From Halovivax gelatinilyticus (lineage in GTDB: Archaea; Halobacteriota; Halobacteria; Halobacteriales; Natrialbaceae): a stretch of 32,000 nt of DNA. Below are positions 1 through 32,000 of this stretch, one piece after another (positions within the stretch are counted from its first letter, which is position 1; each line of letters begins with the position of its first letter). The stretch is from the NCBI RefSeq assembly GCF_024300625.1, contig NZ_CP101322.1:43992-75991 (forward strand), in the 5' to 3' direction. Both the position numbers and the translations under genes were made by a program. Below the pieces are notes generated by a model. That model saw nothing but the letters and a program-made list of their open reading frames with translations, was not told the DNA's origin and did no database searches.

Positions 1-2727
1 ACGTCGCTTCTCGAGGTTGGTATCGATATTCCTGCCATCAAGGTCATCAGCCAATACCGAGCGCCCTGGGAGATGTCCCAGTTCGTTCAGCGCATCGGAC
101 GCGCATCCCGTAAGGAAGGGAACGATGCTCACTTCTTAATCACACTCGGTGACGAAGCCGCTGACAGAAGTCTCTTCCACCGTGCAGGGAGCTTCCTAGA
201 TCCGGAGATTACTACACCACTCAATACTGACAATGAGATTCTGACCTGGATTCACAGTCAGCTCTACAAGGCTTTTCAAACTGTCTATCGGATTAGGAGT
301 GCAGTGACCACCGGTGGGTCGACTCAGCAACAAGAAAAATTCCTCGAGTACTTTCTCCGTCGGTCGGATGAAGAGTCGTTCCAAGCTTTCGGCCAGTTTA
401 TCGAGGAGCCCGGTACAGAACTCACTAGTCTTCTCGAACAGCGGCTCCCGATATCAGGGTCGTTGAACGACCTCGAGACGATCGATGCTGTCTACAGCAC
501 AGTGCTACAGGCGGTCCAAGACGATGCACTCCTGACCGATATCGCGACCCTCCTTGACGAACCGGTCACACGGTTCACACTCCAGACGGGAAGGCTCGAT
601 GATCTAGACGACCAGATGGAGATAGGTATCCGGATGACCATCCAGGAAGTTAGGAACACAATTAACCAAGCTGAACCGCAAAATACTGCCGCCAGGGGCG
701 CTGTCGATGCAATTTCAAATCAACTATCTGAGGCCGAAACTATTCTAGATGACGGGGGTCAAGACAGACGAGACCGATACGATGACTTAGATGAGCTCTT
801 CAACAATGTCCGAAACCAACTAAGCTCGGTGGCATCTGATTTTACGGGCGTTCACGAGTCATTCCCCTATCATCTACGTCTTGAAGACGCAAACAGCGCA
901 ATCCAGGAGGCTCGCGGAATTCGACGTGATGAACAACTCCAGGATAAACGCCAGAGATGGCGGCGCGCGTACTACGTCAAACGGGCACTACAGGAGTACT
1001 ATTGCTTCGTGAATCAGCGTTTCAGTGATAATCAGGTGTATGGGCACCTGATGGTGCGAGCGTTTAAAGCTCTCTTACGAGCAGTGTACTTCTACGACCG
1101 GGCAGTGAACCTCGAATCAACACGTGGAGAACTTGAACCCCCTCACTTTGTGCCGACATCGTATTTCGGTGAAGCCGGCGAGACGTTCTCGGTAGTGCCT
1201 GAAGATCAGGCAGGGGCCCCTGGTGAGGAAGATTCTATAGATGCACTGTATGTCATTCGATTTGAACAAAATGACGACGACGAAGAACAGTTGGATGCGT
1301 CGCTAACCAAACTCTTCTTCGAGTACGCGCCGTATATGTCGAAGTACCTTTCTGACCAGTCACTCCAAATGTTCAATCCGCAGGTAGAGGAAGCCCCAGT
1401 CGACGCCGACGCCGACTACTACTTCGACATCTCCGGATTGAGCACGGAGCCAGGAGAAGACTTGGTCACGCCGAATACCCTGCCCGTGAAACAAGTCGAG
1501 GATCAGTCCGGCGACCAGGCACGCGCGATTGTTTGGTACTGCAATGAATCCCTCTACGTTGGCCGCAATCGGTGGGACCACGGACCACACGGAGAGGATA
1601 CCATGGACTACGGTCAGCTCCACTCAGAGCCGCATATCGGCACGGCGTTCGAACCCGAAGAGAGACCCACTGACCAAATCAGTGTATCGTATATCGATGC
1701 TGACGTGAGTCTCGACGCAGTAACACTGACAATCACGCCGGCAACGCTCGTAGGCGACCCTTCTGCAGAGAGTCCTCCCTTCCGCACCGAACGAGACGCG
1801 CAGCGCGAATTACTGCTGGAGTTCGAGCAACCGCTTGGTTTTTCGCTTCACTCCCGAGGCGTCATCTGGGATATCGGGGATTTCGTTGACGAACTCCTCG
1901 AGGATGAGGAATTCGTAGAAAATTTTGAAAGCCACAATCCAGGGGCCGACATCGAAGATACCATCCATTTTACGGCTGCTCACTTCCTCGTAGAGGTCGT
2001 TGCGGACGTCAGTGGGGTCAACCAGGCACAGATGCTCTACGCCGTCTCTCCAGATGCGAATCAAGTGGCAGTGTTCGAGCATGCTGAAGGGGGACAAGGT
2101 ATCGTTGATCTCTTTGACGACGTACGTAATCGTCTCGAGCACGAGAAGATGCTGCGAACTATTAACCGGGTCGCGTCGAATCCGCAGTTGATCAACGGCT
2201 CGCTCTGGGCCGACAATGAGTTTGTCGTCGCCGTTCGTGCCGGGGACTGGGCGACCGTCGAAGAATTCGTCCGTCAGCGAGTGGTCGTACCGACCGAGTC
2301 CGTGGTCAATGACGTGATGCAAATGGTCCAGAATACGGTCGACCAACTGGACGAATTCGCTGATGTCACTGATACAACGCTGGAGGAAGCCTACGAAATT
2401 CGCCACGCTGCGGCCCGATATCAGTTCGAGGTTGGGATCCACGACCCAGTCGAGGACCTCGAAGACGAAACACCAGACAGCGTTCAAGCGGAGAACCTCC
2501 GGAATCTCATCGTCGAACCCGACGTAGACGACTGTGTTGAAAACTTACATCTCGCATATAGCATCGTCATGGACCAGGGGAATGTCCTCAGCTATCTCGT
2601 CCTCGAGCGGCTTCACGAGCACGTCGTAACAAAGACCGACAGCGACGACTGGGGGGACGAAGTACTGGACCGCGAGGCAATTCCTGGAGTGAATATTGAT
2701 GGTACAAACGTTTTCCATACGCTCTGA
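1..2727 (+). CDS. SF2 (DEAD/DEAH-type) helicase, C-terminal part only (5' end lies upstream of the window), with a DUF1998/MZB-like C-terminal domain
   Basis: Frame +1 is open from nt 1, with no stop before the ATG at 73. It reads TSLLEVGIDIPAIKVISQYRAPWEMSQFVQRIGRASR, which is helicase motifs V-VI (QRIGRAsR at 88-111). HFTAAHFLVEV...VAVFEHAEGGQGIVDLF (1966-2115) matches my memory of the DUF1998 signature (H-T/S-x-x-H ... D/E-x-x-x-GG-x-G). The protein is long and very acidic. Confidence 0.75.
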   Translation, partial: TSLLEVGIDIPAIKVISQYRAPWEMSQFVQRIGRASRKEGNDAHFLITLGDEAADRSLFHRAGSFLDPEITTPLNTDNEILTWIHSQLYKAFQTVYRIRSAVTTGGSTQQQEKFLEYFLRRSDEESFQAFGQFIEEPGTELTSLLEQRLPISGSLNDLETIDAVYSTVLQAVQDDALLTDIATLLDEPVTRFTLQTGRLDDLDDQMEIGIRMTIQEVRNTINQAEPQNTAARGAVDAISNQLSEAETILDDGGQDRRDRYDDLDELFNNVRNQLSSVASDFTGVHESFPYHLRLEDANSAIQEARGIRRDEQLQDKRQRWRRAYYVKRALQEYYCFVNQRFSDNQVYGHLMVRAFKALLRAVYFYDRAVNLESTRGELEPPHFVPTSYFGEAGETFSVVPEDQAGAPGEEDSIDALYVIRFEQNDDDEEQLDASLTKLFFEYAPYMSKYLSDQSLQMFNPQVEEAPVDADADYYFDISGLSTEPGEDLVTPNTLPVKQVEDQSGDQARAIVWYCNESLYVGRNRWDHGPHGEDTMDYGQLHSEPHIGTAFEPEERPTDQISVSYIDADVSLDAVTLTITPATLVGDPSAESPPFRTERDAQRELLLEFEQPLGFSLHSRGVIWDIGDFVDELLEDEEFVENFESHNPGADIEDTIHFTAAHFLVEVVADVSGVNQAQMLYAVSPDANQVAVFEHAEGGQGIVDLFDDVRNRLEHEKMLRTINRVASNPQLINGSLWADNEFVVAVRAGDWATVEEFVRQRVVVPTESVVNDVMQMVQNTVDQLDEFADVTDTTLEEAYEIRHAAARYQFEVGIHDPVEDLEDETPDSVQAENLRNLIVEPDVDDCVENLHLAYSIVMDQGNVLSYLVLERLHEHVVTKTDSDDWGDEVLDREAIPGVNIDGTNVFHTL

Positions 2728-3163
2728 CCAAATCGCCCGATATCTCGGATCGGCGTTTCTCAACGCGACCCGGATAGTCATCGTCTCACCCTGGGTGAGC
2801 GATATCAAGGTCAAGGTCCCAGAGACGGACCAAATTGACGACCGAGAGTTACTGCTCTCTCAAGCGGTGAACCAGTTCGACGTTAACGTGACATTCGTCG
2901 TTGACCCTGCTAATAATGCCCACAACCGGTTACGGGCACAAGCCCTCCTCCCTAAAGTTAGTAGCCATGCGACGATCGAGACTGTAGATAACCTTCATGC
3001 GAAAGCTATTGTCACGGACCAAATTCTCTATCAGGGTTCAGCCAACGTGACCTACCACGGTCTGAATGTCAACGTCGAATTATGTGATCTTCGAGAAAAC
3101 GAATACGAGGACGCAAACGACTTCTTGCGGGAACGAATCGGGCTCGAACTTGGCGAGTCCTAA
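2696..3163 (+). CDS. Phospholipase-D-family (single HKD) nuclease, Nuc/DrmC-like
   Basis: NLHAKAIVTDQILYQGSANVTYHG is a complete H-x-K-x4-D-x6-G-S-x-N motif at 2996-3046. There is one HKD copy in about 155 aa, as in dimeric PLD nucleases. The ORF overlaps the upstream helicase ORF by 32 nt, so the true start may be slightly downstream. Confidence 0.85.
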   Translation: MMVQTFSIRSDQIARYLGSAFLNATRIVIVSPWVSDIKVKVPETDQIDDRELLLSQAVNQFDVNVTFVVDPANNAHNRLRAQALLPKVSSHATIETVDNLHAKAIVTDQILYQGSANVTYHGLNVNVELCDLRENEYEDANDFLRERIGLELGES

Positions 3164-3507
3164 GCTTCCCGTTTAGAAGTGCTTGAACAAAAGAACACTG
3201 TTAAGAACCCATTTCATTAAAATGAATGATTTCTACTAATGTATCGAATTCATTGGAAAGTATTTGAGACGGGATGTTGAAACCATTTCTGGTCTAAGCA
3301 CATAGGAGGTTACGGTATGATTGACTATCAATTCAGATTATAAAAGCAAGCAATTTTATTCAGAATATTAATTTTAACCCTATATAAGAATGTGTAACTC
3401 AATTGGAATGAGGATCTGATTCTCACAAAGAATGGGAGGCGTTGCCGTTGTGCCTGGCGTGTCCCTGCGGATTGGATGGAGTAGCCAACGGAGTAACCAG
3501 CCTCAGG

Positions 3508-4479
3508 TTAGCGCGGGATATCTGAGTCGGGGCCGACACCGCCAGCATTGACCGCGATCTCGCAAGCGAACTCAAGCGATTTAACAAGATTCTCTACATC
3601 TTCTTCGCTGGAGATAACGCTTCGATTTCCATGCATCACCTTGTTACGGTACTTCTCAACAGTGTCAAAGGCAATTTTGCATCGAGTCTTAGAAGGAAAG
3701 CCCAATTTTTCCATGAGATCCTCGTTATCCCGAACAATTTCCTTCAGGTCAGCAATGGCCATGAATTCGACGGGATGCAAATCTACATTCTCATTGACAG
3801 CGTTTTGCCACCGATCTAAAGCTCTTCCTCTGGACCGCACATCTTGGTATACCATTTGAATTTCATCGAGGCCATACTTCTCTTTGATAAGTTCCGATAC
3901 TGTTTTCGCAGTCTCAGCATAGTAGCTAAACAAGTACTCTTTCGCAGCCCTTGTATTAATGTCAGCATGAGTCACAACCATCCAAGAATCCGGATCAGGG
4001 TGCCTAACTACCGCGAATGGATACTCGGTTAGAATATTTATACAATATAGCATTATGTCATTATAGTTGACGTACTGTTCTTCATCAATTGAGTATACCT
4101 CGCCGGTTTCCACCTCGTAGAATTCACGTGATTTGTATGGTCTAATGGGGGCGTAGTCGTATCCCTTATCCTCAATATCTTTGACAATGTCCGCCATGAT
4201 CTCATTTTGGTCAAGCTCGTTCTGGGCCACGAAGTAGATGGGAGAACCTAAGTCTGATGCGCTACCTTCACTCGGGTATCTAGTGTACTCCTCAACTTCC
4301 TCCTCACTCCAGTACATATGAAAATGCCCGACCGCAACTGACAAAACGTTATTCACATTCCATTTGCCAACTTCTTGAAGTTTATAATACTGTAGATTGT
4401 CGAAATAGATCTGTGCTAAATTATAAATATGTCCACATATCTTATTCCATATAACGTCACCGGGCGCTAACCTTGCCAC
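3508..4479 (-). CDS. HEPN-domain protein (C-terminal R-x4-H); N-terminal domain unknown
   Basis: 323-aa ORF in an AT-rich block. The C-terminus KYRNKVMHGNRS contains R-N-K-V-M-H (3631-3648, checked by back-translation), which is the HEPN R-x4-6-H signature, followed by a helical tail. The first codon is GTG, so the start is uncertain. Confidence 0.6.
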   Translation of the reverse strand: MARLAPGDVIWNKICGHIYNLAQIYFDNLQYYKLQEVGKWNVNNVLSVAVGHFHMYWSEEEVEEYTRYPSEGSASDLGSPIYFVAQNELDQNEIMADIVKDIEDKGYDYAPIRPYKSREFYEVETGEVYSIDEEQYVNYNDIMLYCINILTEYPFAVVRHPDPDSWMVVTHADINTRAAKEYLFSYYAETAKTVSELIKEKYGLDEIQMVYQDVRSRGRALDRWQNAVNENVDLHPVEFMAIADLKEIVRDNEDLMEKLGFPSKTRCKIAFDTVEKYRNKVMHGNRSVISSEEDVENLVKSLEFACEIAVNAGGVGPDSDIPR

Positions 4480-4733
4480 CTTCTGGTTTGGATGGTGGCA
4501 TCCTAAAACGCTCGATAAAGAGATTCAAGTAGTAACCGGCTGACTTTCAAATACCACGTGATAAAATTACTGTCGTACTATACCTATCCTCTGGATCATG
4601 CACACTAGCTATGTCAGACTCATATCGTTACAATGGCCCTCTGTTTAAAACGGTAGTGTTATTAGATCAATAGCCAAAATATTATTTTCAGTGGAGCAAT
4701 CGGGTTCTGAGTTCCTCCCATAGGATTATCATA

Positions 4734-5204
4734 TCAGCTTGTACGGTAGAGAGCCAACTTAATTGCGGCAGGTCTCTTAGTTACATTGTTGGGATTTACC
4801 CGCATCAGTCCTTGCGGATAGTAGTCCTTCGTATATCCGAAGATGGTATTGACCTTCTGCCGAGAAACAGAAATTTCCTCGAAATCAGTTAGGGTGTATA
4901 TCAAGTTTGATTCTCCGCCGCGCCAATACGTGGTGCTAGCCCAACAGTTGCCGTCCCTGAACTTGGAATTAACCCACGCCGTACCAATGTATGCCCCATT
5001 TTGGTAGAATAGCACAAGATCTCCGCTCTCCATTTTCTCAAAGTTTGCTTCGTTCCTGCTACCGGTTCTTGCACCCCAGAACCGGACTTCATCCTCCCCA
5101 TCCAGTGGTTCTGGGACGTCGCTAACCGCATTCAGGTTGACTACTTCCTGCACAGTATTATCGAAGTTTGGGGAGTCGCAGGGCGCCAAGTACACGTTTT
5201 TCAT
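4734..5204 (-). CDS. Hypothetical protein, tentatively PUA/EVE-like fold
   Basis: 156-aa ORF with an ATG start in the AT-rich block. VRFWGARTGSRNEANFEKMESGDLVLFYQNGAYIGTAWV resembles the W-G ... GD-hydrophobic-FY ... G pattern I associate with EVE/PUA-like domains. This rests on memory only and is a weak call. Confidence 0.45.
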   Translation of the reverse strand: MKNVYLAPCDSPNFDNTVQEVVNLNAVSDVPEPLDGEDEVRFWGARTGSRNEANFEKMESGDLVLFYQNGAYIGTAWVNSKFRDGNCWASTTYWRGGESNLIYTLTDFEEISVSRQKVNTIFGYTKDYYPQGLMRVNPNNVTKRPAAIKLALYRTS

Positions 5205-5323
5205 GGACTCTACACATAATCATCATTCAATATAAATAATACCAGTGTATCAGGGATCTGTTGTGTTCTGGATTTGTTGTTAGAATCAGTCCTTTCTGGG
5301 ATTATTAGGTTCCGAGGCTCACG

Positions 5324-8300
5324 TCATTCACCGTGCTCACACGGCCCCCCACGGGAGAAAGCATACGGACAAGACCCACACCGAGTCTCAGTGGGTCTCG
5401 CTGACAGTCCCTCCGGCGGTTTCACGGCAACCGACCGGAGGTCATACCGGAGCTCCTCCTCGTAATCGTCGACATCGCCTTCTCGTTCGACAGTTACTGG
5501 CGTGATATCGACTGCCCTGCTATCCTCGTCGACGTCGACGTACAGCAGGGTCAGGTCGCCCACTTCGACATCGTACGTCCGTTCCAGCAACCACGCGTAG
5601 GTCCGAAGCTGCCGTGCATACTTTCCACCGGCGTAGGAGTCGGCGTCGTGGACATCGGTGGTCTTGTAGTCGGCGAGGTGCCAGACGCCGTCCGCTTCGT
5701 ACAAGAGGTCGATCTCGCCGGTGACGGTCACGGTGGTGTCATCAATTTCGAGTGTCGTCGAGACGGTGTATTCGGGGTACACCTCATCGGCGGAAAGTGC
5801 CGCACGATACCGGTCGGAATCTCGCTCCATCGCCTCCACGATCCAGAGCGCGTACTCTCTAATTTCTGGGTCGAGTGTATTCGCGTATCTCGCTAACTGG
5901 TCGCGGCCCAGCAATCGATACTCAAGGACCTTGTGGACCGTGGTCCCCCACTTGTTCGGTGCCACTCCGCCGGGTGTTGACGCCTCTTCGACGGGCTCAC
6001 CGTCTCGATCGAGAGCCGGCCCTCCACCGTAAACCGACGCCACTTCCTGGACGTGCCGGTACTGATACCGGCGCGGACACTCGACGAGGTCGTGAATGCG
6101 CGACGGCGAGATCCGGTTCGGTCGATACGGGATTATTTCCGTTCGGTTCGTGGGGTCGGCGTCGAGGTGCCGATCGACGTCATCCACTGTGATGGGGTTA
6201 TGACTCGTCGGCGACGCCCGCGGCACGTCGTCCACGCCGATTGGAACCGCGCCGTCTCGCGTGTCGAATTCCACGATATCATCTAGCTCCCCCCAACTGG
6301 CGTCGGGAAGGAGCGTCTCGTTGATTGTCGTTGCCCAGGTCGTCCACCGGGTGAAGTTCTCGACCCAATCGGGTACGTCGGCTACGCCGATGAACAGGTG
6401 GTCCTCGGCGCGTGTAAACGCGACGTAGAGAACCCGCCAGAATTCCGCACGGCTCGGAGCCAGAAACTCGTTCAGCGGGTTGGCGTAGGTGAATTCCCCG
6501 GTGTCTTCGTCGACGTCGTTCGAGATCCAGATCGGTCCCGTCAAATCCGGGTATCGACCAGCGTCACGGTCCTCGTTCATCCACGTATCGAGGTTGTCCT
6601 CCGGGGATTCGAAGCTGACAGCGTTCGGCAGTGGACGGTCACTCGCGACGGGCCGTAGCGCCAGCCCGCGGTCACGGTCACTGACGAGTCGATCTGCTTG
6701 GAGTGGCGGCGAGTCCCAGGACCGCAACGCGTCGACGAGAAAGACGATCGGGTACTCCAGTCCCTTGGCCGCGTGAATGGTCGTGAGGGTAACGGTCTCT
6801 TCGTCTTCCGGATCCGTGACTTCAGCGACCGTGTGGTCGGGTTCACCGGTTTCCTCCGCTCGGTTTCGGAGTCGGGTTAGTCGCTCGACGAATTCGCGGT
6901 AGGGCAGCAGCTCCTCTTCTTCCCAGCCGTCGATGATCTGGGTGAGCGCCCAGACGTTGCCGTACCGCCGGATTCCATCCTCGCCGGTGAGCACCACCGC
7001 GTCGAACGCGGAGTGACGGATGATTCGGTTTAACAGGTCGGTCTTCGACCCCTCACGGTCCCATCGCAGGTCGTCGCGGAGTTCGACCAACGCTTTCAGT
7101 CGTTTGCGATCCGCTTCCGGTAGATCGGTAGGCCACGCACCGTCTTCCAGGAACTTGCCGAGATAGAAGCCCTCGCCGGCGATTGCTCGGATCGTGCGAT
7201 CGGAGCAGGCGACGAACGGAGATCGGAGAATTCGCATCAGCGACGCCTTGTCGTGAGGATTTGTGAACCAGTAGAGGACGTCGATGAGAAGCGTCACTTC
7301 CGGCTGCTCGAACAAATCGTCCGTCGCTTTCGGTGCCGCGTCGATACCGTAGGCCGAAAGCGCATCCACGTACCGATGCATGTGTGTCCGCGCCTGGAAG
7401 AGCAGCGTCACGTCCCCCGGCTTCGGCGTTCTTTCTTCGATTCCTTCGTCTTCGTCAATGCCTTCGAAGACGGACACATCGGTTTCACCAGCGACCATCG
7501 CCGCGATTCTGGCCGCCACTTCTTGCGCCTCGACCGGCGTCCAATCCTCACCTCGACTCGGGAAATCATCGCCGAGTCCGAAATCGAGAAGCAACATGTG
7601 GACGTGCGGGAAATCGTCGTCCCAAGACTTTCTCGGACCCTTCGGGCTAACATCGTTGTACGTCACGTTCACGTCGCCGAAATCGCCACGCCCAGCGTCT
7701 TCGAACAGTTCCCCGAAGAGCCCGTTAGCCGCAGTGATCAGATCCGGATGGCTACGGAAGTTGGAAGTCAGCGGCCTGTAGACCACGTCTTCGACCTCGA
7801 GATACGGAATTCGTCCGCCTTCTTCTCCCGCTTCACGCGCCCGGCCCACGATCTCTCCGAAGATACTCGGATCCGCCGACCGCCACTGATAGATCGACTG
7901 TTTCACGTCGCCGATGGCCAGCAATCGCGTCCGGCCACCGACATCCGTTACCAGTTCGCGGAGGACTCGACACTGAGCGGCACTGGTGTCCTGGAACTCG
8001 TCGACGAACACGAAATCGAACCGACGTCGTAGGCTCTCGACAAACGGGTGATCCGGGTTGTCCTCGACGAACGTTCTGAGCAGGTGGGTTGCGTCCTGAT
8101 ACGTCAGGTGGCCGCGCTCGTGAGTCAACTCGTCGTACAGTTGTTCATACGCGTCGAGGATGGTCGCGAAGTCCTCCACGAGCTGGTGTGACCGCTCGTA
8201 GGTGTCCGCCACGTGATCGACGAACGCTTCGCGGGCTCGTTCGGTGGCGTCATCATCGTCGGCAGTGACGGAGAGGTCGGCTCCATCGAAAACGACCGTC

Positions 8301-9013
8301 TCCATCAACGACCGGACGTCTTCGGACGATTGGGGAGGAGTCCGGTTCGCGTGAGCAGCGTCGAGGTTAGCGAGGAGGGACTTTCTCGCATCCTCTGGAG
8401 TGATGCAGAACTCGCGGCACTTCTGCTGGGCCGTCCGAATCATTTCGCGAACCGTTGCCGGCGGATACGGCCGCCAGGACTCGTCCGGATACGCGTTCTC
8501 TAACCGCCCGAATTCCGCCCGGTGGGTGGTACGGAGGTCGGCGAAGATTTCGTCCCGGATTTCTTCGAGATCGGCGCTCGATTCCAGCTCGAAGTTCGGG
8601 GGCAAATCCATCTCCGTCGCAGCTTCGCCGAGCAATTCGTTGAAAAGCGAATCGATCGTCCGAATCTGGCTGTCGGTCTCCAACCATCGGAACACGTCGG
8701 CCGGAAGCTCGCCGTCGGCGTCCACGTGATTCCGAAGTACCTCCCTGAGGTCTTCTCTGAGTTCACTCGCGGCATCTCGTGTGAACGTCGTGAGGAGAAT
8801 GGACGAGAACGGGTTCGTACCGTCGGCTGCCGTTTCGACGATGACCTCCGCGACCGTCGTTAACATCGTCGTCGTTTTTCCCGTTCCCGCGGCGGCGTCG
8901 ACGGCGACCCGACCGGTGCCCTCGTGGAACGCCTCGATGACCGCGGCTTGATCCTCTACCGGAGTGTCGTCATCCGGTCCGAACTGAAGCGACATCTCTT
9001 CGACGTAGCTCAC
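5324..9013 (-). CDS. UvrD/PcrA-family SF1A helicase fused to a C-terminal Cas4/RecB-type Fe-S PD-(D/E)xK nuclease (AddA-like subunit)
   Basis: Helicase motifs: DAAAGTGKTTTM (motif I), TFTRDAASELRE (Ia), FVDEFQDTS (II), GDVKQSIYQWRSADP (III), TSNFRSHP (IV), TIHAAKGLEYPIVFL (V), LYVAFTRAEDHL (VI). C-terminal nuclease: ECPRRYQY, IDLLYEADGVWHLADYKT, QLRTYAWLL (QxxxY), CGSCPYAFSRGGPC. The track start is GTG at 9013, forming a GTGA overlap with the upstream stop. An alternative ATG lies at 8995. Confidence 0.9.
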   Translation of the reverse strand: MSYVEEMSLQFGPDDDTPVEDQAAVIEAFHEGTGRVAVDAAAGTGKTTTMLTTVAEVIVETAADGTNPFSSILLTTFTRDAASELREDLREVLRNHVDADGELPADVFRWLETDSQIRTIDSLFNELLGEAATEMDLPPNFELESSADLEEIRDEIFADLRTTHRAEFGRLENAYPDESWRPYPPATVREMIRTAQQKCREFCITPEDARKSLLANLDAAHANRTPPQSSEDVRSLMETVVFDGADLSVTADDDDATERAREAFVDHVADTYERSHQLVEDFATILDAYEQLYDELTHERGHLTYQDATHLLRTFVEDNPDHPFVESLRRRFDFVFVDEFQDTSAAQCRVLRELVTDVGGRTRLLAIGDVKQSIYQWRSADPSIFGEIVGRAREAGEEGGRIPYLEVEDVVYRPLTSNFRSHPDLITAANGLFGELFEDAGRGDFGDVNVTYNDVSPKGPRKSWDDDFPHVHMLLLDFGLGDDFPSRGEDWTPVEAQEVAARIAAMVAGETDVSVFEGIDEDEGIEERTPKPGDVTLLFQARTHMHRYVDALSAYGIDAAPKATDDLFEQPEVTLLIDVLYWFTNPHDKASLMRILRSPFVACSDRTIRAIAGEGFYLGKFLEDGAWPTDLPEADRKRLKALVELRDDLRWDREGSKTDLLNRIIRHSAFDAVVLTGEDGIRRYGNVWALTQIIDGWEEEELLPYREFVERLTRLRNRAEETGEPDHTVAEVTDPEDEETVTLTTIHAAKGLEYPIVFLVDALRSWDSPPLQADRLVSDRDRGLALRPVASDRPLPNAVSFESPEDNLDTWMNEDRDAGRYPDLTGPIWISNDVDEDTGEFTYANPLNEFLAPSRAEFWRVLYVAFTRAEDHLFIGVADVPDWVENFTRWTTWATTINETLLPDASWGELDDIVEFDTRDGAVPIGVDDVPRASPTSHNPITVDDVDRHLDADPTNRTEIIPYRPNRISPSRIHDLVECPRRYQYRHVQEVASVYGGGPALDRDGEPVEEASTPGGVAPNKWGTTVHKVLEYRLLGRDQLARYANTLDPEIREYALWIVEAMERDSDRYRAALSADEVYPEYTVSTTLEIDDTTVTVTGEIDLLYEADGVWHLADYKTTDVHDADSYAGGKYARQLRTYAWLLERTYDVEVGDLTLLYVDVDEDSRAVDITPVTVEREGDVDDYEEELRYDLRSVAVKPPEGLSARPTETRCGSCPYAFSRGGPCEHGE

Positions 9014-12000
9014 CAGTCCTCACCCCCGCTCTCGTCGGCTCCATCGCGAGTTGGAACGCCACACAAATCACGGAAGGAGCACCCCTCACAGCCACCATTA
9101 TTGACAAACTCCTCGCTTACTGCGTACGTCACGGTTTCGTTCTCGGGCGTCATCGAGTCGAGCAGTTCTTCGAGCTCTTCACGCCACATGTCGGTCCGTT
9201 TCTCGAAGATGGTGGATCCGTTCGTTCGGACGTATTGTTCGTGAGGAACGAGTTCGATGTCGTCACCCAGGAGAAAGCCCTGCCGGCCGTTCGGACCGCT
9301 GGCATAGCGGTCGAGGAGGAACGCACCACCAGCCTCATCGATGGCGCTTGCTCTCGCCCGCGTGTCGATGGAATGCTTCGTCGGGATGGAACACTGATCG
9401 AGCCGTTCGCACGACCAGCACACTCTCTCCGCTCGTTCTGGTCGGAGCGTTCCGGTCCAGCAGTGTTTAAGGGCCGCCCGAGCCCCGCCCTGTCTTCCGC
9501 TCTGAAAGACAGGCACTGGGTCGTCGATGTCGGAGATTGTGTCGACTCTATGTGGTGGGATTACGAGCTTGTGGTCACCGACCTCGACGCGCTGCTCTCC
9601 GCGCCAGGACCAGGACCGATCGATCCCGGACTCGAGTTCCTGAGTGACGGTCAGATATTCGCCGACGAGCGCCTGGAACACGGATTCGTCGAGTTCGTCA
9701 TCCTCCCCGAGCCACATCTCGAAGTCGGATCGGAGCGCGGCGACGTCGTCGTAAGCACCGAGATCCGCCTGTCTATTCGGCAAGTGCGTCGTCACAAGCT
9801 GCTCGACCGCTCTGCGGTACGACGGAGGCACGTAGTGGTTTCCCACCACCGCTGGCACCGTCGGATACAATTCGCGTGCGTAGGGCGACTCCTCTTCCGG
9901 CCAGTCATCCCTGTTAAGCTCGGGGCCGTCGCGAGCGACGAGGAACTGATAAAAGTAGTACTTTAGATCACACTGTCCCATCAGATCGACCTCGTGTGGT
10001 CGGATCGGCGCGCCGACGACATCCGCGAGGGACAGGTCGCCCTCGAACGCCGGCTCGTCGGCCGATACCGTGACCGTCGTCTTCGGGTGGCGGAATCGCT
10101 CGCGCCGCGGAGCGATCTGGGAACGGTAGACTGGACCGTCGGCGTTCGACAACAGGCGAATCGCATCGGTCTCCGATTCGATCGCTCCGTCGCTCGGGCG
10201 GAAAACGGCTCCGGTAGAGTCGCGTTCACAGTGGTACGAAAGAAGGCGAAGGCGATCTCTCATCGGTCCTGTATCGGTTACGTCCGCCCGGTCCCGATGG
10301 TGCGTCTCGGACGGGAGCCAGTGGCTCTGTCGCACACGTTCGTACCCGCGGTCAGCTTCGTCGAGGACGTCCGTTAGCGATGCCACGAACGGCGACCAAG
10401 AGACTCGGTCGCCGGACGAGTCACGGGCGTGCCGACTGATCGTAATCCCTTCCGTGGCCGTACGAACCGCTGCTTCGTAGTCGTCGAGTTCCCGCCGATA
10501 CATCGCCTCCCCGCCGGGGAGGTATAACGGCGATGCATCCGTGGGACCCTCTGACGCGTACTGCTGGACGGTCTGGGAGAGCGCGTCGTGAAGAAAGGTC
10601 GGCGTTGGATGTTGTGCCGGGAACTCACCAGCTCCGACGCCGAGTAAGTATGCGCGTTTCGCCGATAGGAAGTAGGTGTTCGCCGGAATGACGACTCGAA
10701 CGGCGTTACCATCGGCATTGGAAGTAGCGTATTGGCTGCGACCGACAACGTCTCCGAGCGCCTGAGCGGCGAGATCCCACCCTGGTTCGGCAAGATCGAG
10801 ATCACGAAGGTAATCGTAGTACGAACCGACGCCGGCAAGCTCGTCGGCGACGCGCTCGGCGAGGTGAGACGGGTGCTTTCGGATGACGTCCGTGCGCGTT
10901 GTATCGACGCCGGGACCGCCCGACCTGCGGACTGGAGCGTCAGCTACGTGAACGACGTGTTGTTGGCACAGCCCGTCCAGGAGTGTCGTCACCTCCTCGC
11001 CCTTAACAGGGGCGCTCTCAGCCCGTTCGAGTGCCCAGGAGAGGAAGTAAACAACTTGTCGCCAAACCTCGCTCTCACCTTCCCGTTCGAGAGCCGATTT
11101 TCGCCACTCATCGACGGTACGTCGCTCTAATCTGGCGCCGGTAGTTATGGCGTGGAGACGCTCCTCGAGTAGGAGGAACGAAGCGTCGTCGAGGGGCCAG
11201 TCGCCGGGTGCGTCCTCGAGCGGGCAGAATCCGAGCCTGAGCGGGTCGACAACGTCGTGGTACGATACCGCATCGCCTTTGGCCGCCGCTGCGATGAGAT
11301 CGACGGTCGCCTTTAAAAATCGGTACGCGACCACCTGCGCGAGCGGCCGGTCCGATTCGATGTGGTACGGCAGTCCGTACGTGGTGAATACGTCATCGAT
11401 GATCGCCTCGTACTCGCGCGTCTCCCGTGGGATGACGAGATGCTCACCGGGAGTCACCGAACCCTCGCGGACGTTCGAGGCGATATCCCGTGCGACGCGT
11501 TCGACCTCTCGACGTCGGTCTGGAGCGTCCAAAAAGCGAACTTCGTCAGGAATCCCGTCCGGACGCGAGCCTTCGACGGCGGCCTCTACGAGATTCTCCG
11601 CAAAGAAGGAAGTATTCGAGGACTCCAACGAGGCAATCCTTACGTCGATACCCGTACGTCGGAATCTATCCGCGAGTCGCTCCCGGGAGCCTACGCCGAA
11701 AAAGAAACGAAGTTCGGGTCCGTCCTCGAGGTCGTCGAGCTCGCGGAAGAATCTGAGCATCGTATTGTCAACCGATTTTATCGTTCCGACTGCAACCCAC
11801 TCGACGTCACCGAAATGCCGATTCCACTCCTCTTGGAGCACGTCTCGGGCCGCCCGCGTCAGATGCGATTCTGAAAGGAATACCTCTGGTGGGAGGGGAT
11901 CGGTTCTGTCACGGAGAACGGCGGTCAGCGCGGCAAGCCCGGCCAACGCTCGCTTATTTCGGTGACACGCAAAGGGATCATCCAACCGGGCCGTCGCTTC

Positions 12001-12444
12001 GGCAAGTCGTTCGTGATCGTTGCCGGCATCGGTCGCGCGCCAATATCGATCCAGCTCGGTTCCGAGCGTTTCGTATAGTTCATCATCCCACGTATCCCCG
12101 ATCGATCCAATTAACGCGCGGAGTGCCGTGGGAGCGTCCTCCGCTTGCGCGTCTTCGACGACGCTCCGGAGAAGGCGCTCGGCAACGCGTTGATTCAGGA
12201 TACGCGGATCGCCATTATATCGCTGATCGAGCAGGCTTCGCGAGACGCTCTGAAGCGTCTCGTATTCCGCGACCTGACTCGGTTGAACGCCGCGTTCGAT
12301 CAGTCCCTCTCGAAGGTTCCGCATTGAACGCGCCCCGACGAGCAAACAAAGACCGTTTCCGGAATCGCCAACTGACCGGGGCTGGTCTTCCGCCTTTTCC
12401 CTAAGATACTGAAGTAAAGACCCGGCAGAGACCAGTGTCGCCAT
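9010..12444 (-). CDS. AddB-like partner subunit: degenerate helicase-like N-terminus plus C-terminal Cys-rich RecB/Cas4-type nuclease region
   Basis: 1144-aa ORF with an ATG start at 12444. I see no Walker A motif. The C-terminal part has GQCDLKYYFYQFL (compare CPRRYQY in the neighbour), HRVDTISDIDD, CWSCERLDQC and GGCEGCSFRDLC. Its stop overlaps the start of the UvrD-like gene at 9010-9013, and the size and order match AddB-AddA pairs. Confidence 0.7.
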   Translation of the reverse strand: MATLVSAGSLLQYLREKAEDQPRSVGDSGNGLCLLVGARSMRNLREGLIERGVQPSQVAEYETLQSVSRSLLDQRYNGDPRILNQRVAERLLRSVVEDAQAEDAPTALRALIGSIGDTWDDELYETLGTELDRYWRATDAGNDHERLAEATARLDDPFACHRNKRALAGLAALTAVLRDRTDPLPPEVFLSESHLTRAARDVLQEEWNRHFGDVEWVAVGTIKSVDNTMLRFFRELDDLEDGPELRFFFGVGSRERLADRFRRTGIDVRIASLESSNTSFFAENLVEAAVEGSRPDGIPDEVRFLDAPDRRREVERVARDIASNVREGSVTPGEHLVIPRETREYEAIIDDVFTTYGLPYHIESDRPLAQVVAYRFLKATVDLIAAAAKGDAVSYHDVVDPLRLGFCPLEDAPGDWPLDDASFLLLEERLHAITTGARLERRTVDEWRKSALEREGESEVWRQVVYFLSWALERAESAPVKGEEVTTLLDGLCQQHVVHVADAPVRRSGGPGVDTTRTDVIRKHPSHLAERVADELAGVGSYYDYLRDLDLAEPGWDLAAQALGDVVGRSQYATSNADGNAVRVVIPANTYFLSAKRAYLLGVGAGEFPAQHPTPTFLHDALSQTVQQYASEGPTDASPLYLPGGEAMYRRELDDYEAAVRTATEGITISRHARDSSGDRVSWSPFVASLTDVLDEADRGYERVRQSHWLPSETHHRDRADVTDTGPMRDRLRLLSYHCERDSTGAVFRPSDGAIESETDAIRLLSNADGPVYRSQIAPRRERFRHPKTTVTVSADEPAFEGDLSLADVVGAPIRPHEVDLMGQCDLKYYFYQFLVARDGPELNRDDWPEEESPYARELYPTVPAVVGNHYVPPSYRRAVEQLVTTHLPNRQADLGAYDDVAALRSDFEMWLGEDDELDESVFQALVGEYLTVTQELESGIDRSWSWRGEQRVEVGDHKLVIPPHRVDTISDIDDPVPVFQSGRQGGARAALKHCWTGTLRPERAERVCWSCERLDQCSIPTKHSIDTRARASAIDEAGGAFLLDRYASGPNGRQGFLLGDDIELVPHEQYVRTNGSTIFEKRTDMWREELEELLDSMTPENETVTYAVSEEFVNNGGCEGCSFRDLCGVPTRDGADESGGEDW

Positions 12445-12535
12445 CGTGACAGTCGTGGAGGACCAGCAACATCAAAGTACCGTCGGCCTATTCCTTTATC
12501 CGGTTATTCTGGAACGGAATCGGACTATTACGACC

Positions 12536-14542
12536 TTATTGGGTGTCCACCGGACTGGTCGCACGGTCGTCCAGGTAGTCCAATAATTCTTGAATGTTGT
12601 CATTCCTGAAAAACTCGGTGAGCTGTAATGCCTGGGGAGATTCAGGAAATACCACTCCTTGACCGTATTCGTCAAACGCGTCCTCGATAACTCGCCTGTA
12701 CGTTTTGCTCGTCACGTAACCAATAATCTCGTCGAATTGATCGCCGTAGCGTTCGAGGTACTGTGAGACGCGACCGGTGACCAATTCGATCTGATCGGTG
12801 TCCTCTTTCGCGAGAACGTAATCATACTCCAATATTGGCTGTTCTCGCTCGAACTCTTCGGGCACGGGTCCGTACATTCCCGAAATTGTAACTTTATGTA
12901 CGGCTTCGCTCAGAGACCCAAGTTTATCGAACAAGATTGAATGAGTCCGCGAACGCGAGTAGGGCTTTTGCTGGCTGCACGGGACAAATAGAAGGATGTC
13001 TTTCTCCCTAGGAGGCTCGTACGATTGGGTGCTAACGTTGAAATCGTTCGGACTATGTTTGAGCGAGATTTGACGCGTGCCAACGGATTCGTCGATTCCG
13101 GCACCCCACTTGGAGAGCTTCGACTGATCGCTCGCCAACGTTGAACCTGGGAGGAGATCGTACGCGCCACGGGACTCGAGTACGTTTTTAAGTCGTTTGT
13201 TTCGAAGTTGAGCCTGCTTGAGCCCGCGCTTGATGTCATCGTGTTCTCTTGCAAACTCAACAACGTACTCTAGCAGTCGTCCCTCTCGAATAGCCCCGCG
13301 GACGCGTCCGAGTTCCTCATTGTACACTTCGAAGTTGTGCCGAGCAAGGAGCGCATAGTAATCACTTTTGATATTTTTCCCGTTCTCTTTTCTACGCTGT
13401 CGTTGCTCGTAGCTCAGATCGGTGTTGAGTTCTTTGACCAACCGGTCATAACTCACACCCCCATCTGAACACAGGAGACAATTCGGGAGATCGCACGGAT
13501 AACTTCTGTCCGGTCCTAGGTACTGATCTAGATCAGATAGTTTATGAGTCGTCCATGTCTCAGGATGGAGATACTTTTTATACTGTGCAGTATGCATGTG
13601 GGTTGAACAGTCAAACGTATCGACACCAAGAAGGGAGAGCAGGCCAACCTGTTTTCCACCCACACCGAAAACGTGGAGGCCGATTTCGTCCGAACGGGCT
13701 TCCGGAATAGCGTCTTTTGCTCCCTGAACGATATCCACCAATACATCGATACTATCTCGAAGCGGAACGAGCGATCCTACGGCAAATCCTTGGAACGAAC
13801 TGTCGATATCGAGTTTGTCGACACGATCGAGAAAGTTCCCAACGTACCAATTGACCGTTTCGTAATCGTGTCCGTGAAGCGCGACATATACGCTCGGCTC
13901 GTCACCAGCCGCCTGCCGCTCTCGCAAGTGATCCGCTGCGCGGCTGTTGATCGGGAACTCATCGTCGAGGAGATTTGGTTTATCGAGAAGGCGGAGACAT
14001 TCCACTGCGCTATCTATACTCCGATTCATCCGCTCAACTTTCTCTTCTTCTTTAAGATTCGGTGGAATTGGATAATCGAGGGTCGCAACTATGTCGGCCC
14101 CAAAGTCGAGCTGTAGACCGAGTATGCTTTTTGGGTCCGTGTAAAGTCCCCACTCGTTTGGGACACCGCCCTTCTCTGGAGCCTCGCCAAATGTGTTGGA
14201 ATTCATCAGCTTGAAACCGCCAGAATCGATGAAGATGGGGGCGTCGAGACGGTTGAAGCGCTCGTGAAATGTCTTTGGTCTCCAAAAGTCATTCAGATTG
14301 TTCGGAGATACGCCGTAGTCGGTGAAGCTCATCGCCTGAAACATTATCCCTTGAAGATGCTCCTTGTCGATGAGCTTATCCCGCATTCGACGCCAGACAC
14401 CGCCGGACTTCTCAGTAGTACCGCCGATAAGATTGACGACCGGGAACAATGCAGGCGTCTCTACGGGGCCGTGCGTCACATCTAATTCCCCTAGGCGGCC
14501 AAAACCGTCATCACCCACCGTCTTCACCCGAAAGGACGCCAT
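12536..14542 (-). CDS. TGT-family paralog with a C-terminal ArcS-type (PC-x3-KPY) domain; ArcS-like but without a recognisable PUA domain
   Basis: N-terminal TGT core: ETPALFPVVN, IFIDSGGF, ALHGHDY, FAVGSLVP, LHVFGVGG..LGVDTFDCSTH. The zinc site is an unusual C-x4-C-x2-C (CDLPNCLLC, 13469-13495). At 12941-12982 the C-terminal domain reads PCSQQKPYSRSRTH, which is PC-x3-KPY-x2-S-x2-H, followed by VTISGMYGPVPEEFE..PILEYDY (12818-12892). Confidence 0.85.
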   Translation of the reverse strand: MASFRVKTVGDDGFGRLGELDVTHGPVETPALFPVVNLIGGTTEKSGGVWRRMRDKLIDKEHLQGIMFQAMSFTDYGVSPNNLNDFWRPKTFHERFNRLDAPIFIDSGGFKLMNSNTFGEAPEKGGVPNEWGLYTDPKSILGLQLDFGADIVATLDYPIPPNLKEEEKVERMNRSIDSAVECLRLLDKPNLLDDEFPINSRAADHLRERQAAGDEPSVYVALHGHDYETVNWYVGNFLDRVDKLDIDSSFQGFAVGSLVPLRDSIDVLVDIVQGAKDAIPEARSDEIGLHVFGVGGKQVGLLSLLGVDTFDCSTHMHTAQYKKYLHPETWTTHKLSDLDQYLGPDRSYPCDLPNCLLCSDGGVSYDRLVKELNTDLSYEQRQRRKENGKNIKSDYYALLARHNFEVYNEELGRVRGAIREGRLLEYVVEFAREHDDIKRGLKQAQLRNKRLKNVLESRGAYDLLPGSTLASDQSKLSKWGAGIDESVGTRQISLKHSPNDFNVSTQSYEPPREKDILLFVPCSQQKPYSRSRTHSILFDKLGSLSEAVHKVTISGMYGPVPEEFEREQPILEYDYVLAKEDTDQIELVTGRVSQYLERYGDQFDEIIGYVTSKTYRRVIEDAFDEYGQGVVFPESPQALQLTEFFRNDNIQELLDYLDDRATSPVDTQ

Positions 14543-14607
14543 TGAATCAACAAAGGATACAGAATCGTTCCAGATAGACTCTTCGTTATCGCCGCTTCGA
14601 AATACGG

Positions 14608-15093
14608 CTAATCAGGATCCGTCACCGATTGGATTTGATCTGATATCTGGACAGTTGTGTACTCTGCGGCCTCAGTCCAGGAACTCTGCCATTCGTTTCC
14701 TTGTTTCGGCGGCTCCAGCGGAAATTCTACTGGATGATACGAGAGGTCGTCAATAGCCCCCGCTGCGATGGCTCCGACGAACTCCGCATTTTTCCGTTTC
14801 GATGAAACACCACCGCTAGCCAAGTCATAATAATTTGTGAATATTTGTGCGACGAGTACGATATCTACGTCAGTTCTTTCGTTGGTAAGATGACGGAAAA
14901 TCTTCGCAGAATTGTCGGCAGGATCAGCTCGCCTCCACTCCAATTCCAAGAGCACGAGCAGTTTGTCGTTTTCTCCACCGATGTCTACCGGTGTTCCGGC
15001 TAGATCATATTCAGTCTGCCATGACAAGCTAGTATTCGATTCACTGAGTCGGTTGTATATGTACGTCTGTACCTTCGAAGCAAATTCACCCAT
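14608..15093 (-). CDS. Small hypothetical protein, possible PD-(D/E)xK (restriction-endonuclease-like) fold
   Basis: The ORF sits between the GHKL ATPase and the ArcS-like gene. TPVDIGGENDKLLVLLELEWRR has the hydrophobic-D ... hydrophobic-E-x-E/K spacing of REase folds, without a clean K. The ATG at 15093 lies 5 nt after the upstream stop. The track's TTG at 15102 would overlap that stop. Confidence 0.5.
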   Translation of the reverse strand: MGEFASKVQTYIYNRLSESNTSLSWQTEYDLAGTPVDIGGENDKLLVLLELEWRRADPADNSAKIFRHLTNERTDVDIVLVAQIFTNYYDLASGGVSSKRKNAEFVGAIAAGAIDDLSYHPVEFPLEPPKQGNEWQSSWTEAAEYTTVQISDQIQSVTDPD

Positions 15094-15098
15094 GTCGA

Positions 15099-16664
15099 TC
15101 AATCGTCGGCGACGGCTCGCGGTGACATTGGTTCAATGTGGTGGCTGAGTGGCAATATCTCGACATAGGTAGGGTTCTCATCCCCGTAAAGTAGGCCGTT
15201 TTCCTCTAGATCAATCTCGATGTCTTCGCCGAGATACCCTTGCCGTTCGTATTCTCGTAACACCACCGGGTCCCCGTGATCCCAGCAAATTATGAGATCT
15301 ACTTCCTCGAACGTCAGCTCCTCATTGAAGTGATTTGTCAATGAACAGTGAACAGCCGCATTGCGAAGTTTCCCGTTCTGACGTGCAATCGCGTGTACGT
15401 CCGAATCCGGCTCGTAATCTTCGACAGAAATCTGTCCTGGTAAGGTATTCTCGTTCTCCCGTGCGAGCGTGAGTAGGACCTCAGTTCGATTCGATGGCTC
15501 ACCGGAGTCCCCCGATTCCACGCGCTCTCGTCGGAGCTTGAGTGAGGCACGGCGGTTCCGAGCTCGGCGTTTAATCTCCGCTTCTCGTCGGATTTCAAGA
15601 TATTCTTTGAACCACGGATCTTGTGCCACTTTCGATAGATGAAATTCGGTCGCTTCTTTGAGCGCCTGGAACACAGGGCTCGATTTATTTCGAATCGTTT
15701 CACGATTGGCTGATAATTCGATATCTTGGCAGTTCACAACAAAGAAGAAGTGAAGGAATTCATTGTCATGAGAGATTGCCTCGTTCAGCCGTTCAACCTT
15801 GATGTGATCCTTTGCAAGCCAGACACCGAACTGTGCGGAATGCTTTCCATAGGTAGGAAGCTCGTTTCGAGCGGCTTTCCCACCGACCATTCCAGTGATG
15901 TGGAGCGTCGTCGTGCCACCATCGTAATCGGCTTCGACCTCTGTCGGTCCGTAGTGTTTACACATTCGCTCGGCAGGGAAATCTGACGAGTAATCGGGCT
16001 CAAGTTGTTCGTTCGGGAACTCAAGTCGGTTCTTCGTCTCAACTTCCGGATATGAATCGTCTATTTCGTCACCAAGACGAACAGTGATGTCCATTTCGTG
16101 CTGATCGTCCTCGAACATGTGTGCCGTCGAGCCGGCGATAGTTTTCCACTTTAGATAATGTTCGATCTTATTATAAGTGAGTGATTCCGGATCGAATCCC
16201 TGACCGGATCGGAAATTGTGGATTCTGATCCTCGTTCCCTTGTGAAGATTGCTTACAGGTGTTTCAGTGACTTCGTACTCAGGAAGTACCCGGTTGTTAA
16301 GTTTTTTCCAAGGGTCACTCATCACCGCCCGGAGGTTGGTGCCATCATGGACGGTATTGACGACGATCTCATCGCTTTTGTAGAATATTTTCGTCCCATG
16401 ACCTTTGTACCCTATCGAATCCGTCTTGCGCGAATTCCCCAAATCGAAAAAGGATTCGAGGTCACGGAGGTCCATGCCGTCTCCATCGTCATCGATGATG
16501 ATGTCAGAGCCCATCTCTCGACTTTTAATCTCGATTTCAATATTTGAAGCATTTGCATCGTACGAGTTCGATAGCGATTCCCGGATTACCTCAAGCGGGT
16601 CCTCGAAGTCGCTCGCAATTTCGAGGAACTCGTTCACTTCGTTGACCTTTGGAGCTTTTTTCAT
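15099..16664 (-). CDS. GHKL (Bergerat-fold) ATPase, HATPase_c_3 / prokaryotic MORC-like
   Basis: IRESLSNSYDANAS is the N-box E-x3-N-x2-D-A, DDDGDGMD is D-x-G-x-G (both within 16476-16580), and GYKGHGTK is the G2 box. There is a basic coiled segment (REAEIKRRARNRRASLKLRRER). An ATGA overlap with the upstream TGT gene at 16661-16664 was checked. Confidence 0.85.
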   Translation of the reverse strand: MKKAPKVNEVNEFLEIASDFEDPLEVIRESLSNSYDANASNIEIEIKSREMGSDIIIDDDGDGMDLRDLESFFDLGNSRKTDSIGYKGHGTKIFYKSDEIVVNTVHDGTNLRAVMSDPWKKLNNRVLPEYEVTETPVSNLHKGTRIRIHNFRSGQGFDPESLTYNKIEHYLKWKTIAGSTAHMFEDDQHEMDITVRLGDEIDDSYPEVETKNRLEFPNEQLEPDYSSDFPAERMCKHYGPTEVEADYDGGTTTLHITGMVGGKAARNELPTYGKHSAQFGVWLAKDHIKVERLNEAISHDNEFLHFFFVVNCQDIELSANRETIRNKSSPVFQALKEATEFHLSKVAQDPWFKEYLEIRREAEIKRRARNRRASLKLRRERVESGDSGEPSNRTEVLLTLARENENTLPGQISVEDYEPDSDVHAIARQNGKLRNAAVHCSLTNHFNEELTFEEVDLIICWDHGDPVVLREYERQGYLGEDIEIDLEENGLLYGDENPTYVEILPLSHHIEPMSPRAVADD

Positions 16665-17908
16665 TGGAAGTACCCCCCGAGCGAGTGGTTAACTACTCGA
16701 TGAGCAGACTCTCGAGTTGGTTTATCTTGTGCAACAGTGCCTTCGATATACTCGACCAACGATGACGAATCACCTGATTTGACCCGTTGGCGAACCTCTT
16801 CGATCTCTCGTTTTTGAATGATTAAGTTGTGCATAGCTACCGGCCCCAACATGTCTTTTTTATATGGAGCATTTCCACGCATCCACCTTCGCATGTGCTG
16901 AGACGAGCATACTGGGCAATCACACTCGTCAAAATTCGCTTCATTAACGTTCACCGTCTCCATAAGTGATAGGAAATATCCACCGTTGATCGCATTTTGC
17001 AAGTACGTCGATGAATCGAAGGTGTCTACGCCAAGCGCAACAAGTAATGGGACGGCTCTGCTGGAAATTCCGAGAACGTGCAACGGTAATTTGTCGAAAC
17101 CCCAATCGTGTAGCACTTCGTGGCAATCGATTACAGCGTCGATTAGGGCCGACCGATTGTCCTTCATTGGTACGAGACTACCAAGGGCAATTCCGTCGAA
17201 AGACGACCGAAGCTTTTCCGCGCTCACATAGTCAGTTATCTCGGTGAGGAAAGCGTCCATCATCGAGTAGTTATATCCGTGTAAAGTGAGGTACCGGGCC
17301 CCGGTATACTCGTCAGACAGGTCAAGAAATATCTCGATGTTTTTTCCCGTTTTTCGGGCTTTTTCGAGCCGTTCCTCGTGAGTATCGGACGGCGTTATCG
17401 GGTGGTCGAGATTGACGATGATATCACCACCCATTCGTTTCTGTATCTCGAATACTTTCGCTTGATCGATATCCTCTTGGAAGTCGCTTCCATCCAGGCT
17501 TTCATTATTTAAGAATTTGAATCCACCAGAGTCTAGGAAGATAACTCCGTTAAAAGGTGAAAACACCTCTCGTTCTTTTATCGGTTCATAGACATAGTCG
17601 GCATATCGTTCTTTTGAGACGTTGTAGTCGGTGAGGGACGAAACGGAGGTCATGACCGCATCAAAGAATTTCGCGTATGCATCATCCCCCCCAATTCGGT
17701 CAGCTCCGATCATAAACTCCTTGACCGTTCGATGGATACCCCCGCCGTAAACACTATTCTCGGTACCGCCACCGTAAAAATTTACGACCGGGAATAGGTT
17801 TGGTGTTTCAATTACCGAGTCACCAATTGTCAGCTTACCAGCACGGGCGTCTCCCACCGTCTCCGAAACCTCAAAATTTGCCGAATAACTTGTCTTTGAA
17901 TATGACAT
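16661..17908 (-). CDS. Stand-alone TGT-family protein, DpdA-like (catalytic core only, no PUA or C-terminal tRNA-binding domains)
   Basis: ETPNLFPVVNFYGG, IFLDSGGF, LTLHGYNY, IALGSLVP, LHVLGISS..LGVDTFDSSTY. The zinc site is canonical: CDCPVC at 16907-16924 (checked) plus VAMHNL. The protein is 415 aa and ends shortly after the Zn subdomain. Confidence 0.85.
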   Translation of the reverse strand: MSYSKTSYSANFEVSETVGDARAGKLTIGDSVIETPNLFPVVNFYGGGTENSVYGGGIHRTVKEFMIGADRIGGDDAYAKFFDAVMTSVSSLTDYNVSKERYADYVYEPIKEREVFSPFNGVIFLDSGGFKFLNNESLDGSDFQEDIDQAKVFEIQKRMGGDIIVNLDHPITPSDTHEERLEKARKTGKNIEIFLDLSDEYTGARYLTLHGYNYSMMDAFLTEITDYVSAEKLRSSFDGIALGSLVPMKDNRSALIDAVIDCHEVLHDWGFDKLPLHVLGISSRAVPLLVALGVDTFDSSTYLQNAINGGYFLSLMETVNVNEANFDECDCPVCSSQHMRRWMRGNAPYKKDMLGPVAMHNLIIQKREIEEVRQRVKSGDSSSLVEYIEGTVAQDKPTRESAHRVVNHSLGGYFQ

Positions 17909-18369
17909 TAGTTAACCTTCCTAATACCCGACTCTTCGCCTTGAAGGAACTGTTTGAGCGAGCGCCCCTTCAAACCGATACCATCTCCCTGTACCAGGTA
18001 TGTCTCAACATCTAGTCCTTCATCAAATCCGTCAATGGCCCTTCGATACTCTTTACCAGCGTTAATGACAACTCGTTTATATTGTTTCTCGGTGACCCGA
18101 TTTTTCAGCTCATTCCTTACTTTTGGTCCGAGCTCTTTTGCCCTGTGAGAGTCCATTCTTCGGTCATACGGAGAGATTGGTTCTTCAGGATCGATGATAC
18201 CGTGTTTCGCAGATAGAATACATAAGTCACAATCAGAATATCCGCCTCCCTCTCCCATCGATTTTTTGATAATTTTGAAGAAGTATCCAGAATACAGTTC
18301 GAGGGCAGAGACGGGTTTATCCGGCTCGATTTTGGACTTCGAGCAAGATTGAACGAGCAGCGTCGACAT
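17908..18369 (-). CDS. Small C-x3-K protein, paralogous to the C-terminal ArcS-type domain of the 668-aa protein (DUF5591/DUF6884-like, tentative)
   Basis: LLVQSCSKSK (18331-18345) aligns with LLFVPCSQQK of the ArcS-like protein. CILSAKHGIIDPEEPISPYD (18163-18219) aligns with VTISGMYGPVPEEFE..PILEYD. A TAATG stop/start overlap joins it to the DpdA-like gene at 17908. Confidence 0.6.
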   Translation of the reverse strand: MSTLLVQSCSKSKIEPDKPVSALELYSGYFFKIIKKSMGEGGGYSDCDLCILSAKHGIIDPEEPISPYDRRMDSHRAKELGPKVRNELKNRVTEKQYKRVVINAGKEYRRAIDGFDEGLDVETYLVQGDGIGLKGRSLKQFLQGEESGIRKVN

Positions 18370-18397
18370 GGGTTGGACACTGATCGTTGTTCCAGTG

Positions 18398-18409
18398 CTA
18401 TAATAGTTT
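18398..18409 (-). promoter_or_regulatory. Candidate archaeal TATA box (minus strand AAACTATTATAG) for the C-x3-K/TGT/GHKL operon
   Basis: AT-rich element centred about 33 nt upstream of the ATG at 18369, inside the only sizeable intergenic gap (18370-18583) of the long minus-strand array. Confidence 0.3.
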
Positions 18410-18583
18410 CTGGTGGTCGCGCTGTCTGTTCATTGACTATGTAATCTTACCCAGAAATAGTCCGAAGTCATATAACAACGACCGCACACATATCATAGAC
18501 CACCTACATTCCATGATGTTACTGGACTAAGTGGCATATTTAGGATTTATTATTTTCCTTTCTCCCTGGTAAAGTTTTGGGGT

Positions 18584-19282
18584 TTAATTCATAAAGGACC
18601 TAGGACGTTCACTGTACTCGATTGGATCCCTCGATCCGACGCTTCTGAACGAATCTAGCCGCAACGCACAGGAGTCACAAATCCCACACGCCGGCGCTTC
18701 GTCCCGGTAACACGACCACGTGAGTTCGTACGGAACCTCAAGTTCGAGACCCCGCCCAGCGATTTCCGTCTTCGACCACTCGACGAACGGTGCGACCAGA
18801 TCGATCTCTGTTTCGGGTTTCGTACCGACGTCAACGACCCGCTGGAAGGCGTTAAAGAACTCCGGGCGGCAATCAGGATAGCCTGCGAAATCCTCCGAGT
18901 GCGCACCGATGAACACCGCGGAGCAGTCGTTCGCTTCGGCGTACGAAACAGCCATCGCTAACAGATTCGCGTTCCGGAACGGAACGTACGATGTCGGGAT
19001 TTCGTCGCTCTCAAGGTCCGCATCGGACACCTCAATTTCGTCGTCGGTAAGGCTAGAGGCACCGATTTTCGACAGATGGCTCGTCTCAATGTGCAGAAAG
19101 TCCGCCGCGTTTACTTCCTCTGCCAGCGCTTTCGCGCACTCGTATTCCTTGTTCTCGGTTCGCTGCCCGTACGAGGTATGTAAAAAGTACGGTTGGTAGT
19201 CGCGGTCGATCGCTTCGTAGACCGCGGTCGCACTGTCCATCCCACCTGAAACCAGTATTGCTGCGCGTACGTCGTTACTCAT
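18584..19282 (-). CDS. queC: 7-cyano-7-deazaguanine (preQ0) synthase QueC
   Basis: N-terminal PP-loop ILVSGGMDSATA. C-terminal zinc cysteines WSCYRDEAPACGICDSCALR. Length is 232 aa. Confidence 0.95.
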   Translation of the reverse strand: MSNDVRAAILVSGGMDSATAVYEAIDRDYQPYFLHTSYGQRTENKEYECAKALAEEVNAADFLHIETSHLSKIGASSLTDDEIEVSDADLESDEIPTSYVPFRNANLLAMAVSYAEANDCSAVFIGAHSEDFAGYPDCRPEFFNAFQRVVDVGTKPETEIDLVAPFVEWSKTEIAGRGLELEVPYELTWSCYRDEAPACGICDSCALRLDSFRSVGSRDPIEYSERPRSFMN

Positions 19283-19877
19283 GTGTGTCCACCGCCGAGC
19301 GGAATCGCCACTGTTCGTTTTCGGTCAACTCACCGACTGTAAACTGCGTCGTCGTCTCCGTGGCCGCCTCGACTCCGCGCATTGCTTCGCAGAGGTGCGT
19401 CGCCGCAAGTTCAACCCGTACAGCCTCGGCGTTCACTTCGTTGGCTAACCCTGATGCGATGTCCTGGGTCAGTTTCTCCTGTATCGTCAACCGCCTCGAT
19501 CGCCACCGAACGTAGCGGGCGAGCTTCGAGAGACCGACGACCTCGTCCTTCGGACGATACGCTATGTGAGCAACACCGTGGTACGGTAGCATGTGATGCT
19601 CGCAAAGACTGTACACCGAAATTCCCGTTTTGATCACGAGTTCACCGCTTTCAGCTGCGAAGGTTCGCATCTCGGGTTTCGCCGACTCTCGCTGCCCTTC
19701 TGTGAGTGTCTCGAGAGACGCCGGCATTCGGCGCTGCCAGGTATCCGTCAGTTCTTCGCGGTTAGGATCCTCTCCCAGCGCCTCCAGTAGCATCCGCGTG
19801 GCACGCTGGGCTTTCTGCCAGTCAATGTCGGACGTTTCACTGCTCTCCATGCTCGGTTGCTGGTGCTGTCTTGTCAT
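19275..19877 (-). CDS. folE: GTP cyclohydrolase I, type IA (FolE)
   Basis: SLCEHHMLPYHGVAHIAY and PKDEVVGLSKLARYV are FolE active-site signatures. I place the start at ATG 19877 (ATGA overlap with the queE stop, checked). The track's GTG at 19898 is less likely. Confidence 0.9.
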   Translation of the reverse strand: MTRQHQQPSMESSETSDIDWQKAQRATRMLLEALGEDPNREELTDTWQRRMPASLETLTEGQRESAKPEMRTFAAESGELVIKTGISVYSLCEHHMLPYHGVAHIAYRPKDEVVGLSKLARYVRWRSRRLTIQEKLTQDIASGLANEVNAEAVRVELAATHLCEAMRGVEAATETTTQFTVGELTENEQWRFRSAVDTHE

Positions 19878-20650
19878 GTTCCTGGTTCGTCGTTCCACAG
19901 ATCGACGTGCAGTCGCGGCGTGTAGCGATAGCCACGCTCAAGTGCCAATTCGGCGATCTCGTTTCGTGTGTCGTCCAGTTCGTCTCGGGTCGCCCCTTCT
20001 GGCATCAACAAAACGTCGTCATTGGTCACTGCCGTATCGGTCAACTCTCGGATCTGGCTAACGAGATAATCGACTTCGGACAAATCGTGCGCTTCAGTAA
20101 CGACGAACTTCAATTGGCTATCGTACTGGTCGATCAGCCTTCCGAGCGCTTCGAGATCGATACGCTGTTCTTCATGTCTTATCTCCCACTCCCCGTCTCC
20201 CTTCGGGGCGCGATCGGGTGTGGGTGTACTGCTCGCGAGTTTCGGACTAATGCTCGCCAAATCGATCGTTGCATCTCGATAGGTGGTGCCATTCGTCTCC
20301 ACGGTAGTGTGATAGCCGTGATCGCCCAGTTCGTCCAGGAGTTGGACAGAGCGTTCGTGGATCATCGGTTCCCCGCCGGTCAAGACGACGTGATCCGCGT
20401 TTTCGTACGTGAGAACTTCGTCGATGATATCGTCGATTGTAAGCCATGCTCCGGTCGGTTCCCAGGAGGTGTGGTAGGAGTCGCAAAACCAACACCTGAG
20501 GTTGCAGCCCGACGTTCTGACGAACACAGAGGGGACACCGGCGAGTTTGCCCTCTCCCTGTAACGAGCAGAAGAGTTCGTTTATCGGAAGACCCTCACCT
20601 TCACCAGCGTGTTCGGTGGCGAGTTCCGAAACGTCGCTTGTGACCGGCAT
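19874..20650 (-). CDS. queE: 7-carboxy-7-deazaguanine synthase QueE (radical SAM)
   Basis: ELFCSLQGEGKLAGVPSVFVRTSGCNLRCWFCDS is the QueE-type radical-SAM cluster motif, and VVLTGGEP is also present. The likely start is ATG at 20650 (TAATG overlap with the queD stop). The track's TTG at 20665 is less likely. Confidence 0.92.
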   Translation of the reverse strand: MPVTSDVSELATEHAGEGEGLPINELFCSLQGEGKLAGVPSVFVRTSGCNLRCWFCDSYHTSWEPTGAWLTIDDIIDEVLTYENADHVVLTGGEPMIHERSVQLLDELGDHGYHTTVETNGTTYRDATIDLASISPKLASSTPTPDRAPKGDGEWEIRHEEQRIDLEALGRLIDQYDSQLKFVVTEAHDLSEVDYLVSQIRELTDTAVTNDDVLLMPEGATRDELDDTRNEIAELALERGYRYTPRLHVDLWNDEPGT

Positions 20651-21111
20651 TAGTACGTCGCACAAAGTTCGTCAGTCTCTCGAACCGTCACGGATACGTT
20701 TGCGACGTTGTCCGGAAACACCTCCAGCATCCGTTCCTCGAGTAGAACGGACATCACTTCAGCTGTCGGTGGGTGCTGGAGTACGATGAGTGAATCAGCA
20801 TCGCCCGATCGTTCGAAGGCATCGATCAGCGGATCCCCTTCCTCAACGAGAAACATGTGATCCCAGTCGCCGATGACATCAGTTACATCTCCCTTGTCCA
20901 CGATCCAGCCTTCCTCCGCGAGATGACCGGTGATTTCCACCGTAATCTCGTAGTTGTGCCCGTGGGGCCGCGAGCACTTTCCGTCGTGGTGGAGAATCCG
21001 GTGACCCGTGCTGATCCGAATGGGTTTGTTTTCCCCGATTACGAGTGTCCGTTCTTCAGTGTTCGAAAGGAGGGCGCTACCAAAATCACCCCCAGATATT
21101 CTCTGTGGCAT
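20650..21111 (-). CDS. queD: 6-carboxy-5,6,7,8-tetrahydropterin synthase QueD
   Basis: HRILHHDGKCSRPHGHNYEITVEITG is the C-x3-HGH zinc/catalytic motif. The ATG at 21111 is preferred over the track's GTG at 21135. Confidence 0.9.
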   Translation of the reverse strand: MPQRISGGDFGSALLSNTEERTLVIGENKPIRISTGHRILHHDGKCSRPHGHNYEITVEITGHLAEEGWIVDKGDVTDVIGDWDHMFLVEEGDPLIDAFERSGDADSLIVLQHPPTAEVMSVLLEERMLEVFPDNVANVSVTVRETDELCATY

Positions 21112-21286
21112 ACCCAAAGAATATCCCGAGTGCACATAAGCTTATTTGTTGATTTGTTCGTACTGCGGAAACGTCTACAACGAATCATCTTCATCTATCA
21201 GTTCATGACTATTATTTGCCGAGAAAACCGAAAGTTACAGATTGAGTTGGGATATGCCCCAATGAATTGTAGAAAGGTGAGGTCTG

Positions 21287-21682
21287 TTAGAGCACTCGGT
21301 CCGAATAATATGACCCAGTGATTCTAATCTCACTCTCATCGACTACATCTACGATTCTTTTCATTAACTGTGCCAGAGGTTCGGTCTGATTTGTGGACGA
21401 TACTTTCATCGCATGTTCGTCAAAGTTGACGACACCATAATCGTCGAGCATCGGAAGATGGGTATGTTTGAGACCAATGTCCGATGATCGTTGTACAGTC
21501 CGGCCGACTGACTCGGAATCCACATCCGCTTCTTCGGCAGCAACCTGTCTACCCAGGTCTGACACCCGAACGGTCACCGTCTCGCTACCTTCCTCGATTT
21601 GAAGATCTAGGAGTAACTCGAGCACGATTCGACGTCGCTCCGACTGGAGAATACGCAGGATGTCCTTCAGTTCCTTACTCAT
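21287..21682 (-). CDS. Haloarchaeal winged-helix transcription regulator, DUF7344-like
   Basis: ILQSERRRIVLELL ... SDLGRQVAAEE ... LKHTHLPMLDDYGVVNFDE matches the RRR...L-x-H-x-HLP-x-L-x-D-x-G-V pattern of this family, recalled from memory. It is co-directional with queD and lies immediately upstream of it. Confidence 0.65.
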   Translation of the reverse strand: MSKELKDILRILQSERRRIVLELLLDLQIEEGSETVTVRVSDLGRQVAAEEADVDSESVGRTVQRSSDIGLKHTHLPMLDDYGVVNFDEHAMKVSSTNQTEPLAQLMKRIVDVVDESEIRITGSYYSDRVL

Positions 21683-21689
21683 TGACGAA

Positions 21690-21696
21690 CACCTCC
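21690..21696 (-). promoter_or_regulatory. Shine-Dalgarno-like GGAGGTG, 7 nt upstream of the wHTH start codon
   Basis: Plus-strand cacctcc at 21690-21696 is GGAGGTG on the minus strand. The ATG is at 21682. Confidence 0.4.
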
Positions 21697-22022
21697 TGTC
21701 GAGGAGCGCAGAAATCCGTAGTGATCGTTATATTGCCACGGGCTTCCGAATCGTCGAAGCCGAGCGTTTGTACCTTCCGAGTCGGTCGGACAGAGTTATG
21801 CCTCTCGGCCATTGTAGGCTTGATTGCTGTCATGGTTGGCAGCGCGGCGCTCCGGCGACCTAACCGCCGGGCCCGTTTTAGACGGCCACGCTACTTCGTC
21901 ATGGCCGATTGACTATAAAGAACGCTTGCATTTCTGATCACTAACTGATCATCGTAGAGGTTGCGTTTTATTCTTGATTTCAACAGCTACACCATCGCTT
22001 CCACATCCGGCATAACCCACAC

Positions 22023-22032
22023 CATTAATAGA
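22023..22032 (+). promoter_or_regulatory. Candidate TATA box (CATTAATAGA) for the nuclease-helicase gene
   Basis: Centred about 26 nt upstream of the ATG at 22053, which is the spacing expected for a leaderless haloarchaeal transcript. Confidence 0.3.
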
Positions 22033-22052
22033 AATCGTGACACTAACCAGGT

Positions 22053-25000
22053 ATGGTTGATACCGATGATCGGCCGGCAGTCACACTAAATCCGAGCGGT
22101 CTCGGCCAATACATCAGTTATTCTGGGTGTCCGCGATTTTTCAGACTGAAGTTTTTCGACCACGGCCTCGTGAATAAGCGAAACTGGTACGATCCGAACG
22201 CAGGTAGTGACCTTTTCGCAGAACTTGGGTTAGCCTACGAAGAAGAACAATTGAAAACACTCAGTGAGGATGCATCCCGAGTCATCGGGGACACTGACAG
22301 CGATGGTGATGTGATCCCATATGATGAGACGTGGGAAGACAATACGGGATCACACGGCGACATAGAAACGCAGTGGAAAGGTGGAGTCCGTGAACAGTTG
22401 ATCAATCTGATCGAGACCCTCGCAGATAGCGACCATGACGAGTTGGATGGACCCGTCGTGTTGTTCCAGACACCCATGTTTGGACGGATCGGAGTCTGGG
22501 ACATTGCTGGTATTGCCGATCTCATCACACTGGAACCGCTTCCGGAGAGTCGCGGCGTCCGAACTAGAGTTCTGGAGGTCAAGACGTCCTGGAAGGACAA
22601 GACATCTCAGCAGATTCAATCGACGATCTATAGTTTACTATTAAGCACGGTGGTTTCCGAGTGTGGCGTCGATCATGAACCCGTCGCCACAGTAGTTAAT
22701 CGTGAGGCAGACCTCCGCGAACATCCCCTGCCGGAACTCCCGCCGATCGATCTTCCCTCGCGGACCGCGGAGGTGAAACGCCTGTTGAAACAGGATGGTG
22801 AACTACACCAGTTAGCGCGAAAGTCGTTTGACGAGGTCGGGTATCGCCTCGAACGAAAATGCGACGGGTGCCCGTATAACGGGATTTGTTTCACGAAAGC
22901 AATTGAATCACGCGATCCAGCACTGTTGAACCTCACACAGGGGAATCAGGAACGGCTTCGAGTGCAGGGCATAGACTCGCTCGCGGGGTTGACCGACCTG
23001 TTTGAGCGAGAAGAGGGGACGAAACCGTATGATTACGACGAACTCCCAGTACGTGATGAGACAATCGTTCGTGCCTTAGAGAGTGAGGGAACCCTTTCGA
23101 ATCGCCTCGACGAAATCGTTCAACGGGCTCAGGTACTCCGTGGAGAACTCGATCCGTCGTACGACTCGTTCGGCGGCGTAGAGTACCTACGTGGCAGTGG
23201 GAACGGCAATCTCCCTGACGACGATCCGCATCCACGATTGCCCGGAGGGGCGTGTGAGCGCAACGAACTGATCCGGGTGTACCTGTACGTCCAGCACGAT
23301 CCCGTACGTGACCGGCTGGCGCTCTTGGCTGCTCGCATCAATTGTGACAAGACCGATGCGACGACCGTCGTTGAATTTAGCGAGCAACTCCCAGCGGCGA
23401 AAGACGATAGCCTCGACGCGGAAGCGAAGCTACTGGAAGCGTTTTTCGAACGGCTAATCAAAGCAATCCAGGGCATAAAAGCCGAGTTTGGCTCGAGTCC
23501 AGACCAGGGCTATGTCCATCTGTACACGTATTCCGCCCACGAACGGGACGCACTCATGGAGGGTGTTCAACGACAACCGTCCGTCTTTGGAAGCGCCGCA
23601 GTACGTGATCTTCTGGGACTACGAGAGGGACTCGACCAACCGATGGTGTCGGTCGTGCATAACGATATTACGAGTCGCTTGGCGTTACAATACCCGGGGA
23701 CAGGGCTCATCCAGACAGTCGAGCAAATGCAGGCGTTCGCCGACGAGTCCTATCCTCGACGCTGGTTTTCTGCTACCGATTGGAAAGCGACGATTGCTGG
23801 CGACGAAGTTGACCTTCGGGATGTATTCAGGACTGGGTTGTTCGAGGGGAAGCGAGCGTACGTCGAGGAGGGCAACTCGATCAGATTGCTCCTTGGTGAT
23901 CCAGGCGATCCGGATCGGGAGCCAGATGGCTTCTACCCACTGTACAATCGATTTGGAAATCAGATTCCCCTGGAGTACCTGTGGGCTGCTCGCGGTAAGT
24001 TAGACGATGATGTGGAACTCGGGACGGGCAGTTCGTCGCTCTCAACATATCGGTACTACGACGGGGAGGGCTCCAAACCGATCGGAGCCCCAGAAGTGAA
24101 AGCACTCGCACAGCGACTGACGGAAGCTCTCGAGCACGTCGAACGGGCGATCGCGTACAAGAACTGGCAAATCGATAAGCAACCACTCGATTTGAGCCGA
24201 CTGCCAGCCTTCTCGCTTGAAAATATTGAACTGAACCGTGCCTGCCAAGAGTATCTTGATCTGGAACACACGACGAACTATCGTGACTGTCTCGACCATT
24301 ACCTCAAACCGCCTCGAAAGCGCATGCAGACCGGCGATTCGACGATTTTCCGCGTCACGAACGTCGAACCTGCTGGCCAGTGGGATATCCGCGTCGAGGG
24401 CGATCTTCTCTATGACGAGTTGTTCCGAAATCCGGATCAGGTGATCGATAGTTGCCGGATCAGCGGCTCGGACGACGGCGGCTCCGGAAGCTGGCGAGTA
24501 ATGTCGAAACTCGAGCGCAACGGCAGGGAATTCAGACAAGTCAATGCGACATACCCGCGGTATCTGGCAAATTCGATCAAGGCATCCGTCGAGTCGTTCG
24601 ATCGAACCGGCAAAACGATCACGGTGAGTGCATCGACCCACGGTGGGTTCGGCCGCAGCCGGTACCTTGAGTGGCACCGGAGTGCAACGATGGAACCCGA
24701 GGAAGCCGACGGAGAGGATTACACGACGCTGGTCTCTGAAGGTGACCTCTTTGTGCTTGATCCGTACGCGGATTCTTACCCCGCGCTCAGAGCCTACGAA
24801 GCGCTCGAGCGGACGGAGTCGAACGCGTTGTACCACCAGTTGAACCGCGCGTTCCAGGACGGCGAAACTGAGCAGTTCGACCGGCAGTTTTGTTCGCCGA
24901 CCGCTGTTGCGGACTTCATCGAAACGTTCGAGGATGCGACGGGTGCGCGTCCCCGCGGGAACCAGGCGGAGTTCGTTAAGGAAGTTGACCACAGCGTCTC

Positions 25001-26483
25001 CGTTCTGCAAGGGCCGCCAGGAACCGGCAAGACCAGTTTTACGCTTGCACCGGCGGTGTTAGCTCGACTCGCAGCGAGCGAAGACGAGGGGGATCGGTTA
25101 CTCACGGTTGTGACTGCGCCGTCGCACACTGCTGTTGATGAAGCGATGGAGGACATCGTCACGAACTGGGCCGACCTCACTGAGAGTTCAGCAACCACTG
25201 CGGCAACCGAGTTTGTTCGGGTTCGTGCCGGTTCTTCCACCGATGTCCGTGAGGCCGTCGACGAGCACGTACGGTTTGTCGATTATTACGATACAACTGA
25301 TGTGGTCGAGATGACCGACGCGCTTCGTCCACACGTGACGCCGGACGGTCGGGCGACGAATCATCTCGTCGTGTTCACCACGCCGACATCGCTTCGGGGT
25401 GTGATTAACAAATGCTCGGGTGAGTTATTCGCTCTCGACGACGCTGAAGCGGTGATGGATGCCGGGATTTCGTTCGTCGATTTGCTGGCGATCGACGAGG
25501 CGAGTATGCTCGATCTGCCGGCGACGCTCCTCTCGAGTGCGTTCCTCAAGGACGATGCACAAACGCTCCTCATCGGTGACCACCGGCAAATGGAGCCAGT
25601 TCAACAACACGACTGGGAGGGGGAGGATCGCCGAACCATCGAAGAGAATGTGCCGTTCATGTCGGTGTTGAACTTCGTCCGATTCCTCAGAGGCGACCTT
25701 GAGGAAACCGATTTTGCATTCGCCCAATCACCCGATATCGGTGACGCGATTCCGATCACACGCCTCGACCGAACCTATCGGCTACACACTCGAGTCGCTG
25801 ACTTGCTCACTGACCTGGTGTACACTGACGACGGGATAAAACTCAAATCAAGCCAGACAGCGACGATTGATCACGTTCACGCCGGTACGGACGGCGTTGC
25901 AGCCGCGATGAATCCGCAAGCTCCGGCTGCCCTTGTTATTCATGACGAGGACGAGAGCCAAGACGCTAACCGAACCGAGGTCGCTATTGTAGCCGCGTTG
26001 TTGAGCGCGTTGGATGATCCACAACCAACGGAGACTGGAATTGTGACGCCACACAATGCCCAGAAAGGACGACTCAACCAGCAGTTTAATGGAACCGCAA
26101 CGATCGATACCGTCGAGCGGTTTCAGGGTGGGGAACGCGATGTCATGGTTATCTCGGCCACTGCAAGCGACCCGGACTATGTCCGAAGCGAAGCCGAATT
26201 TCTGTTAAATCCAAACCGATTGAACGTCGCCATGTCCCGAATGAAGAAGAAACTCGTCATCGTTGCAAGCGAATCCGTGTTTGAGGTGACACCACCGAAT
26301 GCCGATGAGTTTGACCAAACGTTGATATGGAAGCGCTTGTACGACGCCCTTGGCGTCACCGACAATAGCCCAGCGACGTCAGTTTGGGAGGGAGATCTTG
26401 GTGAGTTTTGTCCAAGTAACGTTGATATTCCCCGCGGAAAATCCGGCACGAATATCGATGTCTACGCCTTGGAATCGGAGTAA
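22053..26483 (+). CDS. Three-module protein: N-terminal Cas4/RecB-type Fe-S nuclease, central RNase-H-like (TM0106-type) region, C-terminal Upf1/Dna2-like SF1B helicase
   Basis: Nuclease (about 22128-22889): SGCPRFFRLKFF, DIAGIADLITLE, RVLEVKTS, QIQSTIYSLLL (QxxxY), CDGCPYNGIC. Middle: VYLYVQHDP and YVHLYTYSAHERDAL. Helicase: VLQGPPGTGKTSF (from 25011), AIDEASML, IGDHRQMEPV, VERFQGGERDVMVIS, LNVAMSRMKKKLVIV. Confidence 0.85.
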   Translation: MVDTDDRPAVTLNPSGLGQYISYSGCPRFFRLKFFDHGLVNKRNWYDPNAGSDLFAELGLAYEEEQLKTLSEDASRVIGDTDSDGDVIPYDETWEDNTGSHGDIETQWKGGVREQLINLIETLADSDHDELDGPVVLFQTPMFGRIGVWDIAGIADLITLEPLPESRGVRTRVLEVKTSWKDKTSQQIQSTIYSLLLSTVVSECGVDHEPVATVVNREADLREHPLPELPPIDLPSRTAEVKRLLKQDGELHQLARKSFDEVGYRLERKCDGCPYNGICFTKAIESRDPALLNLTQGNQERLRVQGIDSLAGLTDLFEREEGTKPYDYDELPVRDETIVRALESEGTLSNRLDEIVQRAQVLRGELDPSYDSFGGVEYLRGSGNGNLPDDDPHPRLPGGACERNELIRVYLYVQHDPVRDRLALLAARINCDKTDATTVVEFSEQLPAAKDDSLDAEAKLLEAFFERLIKAIQGIKAEFGSSPDQGYVHLYTYSAHERDALMEGVQRQPSVFGSAAVRDLLGLREGLDQPMVSVVHNDITSRLALQYPGTGLIQTVEQMQAFADESYPRRWFSATDWKATIAGDEVDLRDVFRTGLFEGKRAYVEEGNSIRLLLGDPGDPDREPDGFYPLYNRFGNQIPLEYLWAARGKLDDDVELGTGSSSLSTYRYYDGEGSKPIGAPEVKALAQRLTEALEHVERAIAYKNWQIDKQPLDLSRLPAFSLENIELNRACQEYLDLEHTTNYRDCLDHYLKPPRKRMQTGDSTIFRVTNVEPAGQWDIRVEGDLLYDELFRNPDQVIDSCRISGSDDGGSGSWRVMSKLERNGREFRQVNATYPRYLANSIKASVESFDRTGKTITVSASTHGGFGRSRYLEWHRSATMEPEEADGEDYTTLVSEGDLFVLDPYADSYPALRAYEALERTESNALYHQLNRAFQDGETEQFDRQFCSPTAVADFIETFEDATGARPRGNQAEFVKEVDHSVSVLQGPPGTGKTSFTLAPAVLARLAASEDEGDRLLTVVTAPSHTAVDEAMEDIVTNWADLTESSATTAATEFVRVRAGSSTDVREAVDEHVRFVDYYDTTDVVEMTDALRPHVTPDGRATNHLVVFTTPTSLRGVINKCSGELFALDDAEAVMDAGISFVDLLAIDEASMLDLPATLLSSAFLKDDAQTLLIGDHRQMEPVQQHDWEGEDRRTIEENVPFMSVLNFVRFLRGDLEETDFAFAQSPDIGDAIPITRLDRTYRLHTRVADLLTDLVYTDDGIKLKSSQTATIDHVHAGTDGVAAAMNPQAPAALVIHDEDESQDANRTEVAIVAALLSALDDPQPTETGIVTPHNAQKGRLNQQFNGTATIDTVERFQGGERDVMVISATASDPDYVRSEAEFLLNPNRLNVAMSRMKKKLVIVASESVFEVTPPNADEFDQTLIWKRLYDALGVTDNSPATSVWEGDLGEFCPSNVDIPRGKSGTNIDVYALESE

Positions 26484-26563
26484 CGCGATAAACGAGATAC
26501 TGGTGATTTTGTAGGAATGATGTGACCAAAACACCCATCACATCTGTTGGTAATTTTTCAACA

Positions 26564-26923
26564 ATGACTGACTCGCCAGTTGCAGTTGGATCTGAAGTTA
26601 CTCACGAGAAACACGGGCGGGGTGTCATCATTGATGAAGTTGTTCAGAATACAGATGGGACGCACGAAGTTCCAGTCCTCTTCTATTACACCGGTGACGC
26701 CCAGATCGTCCCAGTCGTCACCTTAAACCCAGCAGCGGAAGTGGCGCGGTCAGAAATTTCAACCGGATCGAGCGGAATGACGATTACAGTCGATGATGGA
26801 TTTTTCTCGTTCTCCGTCGAGCCAGACGGAAAGGGATCCGGGTTCGACGTCACACTTCGAGTTGGAAATACGGTAATCGATTCTGCACATCTCGATTTCT
26901 CCGAGTTCATTGAAATGGAGTAA
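26564..26923 (+). CDS. Small hypothetical protein with a possible Tudor/SH3-like N-terminal motif
   Basis: VGSEVTHEKHGRGVIIDEV resembles the G-x-x-V-x-H-x-x-x-G-x-G-x-V motif of UvrD/PcrA C-terminal Tudor-like domains. The ATG at 26564 is preferred over the track's GTG at 26522. Coding status is moderately uncertain. Confidence 0.4.
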   Translation: MTDSPVAVGSEVTHEKHGRGVIIDEVVQNTDGTHEVPVLFYYTGDAQIVPVVTLNPAAEVARSEISTGSSGMTITVDDGFFSFSVEPDGKGSGFDVTLRVGNTVIDSAHLDFSEFIEME

Positions 26924-27119
26924 CTGTCTCCTCGTACCTCGTTCAAATGTCTCGACCGAGCATTGATGGTTTCAGTAAATGAAACGGAATATGCAATGTT
27001 TTACTCCCGTATATGAACGTCTCGTTGCTGAACAGGCAAGGGACGCCATTCATTGTCGATAATTGCTAACAAGTCCTGAGTTGCACGTGCTGGTTAGTTG
27101 GGGTGATGAGACTCGTGGC

Positions 27120-28688
27120 TTAACACAGTAGCAGGTAGAGCCAGTATGGGAGTTTGATGATGCCGTCTTCGAGTGTTTCGATTGGGGGTTCGCCGCGGGG
27201 TGTGTCGCCGACGAGTACGATTCCGAGGGGTGAATCGTACGTCGTTTGGAACTCTTGGATCGCCGCGATCGCCGACTCGCGTGTGCCGGGTCGGTAGGCG
27301 AGGCCGATCGGGATTGGTGTCTCGTTGAGTTCGAAGACGAAGTCCACTTCGCCGTTGGATCCGCGCCAGTACTGGACGGTCGGGGTTGTGTCGATGTTTT
27401 GGGCGTGTTTGAGGCCGTAGGCGAAGCGCATGGTGTGGTCGAATCCTGCGATGCGTGCGAGATCGGCTTCGCGGTCGAAGTCCCCGCGGACGCTTGCTGC
27501 GTCGCCGCCGGTGAGCGCGGTTGCGAGTCCGGTGTCGCGCAGGTAGAGGCGGACCGATCGCGGGCGCTGGTTGTCGTACTCTGTGACGCCGGTCAGGAGG
27601 TATAGCTCGGAGAGGGCTGGGAGGTAGCTGTCGGCGATCGTTCGCCGGTCGACGTCGAGCAGGCTCGTCAGGTCGCGGTAGTCGATTGGTTCTGCACCGC
27701 AGTTGCGCGCGGCGAGTGCGCACAGTCGTTCGAGGTCGTCGATGGTTTTGATCGATTCGAAGCCGGGGATTTCTCGGTAGAGAGCGGATTTAACGTCTTC
27801 GCGTAGGGACTCGTACGCGTCCGGGTGCAGGTCGTCGGCGGATTCGACGACTCCGGCCTGGGCGTAGCTGATGACGCCGCCCATTGCGAGGTAATCGATG
27901 ACGCGTGACTGGATTCGTCGTTCGTCGTCGGCTACTTGCTGGTGTTTCGATCGGAGTTCCTCGACGAGTGCGTCCGGGTCGCCGCGTTCGACGGCGGTTG
28001 GGAGGCTGGTGTCGCCTGTTCGGATCGATGTTGGACTGATCCGGGTTGTTTCGTTTGCTTCGAGGTTCGGGTAGAGGGCGAAGATGTAGTCGCGGAATTT
28101 CTCTGGGAGGATGGGTTGGACGGCGTATGCTGACGATGGGACATCGGCTCGGTCGAATTCGCGTTGGATCTGGATTTCGGAGCTGGCGGTGACGGCGACG
28201 TGTCGGTCGGGTGCGTCTTCGAGCAGTTCGGCGACCACGGATCCCCAGCCGTCGACGTCCGGTTTGGTCGAGTGTTCGATCCGGTGGACGGCGTCGAGGA
28301 TGATGAAGTGCGATCCGTTCGCGTCTCCGCGGCCGAGGACACGGCTTTCGTAGTACCGGACGGCGCGTCGCAATTGGTCATCGGAGTGGAGCTGGTAGAG
28401 CGGGTCGGCGTCGAAGGGAAGGTAGAGAAATCGGGTCGGGTCGTCGCCGGCGTCGATGCGGTGGCGGATGAATTCGTACAGGAGCGTGGTTTTACCTGCG
28501 CCGCTGCGGCCGACGAGGGCCAGTACCGGTTGATCCTCGAATTGACTCCCGTCGGCGCCGGGGCGCGCGAGGTGGTAAAAGTCGCTTTTCTGCCTGGCGG
28601 GAAGCGTGAACGCTTCGGCGCCTGTTTCCCACCAGGGGTTGTGCTCGTGAAGGTCGCTTAGTAGCGCGTCGCCGGCGTCCGTCGTCAT
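27120..28688 (-). CDS. AAA+ ATPase of the archaeal AAA_14/DUF4143 type
   Basis: N-terminal HEHNPWWETG (NPWW signature), Walker A LVGRSGAGKTTLL, Walker B HFIILDAVHRIE, and a long C-terminal domain. Confidence 0.8.
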   Translation of the reverse strand: MTTDAGDALLSDLHEHNPWWETGAEAFTLPARQKSDFYHLARPGADGSQFEDQPVLALVGRSGAGKTTLLYEFIRHRIDAGDDPTRFLYLPFDADPLYQLHSDDQLRRAVRYYESRVLGRGDANGSHFIILDAVHRIEHSTKPDVDGWGSVVAELLEDAPDRHVAVTASSEIQIQREFDRADVPSSAYAVQPILPEKFRDYIFALYPNLEANETTRISPTSIRTGDTSLPTAVERGDPDALVEELRSKHQQVADDERRIQSRVIDYLAMGGVISYAQAGVVESADDLHPDAYESLREDVKSALYREIPGFESIKTIDDLERLCALAARNCGAEPIDYRDLTSLLDVDRRTIADSYLPALSELYLLTGVTEYDNQRPRSVRLYLRDTGLATALTGGDAASVRGDFDREADLARIAGFDHTMRFAYGLKHAQNIDTTPTVQYWRGSNGEVDFVFELNETPIPIGLAYRPGTRESAIAAIQEFQTTYDSPLGIVLVGDTPRGEPPIETLEDGIIKLPYWLYLLLC

Positions 28689-28802
28689 TGGTGCGTTGGT
28701 GGCGAGAGAGTCCGCATCCTAATGGGTGTTTCGACCACTAATCCACCGGTTCGAGGGACCTAATTCGCTGATCAACCCGGTTGAACAGCCCATTACACTT
28801 CC

Positions 28803-28853
28803 TTAACGAGTTAACAGACACTATGATGCTACTATTTACTCTGTTAAGCTCGT
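28803..28853. repeat. Imperfect inverted repeat (12 bp stem with a 1-nt bulge, 23-nt spacer) in the divergent ATPase/VWA intergenic region
   Basis: ACGAGTTAACAG (28806-28817) pairs with CTGTTAAgCTCGT (28841-28853). This could be an operator or could be chance. Confidence 0.25.
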
Positions 28854-29008
28854 GTCGAAGTTGCTAGCCGAAGAATTTATACAGTTATGAGACACACTGT
28901 TGATCGTGAAAATCATAGAAACCACACCGCAATGTGTTTTTCTTCGAAAGCCGGGTTCGACGGTCGGGGCGGGCTGGAAAGCGGGACGCGGAGGTGACGA
29001 CTGACGCT

Positions 29009-31090
29009 ATGACCGCGACGTACGACGACCTCGTCGACGGGATCCGCCTCGATCTCGACGTCGAACTCATCACCCGCCGCCCGGTCGACTGCGATGGCGT
29101 TCGACTCCACCGACTGCTCGTCGCCGACCAGCACGGTGAACACTTTCCGGTGCTGATCGCCTCGACCGCCGACCCGCACCACGACCTGAAGACCGGCGCC
29201 ACGTACCAGATGCAGGAACTGTACGCGTGCGACCCGCCCACCCGCGCCGGCGAGACGTCGATCGACTGTCCGGGCTGCGGTTCGCCGGTACGTGAAGCGG
29301 CTGGGATCGATGCGATCGATCCCGCGGTCGTCCGCGCGGCGGCCACGCTCGACATCGACCAGGCTTTCGGTGTGATCGACGAGCGGACGACCGTCTCCGT
29401 TGCCGGCGGTCGTGAAGAGCGGGTCGACGACTGGCGGCCGATGCCGACGAGCGAGGACGACACGCTCGACTACATCTGCGACGCGTGCGACCGGACGCTT
29501 CACGCGCGAGAGGTTCGAAACACCGGTGACGGAATCGCGCGCGTCGACATAGCTCACGACGCGGTCTGCTCACCGTCACCCGCCACGAACGCGTCAGCCC
29601 CGCCGACCCTCGGCCTCGCGGCAGGCGGAGCGTCCGATGCGACCAACTTCCGGAAAAACATCGAGCAAGGGTTCACACCTTTACCCGAGGCAATCAGCGA
29701 CGAGGGACTGTTTGCGGAGTACCACTTCGAGACGGGTGATCCGGTGGAGACCGACGCGCTGTTCGCACCTCGCTACGCGACCGCCGTGAGCGAGCATCCA
29801 CTCACGGGAGAGAGCGAACAGTACCTAGCGGTCGGGCTCGATTCGACCTTGACACCGGATGCGTTCGAGCGCCCGAGACTTGAGCTAGTGGTCGTCCTCG
29901 ACGTCTCCGGCTCGATGAACGCCTCGTTCGACACGTACTACTACGACCGTCACGGCCGCAAACGGTCGAACGAGGGTGACGGGACGACGAAACTGGAGGC
30001 GGCGAAACGCTCGCTGTGTGCGTTAACCGACCAGTTGCGCGACGGCGACCGGCTGGGCGTCGTGTTGTTCAACGAGCACGCACACGTGGCGAAGCCGATT
30101 CGCGACGTCGGCTCCACCGACGTGGACGCTATTCACCGGCACATCGACGAAGTCGCAGCCGGCGGCGGAACGAACCTCGCCGACGGATTCTCTGCGGCCG
30201 CCGACGTGCTGGGAGAAGGGAACCCGGATCCGGCGGTCGAACACCGGATCGTGTTCGCGACCGATATGATGCCGAACATCGGCACCACCGGGTCGTCGGA
30301 GTTAACGCGGTTAATCGCGGACGCGGCGGTCGATGGTATCCACACGACGTTTCTGGGCGTCGGCCTCGACGAGAACGCCGCACTCGCCGACCACCTCTCC
30401 GGTATCCGCGGCGCGAACCACCACTTCGTCCACTCGGCGACCGAGTTCGAGCGGCATCTCTGCGAGGCGTTCGAGTACATGGTCACGCCGCTCGTGTTCG
30501 ATCTCGGACTCGATCTCGTCACTGACGGATTCGAAGTACTCTCTGTCCACGGCTCGCCCGTCACAGACGACGCGACGGATCGCCTGATCGACGTCGGAAC
30601 GCTCTTTCCGGCCCCGAAACGGGACGACGCGGTTAAAGGAGGCATCGTACTGGTCCGACTGAACCAGCAAGAACCGGACGCTGATCTGGAACTGACCGCG
30701 TCGTGGACCGAGCGCGACGGGTTCACTCACGTCGAGCGCGCGAGCGTCAACGTCCCCGACGAGCCAGACGTGTACGCTGACGACGGCGTTCGCAAGGCGG
30801 TGGCGCTGGCTCGCTACGCTGGCGAACTAAGAGAATGGGCGGCCGACGTCCACGAGCGAGCGGATCCAGACGAAGTCGAGAGACGCATACCAATCAGCGG
30901 CGAACACGAGCGCGGATCCGTTCCGCTCACAGTCCCCGATCGGTGGGCGGATCGGTTTGATCGGCTTCATCGCTATCTAAATAACGAGCGGTCGGCAACC
31001 GCGGACGACTCTCTCAGACGAGAACTCGACTTGCTCGACGCGTTGACTCGCCGGGCGACCGACGTCTCGGCAGAACTGTGCGAGCAATAA
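29009..31090 (+). CDS. von Willebrand factor type A (VWA) domain protein with an N-terminal region carrying two CxxC pairs
   Basis: LELVVVLDVSGSMN is the MIDAS D-x-S-x-S motif (29900-29914). TKLEAAKRSL...DRLGVVLFNEHA, GGGTNL and IVFATDMMPN are typical VWA strands. CPGCGSP and CDACDRT lie in the N-terminal part. The start is placed at ATG 29009 (MTATYDDL) rather than the track's 28934. Confidence 0.8.
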   Translation: MTATYDDLVDGIRLDLDVELITRRPVDCDGVRLHRLLVADQHGEHFPVLIASTADPHHDLKTGATYQMQELYACDPPTRAGETSIDCPGCGSPVREAAGIDAIDPAVVRAAATLDIDQAFGVIDERTTVSVAGGREERVDDWRPMPTSEDDTLDYICDACDRTLHAREVRNTGDGIARVDIAHDAVCSPSPATNASAPPTLGLAAGGASDATNFRKNIEQGFTPLPEAISDEGLFAEYHFETGDPVETDALFAPRYATAVSEHPLTGESEQYLAVGLDSTLTPDAFERPRLELVVVLDVSGSMNASFDTYYYDRHGRKRSNEGDGTTKLEAAKRSLCALTDQLRDGDRLGVVLFNEHAHVAKPIRDVGSTDVDAIHRHIDEVAAGGGTNLADGFSAAADVLGEGNPDPAVEHRIVFATDMMPNIGTTGSSELTRLIADAAVDGIHTTFLGVGLDENAALADHLSGIRGANHHFVHSATEFERHLCEAFEYMVTPLVFDLGLDLVTDGFEVLSVHGSPVTDDATDRLIDVGTLFPAPKRDDAVKGGIVLVRLNQQEPDADLELTASWTERDGFTHVERASVNVPDEPDVYADDGVRKAVALARYAGELREWAADVHERADPDEVERRIPISGEHERGSVPLTVPDRWADRFDRLHRYLNNERSATADDSLRRELDLLDALTRRATDVSAELCEQ

Positions 31091-31322
31091 CGACGCCCGA
31101 ATCTTGATTGTAAACGAGTACTGTCGTCGAAGTTTTGATTTGGAACTCATCGAAGTTGGGGAGTGATTCGCCGTTCAACTGGGAGTACTAAGAAATATAC
31201 CGTGTCGTAACGCCTGTTTTCACTGTCGTCACTGTGAACTGGGGAAAAGCTGTCAATCCGTTAGGATTGAGCCCTAGGGTCGCATGTCGCCGTCACGTGC
31301 CGGGCCCACATTATTGTGAAAA

Positions 31323-31949
31323 TTATTCAATTACTAGTTCAGCTTCGAACATCATGTGAGGTTGTAACCAGGCGCTGCGTTCGCTTGACACAGCGACGTC
31401 CAGTGCGTCGATCACGGTTTCCGAAGCTGGTTGGCTGGAGAGGTCGAATTCGTCGAGGATGTTCTGTATGAGACGAGGTTTTGTCTCGCCTATGTTACGC
31501 ATCCAGAGCGTGGTTTTACCGACGCCCAGTGCTTGATCGTGGAGATAACTCCCGATGGCGGCTTCGGAAGCGCCAGCCCAACTGTCAGCGATGTGCGCAG
31601 CGATTTCCGTTGTATTTTGTTCCAATGTGGTGAGGTCAGATTGATCGAGGTCCGGTGAGGTTGCATCAAAATGCCGTTCAATTGCATCGTTGAGCGCGGA
31701 TGTGACTGTGTCTGAATCGAGTGGGTATTCCTCGATGGTCAGTCTGGTACCGCGTTGCAGCACGGTTTCGTTCTGGCCTTGTGTTGTGTAGGTGACTTGC
31801 CAGTGGACCCACTCCTCGTTCTTGAGTTGGGCGAGGTGGTACGTGATATTGTTCGTGCTGTCGTGAGTGCGGAGGTGTGTTGAGGATCGAATGGATTCAC
31901 CGTCAATTGTTACGGGTTGAGGGTGGTCGTCTTCTCGTTTCGAAGTCAT
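31323..31949 (-). CDS. Hypothetical protein
   Basis: 208-aa acidic ORF with an ATG start. I recognise no motif. Antisense ORFs inside it are short. Confidence 0.45.
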   Translation of the reverse strand: MTSKREDDHPQPVTIDGESIRSSTHLRTHDSTNNITYHLAQLKNEEWVHWQVTYTTQGQNETVLQRGTRLTIEEYPLDSDTVTSALNDAIERHFDATSPDLDQSDLTTLEQNTTEIAAHIADSWAGASEAAIGSYLHDQALGVGKTTLWMRNIGETKPRLIQNILDEFDLSSQPASETVIDALDVAVSSERSAWLQPHMMFEAELVIE

Positions 31950-32000
31950 TATTGCAAACTAACTAACAGTCGGTCTGTCTTAAAGGTCAGCCGTGAGGAC

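Follow-up and report, generated by a model that had tools for sequence, protein, structure and literature searches.

A divergent archaeal AddAB-like helicase-nuclease gene pair lodged in a Dpd-like 7-deazaguanine island of Halovivax gelatinilyticus

The RecB-RecC part of E. coli RecBCD combines one motor-nuclease subunit with a partner whose helicase-like and nuclease-like domains are both dead. In bacteria, RecBCD or AddAB is supplied from the chromosome, and CRISPR spacer acquisition depends on nucleases of this type. Bacillus subtilis AddAB (PDB 3U44/4CEH) has the architecture of a two-subunit helicase-nuclease, AddA being an SF1A motor with a RecB-type nuclease and AddB a helicase-like scaffold whose C-terminal domain is bracketed by four cysteines (PMC3321194). 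Mycobacterial AdnAB is a heterodimer in which the AddB-like subunit, AdnA, holds an Fe-S cluster at the DNA fork (PMC13000450). UvrD-Cas4-like fusions occur in bacteria and mesophilic archaea, stand-alone or beside RM genes, and an ancillary defence role has been proposed for them (Hudaiberdiev et al. 2017, PMC5704561). In bacterial 7-deazaguanine systems, DpdD-K confer a restriction phenotype (PMC10164549). According to recent papers, AddAB/RecBCD is missing from archaea (bioRxiv 10.64898/2026.05.08.723854; PMC13748450).

Here we describe an AddAB-like gene pair from the archaeon Halovivax gelatinilyticus, located in a window of 32,000 nt (the whole stretch of DNA analysed; NZ_CP101322.1, positions 43,992 to 75,991) whose features are listed in Table 1. 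Recomputed coordinates agree with the original prediction for both reading frames, for their overlap at 9010-9013 and for the 91-nt gap that separates the pair from the stop of the ArcS-like gene upstream of it. The 4-nt overlap is GTGA (read as GGTGA), and judging from the sequence the two genes are translationally coupled through it. Among the more than 25 loci compared, B precedes A in all, the genes being adjacent and co-oriented with stop and start codons that usually overlap, mostly by 4 nt.

Table 1. Features of the window (positions refer to the 32,000-nt stretch)
Feature	Positions	Strand	Remarks
DpdJ-like SF2 helicase, C-terminal 908 aa, cut by window edge	1-2727	+	~1340 aa in relatives
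DpdK-like PLD/HKD nuclease, 155 aa	2696-3163	+
AT-rich two-gene cassette (323 aa, 156 aa; GC 0.43)	3164-5323	-	between AddA and PLD gene
AddA-like subunit, 1229 aa	5324-9013	-	GTG start; complete SF1A UvrD/PcrA-type motor and C-terminal RecB/Cas4-type nuclease with four Cys
AddA-like nuclease domain	5339-6079	-	CPRRYQY, GEIDLLY, DYKT, QLRTY, CGSC-x9-C; pattern kept out to Asgard homologues
AddA-like CGSC-x9-C, residues 1212-1225	5339-5380	-
AddA-like QLRTY, residues 1135-1139	5597-5611	-
AddA-like DYKT, residues 1115-1118	5660-5671	-
AddA-like CPRRYQY, residues 979-985	6059-6079	-
Walker A of AddA-like motor, AGTGKT, residues 42-47	8873-8890	-	conserved in orthologues
AddA-like GTG start	9013-9011	-
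AddB-like TGA stop	9012-9010	-
AddB-like subunit, 1144 aa	9010-12444	-	ATG start; apparently inactivated helicase-like scaffold and C-terminal nuclease-like domain
C-terminal C-x2-C-x5-C of AddB-like subunit, residues 1119-1128	9061-9090	-	collinear with Bacillus AddB Fe-S ligand region C1121/C1124/C1130
Second four-Cys cluster of AddB-like subunit (C995 in KHCW; CWSCERLDQC, residues 1009-1018)	9391-9468	-	insert of nuclease domain
Spacer, ArcS-like stop to AddB-like start, 91 nt	12445-12535	-	holds T-rich TATA-like box
TATA-like box	~12470-12480
Dpd-like 7-deazaguanine module and preQ0 genes	12536-21135	-
ArcS-like TGT+DUF5591	12536-14542	-
164-aa protein	14608-15102	-
GHKL ATPase	15099-16664	-
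DpdA-like TGT	16661-17908	-
DUF6884/DpdC-like	17908-18369	-
QueC, FolE, QueE, QueD	18584-21135	-
PD-(D/E)xK + SF1 helicase (MkoA/DpdJ-like), 1476 aa	22053-26483	+	adjoins PLD-helicase pair again in relatives G122, L123, L126

In addition to its Walker A, the AddA-like protein displays the helicase motifs DEFQD, GDVKQSIY, TIHAAKGLE and VAFTRA, so that Walker A/B and motifs III, V and VI are all present. All the motifs previously named for this subunit were located, the one correction being the spacing before the last cysteine, which is x9 and not x8, and GEIDLLY, DYKT and QLRTY are conserved in every AddA-like orthologue, Asgard included. Pfam returns UvrD-helicase (2.5e-39), UvrD_C (1e-17) and PDDEXK_1 (9e-24, residues 967-1218); the top NCBIfam model is addA_Gpos at 4e-67, far under its equivalog cut-off, and cas4 (TIGR00372) matches weakly (9e-6). 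The closest PDB match is AddA (3u44_A, 1e-38), and PADLOC gives GajB/UvrD-type matches only, with no Dpd model.

The AddB-like protein has no match in Pfam or PADLOC, and its sole PDB sequence match is AddB (3u44_B). A profile search against the PDB retrieves AddB at 9e-11, and profile-profile comparison with canonical AddB (hhalign) reaches 99.9% probability (E 2e-33) over residues 41-870. With the AlphaFold model of the protein (pLDDT 77), Foldseek places five AddB chains first (E 8e-24, TM 0.49), followed by AdnA and RecC. The pair is thus AddAB-like, as originally predicted, the AddA being identified by Pfam, NCBIfam and PDB matches and the AddB by NCBIfam, PDB, profile and Foldseek comparisons.

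Also as predicted, the AddB-like protein has no Walker A and carries CDLKYYFYQ (residues 825-833) and two C-x2-C clusters, both of the form C-x2-C-x5-C. The Walker A signature G-x-x-G-x-GK[ST] is absent from the N terminus of all 18 orthologues examined; the canonical bacterial AddB representatives compared with them do have it. C825, C1119, C1122 and C1128 are invariant across the 18 orthologues, with one cysteine before the nuclease core and three after it, which is the placing of the AddB 4Fe-4S ligands. The second cluster is found in most haloarchaeal members and is missing from the Asgard members and from one haloarchaeal subclade; its region has low confidence in the AlphaFold model.

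D/ExK and QxxxY were found in none of the 18 AddB-like orthologues. Domain-level hhalign together with AF2 strands aligns H-R-V-D on I-D-R-x-D and VPVFQSG on V-x-D-Y-K-S-G, a register that is provisional because the probability of the domain alignment is low (21%). We had considered a "DxR active site", as a MAFFT alignment sets D-Y-K on D1027-x-R1029 (K to R), both residues being invariant in the orthologues, and dropped it because hhalign and the predicted strands place the canonical motifs elsewhere. From alignment and model, the nuclease-like domain seems to have kept its cysteine ligands and lost the catalytic D, DxK and QxxxY. Of the Cas4-type Cys-rich nuclease domain claimed for both subunits, the four-Cys signature therefore holds in both, with catalytic residues in the AddA-like subunit only, and the AddA-like nuclease is probably the only active one of the pair.

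These losses raise the question of decay. That the ATPase and nuclease residues went because the pair no longer functions is hardly credible: the AddB-like protein does lack canonical catalytic residues and the AddA gene is split in one relative (L126), but both frames are intact and long, some 70-odd AddB-like columns, all four cysteines among them, are invariant over 18 orthologues at 29-62% identity, and the same motifs have been retained in halobacterial and Asgard members alike. RecC, moreover, is a dead helicase/nuclease scaffold and yet functional.

By sequence, the pair is a member of an archaeal AddAB-like family of Halobacteria and Asgard archaea, and the family is old, since its members reach the latter. 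This divergent type occurs in about 3% of the sampled haloarchaeal species (11/400 other species), while a canonical-type AddB-like protein (type 1) is present in 80 of the 400. AddAB-like pairs are thus common in haloarchaea, and the premise that archaea lack AddAB is too strong for this group. Two members labelled as Clostridia/Halobacteroidaceae MAGs (L111 and L116) were not accepted as bacterial; their contigs are 3-4 kb long, have 63-64% GC and come from a single hypersaline sediment, and they were treated as mis-binned haloarchaeal DNA. Most members are stand-alone two-gene cassettes in variable, RM-rich regions, with methylases, ResIII, Eco57I/MmeI-type, McrB/EVE and HNH genes nearby. 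The deeper branches are all stand-alone, their neighbours being unrelated RM genes and in some cases even genes of housekeeping function, and one haloarchaeal subclade (G079, G179, L130) has a conserved housekeeping neighbourhood.

This last neighbourhood and the age of the family would suit a repair enzyme that resects breaks for homologous recombination, either as a general alternative to Mre11-Rad50/NurA-HerA or as a rescue from the island's own restriction arm, and bacterial AddAB, AdnAB and RecBCD do carry out such resection (PMC3321194, PMC13000450). We regard this as quite unlikely, because the distribution is patchy, with none of the four same-genus genomes searched having the pair, because the pair lies within a low-GC island of ~90 kb, and because archaea have no known Chi-like system (bioRxiv 10.64898/2026.05.08.723854). 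NurA is encoded elsewhere in the genome, which gives the host another candidate for resection; the Rad50 zinc-hook Pfam model found no match in this genome, nor in the Haloferax control, and is therefore uninformative.

The neighbours of the pair match DpdA, DpdC, DpdJ (the helicase, 8e-43) and DpdK (the PLD protein, 2e-15). In order to place this arrangement in context, it has to be viewed from both sides. Among 400 haloarchaeal genomes, 40 carry a Dpd-like module; the pair lies within -7/+13 kb of the GHKL gene in none of them (0/40), and 38 of the 40 are entirely without it. Neither AddB type is enriched among the module-bearing genomes (type 2, 2/40 against 11/400; type 1, 10/40 against 80/400). 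From the side of the pair, the window's own AddA clade has eight members (100/100 support, AddA 58-75% identical), drawn from metagenome contigs and Haloprofundus; the species-representative sample held just one other member. An early conclusion from those species-representative genomes, that there is no linkage at all, was overturned by the metagenome contigs of the nearest relatives.

In this clade, the pair stands between the preQ0/Dpd genes and the DpdK-like PLD, DpdJ-like helicase and SF1 nuclease-helicase genes, with the helicase and PLD genes converging on AddA. The gene order is QueC-QueE-QueD followed by Vut_1, the 164-aa homologue, AddB and AddA in L120; QueD, AddB-AddA, then PLD and helicase in L121 and L122; QueC, further genes, AddB-AddA and PLD in L124; GHKL, QueD, QueE, QueC, one other gene, AddB-AddA, PLD, helicase and SF1 in L126; and AddA, PLD, helicase and SF1 in L123 and G122, the GHKL module of G122 being ~27 kb from AddA. 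AddA directly abuts the PLD gene in relatives, so the two-gene cassette between them in the window is an insertion. The linkage to the deazaguanine system is thus real but lineage-specific. It holds in the window's clade, and neither the other family members nor the 40 modules of the species sample show it: more than 15 pairs outside the clade, Asgard included, stand alone without TGT/que genes close by, and this is the pattern that the original prediction had named as its refutation. The association arose once and therefore counts as one evolutionary event, and co-transfer in a mobile island could hold the genes together without functional dependence. Because other pairs stand alone and most module genomes do without one, the pair can be no more than an accessory to a single version of the system. 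The suggestion of a degradative arm thus draws limited support from the linkage in its eight-member clade; the pair, which may degrade invader DNA or may repair breaks that the system inflicts on its host, is not "the" arm of the system.

The composition of the island was also considered. The AddA-like and AddB-like genes both have a GC content of 0.61, close to the genome mean of 0.631, against 0.45-0.56 in the rest of the island (TGT/GHKL genes 0.45-0.51; que genes 0.56), which confirms that the pair is more GC-rich than the TGT module. No tRNA gene was found in the window as an integration-site mark. The spacer upstream of AddB holds the TATA-like box GTACTTTGATG, 27-37 nt before the ATG, and a box at this position is conserved in all relatives, whatever gene stands upstream; the idea that the pair is appended to the modification operon is therefore doubtful. 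Scans for sigma-70 promoters and intrinsic terminators, both unsuited to archaea, returned nothing above shuffled sequences.

An own promoter-like box, a GC content unlike that of the adjoining genes, the stand-alone state of most family members in variable, defence-gene-rich regions and the rarity of the pair among module genomes would all fit a self-sufficient RecBCD-like barrier to linear foreign DNA, independent of the mark, that merely travels with the Dpd-like genes; for UvrD-Cas4 fusions, likewise, an ancillary part in several defence systems has been proposed (PMC5704561). We consider such independence somewhat unlikely, since the position between que genes and the PLD-helicase pair has been kept through several rearrangements, down to ~46% AddB identity, in Halovivax and Haloprofundus, which belong to different families.

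The reading we prefer, with a rough probability of 0.45, is that of an archaeal-family AddAB/RecBC-type heterodimer that, in the window's lineage, was captured once by a Dpd-like 7-deazaguanine modification-restriction island and acts there as an accessory module processing or degrading DNA ends. The analysis shows the homology of the pair, its motifs, the coupling of its genes, their distribution and their neighbourhoods; the capture and the role in the island are inferred. The AddA-like subunit would be the single SF1A motor and would bear the nuclease activity, its nuclease held together by four cysteines that presumably bind a 4Fe-4S cluster, and the AddB-like subunit a non-ATPase AddB/RecC-like scaffold that kept its Fe-S ligands. 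The complex should load on dsDNA ends, unwind them at the expense of ATP and cleave one or both of the strands displaced. It may act on breaks in DNA without the deazaguanine mark, made by the DpdJ-like helicase, the DpdK-like PLD nuclease and/or the SF1 nuclease-helicase, much as bacterial RecBCD finishes off restricted phage DNA, and its transcription would start at a promoter of its own and not run on from the modification operon. A degradative role, the destruction of foreign DNA without the mark, is plausible, and the linkage in the clade hints at it. A further step, that the pair is the island's own RecBCD-like AddAB in a host having none, needed either for destroying unmarked DNA or for saving the host from its own restriction, strikes us as somewhat unlikely; it comes with a possible complex of one motor, one nuclease, Fe-S signatures in both subunits, a pseudo-nuclease partner and perhaps a second metal cluster. 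If true, an archaeal AddAB-type enzyme would for the first time have a defined role. Should the link to the island be functional, it would offer a handle on how DNA is finally destroyed in the Dpd restriction step, which is still uncharacterised, and on how archaeal defence islands make up for a missing host RecBCD; the pair would be relevant to CRISPR spacer acquisition as well.

Altogether, the archaeal pair shares with Bacillus subtilis AddAB the two-subunit plan, with AddA-like motor and nuclease and with the four AddB cysteines in the same collinear places. It departs from it in a B subunit without Walker A and without D, DxK or QxxxY, in a four-Cys signature that extends to the A subunit, the cluster of AddAB being confined to AddB, in the additional Cys cluster of B, in the 12-13% identity of the structural alignment, in NCBIfam scores far under equivalog cut-offs and in its archaeal host. 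The AddA-like subunit resembles the UvrD-Cas4-like fusions in domain architecture, being a UvrD-type helicase with a pfam12705 Cas4-like nuclease and four cysteines; neither an AddB-like partner nor a link to deazaguanine genes is described there (PMC5704561). RecC of E. coli RecBCD is among the fold matches of the AddB-like subunit and is its second profile match, but the archaeal pair has Fe-S ligands and no coupled RecD-like gene, and its sequence has more affinity with AddA/AddB than with RecB/RecC. In the fold comparison AdnA ranks second; AdnAB has a Walker A/B motor and an active nuclease in both subunits, whereas the archaeal B subunit has neither, and the Cys signature occurs in both archaeal subunits. 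The divergent type thus appears to have an unusual division of labour. To our knowledge, AddAB has not been described among bacterial Dpd clusters, and neither archaeal subunit matches any PADLOC Dpd model. The island into which one lineage is built is of a size comparable to those clusters, and the neighbours of the pair there are DpdJ-like and DpdK-like genes together with a DpdA/DpdC-like module (PMC10164549).

Several lines of evidence place the 1229-aa protein of the window, by sequence, in the AddA/RecB class. It matches the Pfam families UvrD-helicase (2.5e-39), UvrD_C and PDDEXK_1 (9e-24), its top NCBIfam model is addA_Gpos (4e-67, far under the equivalog cut-off), and its closest solved relative is Bacillus AddA (1e-38). 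Its helicase motif set is complete, as is that of the nuclease (D, DYK, QxxxY), and it has four cysteines in the arrangement CPRRYQY ... C-x2-C-x9-C; a four-Cys signature is kept in the A subunit of all family members, Asgard ones included. The gene layout of the window, which is G000:C1:43992-75991 of a 3.7-Mb single-contig haloarchaeal genome, and of related loci is given in the table. In one metagenome contig (L126) the AddA-like gene is broken into two frames, which a frameshift or a misassembly would explain.

Features of the window and of related loci (coordinates are those of the window unless a genome or contig handle is given)
Feature	Location	Strand	Content
AddA-like gene (P0001)	5324-9013	-	1229 aa
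AddB-like gene (P0002)	9010-12444	-	1144 aa; starts 91 nt past ArcS-like gene; overlap with AddA-like gene, GGTGA
N-terminal extension of AddB-like protein	12325-12444	-	40 residues ahead of M41
Dpd-like module, transcription order	12536-21135	-	QueD, QueE, FolE, QueC, DUF6884/DpdC-like, DpdA-like TGT, GHKL ATPase, 164-aa protein, ArcS-like TGT+DUF5591 fusion
164-aa protein	14608-15102; L120:3004-3483
AT-rich two-gene cassette past AddA-like gene	3164-5323		GC 0.43; 323-aa and 156-aa genes
PLD gene and 3' part of large helicase gene	past the cassette	+	helicase cut by window edge
PD-(D/E)xK plus SF1 helicase	opposite side of que genes		1476 aa; divergent
DUF4143/AAA_14 ATPase	27120-28688; L124:445-2163; G122, upstream of AddB
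vWA-domain protein	28934-31090		718 aa
Metagenome or relative locus L120			QueC, QueE, QueD divergent from Vut_1, 164-aa-protein homologue, AddB, AddA
Vut_1/YhhQ-family gene	L120:2130-2789		between que genes and AddB
L121/L122			QueD divergent from AddB, AddA; then convergent PLD and 1347-aa helicase
L124			QueC, DUF4143 ATPase, HHH protein, AddB, AddA, PLD
L126			GHKL, QueD, QueE, QueC, 239-aa protein, AddB, AddA, PLD, helicase, SF1 nuclease-helicase
Broken AddA-like gene	L126:7872-11560		286-aa and 943-aa frames
L123 and G122 (Haloprofundus halobius)			AddA, PLD, helicase, SF1
Three-gene set next to the pair in most divergent haloarchaeal subclade	G249 7409-12525; G077; G174
Asgard pairs	L118:8001-15213 (Candidatus Heimdallarchaeum aukensis); L119; cluster P0068 (Thorarchaeota)
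Canonical AddB-like type	L029:9261-12548 (G312); L035:5424-8729 (G314)

A Pfam search of the partner protein gave no match. Its sole PDB sequence match is Bacillus AddB, a match lifted to 9e-11 by an 18-orthologue profile that aligns the C-terminal Cys triplet collinearly, and profile-profile comparison with canonical AddB gives a probability of 99.9%. A structure search with its AlphaFold model (pLDDT 77, pTM 0.60) ranked the five AddB chains highest (E 8e-24, TM 0.49), then AdnA and RecC. On these grounds we identify the protein as AddB-like despite the empty Pfam search. The HMM searches and the comparison with AddA and AddB thus confirmed the identity originally proposed for the two proteins, and we are highly confident that the pair is a true helicase-nuclease of the AddAB-like kind, from a family of its own in archaea. 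On the public record the AddB-like protein (P0004) has 1104 aa and starts at M41; since the 40 residues ahead of M41 are conserved among orthologues, with C33 and G37 nearly invariant, the longer frame from 12444 is the better call.

Walker A is absent from the AddB-like protein and all its orthologues. C825, C1119, C1122 and C1128 are invariant. The original prediction saw Cas4-type Cys-rich nuclease domains in both subunits; four cysteines are present in each, but the canonical catalytic residues were not found in the AddB-like subunit, nor was QxxxY. In a weak (21%) domain-level hhalign alignment, combined with predicted strands, H-R-V-D falls at AddB I-D-R-x-D and VPVFQSG at V-x-D-Y-K-S-G, and because of this weakness the nuclease is graded only as probably inactive. 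Most haloarchaeal AddB-like members carry an extra four-Cys insert (C995, C1009, C1012, C1018), where model confidence is low.

Among 400 other sampled Halobacteria, 11 have a full-length relative of the AddB-like protein; they are scattered across genera, with none in the four same-genus genomes searched. A search of 1.84 billion representative proteins gave only 103 matches at E <= 1e-3. The next tier comes from non-halophilic archaea (Candidatus Heimdallarchaeum aukensis, an uncultured archaeon and Thorarchaeota), where B is still followed by A and the motif pattern persists: in the Asgard pairs B lacks Walker A, A and B each have four Cys, and A reads CPRRYAY ... C-x2-C-x9-C. A second, canonical AddB-like type (PDDEXK_1 8e-29, DYK motif) is found in 80 of the 400 Halobacteria; in two of these genomes its partner is a Cys-less AddA and it lies less than 10 kb from the divergent type. 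Archaea have been stated to lack AddAB-type enzymes (bioRxiv 10.64898/2026.05.08.723854), and AddAB had likewise been taken here as bacterial rather than archaeal. For haloarchaea this view is too strong: with the canonical type in 80/400 genomes and the divergent one in 11/400, enzymes of the AddAB kind cannot be called rare in this group.

Viewed from the pair, TGT, que and GHKL genes are absent from its flanks in 10 of 11 genomes, six GTDB loci and four deeper-branch metagenome contigs. Neighbours of these unlinked pairs vary (methylases, Eco57I/MmeI-type enzymes, McrB/EVE, HNH, XamI), with housekeeping genes in one subclade. Three genes without Pfam family (products of about 1020-1050, 455-480 and 230 aa) always accompany the pair in the haloarchaeal subclade that diverges most, and could be an uncharacterised partner system. 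In the AddA tree, the window groups at 100/100 support with its nearest relatives (L120 to L124, L126 and G122); neither the sister of this clade, L125, nor any deeper branch is linked to que or Dpd genes. The expected linkage to deazaguanine genes thus holds for the window's clade but not beyond it, and since the linked loci form a single clade, the tree argues that the association arose once and was kept. It survives inversions, insertions, divergence to ~46% AddB identity and hosts of different families; G122 has its ArcS-like/DpdA/GHKL module 10 kb past the SF1 gene. That the pair merely co-travels with the island, and nothing more, is a possible alternative.

The 164-aa protein, without family match, accompanies the system in shifting positions: after GHKL in the window, directly before AddB in L120, and beside QueC or ArcS-like genes elsewhere. 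Some members of the Vut_1/YhhQ family, represented in L120, transport queuosine precursors; preQ0 import may thus be a further function of the island. The DUF4143/AAA_14 ATPase that recurs near the pair matches the PADLOC candidate PDC-S01 (1e-19). In relatives AddA abuts the PLD gene; a cassette separating the two is confined to this genome. A homologue of its 156-aa protein, 54% identical, is encoded in G122 ~9 kb upstream of AddB.

Viewed from the module, ~40 of 400 genomes have the DUF6884-DpdA-GHKL core, usually with ArcS-like and que genes close. In none of the 40 does an AddAB-like pair lie between -7 and +13 kb around the GHKL gene, and only two (G122, G314) have one anywhere in the genome. 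The helicase and PLD genes, which PADLOC calls DpdJ (8e-43) and DpdK (2e-15), lie close to the module in 13/40, and the SF1 nuclease-helicase in 3/40.

The pair had been described as appended to the modification operon. It does share the strand, after a 91-nt gap, but a T-rich TATA-like box stands 27-37 nt ahead of the AddB start in all relatives; as its position is kept whatever gene lies upstream, it points to a separate, probably leaderless AddAB transcript rather than an operon tail. As already noted from the sequence, the pair is richer in GC (0.61, near the genome mean of 0.631) than the TGT module and the other island genes (0.45-0.56). The window belongs to a large variable region at the start of the chromosome (~90 kb, G000:C1:1-90000), with GC of 0.50-0.61 vs 0.63 for the genome, and window positions 20001-32000 share almost nothing with same-genus genomes. 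A NurA gene is present elsewhere in the genome. The 718-aa protein has a vWA domain, weakly matches the REase domain accompanying pPIWI_RE, and is possibly the product of another defence gene of the island.

The proposal that the pair serves as degradative arm of the deazaguanine system is partly supported: the linkage exists, though in a single clade, and most such systems can do without the pair. With moderate confidence, we propose that a Dpd-like modification-restriction island took in its lineage as an accessory; there its most plausible job would be to process DNA ends made by DpdJ/DpdK-like and SF1 nucleases. Such processing may serve to degrade invader DNA or to rescue the host chromosome.

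In bacteria the DpdD-K set confers a restriction phenotype, the individual roles not being known (PMC10164549). By sequence the pair is nearest to AddAB. In AddAB and AdnAB the Fe-S cluster is held by the AddB/AdnA subunit only (PMC3321194, PMC13000450), whereas the archaeal pair has a four-Cys signature in the A subunit too. With one motor-nuclease and a B subunit without Walker A or identifiable catalytic residues, probably a dead scaffold, the pair functionally resembles RecB-RecC.

Follow-up and report, generated by a model that had tools for sequence, protein, structure and literature searches.

What could be the function of nine co-directional minus-strand genes (12536-21135) that encode, in this order, QueD, QueE, FolE, QueC, a DUF6884 protein, a TGT, a GHKL ATPase, the small protein orf164 and a TGT-DUF5591 fusion in the chromosome of Halovivax gelatinilyticus? 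In known Dpd systems DpdA requires the ATPase DpdB, and DpdC (DUF328) tailors preQ0 in DNA (PMC10164549, PMC5699537, PMC12839542). From the analysis of the 32,000 nucleotides surrounding these genes (hereafter the window), the reading to which we assign a probability of about 0.65 is that they belong to an island gained by horizontal transfer that serves both restriction and the Dpd-like modification of DNA with 7-deazaguanines, and in which a GHKL ATPase takes the place of DpdB.

The row of nine ORFs is real and its coordinates are those of the initial annotation, whose six gene junctions all proved correct when re-checked in the sequence (Table 1). Its description as tightly coupled applies to these junctions but not to the row as a single unit; gaps of 214 nt and, between orf164 and the TGT-DUF5591 gene, of 65 nt indicate that the row consists of two or three transcription units instead of one. 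The larger gap, in which no Rfam family was matched, likely holds a putative internal promoter for the DUF6884-TGT-GHKL unit. The low GC content of the island (49% vs about 60% in the flanks) and the relatives that the family has on megaplasmids elsewhere indicate that it is horizontally acquired, accessory and mobile; defence genes (pAgo, DUF4143, GmrSD) are found among the neighbours.

Table 1. Genes, junctions and intergenic gap, with the profile matches or other properties of each
Feature	Position	Strand	Match or remark
DpdJ-like DEAD/DEAH helicase, C-terminal ~908 aa	1-2727	+	runs past left window edge
DpdK-like phospholipase-D-family nuclease	2696-3163	+	top NCBIfam match DpdK 4.5e-15, 55.6 bits, below cut-off 100
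TGT-DUF5591 fusion, PUA-less, 668 aa (RefSeq WP_254863111)	12536-14542	-	Pfam TGT 5.5e-27, DUF5591 6e-21
orf164, small accessory protein, 161 aa from ATG	14608-15093	-	predicted PD-(D/E)xK-like fold
GHKL/orf164 junction	15093-15101	-	TGA, 5 nt, ATG
GHKL (Bergerat-fold) ATPase: transducer domain, long helix, small C-terminal domain	15099-16664	-	HATPase_c_3 1.2e-13
TGT/GHKL junction	16661-16664	-	ATGA
Stand-alone TGT, PUA-less, 415 aa	16661-17908	-	Pfam TGT 1.8e-29
DUF6884/TGT junction	17908	-	TAATG
DUF6884 protein, 153 aa	17908-18369	-	Pfam DUF6884 1.2e-16; weak YaaA/DUF328 match 2e-5
AT-rich intergenic gap QueC/DUF6884, 214 nt	18370-18583	-	GC 0.41 vs 0.49-0.56 in adjoining genes
QueC (7-cyano-7-deazaguanine synthase)	18584-19282	-	Pfam QueC 4.3e-69; TIGR00364 181.3 bits > cut-off 150.3
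FolE/QueC junction	19275-19282	-	8-nt overlap
FolE (type I GTP cyclohydrolase), ATG start at 19877	19275-19877	-	GTP_cyclohydroI 2.4e-52; NF006826 169.6 bits > cut-off 162
QueE/FolE junction	19874-19877	-	ATGA
QueE (radical-SAM 7-carboxy-7-deazaguanine synthase), ATG start at 20650	19874-20650	-	Radical_SAM 1.9e-16
QueD/QueE junction	20650	-	TAATG
QueD (6-carboxytetrahydropterin synthase)	20650-21135	-	PTPS 3.7e-19
SF1 helicase with N-terminal PD-(D/E)xK nuclease, 1476 aa	22053-26483	+	AAA_11, AAA_12, PDDEXK_1

FolE, QueD, QueE and QueC constitute the established pathway from GTP to preQ0. That the gene set is complete, as initially proposed, is borne out by Pfam and NCBIfam profiles; the top five NCBIfam matches of QueE are all QueE families, with up to 103 bits (below the equivalog cut-offs), and that of QueD is QueD TIGR03367 with 68 bits (below the cut-off of 89).

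The arrangement was compared in 36 related haloarchaeal and nanohaloarchaeal loci, located on chromosomes and megaplasmids, taking DUF6884-TGT-GHKL as the core and counting neighbours within 10 kb. Order and adjacency of the trio are kept in 36/36 loci, with DUF6884 immediately upstream of TGT and GHKL directly after it; since it recurs in 36 independent loci, the arrangement is not due to chance. Of the 36 loci, 31 have the TGT-DUF5591 fusion at no more than 10 kb from the core, 23 have large helicase or nuclease modules, 12 have homologues of the DpdJ-like helicase within the same distance, together with DpdK-like genes, 11 have que genes and 10 have orf164. The coordinates initially given to the system delimit its modification module but not the whole, which likely extends to 1-3163 and 22053-26483. 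At the left edge of the window, frame 1 is free of stops from base 1 and codes for a helicase fragment with motif VI, whose sole NCBIfam match is DpdJ (1.6e-8) and which shares 30% identity with a 1336-aa Haladaptatus helicase over residues 465-1336 of the latter; that helicase matches DpdJ in both PADLOC (6e-50) and NCBIfam (161 bits). The DpdK-like protein is 37% identical to a Haladaptatus PLD protein that matches PADLOC DpdK (3.8e-11), and in all cases the DpdJ-like helicase precedes the DpdK-like PLD gene. On the other side lies a candidate restriction component, the SF1 helicase-nuclease, which matches MkoA (1e-41) and DpdJ (1e-18) in PADLOC, has an ortholog of 1493 aa (32% identity along the entire protein) encoded beside the core on a Haladaptatus plasmid, and is also present in loci L011 and L021.

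Do these helicases and nucleases belong to the system? They could represent independent defence systems, the island, borne by plasmids and other mobile DNA, simply deazaguanylating the DNA of its carrier against the restriction enzymes of hosts or competitors, as do phage DpdA systems, with no restriction arm of its own. This alternative survives best, albeit as an unlikely one. Indeed, no helicase module is found within 10 kb in 13/36 loci, so that restriction may not be obligatory, and three different kinds of helicase module alternate beside the core, unrelated systems being packed side by side in defence islands; nevertheless, DpdJ-like and DpdK-like genes are specific partners of bacterial dpdA, and in bacteria genes with the same TGT-DUF5591 architecture, which occur without the DUF6884-TGT-GHKL trio, are immediately followed by those for a DpdJ-like helicase or for DUF262+HEPN. 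Likewise, both the carriage of the family on megaplasmids and the protection of phage DNA from restriction by 7-deazaguanines (PMC6884629) would suit a mobile element that protects itself, but no relative was found among 2.9 million viral contigs, phage records yielded only TGTs of about 21-25% identity, and neither integrase nor att repeats nor virion genes were found in the window.

A second question is whether the two TGTs are housekeeping tRNA enzymes. Both have, as had been noticed, the DSGGF and GVDTFD(S/C)S motifs and the zinc ligands; the FPVVNxxGG stretch is also present but is not wholly unusual, as PVVN is shared by the canonical P. horikoshii ArcTGT, which leaves the residues on either side of it as the distinctive part. 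The catalytic and zinc residues of the P. horikoshii enzyme have their aligned counterparts in D126, D168, D298 and C329/C331/C334/H360 of the 415-aa TGT, all invariant across its family, whose 329 homologues come almost entirely from hypersaline sources. In the 668-aa protein, which judging from its sequence is a transglycosylase domain joined to an ArcS-type catalytic core, D106, D156, D311, the zinc Cys/His ligands and the P-C-x3-K-P-Y-x2-S-x2-H motif of the ArcS core are (nearly) invariant in 52/52 fusions compared, the zinc motif having a 3-residue insertion (CxxxxCxxC, not CxCxxC). The tRNA-binding tail is missing, as claimed: neither PUA nor TGT_C2 was matched in either protein in a Pfam search, both domains being present in canonical representatives, which score 236-287 bits with Pfam TGT. 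The suspected divergence of the two paralogs is also upheld by the equivalog profiles, the scores being far under the cut-offs for the 415-aa TGT (TgtA 117.6 bits, cut-off 350; DpdA 27.7 bits, cut-off 200) as well as for the fusion (TgtA 104.6 bits, cut-off 350; ArcS 112.9 bits, cut-off 440), and by a neighbour-joining tree that places both in a PUA-less clade, away from canonical ArcTGT and ArcS, with family bootstraps of 100% and 80% and poorly supported deep nodes. By these comparisons both paralogs look active yet distinct from the tRNA housekeeping enzymes.

The DUF6884 protein matches PDC-M57A (5.5e-13) and DpdC (1.5e-3) in PADLOC, and its family has C9, K13, S53, A54, G57, Y68 and D69 as invariant residues. 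The hhalign comparison of the DUF6884 and DUF5591 profiles (probability 96.6%, E 5e-10; controls <=1.9%) shows that DUF6884 is homologous to the catalytic core of ArcS, of which it is a stand-alone form, with Cys-x3-Lys in common; this makes DUF6884 plus TGT a split version of the fusion.

The top-scoring characterised relatives of both TGTs are ArcTGT and ArcS, tRNA enzymes, and not bacterial DpdA; accordingly, it might be envisaged that the two TGTs and DUF6884 add archaeosine-type marks to further sites in tRNA or rRNA in certain conditions, drawing on their own supply of preQ0. The intact ArcS motif would agree with this, as would the existence of multisite ArcTGTs (PMC4770233) and the ability of ArcS to act on minimal substrates, even the nucleoside alone (PMC11298593). 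What renders an RNA substrate improbable is that the C2 and PUA domains are missing and no score exceeds about one third of its equivalog cut-off, that the distribution is sporadic and plasmid-borne and the GC content low, that the genes are strictly linked to those for an ATPase of the GyrB/MutL/MORC type and for a protein of a DNA-binding family (PMC11701544), and that genes for DNA helicases and nucleases with homology to DpdJ and DpdK recur nearby. We infer that the substrate is DNA from two elements, namely this context and the missing tRNA-binding domains.

No ParB-like DpdB was found in the window. Unlike bacterial Dpd, which relies on this ATPase, the island has a GHKL ATPase whose gene adjoins and overlaps that of the TGT. 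Its N-box E29/N33, DxGxG (59-63) and GxxGxG (85-90) motifs are invariant in 26 homologues, and its predicted model (pLDDT 76) gives Foldseek matches to HtpG/Hsp90, GyrB/ParE 43K, MORC2/3/4, the MutL-family NTD and SMCHD1. As to orf164, which has no match in Pfam, NCBIfam or PADLOC, the AF2 model (pLDDT 91.8) has an alpha-beta-beta-beta-alpha-beta core, and E28, P35, D37, E50, E52 and K64 are invariant. Its earlier designation as nuclease-like stands in so far as PD-(D/E)xK nucleases top the Foldseek list, but the matches (SfsA, R2 REase domain, Can2, Bax1, OkrAI, BglII) are weak, the best E being 2.5e-3 and none reaching E <= 0.001, so that the model points weakly to a nuclease-like protein.

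TGT chemistry consists in base excision via a covalent intermediate, a property that would also suit a type-IV-like or glycosylase-type defence. Least probable of all, by a small difference, is that the trio recognises 7-deazaguanine-modified viral DNA or damaged bases for ATP-dependent excision or trapping while the fusion alone writes the host mark: 7-deazaguanine DNA modification is common in haloarchaeal tailed viruses, HVTV-1 and all Druskaviridae carrying or encoding it (PMC6884629, PMC8651126), YfjM, a DUF6884 member, was recovered in a pull-down with DNA lesions (PMC11701544), GHKL domains are found in restriction enzymes (the NCBIfam match here being BbrUII/HgiDII, 5.4e-11) and the fusion alone suffices in bacterial loci, but the trio has no nearby fusion in 5/36 loci, the active-site motif of DUF6884 is that of the nitrile-modifying ArcS core, the preQ0-type pocket residues G-S-L-V-P resemble those of ArcTGT, and in the GHKL protein no nuclease domain was recognised, the invariant C-terminal residues giving no nuclease signature.

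The initial proposal of Dpd-like DNA modification is thus supported, DpdJ and DpdK homologues and helicase-nucleases adjoining the row and GHKL being always beside TGT. FolE, QueD, QueE and QueC would convert GTP to preQ0, which the 415-aa TGT, the proposed DNA-guanine transglycosylase, would exchange for guanine in double-stranded DNA with the GHKL protein as the ATPase it requires, by analogy with DpdA/DpdB. Again by analogy, DUF6884 is proposed to be the tailoring enzyme attacking the nitrile of DNA-bound preQ0, the product being either a DpdC-like amide (dADG) or an ArcS-like amidine (dG+ or an amine/amino-acid adduct). The fusion, with both activities in one chain, would be a second, self-contained writer that in H. 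gelatinilyticus is probably used at other sites or to produce a second derivative; in phage, DpdA2 and the DUF5591-only ArcS2 produce dG+ in DNA (PMC10516641). On the other hand, ArcS of T. kodakarensis shows no activity unless its radical-SAM partner RaSEA is present (PMC11298593), and the window was found to contain no gene resembling RaSEA, which counts against the best explanation. Finally, as homology and co-occurrence suggest, DNA without the mark would be attacked by the DpdJ-like helicase and DpdK-like PLD nuclease, by the SF1 helicase-nuclease and perhaps by orf164. The architecture had been thought to be new, and no description of it was found in the literature searched. If the favoured reading of a modification and restriction island is true, guanines in the archaeon's own DNA would become tailored 7-deazaguanines, a self-mark for antiviral defence.

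The island lies on the chromosome of Halovivax gelatinilyticus, and its nine minus-strand ORFs at 12536–21135 are present as described in the initial annotation, the six gene junctions quoted there being all correct on the sequence; the accompanying description of the row as "tightly coupled" stands for these junctions and fails for the row as one continuous unit. Indeed, 214 nt with a GC content of 41% lie between queC and the DUF6884 gene, and the gene encoding the TGT–DUF5591 fusion is preceded by a 65-nt gap, so that the row consists of at least two units, namely queD-queE-folE-queC and DUF6884-TGT-GHKL-orf164, the latter with or without the fusion. The set of preQ0-pathway genes attributed to the first unit is borne out by Pfam and NCBIfam matches for all four enzymes, and a role of this operon in folate metabolism can be dismissed because QueE and QueC act in the deazaguanine pathway alone. 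An Rfam scan gave no riboswitch match 5′ of the que genes. Next to queD, on the side of the divergent SF1 helicase gene, lies a gene for a winged-helix-like DUF7344 protein that may regulate genes nearby but is not shared by the other related loci.

Features of the island and of its surroundings, in window coordinates
Feature	Position	Strand	Size	Remarks
DpdJ-like helicase	1–2727			C-terminal two thirds, cut by the window edge; best NCBIfam match DpdJ, 32.7 bits (equivalog cut-off 800)
DpdK-like PLD gene	2696–3163			Best match NCBIfam DpdK, 4.5e-15, 55.6 bits (cut-off 100)
Two ORFs	3164–5323		323 aa, 156 aa	Lowest-GC stretch (0.43)
AddA-like and AddB-like genes	5324–12444	-	AddB-like, 1144 aa	AddA-like: UvrD helicase and PD-(D/E)xK, NCBIfam addA 227 bits, below cut-off; AddB-like: four-Cys C-terminus
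TGT–DUF5591 fusion	12536–14542	-	668 aa	Family scan match
orf164	14608–15093	-	161/164 aa	Without family match
GHKL ATPase	15099–16664	-	521 aa	Family scan match
TGT-only protein (TGT415)	16661–17908	-	415 aa	Family scan match
DUF6884 protein	17908–18369	-		Family scan match
queD, queE, folE, queC	18584–21135	-
QueD				PTPS; passes Pfam cut-off; best NCBIfam match QueD, below equivalog cut-off
QueE				Radical SAM; passes Pfam cut-off; best NCBIfam matches all QueE families, below equivalog cut-offs
FolE type I				NCBIfam 169.6 (cut-off 162)
QueC				Equivalog 181.3 (cut-off 150.3)
DUF7344 protein	21287–21682	-
SF1 helicase–nuclease	22053–26483			32% identical, over its full length, to a gene beside the core on a Haladaptatus plasmid
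AAA_14/DUF4143 ATPase	27120–28688	-		A homologue adjoins a pAgo gene in another related locus (L002)
vWA protein	28934–31090	+		Weak pPIWI_RE-type REase C-terminus

Are the two TGT paralogs housekeeping tRNA enzymes? Both belong to the TGT superfamily (TIGR00449, 86.5 and 89.8 bits vs a cut-off of 47.6) and both fall far below the equivalog cut-offs of the archaeosine enzymes: TGT415 and the fusion score 117.6 and 104.6 bits, respectively, on the ArcTGT/TgtA model TIGR00432 (cut-off 350), and the fusion 112.9 bits on the ArcS model NF040592 (cut-off 440). With the Pfam TGT model the two proteins reach 103 and 95 bits vs 236–287 bits for canonical ArcTGT representatives taken from 1.84 billion cluster representatives. 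The domain scan detects neither TGT_C2 nor PUA in TGT415 or in the fusion, whereas both domains are detected in the canonical representatives P0407 and P0463. A search of the same 1.84 billion representatives returns, as the nearest relatives of TGT415 outside its own family, short TGT-only proteins and PUA-less TGT–DUF5591 fusions of 600–700 aa, the canonical enzymes matching only at E 1e-23 and weaker. Furthermore, a neighbour-joining tree places both proteins in a PUA-less clade apart from the enzymes bearing C2 and PUA, with bootstrap values of 100% for the 415-aa family and 80% for the clade containing the 668-aa protein, the deep nodes being weak. The DpdA models likewise remain unmatched at equivalog level (NF041059, 27.7 bits vs a cut-off of 200; PADLOC DpdA, 26 bits). 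Thus the equivalog scores, the missing C2 and PUA domains and the tree agree with the initial description of two divergent paralogs without a PUA domain, and argue that neither is a housekeeping tRNA enzyme.

The retention of catalytic motifs and of a zinc site, also claimed at the outset for both paralogs, is confirmed by alignment with Pyrococcus horikoshii ArcTGT (1IQ8), with which the Asp of DSGGF, (N/T)LD(H/Y)P, GVDxFD and the zinc Cys3His align. The catalytic Asp and the zinc residues are invariant in 15 members of the 415-aa family and in 52 fusions, and both enzymes look catalytically competent. In the window fusion the zinc motif is extended to CxxxxCxxC by a three-residue LPN insertion (residues 349–358, window 13466–13495), the canonical CxCxxC being kept in about half of the haloarchaeal fusion homologues and in all the bacterial ones. 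Residues 521–534 of the fusion, PCSQQKPYSRSRTH, correspond to the ArcS motif PC-x3-KPY-x2-S-x2-H, as defined in PMC5699537, in the C1/DUF5591 domain. This motif is intact in all 52 fusions (33 haloarchaeal, 19 bacterial), among which its P, C, K, P, Y and S never vary, save for the replacement of the first Pro by Ala in two of the bacterial ones. The RefSeq starts are shorter than the longest ORFs for both the TGT (398 vs 415 aa) and the fusion (660 vs 668 aa); for the TGT the longer form is to be preferred, given that its family is conserved from residue 12 on and that its gene shares the TAATG overlap. Two proteins ascribed to 'Streptomyces sanglieri' (P0048 and P0154, on a 5139-bp contig) resemble TGT415 and GHKL of haloarchaea at 60–64% identity, and this contig is most likely an assembly contaminant.

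According to Pfam, DUF6884 proteins are distant kin of the DNA-binding protein YaaA (PF03883) and carry the motifs CxxxK and LSAxxG (PMC11701544); DpdC, the enzyme that converts preQ0-DNA to ADG-DNA, is itself a DUF328/PF03883 protein (PMC5699537, PMC12839542, PMC10164549). The DUF6884 protein of the window matches PF03883 weakly (24.7 bits, E 2e-5, below the cut-off of 29.6), PADLOC DpdC at E 1.5e-3 and, by hhalign, E. coli YaaA at E 6e-4 with a probability of 29%, and would be a distant relative rather than a member of the DpdC/DUF328 family. A far stronger relationship emerges when a DUF6884 profile built from 38 sequences drawn from related loci is compared with a DUF5591 profile of 60 domains (probability 96.6%, E 5e-10, 107 columns): SCSKSK is aligned over PCSQQKPY and ILSAKHG over TISGMYG, and reversed, column-shuffled and TGT-core controls yield probabilities of at most 1.9%. 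Residues C9, K13, S53, A54, G57, Y68 and D69 are invariant in DUF6884. On the strength of this profile match and its clean controls, DUF6884 is a homologue of the catalytic core of ArcS that stands by itself, and DUF6884 and TGT415 together represent the split counterpart of the TGT–DUF5591 fusion. No statement of a relationship between DUF6884 and the ArcS core was found in the literature searched.

The ATPase of the trio belongs to the GHKL/Bergerat fold, having N-box, G1 and G2 motifs followed by a transducer domain, with E29/N33 of the ExxxN N-box, D59–G63 of DxGxG and G85–G90 of GxxGxG invariant in 26 homologues. Its AlphaFold model (pLDDT 76, pTM 0.66) is matched by Foldseek to the ATPase–transducer modules of HtpG/Hsp90, GyrB/ParE, MORC2/3/4, the N-terminal domain of the MutL family and SMCHD1, with alignments of 336–460 columns to GyrB 43K, the MutL-family domain, MORC and the N and M domains of Hsp90; the C-terminal part is modelled as a long helix followed by a small beta-rich domain. 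The possibility that the protein is a restriction endonuclease was rejected, the match to BbrUII/HgiDII being confined to the ATPase domain; the C-terminal domain matches no nuclease family of Pfam and its invariant residues (C460, W461, G464, D465, R474, Y477) form no known nuclease signature. In bacteria, DpdA depends on ATP being hydrolysed by its ParB-like partner DpdB (PMC10164549). A ParB-like domain is found in none of the scanned window ORFs, whereas the GHKL gene adjoins the TGT gene in 36 of 36 loci, its start overlapping the TGT stop in the window; on these grounds the GHKL ATPase is the obvious candidate for a functional substitute and would stand in for DpdB. The neighbouring orf164 is an accessory gene, present in 10 of the 36 loci, whose product is modelled (pLDDT 91.8) with the alpha-beta-beta-beta-alpha-beta core of PD-(D/E)xK enzymes. 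Its invariant residues are E28, P35, D37, E50, E52 and K64, so that P35-x-D37 and E50-x-E52 are conserved with K64, on the next helix, in place of the canonical Lys; the best Foldseek matches are PD-(D/E)xK nucleases, all weak (best E 2.5e-3).

The conservation of the neighbourhood was assessed by one scan of 185,579 species genomes together with plasmid and contig look-ups, which yielded 36 haloarchaeal and nanohaloarchaeal loci. DUF6884, TGT415 and GHKL genes are adjacent, in the same order and on one strand in every one of them; the TGT–DUF5591 fusion lies within 10 kb of this core in 31 loci and three or four que genes accompany it in 11. Beside the core, three types of helicase/nuclease module alternate: a DEAD helicase that resembles DruE/DrmA and bears an MZB domain, together with three unknown proteins (module A; 14 loci, absent from the window), a DpdJ-like helicase of ~1336 aa followed by a PLD nuclease whose best match is DpdK (module B; 12 loci) and an SF1 helicase–PD-(D/E)xK nuclease fusion of ~1480 aa (module C; three loci). 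The window carries modules B and C. For the helicase of module B, DpdJ is the best PADLOC (6e-50) and NCBIfam match of a full-length homologue (161 bits, also below the cut-off of 800), and the window genes appear homologous to DpdJ and DpdK even though they remain below the equivalog cut-offs; models of DpdD–I match none of the proteins scanned. The full-length homologue comes from a Haladaptatus sp. YSMS36 plasmid (locus L004, 13509–27436), on which modules A, B and C occur all together and which encodes three TGTs, i.e., TGT415 and two TGT–DUF5591 paralogs 65% and 42% identical to the window fusion.

The GC content of the core is 49% vs ~60–61% in the AddAB-like pair and the right flank, and the TGT415 family is also found on megaplasmids. 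Genes for pAgo, DUF4143 ATPases and GmrSD-type proteins are neighbours in other loci and therefore indicate a defence-island setting. AddAB-type enzymes are mainly bacterial. The AddAB-like pair directly downstream of the fusion was rejected as part of the system because none of the 36 related loci has a counterpart of it and its GC content (0.61) is host-like. Of the two ORFs that precede this pair in the table, the longer has weak matches only (DS11, an anti-phage protein with a CBS domain, and PADLOC PDC-M34B), and the shorter matches no family; at the other end, 27120–31090 is probably another defence module. Neither att-like or other meaningful repeats nor tRNA genes are found in the window. 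No relatives of TGT415 were found in the viral contigs of IMG/VR, and tblastn against INPHARED returned only TGTs ~21–25% identical and one 31% match confined to the DUF5591 region.

The bacterial matches, 25–35% identical, from Cyanobacteria, Poribacteria, Chloroflexota and others, are TGT–DUF5591 fusions of the same architecture, present in 19 of 19 bacterial loci examined. Directly 3′ of the bacterial fusion lie a DpdJ-like helicase of ~1340–1390 aa, with or without a PLD gene, in four loci, a DUF262/GmrSD_N protein with a HEPN protein in five to six, and other conserved genes in the remaining ones. The fusion is therefore a widespread module able to stand alone with a helicase or nuclease partner, the haloarchaeal trio forming another module that mostly occurs together with it. 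GmrSD_N has a ParB-like fold. In five cyanobacterial loci (L040, L042, L045, L047 and L050) the fusion is followed by DUF262/GmrSD_N and HEPN (MAE_28990/RiboL-PSP) proteins, and GmrSD_N could there be either a counterpart of DpdB or a restriction component.

How does the island compare with known systems? With bacterial Dpd (Salmonella Montevideo; PMC10164549, PMC5699537) it shares a TGT-superfamily enzyme, an ATPase and a nitrile-tailoring enzyme of YaaA/DUF328-related fold, as well as the occasional clustering of preQ0 genes, a mobile and sporadic distribution and the proximity of large helicases and a PLD nuclease, which here have DpdJ and DpdK as best family matches. On the other hand, the TGTs of the window come from the ArcTGT side and not from bacterial DpdA, the ATPase is GHKL/MORC-like instead of ParB-like, the tailoring enzyme is a DUF6884 protein nearer to the ArcS core than to DpdC, a second TGT is fused to DUF5591 and the hosts are archaea. 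The island may be likened to bacterial Dpd in its working, although its proteins fall outside DpdA and DpdB and below the DpdC cut-off. In Vibrio phage nt-1, the DNA transglycosylase DpdA2 is paired with ArcS2, a PUA-less DUF5591-type core that converts dPreQ0 to dG+ in DNA (PMC10516641); here too a TGT is paired with such a core, as two proteins (DUF6884 and TGT415) and, in the present family, also in fused form, but close sequence kinship to phage proteins is not detectable, the system is cellular instead of viral and it has a dedicated ATPase and helicase/nuclease genes. With the archaeosine pathway (ArcTGT, ArcS, RaSEA; PMC5699537, PMC11298593) the island shares the catalytic Asp, the zinc site, the preQ0-type pocket, an intact ArcS motif in the fusion and preQ0 as the precursor; it differs in that the tRNA-binding domains C1, C2 and PUA are missing, scores lie far under the equivalog cut-offs and the genes are accessory, plasmid-borne and inside a defence island. 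The island has no RaSEA gene, the sole radical-SAM gene of the window matching QueE families.

TGT-based self-marking of DNA has also been proposed for the BREX-related capture (BRC) systems with TGT and GNAT, which resemble the island in having neither DpdB nor DpdC, in occurring in archaea and in the non-ParB NTPase proposed to drive insertion (PMC12839542), whereas their components (HerA/FtsK, PglZ, BrxC-like, STAND NTPase, GNAT) are entirely different. A TGT locus on the Haloferax alexandrinus plasmid pBNX82-4 (L005, 9018–15562), encoding a 964-aa TGT fusion, a 344-aa TGT, a hypothetical protein, a BREX-type ATPase and QueD, is probably of the BRC type (PMC12839542); TGTs of this kind occur on ten plasmids and are 24–28% identical to TGT415, and EMA11768 of Haloarcula vallismortis, a 'host DpdA' according to PMC6884629, may belong either with them or with the TGT415 family. 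Finally, MutL/MORC-type GHKL ATPases of restriction-modification systems (Iyer et al. 2008, as cited in PMC12137116) share with the present one the Bergerat ATPase, the transducer domain and the defence context, but the latter is coupled to a base-exchange enzyme and is neither fused nor linked to a nuclease. The combination of DUF6884, TGT, GHKL and TGT–DUF5591 was found described nowhere in the literature searched.

Comparative genomics suggests the following reading of the whole system. The island's own pathway would make preQ0, TGT415 would insert it into DNA with the aid of the GHKL ATPase, DUF6884 would next modify the nitrile, the fusion would act as a second writer, and the helicase and nuclease genes would act against DNA that lacks the mark. 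The product could take several forms: DpdC-type chemistry would give dADG, and ArcS-type chemistry dG+ or, with lysine, a preQ0-Lys intermediate. RaSEA is an archaeal enzyme that E. coli is not expected to encode. In Thermococcus the ArcS-type reaction with its preQ0-Lys intermediate needs RaSEA (PMC11298593), and the DUF5591-only ArcS2 of phage nt-1 forms small amounts of dG+ in E. coli (PMC10516641). In its full form, to which we give a probability of about 0.3, the proposal holds that haloarchaeal chromosomes and megaplasmids bearing the island contain one or two 7-deazaguanine bases, written by two "TGT plus Cys-x3-Lys" pairs that work in parallel, the one split and the other fused, that at least one product is new to cellular DNA (for instance dG+ or an amidine formed with an amino acid, such as preQ0-Lys), that base exchange in the duplex is powered by a GHKL/MORC-type clamp ATPase, and that this is the first restriction-modification system based on 7-deazaguanine DNA in a cellular archaeon. 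If true, such a clamp ATPase would be a novel type of partner for transglycosylases of nucleic acids.

As a putative variant, outlined by genome comparison, of a known kind of DNA modification, the island is of clear interest to the field. The locus defines a conserved gene set that recurs in at least 36 loci, its TGT having more than 300 homologues; the genes of the set are at present labelled by RefSeq 'tRNA-guanine transglycosylase', 'ATP-binding protein', 'DUF' or 'hypothetical protein'. The five to six copies of folE, queD, queE and queC of Halobacterium salinarum UC4243 were interpreted as folate genes (PMC10058572); the extra copies are more likely to be deazaguanine islands or proviruses. 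DUF6884, the ArcS core (DUF5591) and, more distantly, DpdC/YaaA would be unified as one family acting on the preQ0 nitrile in nucleic acids, the PUA-less TGT–DUF5591 fusion of Cyanobacteria, Chloroflexota, Poribacteria and archaea may be a one-protein DNA writer, and a GHKL ATPase in the place of DpdB would amount to a natural experiment on the ATP need of DNA transglycosylation. 7-Deazaguanine DNA modification occurs in bacterial Dpd islands, phages and archaeal viruses, and to our knowledge no such system of a cellular archaeon has been characterised. The island suggests that haloarchaea mark their own DNA with preQ0-derived bases; inasmuch as viruses of the same environments (HVTV-1, Druskaviridae) evade restriction by the same chemistry, hosts and viruses would be engaged in an arms race fought directly over one base.

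What the first reader, a model, noticed from the sequence alone, without database searches (positions are those of the whole stretch)
12818..12982. Exact ArcS catalytic motif PC-x3-KPY-x2-S-x2-H in a TGT paralog that lacks a PUA domain, with no RaSEA-like gene nearby
SEEN: 12941-12982 back-translates to P-C-S-Q-Q-K-P-Y-S-R-S-R-T-H. About 110 aa follow the second conserved block (VTISGMYGPVPEEFE..PILEYDY), and they contain nothing resembling a PUA domain. The only radical-SAM gene in the window is a typical QueE.
ESTABLISHED (from memory): This motif was defined for archaeosine synthase ArcS (Phillips 2010). ArcS attaches lysine to the nitrile of preQ0-tRNA, and a separate radical-SAM enzyme, RaSEA, then releases archaeosine (Yokogawa 2019).
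INFERENCE: If the substrate here is preQ0 in DNA, the end product could be deoxy-archaeosine. Without RaSEA it could instead be a retained preQ0-lysine-type amidine adduct in DNA, which would be a new DNA base.
Basis: partly seen in the sequence, partly recalled or inferred. Interest (0 to 1): 0.8.

Follow-up and report, generated by a model that had tools for sequence, protein, structure and literature searches.

The report
TGT–ArcS-core fusion in defence island
A salt-loving archaeon carries a gene that fuses a complete guanine-swapping enzyme to the catalytic core of archaeosine synthase, without the tRNA-binding end, inside a DNA-modification and restriction island; it most likely writes an archaeosine-type base into the cell's own DNA, a chemistry so far shown only for viruses.

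Summary
ORF 12536-14542 (-) encodes 668 aa, and P-C-S-Q-Q-K-P-Y-S-R-S-R-T-H sits at 12941-12982. Pfam, profile-profile alignment and two structure models find no PUA or C2 domain. QueE is the only radical-SAM gene in the window and in 20 related loci.

It is not a trimmed ArcS. It belongs to a separate family made of a full TGT catalytic domain plus DUF5591. Both catalytic Asp residues, the substrate Asp and most zinc ligands are conserved. Canonical ArcS keeps only half a TGT domain and always has PUA.

In 14 of 18 other haloarchaeal loci, and in the window, the gene lies within 10 kb of a DpdA-like TGT, a DpdC-like DUF6884 protein and a GHKL ATPase. preQ0 synthesis genes, or a preQ0 transporter, and helicase-nuclease genes are often nearby. 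This is a Dpd-like system resembling the published BRIGADE type. In distant relatives the fusion is the only TGT, once directly after a ParB-like gene, which is the DpdA position.

Best reading: a DNA transglycosylase/amidine synthase that marks host DNA, most likely with 2'-deoxyarchaeosine. PUA-less ArcS cores that make dG+ without RaSEA are already published (viral ArcS2), so missing RaSEA does not imply a new base. A retained lysine adduct is not excluded.

The parts
12536..14542 (-). TGT-DUF5591 fusion protein, 668 aa (the finding)
   Evidence: ORF and translation. Pfam TGT 13-435 and DUF5591 505-632. 100% identical to an NCBI 'DUF5591 domain-containing protein [Halovivax gelatinilyticus]'.
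13238..14506 (-). N-terminal complete TGT catalytic domain (residues 13-435). It carries D106 (DSGGF), D156 (LDYP), D311 (GVDTFDC), C350/C355/C358 and H402.
   Evidence: Pfam covers profile positions 2-356 of 357. The residues are invariant or nearly so in 30 homologs and in 41 distant type-A proteins. Alignments to arcTGT 1IQ8 and bacterial TGT. Foldseek top hits are 1iq8 and Z. mobilis TGT.
13052..13144 (-). Predicted disordered linker (residues 467-497)
   Evidence: pLDDT below 50 in the AF2 model.
12647..13030 (-). DUF5591 / ArcS C1-type catalytic core (residues 505-632)
   Evidence: Pfam E 6e-21. PDB sequence hit 2Q07/AF0587 at E 3e-10. Domain model pLDDT 89, and its only significant fold match is 2q07.
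12941..12982 (-). Motif P521-C-S-Q-Q-K-P-Y-S-R-S-R-T-H534 (PC-x3-KPY-x2-S-x2-H)
   Evidence: Conservation.
14608..15102 (-). 164-aa protein of unknown family. Its start overlaps the GHKL stop codon by 4 nt.
   Evidence: No Pfam, NCBIfam or PADLOC hit. Homologs in L015, L017, L019 and L020.
15099..16664 (-). GHKL (HATPase_c_3, MORC/MutL-like) ATPase, 521 aa; proposed functional analog of DpdB
   Evidence: Pfam and NCBIfam. Conserved next to the TGTs in 14 of 18 other haloarchaeal loci, in L028, and beside a DUF5591 protein in L022.
16661..17908 (-). Second TGT, 415 aa, DpdA-like; keeps DSGGF, VDTFDS, CDCPVC and H
   Evidence: Pfam TGT. Weak DpdA hits in PADLOC (8e-7) and NCBIfam (1e-6). Alignment to 1IQ8.
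17908..18369 (-). DUF6884 protein, 153 aa; short DpdC/YaaA-like
   Evidence: Pfam DUF6884 at 61.5 bits. PADLOC DpdC at E 0.0015. DpdC is described as DUF6884 in PMC12235509 and as DUF328 in PMC12839542.
18584..21135 (-). preQ0 synthesis genes: QueC 18584-19282, FolE 19275-19898, QueE 19874-20665, QueD 20650-21135
   Evidence: Pfam and NCBIfam. The same set lies adjacent in L007, L015, L019 and L020.
22053..26483 (+). 1476-aa PD-(D/E)XK + SF1 helicase (DNA2-like); candidate restriction component
   Evidence: Pfam. PADLOC MkoA/DpdJ-like hits. Homologs in L002 and L018.
1..3163 (+). 3' part of a DEAD-box helicase gene (runs off the window start, ends at 2727) followed by a small PLD-family nuclease (2696-3163); candidate restriction pair
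   Evidence: Helicase_C hit at residues 1-38 of the frame-0 translation. Homology to the 1345-aa helicase of L005. PLDc_2 hit. The pair is conserved in L002, L005, L017, L019 and L020.

Best explanation
The gene encodes the DNA-modifying 'writer' of a Dpd-like (BRIGADE-like) hypermodification-restriction island. One polypeptide joins a complete, apparently active tRNA-guanine-transglycosylase-type domain to the catalytic core of archaeosine synthase (DUF5591). The C2 and PUA tRNA-binding domains are absent.

Proposed mechanism:
1. preQ0 is made by the adjacent FolE/QueD/QueE/QueC genes.
2. preQ0 is exchanged for guanine in double-stranded DNA by the TGT domain of this protein and/or by the neighbouring DpdA-like TGT. 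The GHKL ATPase would play the role that the ParB-like ATPase DpdB plays in bacteria.
3. The flipped-out 7-cyano-7-deazaguanine is held in the TGT-type pocket.
4. The conserved Cys/Lys/Tyr/Ser/His motif of the DUF5591 domain converts the nitrile into an amidine. The most likely product is 2'-deoxyarchaeosine (dG+), made with ammonia or an amide donor.
5. The mark labels host DNA as self for the linked helicase-nuclease genes, and amidine formation also blocks reversal of the base exchange.

Shown here: the architecture, residue conservation, family separation from ArcS, and gene linkage. Taken from the literature: DpdA/B/C chemistry, and ArcS2 giving dG+. Inferred: DNA as the substrate, the identity of the product, the role of the GHKL ATPase, and the division of labour between the two TGTs and the DpdC-like protein.
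For: (1) Architecture. Pfam finds a full-length TGT plus DUF5591 and nothing else. The AF2 models show a TGT barrel, a disordered linker and one alpha/beta domain. The C-domain matches only 2Q07.

(2) Catalytic equipment is kept under divergence. In the 109 close homologs of at least 640 aa, DSGGF is present in 108, GxDxFD[CS] in 108, LD[YF]P in 109 and PC-x3-KPY-x2-S in 109. The same Asp residues, the zinc Cys/His and the motif are invariant or nearly so in 41 type-A proteins that are only about 27-47% identical.

(3) It is distinct from canonical ArcS.
- The ArcS equivalog NF040592 scores 112.9 bits against a cut-off of 440.
- Canonical ArcS appear only at E about 1e-11 or weaker in the DUF5591 search, and all 33 scanned have PUA; none of 41 type-A proteins does.
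- hhalign leaves type-A columns 1-254 and ArcS columns 428-612 unaligned.
- The proteins best matching the canonical (type B) ArcS profile include many that NCBI names 'archaeosine synthase subunit alpha'.

(4) Linkage.
- The DUF6884 + TGT + GHKL triad lies within 10 kb in 14 of 18 other haloarchaeal loci, and in the window.
- preQ0 synthesis genes are adjacent in the window and in 4 of those loci. Vut_1 (the YhhQ-family preQ0 transporter) is adjacent in L005, L021, L023 and L026.
- Helicase, PLD, DNA2-like or YprA-like genes are nearby.

(5) It occupies the DpdA position. L023 reads ParB_N - TGT-DUF5591 - Vut_1. L021 has TGT-DUF5591 with a DEAD helicase and Vut_1 on a Mu-like element, and no other TGT. 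L022 pairs a DUF5591 protein with a GHKL ATPase.

(6) It looks like an accessory gene. It occurs on plasmids, in two copies in L002 and L027, and at 45-51% GC next to 61% GC neighbours.

(7) Literature.
- DpdA needs the ATPase DpdB to insert preQ0, and DpdC then converts it (PMC10164549).
- Viral PUA-less ArcS2 with DpdA2 gives dG+ in E. coli (PMC10516641).
- T. kodakarensis ArcS accepts the bare preQ0 nucleoside, and amidine formation blocks the reverse exchange (PMC11298593).
Against: - There is no biochemical or DNA mass-spectrometry evidence for this organism.
- Absence of PUA alone does not exclude tRNA. [quoted passage not shown]
- PADLOC and NCBIfam DpdA models do not hit this protein, and they hit the 415-aa TGT only weakly.
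- The module already has a DpdA-like TGT and a DpdC-like protein, so the fusion's own contribution is not resolved.
- T. kodakarensis ArcS is inactive without RaSEA and uses lysine.
- The dG+ yield of nt-1 ArcS2 in E. coli was tiny (4-7 per 1e6 nt).
- The third zinc Cys is variable, and two homologs lack all three Cys.
- One distant family member (L006) has no defence context.
- I could not check that the Halovivax genome has a separate canonical ArcS and RaSEA.
Confidence: 0.55

Rival explanations
1. Same DNA substrate, but the end product is a retained amino-acid amidine adduct such as 2'-deoxy-preQ0-lysine, because no RaSEA is available to cleave it.
For: ArcS from T. kodakarensis, T. acidophilum and M. 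acetivorans transfers lysine and needs RaSEA to finish G+. No RaSEA-like radical-SAM gene lies in the window or in 20 related loci. In Cui 2023 Table 3, adding ArcS2 removed about 900-1600 dPreQ0 per 1e6 nt but produced only 4-7 dG+, so most of the product is unaccounted for.
Against: dG+ was the product detected for the only PUA-less core tested, in a host without RaSEA. M. jannaschii ArcS makes G+ directly. The host's own RaSEA could act in trans. The second conserved block differs between type A (SG-x-YGPVP ... YDY-x-L) and canonical ArcS (TSPLG-x-VPRELE ... YDIPVTG-x-W), so donor specificity cannot be transferred from one to the other. The missing dPreQ0 could equally reflect depletion of the free preQ0 pool.
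Confidence: 0.12
2. The protein works on the free base or nucleotide pool. It would convert preQ0 to the G+ base, or to another derivative, and the neighbouring DpdA-like TGT would then insert that into DNA.
For: T. kodakarensis ArcS accepts the preQ0 nucleoside and the 5'-monophosphate. Loss of dPreQ0 on ArcS2 co-expression fits depletion of the pool. A separate DpdA-like TGT is present in most haloarchaeal loci.
Against: Both transglycosylase Asp residues are invariant across the family, which argues for nucleic-acid base exchange by the fusion itself. In L021 and L023 it is the only TGT in the locus.
Confidence: 0.1
3. It is an RNA enzyme: a compact bifunctional arcTGT/ArcS that modifies tRNA or another RNA, carried on mobile elements.
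For: Its closest solved and curated relatives are tRNA enzymes, namely arcTGT 1IQ8 and TIGR00432. PUA is reported as dispensable for arcTGT (reference cited). L006 has no defence neighbours.
Against: The gene is persistently linked to helicase-nucleases, ParB or GHKL ATPases and a DpdC-like gene. Both the C2 and PUA tRNA-binding domains are missing. Its distribution is patchy and often on plasmids.
Confidence: 0.08
4. It is not a writer of a simple base mark. Instead it is a sensor, or a conjugating enzyme that links a 7-deazaguanine (in DNA or free) to a protein lysine through an amidine bond, by analogy with deazaguanylation in type IV CBASS.
For: ArcS chemistry joins a lysine amine to the nitrile. 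In type IV CBASS, the TGT-family protein Cap10 binds a protein-linked 7-deazaguanine (bioRxiv 10.1101/2025.04.06.647259).
Against: No CD-NTase or obvious target protein is conserved nearby. In that system conjugation is carried out by a QueC-like enzyme, not by DUF5591. The neighbourhood resembles Dpd, not CBASS.
Confidence: 0.05

Closest known systems
Canonical archaeosine synthase ArcS ('archaeosine synthase subunit alpha', NF040592)
   Same: It shares the DUF5591/C1 catalytic core with the PC-x3-KPY-x2-S-x2-H motif, the second half of the TGT fold (GxDxFD, HN) and a preQ0-derived substrate.
   Different: Canonical ArcS lacks the first half of the TGT barrel, including DSGGF, and always carries C2 and/or PUA (33 of 33 scanned). 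It works on tRNA G15 and partners with RaSEA. The window protein has a full TGT domain and no C2 or PUA. It scores 113 bits against a cut-off of 440, and it sits in a DNA-defence island.
Viral ArcS2 (Cui et al. 2023, PMC10516641): Vibrio phage nt-1, Sulfolobus virus STSV2
   Same: It is a PUA-less DUF5591 core encoded next to a DNA transglycosylase (DpdA). It is predicted, and for nt-1 shown, to turn DNA-linked or pool preQ0 into dG+ without RaSEA.
   Different: ArcS2 is a stand-alone protein of about 185 aa from viruses. Here the core is fused to a complete TGT in a cellular genome and linked to restriction genes. Sequence similarity to STSV2 ArcS2 is weak (28% identity, E 2e-3), and nt-1 ArcS2 is not detected.
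Bacterial Dpd system: DpdA (TGT), DpdB (ParB-like ATPase), DpdC (DUF328/DUF6884), DpdD-K
   Same: A TGT-family enzyme, an ATPase and a nitrile-converting enzyme sit next to preQ0 genes and helicase or PLD restriction genes. The logic is self-marking with a 7-deazaguanine.
   Different: A GHKL ATPase takes the place of DpdB. The DpdC-like protein is half the usual length. There is an extra TGT fused to an ArcS core, which predicts an amidine (dG+) rather than, or in addition to, the amide dADG. The TGTs resemble arcTGT more than bacterial DpdA.
[quoted passage not shown]
   Same: These are haloarchaea-only Dpd-like systems with a 7-deazaguanine cluster. [quoted passage not shown] Related loci L001, L003, L004, L011, L013 and L016 carry large helicases with the C-terminal Cys cluster; L003 and L004 also have the Pfam MZB domain.
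   Different: The held text of the preprint defines the systems by their YprA helicases and does not discuss the TGT-DUF5591 protein. No YprA/MZB helicase was detected inside this window.
Archaeal tRNA-guanine transglycosylase arcTGT (PDB 1IQ8)
   Same: It is the best solved match for the N-terminal domain. It shares the catalytic Asp pair, the GxxVP preQ0-type pocket and the zinc subdomain.
   Different: arcTGT continues into C1, C2 and PUA, which bind tRNA. Here the C-terminal part is the ArcS-type Rossmann-like core, and the zinc motif spacing is C-x4-C-x2-C rather than C-x-C-x2-C.

Membership tests
Canonical ArcS (archaeosine synthase subunit alpha) | C1/DUF5591 domain with the PC-x3-KPY-x2-S-x2-H motif | tested here: met
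   Pfam DUF5591 at E 6e-21. The motif is exact at residues 521-534.
Canonical ArcS (archaeosine synthase subunit alpha) | C-terminal C2 and PUA tRNA-binding domains | tested here: not met
   No PUA or TGT_C2 hit. PUA is found in 33 of 33 canonical ArcS and in 0 of 41 type-A proteins. hhalign ends at ArcS column 427 of 612. Only 36 residues follow the end of DUF5591. The models show no beta-barrel.
Canonical ArcS (archaeosine synthase subunit alpha) | Passes the curated equivalog model NF040592 | tested here: not met
   112.9 bits against a cut-off of 440. The alternative model NF053620 scores 53 bits against 600.
Canonical ArcS (archaeosine synthase subunit alpha) | Reduced N-terminal domain (second half of the TGT fold only) | tested here: not met
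   The window protein covers TGT profile positions 2-356. The first canonical ArcS scanned (P0211) covers only 197-354.
Canonical ArcS (archaeosine synthase subunit alpha) | Works with the radical-SAM partner RaSEA; is the organism's housekeeping tRNA G+ enzyme | not testable with these tools
   There is no RaSEA-like gene in the window or in 20 related loci, but the rest of the Halovivax genome could not be read. A profile search for canonical ArcS returned no haloarchaeal sequence in its top 120.
Viral ArcS2 | DUF5591 core without PUA, encoded beside a DNA transglycosylase | tested here: met
.
Viral ArcS2 | Stand-alone small protein of a virus | tested here: not met
   This is a 668-aa fusion encoded on a 3.7-Mb cellular contig. 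tblastn against phage genomes, even at a relaxed E-value limit of 1, gives only weak hits.
Viral ArcS2 | Produces dG+ in DNA | not testable with these tools
   This needs LC-MS of DNA.
DpdA-type DNA 7-deazaguanine transglycosylase | TGT fold with the catalytic Asp pair, substrate Asp and zinc site | tested here: met
   D106, D156, D311 and H402 are invariant. C350 and C355 are kept in at least 90% of homologs, and C358 is variable.
DpdA-type DNA 7-deazaguanine transglycosylase | Matches curated DpdA models | tested here: not met
   The fusion has no PADLOC or NCBIfam DpdA hit. The neighbouring 415-aa TGT hits only weakly (E 8e-7 and 1e-6, far below the cut-off).
DpdA-type DNA 7-deazaguanine transglycosylase | Encoded with a partner ATPase and preQ0 supply genes in a DNA-defence context | tested here: met
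   A GHKL ATPase is present in the window and in 14 of 18 other haloarchaeal loci. A ParB_N protein is upstream in L023. Que genes or Vut_1 are adjacent.
BRIGADE / Dpd-like hypermodification-restriction system | 7-deazaguanine biosynthesis and insertion cluster in a halophilic archaeon | tested here: met
.
BRIGADE / Dpd-like hypermodification-restriction system | Small PLD nuclease and DNA2-like helicase-nuclease (type I) | tested here: met
   PLDc_2 at 2696-3163. PD-(D/E)XK plus SF1 helicase at 22053-26483.
BRIGADE / Dpd-like hypermodification-restriction system | YprA-family helicase(s) with the OB-CON-DUF1998/MZB module | tested here: inconclusive
   No MZB hit in the window. The helicase at 1-2727 is cut by the window edge and shows only Helicase_C. 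MZB helicases are present in related loci L003 and L004.

The most novel reading that the evidence does not exclude
The family does not stop at dG+. Lacking RaSEA, the fused ArcS core leaves an amino-acid (lysine-type) amidine adduct of 7-deazaguanine in cellular genomic DNA, or uses a protein lysine as the amine and so forms a nucleobase-protein or DNA-protein conjugate. Either would be a DNA modification not yet described, serving as the self-mark of a haloarchaeal restriction system.
Probability: 0.15. Interest if true: 0.85.

Novelty: new variant of a known kind. Interest (0 to 1): 0.55.

Why it matters
If the reading holds, archaeosine-type bases are written into cellular chromosomes as an epigenetic self-mark, and not only into tRNA and phage DNA. 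In the papers I could search, dG+ is reported only in viruses.

The fusion would put base exchange and nitrile-to-amidine conversion in one protein. That makes a compact two-step DNA writer, paired with an ATPase that is either ParB-like or GHKL. Such a protein is a convenient handle for three questions: how TGT enzymes were retargeted from tRNA to double-stranded DNA, what chemistry the ArcS core performs without RaSEA, and what the Dpd-like/BRIGADE restriction machinery actually reads.

It also flags an open product balance in the published ArcS2 experiment.

Tried and rejected
- **Cryptic PUA.** Rejected by Pfam, by hhalign against a canonical ArcS profile, and by two AF2 models with Foldseek.
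- **'It is simply the host ArcS.'** Rejected at family level by the equivalog score, the architecture, the plasmid and island location, and gene duplication. The direct check failed: I could not retrieve a haloarchaeal canonical ArcS. It was absent from the top 150 of the DUF5591 search, from plasmids and from the top 120 of a canonical-ArcS profile search. The single genome-contig scan did not return the Halovivax genome.
- **RaSEA hidden nearby.** A CxxxCxxC scan of all ORFs of at least 150 aa in the window and 20 loci found only QueE homologs and helicase zinc clusters. The scan would miss a radical-SAM protein with a non-canonical cluster.
- **Similarity of the 415-aa TGT to halovirus DpdA4.** No phage hit at E 1e-5.
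- **Papers.** Phillips 2010 is not held. Searches for DUF5591, DUF6884, ArcS2 and deoxyarchaeosine found no paper describing this fusion. The BRIGADE preprint's text and held supplements do not mention TGT, ArcS or DUF5591.
- **Tools left unused.** I did not use the third protein-database search or the metagenome scan, because neither could be aimed at the Halovivax genome.
Full report
**1.
The ORF at 12536-14542 on the minus strand encodes 668 aa. Residues 521-534 read PCSQQKPYSRSRTH and map exactly to 12941-12982. The second block, VTISGMYGPVPEEFEREQPILEYDY, is residues 551-575 (12818-12892). Pfam assigns a full-length TGT domain (residues 13-435, profile positions 2-356 of 357, E 5.5e-27) and a DUF5591 domain (505-632, E 6e-21), and nothing else. 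The protein is 100% identical to an NCBI entry named 'DUF5591 domain-containing protein [Halovivax gelatinilyticus]' on a 3.7-Mb contig. Among 109 close homologs of at least 640 aa, the strict motif is present in 104, and the remaining 5 differ only by the last H->Q. The motif is therefore a conserved family feature and not a chance match. Two small corrections apply. Ninety-three residues, not about 110, follow Y575. The QueE is QueE by best hit and by context, but it scores below the NCBIfam equivalog cut-offs.

**2. PUA is absent.**
Four independent checks agree.
- There is no Pfam PUA or TGT_C2 hit. The same search finds PUA in 33 of 33 canonical ArcS and in 0 of 41 proteins with the window's architecture.
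- Profile-profile alignment (hhalign) of the haloarchaeal family against the canonical ArcS profile aligns columns 255-633 with ArcS columns 108-427 of 612. The ArcS C2+PUA part has no counterpart.
- The full-length AF2 model (pLDDT 79.5) shows a TGT barrel, a disordered linker at 467-497 and one alpha/beta domain at 498-662.
- A separate model of residues 498-668 (pLDDT 89.3, pTM 0.87) has a single significant PDB match, 2Q07/AF0587. That entry matches over 151 alignment columns, corresponding to its DUF5591 part.

**3. No RaSEA-like gene is nearby.**
The only Radical_SAM hit in the window is QueE (19874-20665), which is embedded in FolE-QueD-QueE-QueC. I scanned every ORF of at least 150 aa in the window and in 20 related loci for CxxxCxxC. 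The scan found only QueE homologs and the C-terminal zinc clusters of large helicases.

**4. The protein is not a trimmed ArcS.**
I searched 1.84 billion representative proteins with residues 480-668. The hits fall into two architectures, separated by how far the motif lies from the C-terminus.
- Type A has the motif mostly about 140-180 residues from the end. It has a full TGT domain and no PUA.
- Type B has the motif about 270-300 residues from the end. In the one member shown (P0211) only the second half of the TGT profile is matched, and all 33 members have PUA.

Many of the best matches to the type B profile are named 'archaeosine synthase subunit alpha' by NCBI. Type B proteins appear only at E about 1e-11 or weaker, whereas type A relatives reach 1e-45. 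The window protein scores 112.9 bits against the ArcS equivalog NF040592, whose cut-off is 440.

What type A has and ArcS lacks is the first half of the TGT barrel. The key residues are mapped through the alignments; their roles are established knowledge for Z. mobilis TGT and arcTGT.
- DSGGF contains D106, the equivalent of Z. mobilis D102 and P. horikoshii D95.
- LDYP contains D156, the substrate-binding Asp.
- GVDTFDC contains D311, the equivalent of the D280/D249 nucleophile.

These residues are invariant in 30 haloarchaeal homologs. D106 and D156 are also invariant, and D311 at least 90% conserved, in 41 type-A proteins that share only about 27-47% identity. In those proteins the three zinc Cys are also at least 90% conserved and the His is invariant. 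Selection has therefore kept a working transglycosylase site and an ArcS-type site in one chain.

**5. Genomic context.**
The minus-strand genes run in this order: QueD, QueE, FolE, QueC, DUF6884, a 415-aa TGT, a GHKL ATPase, a 164-aa ORF, the TGT-DUF5591 fusion, then an AddB-like and an AddA-like gene. Several adjacent pairs overlap by 1-25 nt at their ends, and only 65 nt separate the 164-aa ORF from the fusion.
- The 415-aa TGT keeps all catalytic and zinc residues. It gives weak DpdA hits.
- The DUF6884 protein is a short relative of DpdC. DpdC is described as DUF6884 in PMC12235509 and as DUF328 in PMC12839542.
- On the plus strand lie a DNA2-like PD-(D/E)XK + SF1 helicase (22053-26483) and, at the window start, the 3' part of a DEAD-box helicase followed by a small PLD nuclease.

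In 18 distinct haloarchaeal loci from plasmids, genomes and assemblies, the DUF6884-TGT-GHKL triad lies within 10 kb of the fusion in 14. Que genes are adjacent in 4, the helicase-PLD pair in 5, and the DNA2-like gene in 2. The module has 45-51% GC, against 61% for the AddAB-like genes beside it. It occurs on megaplasmids, and L002 and L027 each carry two copies. All of this points to a mobile accessory system.

**6. Distant type-A relatives show which role the fusion plays.**
- L023 reads ParB_N protein, then TGT-DUF5591, then Vut_1 (the YhhQ-family preQ0 transporter). That is the bacterial DpdB-DpdA arrangement with the fusion in the DpdA position.
- L021 has the fusion, a 1343-aa DEAD helicase and Vut_1 on a Mu-like element, with no other TGT.
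- L022 pairs a DUF5591 protein with a GHKL ATPase next to an AIPR gene.
- L026 has Vut_1, QueC, an HTH protein, the fusion and a large AAA protein.
- L028 repeats the haloarchaeal triad among McrB, SNF2, SMC and Dnd-associated genes.
- Only L006 lacks such neighbours.

**7. What the literature adds.**
- DpdA exchanges guanine for preQ0 in DNA only with the ATPase DpdB, and DpdC then converts dPreQ0 to dADG (PMC10164549).
- Phage and virus 'ArcS2' proteins are the DUF5591 core alone, without PUA. Vibrio phage nt-1 DpdA2 plus ArcS2 gives dG+ in E. coli (PMC10516641).
- T. kodakarensis ArcS transfers lysine, needs RaSEA, accepts even the preQ0 nucleoside, and its product cannot be exchanged back by ArcTGT. 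M. jannaschii ArcS makes G+ directly with NH4+/Asn/Gln (PMC11298593).
- A 2025 preprint names haloarchaea-specific Dpd-like systems BRIGADE. [quoted passage not shown] Its held text and supplements do not mention TGT, ArcS or DUF5591.
- No held paper describes the TGT-DUF5591 fusion.

**8. Best explanation (confidence about 0.55).**
The protein is a DNA-directed transglycosylase/amidine synthase and the writer of a Dpd-like self-marking system. preQ0 from the adjacent pathway is placed into DNA by the fusion and/or by the DpdA-like TGT, with the GHKL ATPase standing in for DpdB. The DUF5591 motif then converts the nitrile to an amidine, most likely dG+. That product would also lock the base against reverse exchange. 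The linked helicase-nucleases would attack unmarked DNA. The architecture, conservation and linkage are shown here. The substrate, the product and the division of labour among the two TGTs and the DpdC-like protein are inferred.

**9. Rival explanations.**
- A retained lysine-type adduct is possible, because no RaSEA is linked. The published ArcS2 experiment also leaves about 99% of the lost dPreQ0 unaccounted for. However, the only measured product of a PUA-less core is dG+.
- Action on the free base pool, action on RNA (PUA is reportedly dispensable for arcTGT), and a sensor or protein-conjugation role (Cap10 precedent) are each less consistent with the conserved catalytic Asp pair and the Dpd-like neighbourhoods.

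**10. Novelty and limits.**
The chemistry and the idea of PUA-less ArcS cores on DNA are known, and so are Dpd-like systems in haloarchaea. What appears undescribed is the widespread cellular family that fuses a complete TGT to the ArcS core and occupies the DpdA position. It comes with the prediction of dG+, or a related amidine, in cellular chromosomes. I rate it a new variant of a known kind and moderately interesting. The main gap is that I could not confirm a separate canonical ArcS and RaSEA in the Halovivax genome, and no tool here can identify the product.

Noticed in passing
window 5324-12444 (-): An AddA-like protein (UvrD helicase + PD-(D/E)XK, 1229 aa) and an AddB-like protein (1144 aa) lie directly downstream of the fusion. 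Their GC is 61%, against 45-51% for the TGT module. The pair is absent from all related loci examined, and its relation to the system is unclear.
   Followed up: partly
window 1-3163 (+): The window begins inside a DEAD-box helicase gene: frame 0 is open from base 1 and shows the motif QRIGRASR. A 155-aa PLD-family nuclease follows, overlapping the helicase end. The same helicase-PLD pair recurs in L002, L005, L017, L019 and L020.
   Followed up: partly
window 14608-15102 (-): A 164-aa ORF with no family in Pfam, NCBIfam or PADLOC has a start that overlaps the GHKL ATPase stop by 4 nt. Homologs (48-66% identity) occur only in L015, L017, L019 and L020. A 'PVD...ELEW' stretch might be a degenerate PD-(D/E)xK motif; I did not test this.
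   Followed up: partly
L023 2017-5909: An AT-rich contig, probably bacterial, carries a compact ParB_N - TGT-DUF5591 - Vut_1 (the YhhQ-family preQ0 transporter) operon. This looks like a minimal DNA-modification module with the fusion in the DpdA position.
   Followed up: partly
L002 14001-18700 and L027 1240-9252: Two TGT-DUF5591 genes occur in one locus, on the Haladaptatus plasmid (673 and 654 aa) and on a metagenome contig (668 and 743 aa). This suggests paralogs with different specificities.
   Followed up: no
window 13466-13495 (residues 350-358) and homologs P0065, P0071: The zinc motif is C-x4-C-x2-C rather than the arcTGT C-x-C-x2-C. The third Cys is replaced by K, N, R or H in several homologs, and two homologs lack all three Cys while keeping both catalytic Asp residues.
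   Followed up: partly
distant type-A proteins, e.g. P0149, P0186, P0183, P0192: Subgroups carry motif variants: AC-x3-KPY-x2-S-x-HQ, and a terminal H replaced by F or Y. The last His of the 'ArcS motif' is therefore not universal in the PUA-less family.
   Followed up: no
literature: PMC10516641 Table 3: Co-expressing nt-1 ArcS2 with DpdA2 lowered dPreQ0 from 926-1607 to 0-11 per 1e6 nt but produced only 4-7 dG+. The fate of most of the preQ0 is unexplained.
   Followed up: no
window 3508-5204 (-): A stretch of 43-44% GC holds two ORFs (323 and 156 aa) with no Pfam family. The 323-aa ORF has only weak PADLOC PDC-M34B hits.
   Followed up: no
window 27120-31090: An AAA_14/DUF4143 ATPase (minus strand) and a 718-aa VWA-domain protein with a weak pPIWI_RE_REase-like C-terminus (plus strand) lie beyond the DNA2-like gene. 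This may be another defence module.
   Followed up: no

Follow-up and report, generated by a model that had tools for sequence, protein, structure and literature searches.

In this study, a 32,000-nucleotide stretch of DNA from the haloarchaeon Halovivax gelatinilyticus (the window) was found to carry an island in which the gene of a 521-aa GHKL ATPase is tied to the gene of a transglycosylase (TGT). On balance, the comparative evidence favors an archaeal Dpd-like system in which DpdB has probably given way, within the modification module, to a GHKL clamp ATPase whose nuclease domain is dead. That the GHKL protein replaces DpdB was one of two options raised in the initial annotation, and it is the one favored by comparison, with DpdC-family, DpdA-, DpdJ- and DpdK-like genes present and no ParB-like gene found. 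The DUF6884-TGT-GHKL arrangement is undescribed in the searchable literature, where searches on GHKL/MORC with DpdA/preQ0, on haloarchaeal deazaguanine and on DUF6884 returned no description of it; the related kind of system, Dpd, is already known.

The genes around the GHKL ATPase are as follows.

12536–14542, minus strand: ArcS-like TGT paralog, 668 aa (Pfam TGT and DUF5591, the ArcS C1 domain)
14608–15093, minus strand: small protein with a predicted restriction-endonuclease fold, 161 aa from the ATG or 164 aa from a TTG at 15102
15099–16664, minus strand: GHKL ATPase gene, 521 aa (Pfam HATPase_c_3, Bergerat motifs, AF2/Foldseek)
16661–17908, minus strand: DpdA-like transglycosylase (TGT), 415 aa (Pfam TGT, 103 bits)
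17908–18369, minus strand: DUF6884 protein, 153 aa (Pfam DUF6884, 61.5 bits; cutoff 30)

By motifs, profiles and fold, the 521-aa protein is a member of the GHKL superfamily. The three Bergerat boxes named in the initial annotation were confirmed as motif I (E29-x3-N33-x2-D36-A37), motif II (D59-x-G61-x-G63) and motif III (G85-x-x-G88-x-G90), and the Pfam profiles HATPase_c_3 and HATPase_c scored 51.7 bits (cutoff 25) and 30.8 bits (cutoff 26.4), respectively. Residues E29, N33, D36, D59, G61, G63, G85, G88, G90 and the motif IV threonine T144 are invariant in 120 of 120 haloarchaeal homologs, and motifs I–III are kept in at least 76 of 79 distant relatives; because the ATP-binding residues are invariant in the haloarchaeal set, the ATPase activity appears to be under selection. 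More than 120 full-length homologs exist at 57% identity or above, and both the GHKL gene and the small open reading frame (ORF) after it are genuine conserved genes, chance ORFs being excluded.

The protein is laid out as a Bergerat ATP-binding domain (about residues 1–150), a transducer-like middle (about 150–350), a charged helix (350–384) and a C-terminal domain (390–505). A Foldseek search with the AF2 model, whose overall pLDDT is moderate (69.6) and which leaves the most conserved stretch (residues 258–330) unmodelled, returned MORC4, Hsp90 (HtpG), SMCHD1, GyrB and MutL with E-values of 3e-9 to 5e-8 over about 300 columns, and the alignment reached into the transducer-like second domain. 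In prokaryotic MORC and paraMORC proteins, the GHKL domain precedes an S5-fold transducer domain that has a conserved basic residue; here, lysine 285 is invariant, and residues 271–326 have a pLDDT below 50. The protein had been called a MORC-type ATPase; the assignment to GHKL with a transducer-like second domain stands, and the protein may be of the MORC type, but MORC, Hsp90, GyrB and MutL match about equally and the fold search fails to separate them. GHKL ATPases are dimerizing clamps driven by ATP. Prokaryotic MORC/MutL-like GHKL ATPases of restriction-modification loci, reportedly described by Iyer, Abhiman and Aravind in 2008, likewise join an HATPase_c_3-type Bergerat domain to a transducer-like domain within a DNA modification/restriction island, although their partner is a methyltransferase or restriction endonuclease, whereas the partner here would be a base-exchange enzyme.

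The GHKL gene and the TGT gene are closely linked. On the window, the GHKL start codon (ATG, 16664–16662) overlaps the stop codon (TGA, 16663–16661) of the upstream 415-aa TGT ORF in an ATGA, and this overlap and the position of the next ORF 5 nt downstream agree with the initial annotation. That annotation had further made its proposal depend on whether the adjacency to TGT genes is conserved, and it is: the order DUF6884, TGT (about 414 aa), GHKL is kept, with overlapping or near-abutting genes, in all 34 related loci of haloarchaea and nanohaloarchaea that were fetched via the GHKL protein (many genera of Halobacteria, three plasmids and two Nanohaloarchaeota metagenome-assembled genomes). 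The same order occurs in a locus fetched via the TGT, and GHKL and TGT genes are also adjacent on a Haladaptatus plasmid. Among the 33 loci measured, the TGT stop and the GHKL start overlap or lie within about 9 nt of each other in 32, and the remaining one has an in-frame ATG 1 nt past the TGT stop. Pairwise distances of the two proteins correlate more strongly than those of any other gene pair in the island (r = 0.95, rho = 0.86). Such tight synteny and congruent distances would also follow from plain co-inheritance in one operon.

These data make it very improbable that the GHKL gene merely hitch-hikes beside the TGT gene as a self-contained one-gene defense or selfish element. Its bacterial relatives do stand alone, with a D..E-x-K motif in the C-terminal domain; however, the position beside TGT is strict in all 34 loci with start/stop overlap and across lineages down to 50% identity, the distances of the two proteins run in parallel, and the loss of the nuclease motif is specific to the TGT-linked clade. 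No TGT-GHKL fusion was present among the homologs listed. On one metagenomic contig (L041), a GHKL homolog comes directly after a DUF6884 gene, and 12 kb contain no TGT gene; therefore, the ATPase may serve DUF6884 or act alone.

The 415-aa TGT consists of the catalytic domain only, the C1, C2 and PUA domains that bind tRNA being absent. When it is aligned with the Pyrococcus horikoshii ArcTGT (1IQ8, E 1e-21), the equivalents of D95 and D249 and the CxCxxC..H zinc site are kept, and these catalytic and zinc motifs are found in 34 of 34 orthologs. The protein resembles ArcTGT more than it does bacterial DpdA, scoring 27.7 bits against the cutoff of 200 of the DpdA equivalog NF041059 and matching the PADLOC DpdA profile weakly (E 8e-7). 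The 668-aa paralog has intact catalytic Asp residues in its TGT domain, a DUF5591 match of 75 bits and the motif PC-x3-KPY-x2-S-x2-H (FVPCSQQKPYSRSRTH), which is kept in 26 of 30 orthologs, and in about 30 of 35 loci a copy of the paralog gene is found no more than 10 kb from the GHKL gene. Since this paralog and the upstream 415-aa TGT flank them, the GHKL gene and the small ORF truly lie between two TGT genes in the window. The DUF6884 protein carries the motifs CxxxK (C9SKSK13) and LSAxxG (L52SAKHG), together with a weak YaaA match and a PADLOC DpdC match of E 1.5e-3 only. The Pfam family DUF6884 was described as having a YaaA-like DNA-binding fold (PMC11701544), and DpdC was assigned to it (bioRxiv 10.1101/2025.02.24.639861); by its family assignment, the 153-aa protein is a predicted DpdC-type protein.

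Beyond these genes, the island includes the following.

1–2727, plus strand: DpdJ-like SF2 helicase, the C-terminal approximately 908 aa of an approximately 1360-aa protein truncated by the left window edge
2696–3163, plus strand: DpdK-like PLD-family nuclease, 155 aa (PLDc_2, 28.2 bits, cutoff 27; PADLOC DpdK, E 1.7e-15)
18584–19282, minus strand: QueC (Pfam QueC), preQ0 synthesis
19275–19898, minus strand: FolE (Pfam GTP_cyclohydroI), preQ0 synthesis
19874–20665, minus strand: QueE (Pfam Radical_SAM), preQ0 synthesis
20650–21135, minus strand: QueD (Pfam PTPS), preQ0 synthesis
21287–21682, minus strand: DUF7344 protein, 131 aa (Pfam, 64.4 bits), at the operon head
22053–26483, plus strand: PD-(D/E)xK and SF1 helicase protein, 1476 aa, MkoA/DpdJ-like (Pfam AAA_11, AAA_12, PDDEXK_1)

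The DpdJ-like ORF extends past the window edge, as bases 1–72 contain no in-frame stop, and a full-length ortholog (L004:1476-5552) matches the PADLOC DpdJ profile (E 1e-50) as well as Pfam DEAD and Helicase_C. This helicase gene is present in 13 related loci, and the DpdK-like gene is always paired with it (12–13 loci). The 1476-aa helicase-nuclease (PADLOC MkoA 1e-41, DpdJ 1e-18), which also lies beside the core in three other loci (L020, L021 and L038), is a candidate restriction component, and the DUF7344 protein may be a regulator. The preQ0 synthesis genes are found again in roughly half of the related loci, and a YhhQ-type transporter gene is located within the island or close to it. 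The restriction-like modules that surround the core differ between loci, with other helicase, STAND or PglZ modules elsewhere. Profile searches of the window and the scanned recurrent neighbors detected no DpdD, E, F, G, H or I, and no ParB/DndB-like (DpdB) protein was found among the window ORFs or the recurrent neighbor families scanned; the GHKL ATPase fills the adjacent position. A search of the window for integration signatures found no tRNA genes or meaningful direct repeats. An AddAB-like pair at 5324–12444 was rejected as part of the system, being absent from 34 of 34 related loci and differing in GC content.

The bacterial Dpd system (dpdA–K), reportedly described in Salmonella Montevideo by Thiaville in 2016 and Yuan in 2018, resembles the haloarchaeal island in several respects. 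Both have a TGT-family gene beside DUF6884/DpdC-family and ATPase genes, preQ0 genes and a YhhQ-type transporter gene in or near the island, a DpdJ-like helicase and a DpdK-like PLD nuclease, and both are patchy and horizontally mobile. The invariance of the core, while the restriction-like modules vary, matches the bacterial dpd islands, in which dpdA–C are syntenic and dpdD–K variable (bioRxiv 10.1101/2025.02.24.639861). The haloarchaeal island differs in that its ATPase gene codes for a GHKL protein whose nuclease-fold domain is dead and not for the ParB/DndB-like DpdB, its TGT is ArcTGT-like and falls below the DpdA equivalog cutoff, its DUF6884 protein is half as long as DpdC (153 aa vs about 315 aa), it adds an ArcS-like TGT paralog, DpdD–I were not detected, and its hosts are archaea. 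A system related to BREX, which also has archaeal representatives, offers a parallel, as its cellular TGT occurs without DpdB and a STAND NTPase was proposed, on computational grounds only, to substitute for DpdB in driving preQ0 insertion into DNA (NAR 2026, PMC12839542); that system has STAND instead of GHKL, no DpdC-family gene, and PglZ, HerA/FtsK and GNAT as partners.

Several of these features also bear on whether the system acts on DNA at all. It is conceivable that TGT, GHKL and DUF6884 act on tRNA, another RNA or free 7-deazapurines and that the helicase and nuclease genes are unrelated defense-island neighbors, as the TGT is most like an archaeal tRNA enzyme, the 668-aa paralog has the ArcS motif of tRNA archaeosine synthesis, and all public annotations name the two paralogs tRNA-guanine transglycosylases. 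We consider this quite unlikely. The NCBIfam scores of both paralogs are far short of the TgtA and ArcS cutoffs (the 668-aa protein scores 112.9 bits against the 440 of ArcS NF040592), the 415-aa TGT is reduced to its catalytic domain, and Pfam detected no PUA domain in the 668-aa paralog. Furthermore, the distribution is patchy with plasmid copies, the island has a low GC content (0.47–0.51 vs 0.60–0.64 in flanking genes), the DpdJ-like and DpdK-like genes recur in 13 loci, and DUF6884, YaaA and DpdC bind or act on DNA.

The initial annotation had overlooked a nuclease-like domain at the C-terminus of the GHKL protein. Residues 390–505, with an alpha-beta-beta-beta-alpha-beta arrangement, are homologous to a D..E-x-K nuclease domain with the catalytic residues absent; the domain was placed solely by alignment with distant full-length relatives, as Pfam searches of 14 C-terminal fragments produced no consistent match, a profile search against the PDB yielded noise only, and hhalign against the small-ORF family returned a probability of 0.2. 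The D..E-x-K triad is intact in 54 of the 79 distant relatives vs none of the 120 TGT-linked proteins, in all of which H/N, A/S and H occupy the catalytic positions. The loss of the triad argues against the GHKL protein itself being a nuclease. Among known proteins, paraMORC3/VcSduA (Shedu type I-D, PMC12137116) has the same layout of GHKL, clamp-like middle and C-terminal PD-(D/E)xK nuclease at about 520–570 aa, and the stand-alone bacterial relatives of the GHKL protein, which keep D..E-x-K, resemble it. The haloarchaeal clade differs from it in that the nuclease residues are replaced and the gene is tied to TGT instead of occurring by itself. Profile searches gave no match to DUF4263, the nuclease domain of Shedu type I-D, or to SduA for the window protein or 8 relatives, which does not place the protein in that type.

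This ancestry raises the question of whether the GHKL protein acts in the restriction arm instead, as an ATP-dependent sensor or clamp for unmodified DNA that recruits or activates nucleases such as the small REase-fold protein, the DpdK-like PLD nuclease or the helicase-nucleases, comparable with MORC-like ATPases and with GHKL-nuclease fusions in restriction-modification and Shedu. Outside the haloarchaea, its nearest relatives are GHKL proteins that stand alone and carry D..E-x-K; their surroundings are rich in integrases, toxin-antitoxin genes or OLD-family nucleases and look like mobile elements or defense islands, an ancestry that fits a defense effector or sensor. VcSduA is a proven GHKL-nuclease defense protein, a nuclease-fold ORF directly follows the GHKL gene in the window, and there are weak N-terminal matches to MzaB and to the BbrUII/HgiDII restriction enzymes, although the latter cover residues 26–153 only, at 41.7 bits against a family cutoff of 550 (NF050001), which does not place the protein in that family. 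Despite these points, a role in restriction seems unlikely, since the GHKL gene belongs to the invariant core while every nuclease and helicase module is variable, its own triad is gone, its translation is coupled with that of the modification enzyme and not of a nuclease, and the small ORF is mostly found elsewhere.

The small ORF itself more plausibly starts at the ATG at 15093, 5 nt past the GHKL stop (15101–15099), than at the TTG. It has 418 homologs, and the residues of its motif TPVD37..E50-L-E52-W-R-R are invariant in 20 of 20 aligned homologs. Its AF2 model (pLDDT 91.3) has an alpha-beta-beta-beta-alpha-beta core, and almost all of its best Foldseek PDB matches are PD-(D/E)xK proteins (SfsA, R2 RLE, Can2, Bax1, OkrAI, BglII, HincII) at marginal E-values of 2e-3 to 0.1, with a sequence-level match to NucS at E 0.35 only. 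It shares this core with the BamHI/OkrAI/BglII-type enzymes and, as in BamHI and OkrAI, it has a D on beta2 and E-x-E on beta3; OkrAI is among its top structural matches (probability 0.95, TM 0.46). It differs from them in having no sequence-level family match, structural E-values of at least 2e-3 and, at 161 aa, no obvious DNA-recognition extension. Based on the model, the protein is predicted to be a nuclease with a true restriction-endonuclease fold, in line with the nuclease-like character and D..E-x-E pattern first assigned to it. The proposal that it forms an effector together with the GHKL protein, in turn, did not hold up: counting the 34 loci and the window, it adjoins the GHKL gene in only 2 of 35 places (the window and Natrinema mahii) and lies within 10 kb, at variable positions, in 10, while about three quarters of its homologs occur outside such islands and about one quarter inside. 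No fixed partner was found in 51 metagenomic and genomic loci, indicating that it is a facultative accessory of the island. A paralogous relationship with the window ORF at 4734–5204 was rejected on comparison.

Returning to the replacement of DpdB, the locus would be the haloarchaeal counterpart of bacterial Dpd, carrying out both 7-deazaguanine DNA modification and the restriction of DNA that lacks the mark. At its center would be an invariant three-gene modification module of DUF6884 (DpdC family), the catalytic-domain-only TGT and the GHKL ATPase, the last acting as the obligate ATPase partner of TGT and a non-orthologous replacement of the ParB-like DpdB. In bacteria, DpdA requires ATP hydrolysis by DpdB, a dimerizing NTPase proposed to encircle DNA (Gedara 2023, PMC10164549). 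The gene identities, conserved motifs, synteny, loss of the nuclease triad and lack of a DpdB homolog are observations; from them we infer a physical TGT-GHKL complex, base exchange that depends on ATP and takes place on DNA, and the chemical nature of the mark. The Bergerat domains would dimerize on ATP binding, and the GHKL dimer, with its transducer and dead nuclease-fold domain, would clamp and distort duplex DNA at target sites; TGT would then flip the guanine out and swap in preQ0, and ATP hydrolysis would reset the clamp. The DNA-bound preQ0 might be converted by DUF6884 to dADG and/or by the ArcS-like paralog to an archaeosine-type base; the latter could be the installed base because the paralog is dedicated and PUA-less. 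Restriction of unmodified DNA would be left to the variable modules, among them the paired DpdJ- and DpdK-like proteins, the SF1 helicase-nuclease and, where a genome has it, the small REase-fold protein.

The reason why DpdA needs an ATPase for base exchange in duplex DNA is still an open question in bacterial Dpd (PMC10164549). An unrelated and mechanistically well-understood GHKL clamp in the place of DpdB would give an independent handle on this need and, if true, would represent a second, independent solution to it, as well as an example of a defense nuclease turned into a modification cofactor. The genes now widely labelled "tRNA-guanine transglycosylase" and "ATP-binding protein" would also need their annotations corrected. 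The finding bears on halovirus biology, too, since HVTV-1 and related viruses carry dPreQ1, for which a host "DpdA homolog" was once invoked as an explanation (PMC6884629); a check for haloviruses found no GHKL homolog in the phage collection. More broadly, we tentatively suggest, as an idea that may well prove wrong, that many haloarchaea, together with some nanohaloarchaeal symbionts, label their own chromosomes and plasmids with a 7-deazaguanine by means of a hitherto unrecognized machine made of a GHKL clamp and a catalytic-domain-only TGT, the clamp having arisen from a nuclease-inactivated GHKL-nuclease defense protein and providing site recognition and ATP-driven DNA opening. If true, cellular 7-deazaguanine DNA modification would extend to Archaea, and this would be the first cellular archaeal epigenetic system of its kind.

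The window lies on the chromosome of Halovivax gelatinilyticus, and the GHKL protein encoded there matches its database entry at 100% identity. The gene belongs to a compact operon of ten genes on the minus strand (window 12536–21682), which runs from DUF7344 through a 668-aa TGT + DUF5591 protein:

21287–21682, minus strand: DUF7344 protein
20650–21135, minus strand: QueD
19874–20665, minus strand: QueE
19275–19898, minus strand: FolE
18584–19282, minus strand: QueC
17908–18369, minus strand: DUF6884 protein
16661–17908, minus strand: 415-aa TGT
15099–16664, minus strand: 521-aa GHKL ATPase (Pfam HATPase_c_3, 51.7 bits against a cutoff of 25)
14608–15093, minus strand: 161-aa small ORF
12536–14542, minus strand: 668-aa TGT + DUF5591 protein

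The arrangement of the GHKL gene, the TGT genes and the small ORF was confirmed as described in the initial annotation: all Bergerat motifs are present in the GHKL protein (E29-x3-N33-x2-D36-A37, D59-x-G-x-G63 and G85-x-x-G88-x-G90), its start codon and the TGT stop codon overlap in an ATGA, and the small ORF begins with an ATG 5 nt past the GHKL stop and carries TPVD37..E50-L-E52-WRR. The GC content of the core, namely the DUF6884, TGT and GHKL genes, is 0.47–0.51, compared with 0.60–0.64 in neighbouring genes of the window.

For comparison, 34 loci were collected, 33 of them genome loci recovered with a GHKL profile and one through exact-protein lookup; they span many genera of Halobacteria and include one Halorubrum plasmid and two Nanohaloarchaeota MAGs. 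The order DUF6884 > TGT (~414 aa) > GHKL on a single strand was observed in 34 of 34. In 32 of the 33 measurable loci, the GHKL start either overlaps the TGT stop, by 1, 4, 8 or 11 nt, or follows it within ~9 nt; in the remaining one, an in-frame ATG lies 1 nt beyond the TGT stop. The adjacency noticed earlier in the window extends further to two more megaplasmids, one of which, from Haladaptatus, contains the full trio in its inspected annotation, and to a Haloprofundus halobius locus found starting from TGT. Carriers of the island include strains of Halorubrum, Haloarcula and Natrinema as well as Haloferax prahovense. The pairwise distances of GHKL and the 414-aa TGT are also the most strongly correlated among the island gene pairs (r = 0.95, rho 0.86). 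That the GHKL gene merely hitch-hikes beside the TGT gene is a poor fit with conservation in all 34 loci, and we consider this reading highly improbable.

Several occurrences of these genes deserve separate mention. The two Nanohaloarchaeota MAGs (L030 and L031) contain the trio at ~50% identity and also encode a divergent QueC (33% identity), which suggests exchange between haloarchaea and DPANN symbionts. A 5.1-kb contig deposited as Streptomyces sanglieri has adjacent genes 60–64% identical to the haloarchaeal TGT and GHKL (P0034, P0288) and is most likely haloarchaeal contamination of the assembly. On a 12-kb metagenome contig (L041, 4047–6145), DUF6884 is followed directly by a GHKL homolog sharing 38% identity with the protein of the window, and no TGT was found within the 12 kb. 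Judging by its Orc1/Cdc6 gene, an ASCH protein and numerous small ORFs, this contig resembles a plasmid or virus. It suggests that a DUF6884–GHKL pair is able to exist without TGT. This case sits awkwardly with the rest of the picture: the ATPase may therefore serve primarily DUF6884, or both enzymes.

Concerning the two TGTs, the 415-aa protein aligns best with the ArcTGT of P. horikoshii (1IQ8, E 1e-21) and keeps the equivalents of catalytic D95 and D249 as well as the C-x-C-x2-C..H zinc site, motifs that are found in 34 of 34 orthologs. It ends after the catalytic domain and is without the tRNA-binding C1, C2 and PUA domains. As its scores fall below the curated cutoffs for both TgtA (117.6 against 350) and DpdA (27.7 against 200), its sequence assigns it to a TGT subfamily of its own. 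In the 668-aa paralog, the TGT motifs are all intact and are joined by the ArcS C1 signature PC-x3-KPY-x2-S-x2-H, as defined in PMC10516641, in the form FVPCSQQKPYSRSRTH; the signature was present in 26 of 30 orthologs. No PUA domain was detected in this paralog by Pfam, and with 112.9 bits it stays below the ArcS cutoff of 440. Based on the intact motifs, the missing domains and the sub-cutoff scores, both paralogs look like active enzymes distinct from the housekeeping tRNA enzymes. Action of the core on an RNA or small-molecule substrate is, in our estimation, rather improbable.

The GHKL gene and the small ORF are both members of large conserved families, with more than 120 full-length GHKL homologs at 57% identity or higher and 418 homologs of the small ORF. 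The AF2 model of the GHKL protein (mean pLDDT 69.6, with no confident model for residues 271–326) matches MORC4, HtpG/Hsp90, SMCHD1, GyrB and MutL over ~300 columns with E values of 3e-9 to 5e-8. The modelled fold therefore shows a Bergerat domain followed by a transducer-like domain, in line with the GHKL class given in the initial annotation; it does not clearly favour MORC over the other GHKL families. The most conserved stretch of the protein, residues 258–330 (GGK..R..PTYG.HS.QFG.W.AKD.I.VE..N...HDNE..HF.F..N.Q..EL.ANR), has an AlphaFold pLDDT of 32–47 despite its strong constraint and may be a partner- or DNA-binding surface that folds only in complex. After a long charged helix, residues 390–505 form a C-terminal domain (pLDDT ~80) of alpha-beta-beta-beta-alpha-beta topology, for which sequence searches with the domain alone identified no family.

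An exhaustive profile search for the wider GHKL family yielded 1465 representatives at E < 1e-3 and 110 at E < 1e-30, and the non-haloarchaeal members sampled came from Clostridium beijerinckii, Zhaonella, Serpentinicella, Bacteroidia, Leptonema and a Caballeronia plasmid. Those aligned are 23–30% identical over the full length. In the four contexts inspected, all four relatives stand alone with no TGT nearby, in the vicinity of integrases, toxin–antitoxin pairs, an OLD-family nuclease or plasmid anti-restriction genes, and no PADLOC system matched the relatives. A D..E-x-K (or E-x-E) signature occupies fixed alignment positions in their C-terminal domain: of 79 representatives, 62 have the D, 64 the E and 58 the K or E, and 54 have the full triad. 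In all 120 sequences of the TGT-linked haloarchaeal clade, by contrast, these positions hold H/N, A/S and H. The ATP-binding residues are invariant in this clade and are kept in at least 76 of the 79 distant relatives. Therefore, the TGT-linked protein looks, from these alignments, like a former GHKL-nuclease that has kept the ATPase and the DNA-binding scaffold and lost the nuclease chemistry. A role as restriction sensor or effector would fit this ancestry; it clashes with the loss of the nuclease site and with the invariant coupling to a modification enzyme, and we regard it as unlikely.

The relatives from Clostridium beijerinckii, a metagenome, Zhaonella formicivorans and the Caballeronia plasmid (L039, L042, L043 and L037, respectively) are uncharacterised stand-alone proteins of ~550 aa, composed of a GHKL ATPase, a middle domain and the C-terminal D..E-x-K domain, and their surroundings look like mobile elements or defence islands. 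Their architecture is Shedu/paraMORC-like, yet there is no DUF4263 match, and they represent a candidate single-gene defence family. A stand-alone protein such as WP_023976847 of C. beijerinckii is predicted to be an active nuclease, and the haloarchaeal GHKL protein an inactive one.

The small ORF product is very likely a nuclease. Its confident AF2 model (pLDDT 91.3) has the alpha-beta-beta-beta-alpha-beta restriction-endonuclease core. Its best PDB matches, each with a marginal E of 2e-3 to 0.2, are almost all PD-(D/E)xK proteins, including SfsA, the R2 restriction-like endonuclease, Can2/Cdn1, Bax1, OkrAI, BglII, HincII, PaqCI, AbaSI, Mus81 and Hjc. Residues D37, E50 and E52 are invariant, and the BamHI/OkrAI arrangement is likewise D..E-x-E. 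This gene adjoins the GHKL gene only in the window and in Natrinema mahii, that is, in 2 of 35 places, and the earlier idea of an effector formed by GHKL plus the small nuclease is accordingly not supported. It lies within 10 kb of the GHKL gene in 10 of the 35 places, at variable positions. In a survey based on the small ORF, metagenomic loci 8 kb or longer numbered 41, of which 10 contained island genes and six the core; with shorter loci counted, it was island-associated in ~13 of 51. Elsewhere, it was found near GmrSD or in ordinary chromosomal neighbourhoods, and no constant neighbour was found across the 51 loci. The most fitting view of the small ORF is that of a mobile nuclease gene often recruited to islands of this kind. 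For a homolog in Haloprofundus (L035), the nearest called gene is a GmrSD type IV restriction gene at a distance of ~1.3 kb, and in Halolamina (L036:8951–10489) another is directly downstream of a PAPS_reduct-family gene in otherwise housekeeping surroundings.

Clustering of all ORFs from the 34 loci and the window showed which genes accompany the core. The 668-aa TGT + DUF5591 paralog (ArcS-like) occurs within 10 kb in ~30 of 35 loci with varying position and strand, QueC, QueD and QueE (at times with FolE) in about half, a Vut_1/YhhQ-type transporter in five, and a DpdJ/K-like pair of a ~1360-aa helicase and a ~150-aa PLD protein in 13. The window contains the following members of these peripheral modules:

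1–2727, running past the left edge: DpdJ-like helicase (full-length helicase against PADLOC DpdJ, 1e-50)
2696–3163: DpdK-like PLD gene (PADLOC DpdK, 1.7e-15)
22053–26483: SF1 helicase and PD-(D/E)xK protein, also seen as an alternative module in other loci

A five-gene alternative module flanks the core in L001, L012, L014, L017, L018, L022, L044 and other loci, comprising a DruE/DpdJ-like helicase of ~1450 aa (DEAD + Helicase_C + MZB), a STAND NTPase (~970 aa) and three unknown proteins (~300, ~280 and ~230 aa). Some other loci have a PglZ/phosphodiesterase-like protein (921 aa), a GIY-YIG nuclease or an HNH_repeat/PadR/HhH protein (869 aa). DpdC has been assigned to Pfam DUF6884 (bioRxiv 10.1101/2025.02.24.639861), a family whose DNA-binding fold is described as YaaA-like and whose motifs are CxxxK and LSAxxG (PMC11701544); the window protein has C9SKSK13 and L52SAKHG, and [LI]SAxxG was found in 33 of 33 orthologs. 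Given the constant core with shifting neighbours, the DUF6884 protein and the low GC of the core, the locus has the anatomy of a Dpd island, in which the modification core is invariant and the restriction genes at the periphery vary.

Other genes of the window were also noted. An AddA-like gene (UvrD helicase + PDDEXK_1, 1229 aa) and an AddB-like gene (1144 aa) lie directly downstream of the island genes (5324–12444, minus strand), with a GC content of 0.60–0.64 against 0.47–0.51 for the TGT/GHKL core. An AddAB-type pair is unusual for a haloarchaeon. As the pair was found in none of the 34 related loci, it is probably outside the TGT/GHKL system. Two unannotated minus-strand ORFs separate the DpdK-like and AddA-like genes: the 156-aa ORF (4734–5204) has a weak, sub-threshold match (E 0.024) to the EVE domain, a PUA-like fold able to bind modified bases, and the 323-aa ORF (3508–4479) weakly matches the PADLOC candidate PDC-M34B. 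At 27120–31090, an AAA_14/DUF4143 ATPase (522 aa, minus strand) adjoins a 718-aa VWA-domain protein whose C-terminus is weakly similar to a pPIWI_RE-associated REase domain, and these genes may be a further defence-type pair beside the island.

In bacteria, DpdA inserts preQ0 into DNA only with ATP hydrolysis by DpdB, a ParB-like NTPase for which a nucleotide-gated dimer around DNA has been modelled, and DpdC then converts dPreQ0 to dADG independently (PMC10164549). A large survey of dpd islands, in which dpdAB was required, reported them from bacteria only (bioRxiv 10.1101/2025.02.24.639861), and Hutinet et al. 2019 (PMC6884629) made brief mention of a host 'DpdA homolog' from Haloarcula vallismortis. 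Neither the ORFs of the window nor the scanned families of recurrent neighbours included a ParB/DndB-like protein of the DpdB family, and a search of the searchable literature found no GHKL ATPase linked to DpdA or 7-deazaguanines. A STAND NTPase was proposed in 2026 as a DpdB substitute in a BREX-related TGT system (PMC12839542); therefore, the idea of DpdB replacement is known, though not with GHKL or this island.

The haloarchaeal core and bacterial Dpd have in common a DpdC-family protein and a DpdA-like TGT, whereas the place of DpdB is taken by the GHKL protein, which is translationally coupled to the TGT and belongs to another nucleotide-gated, dimerising DNA-clamp class. The suggestion that the GHKL protein replaces DpdB thus emerged as the best-supported reading, and on comparative and structural grounds throughout we lean towards a non-orthologous displacement of DpdB. 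In such a system, a GHKL dimer, aided by the dead nuclease domain, would bind and distort duplex DNA, from which the TGT would flip out guanine and exchange it; DUF6884 and/or the ArcS-like paralog would then mature the inserted preQ0, and the variable helicase and nuclease modules would restrict unmodified DNA.
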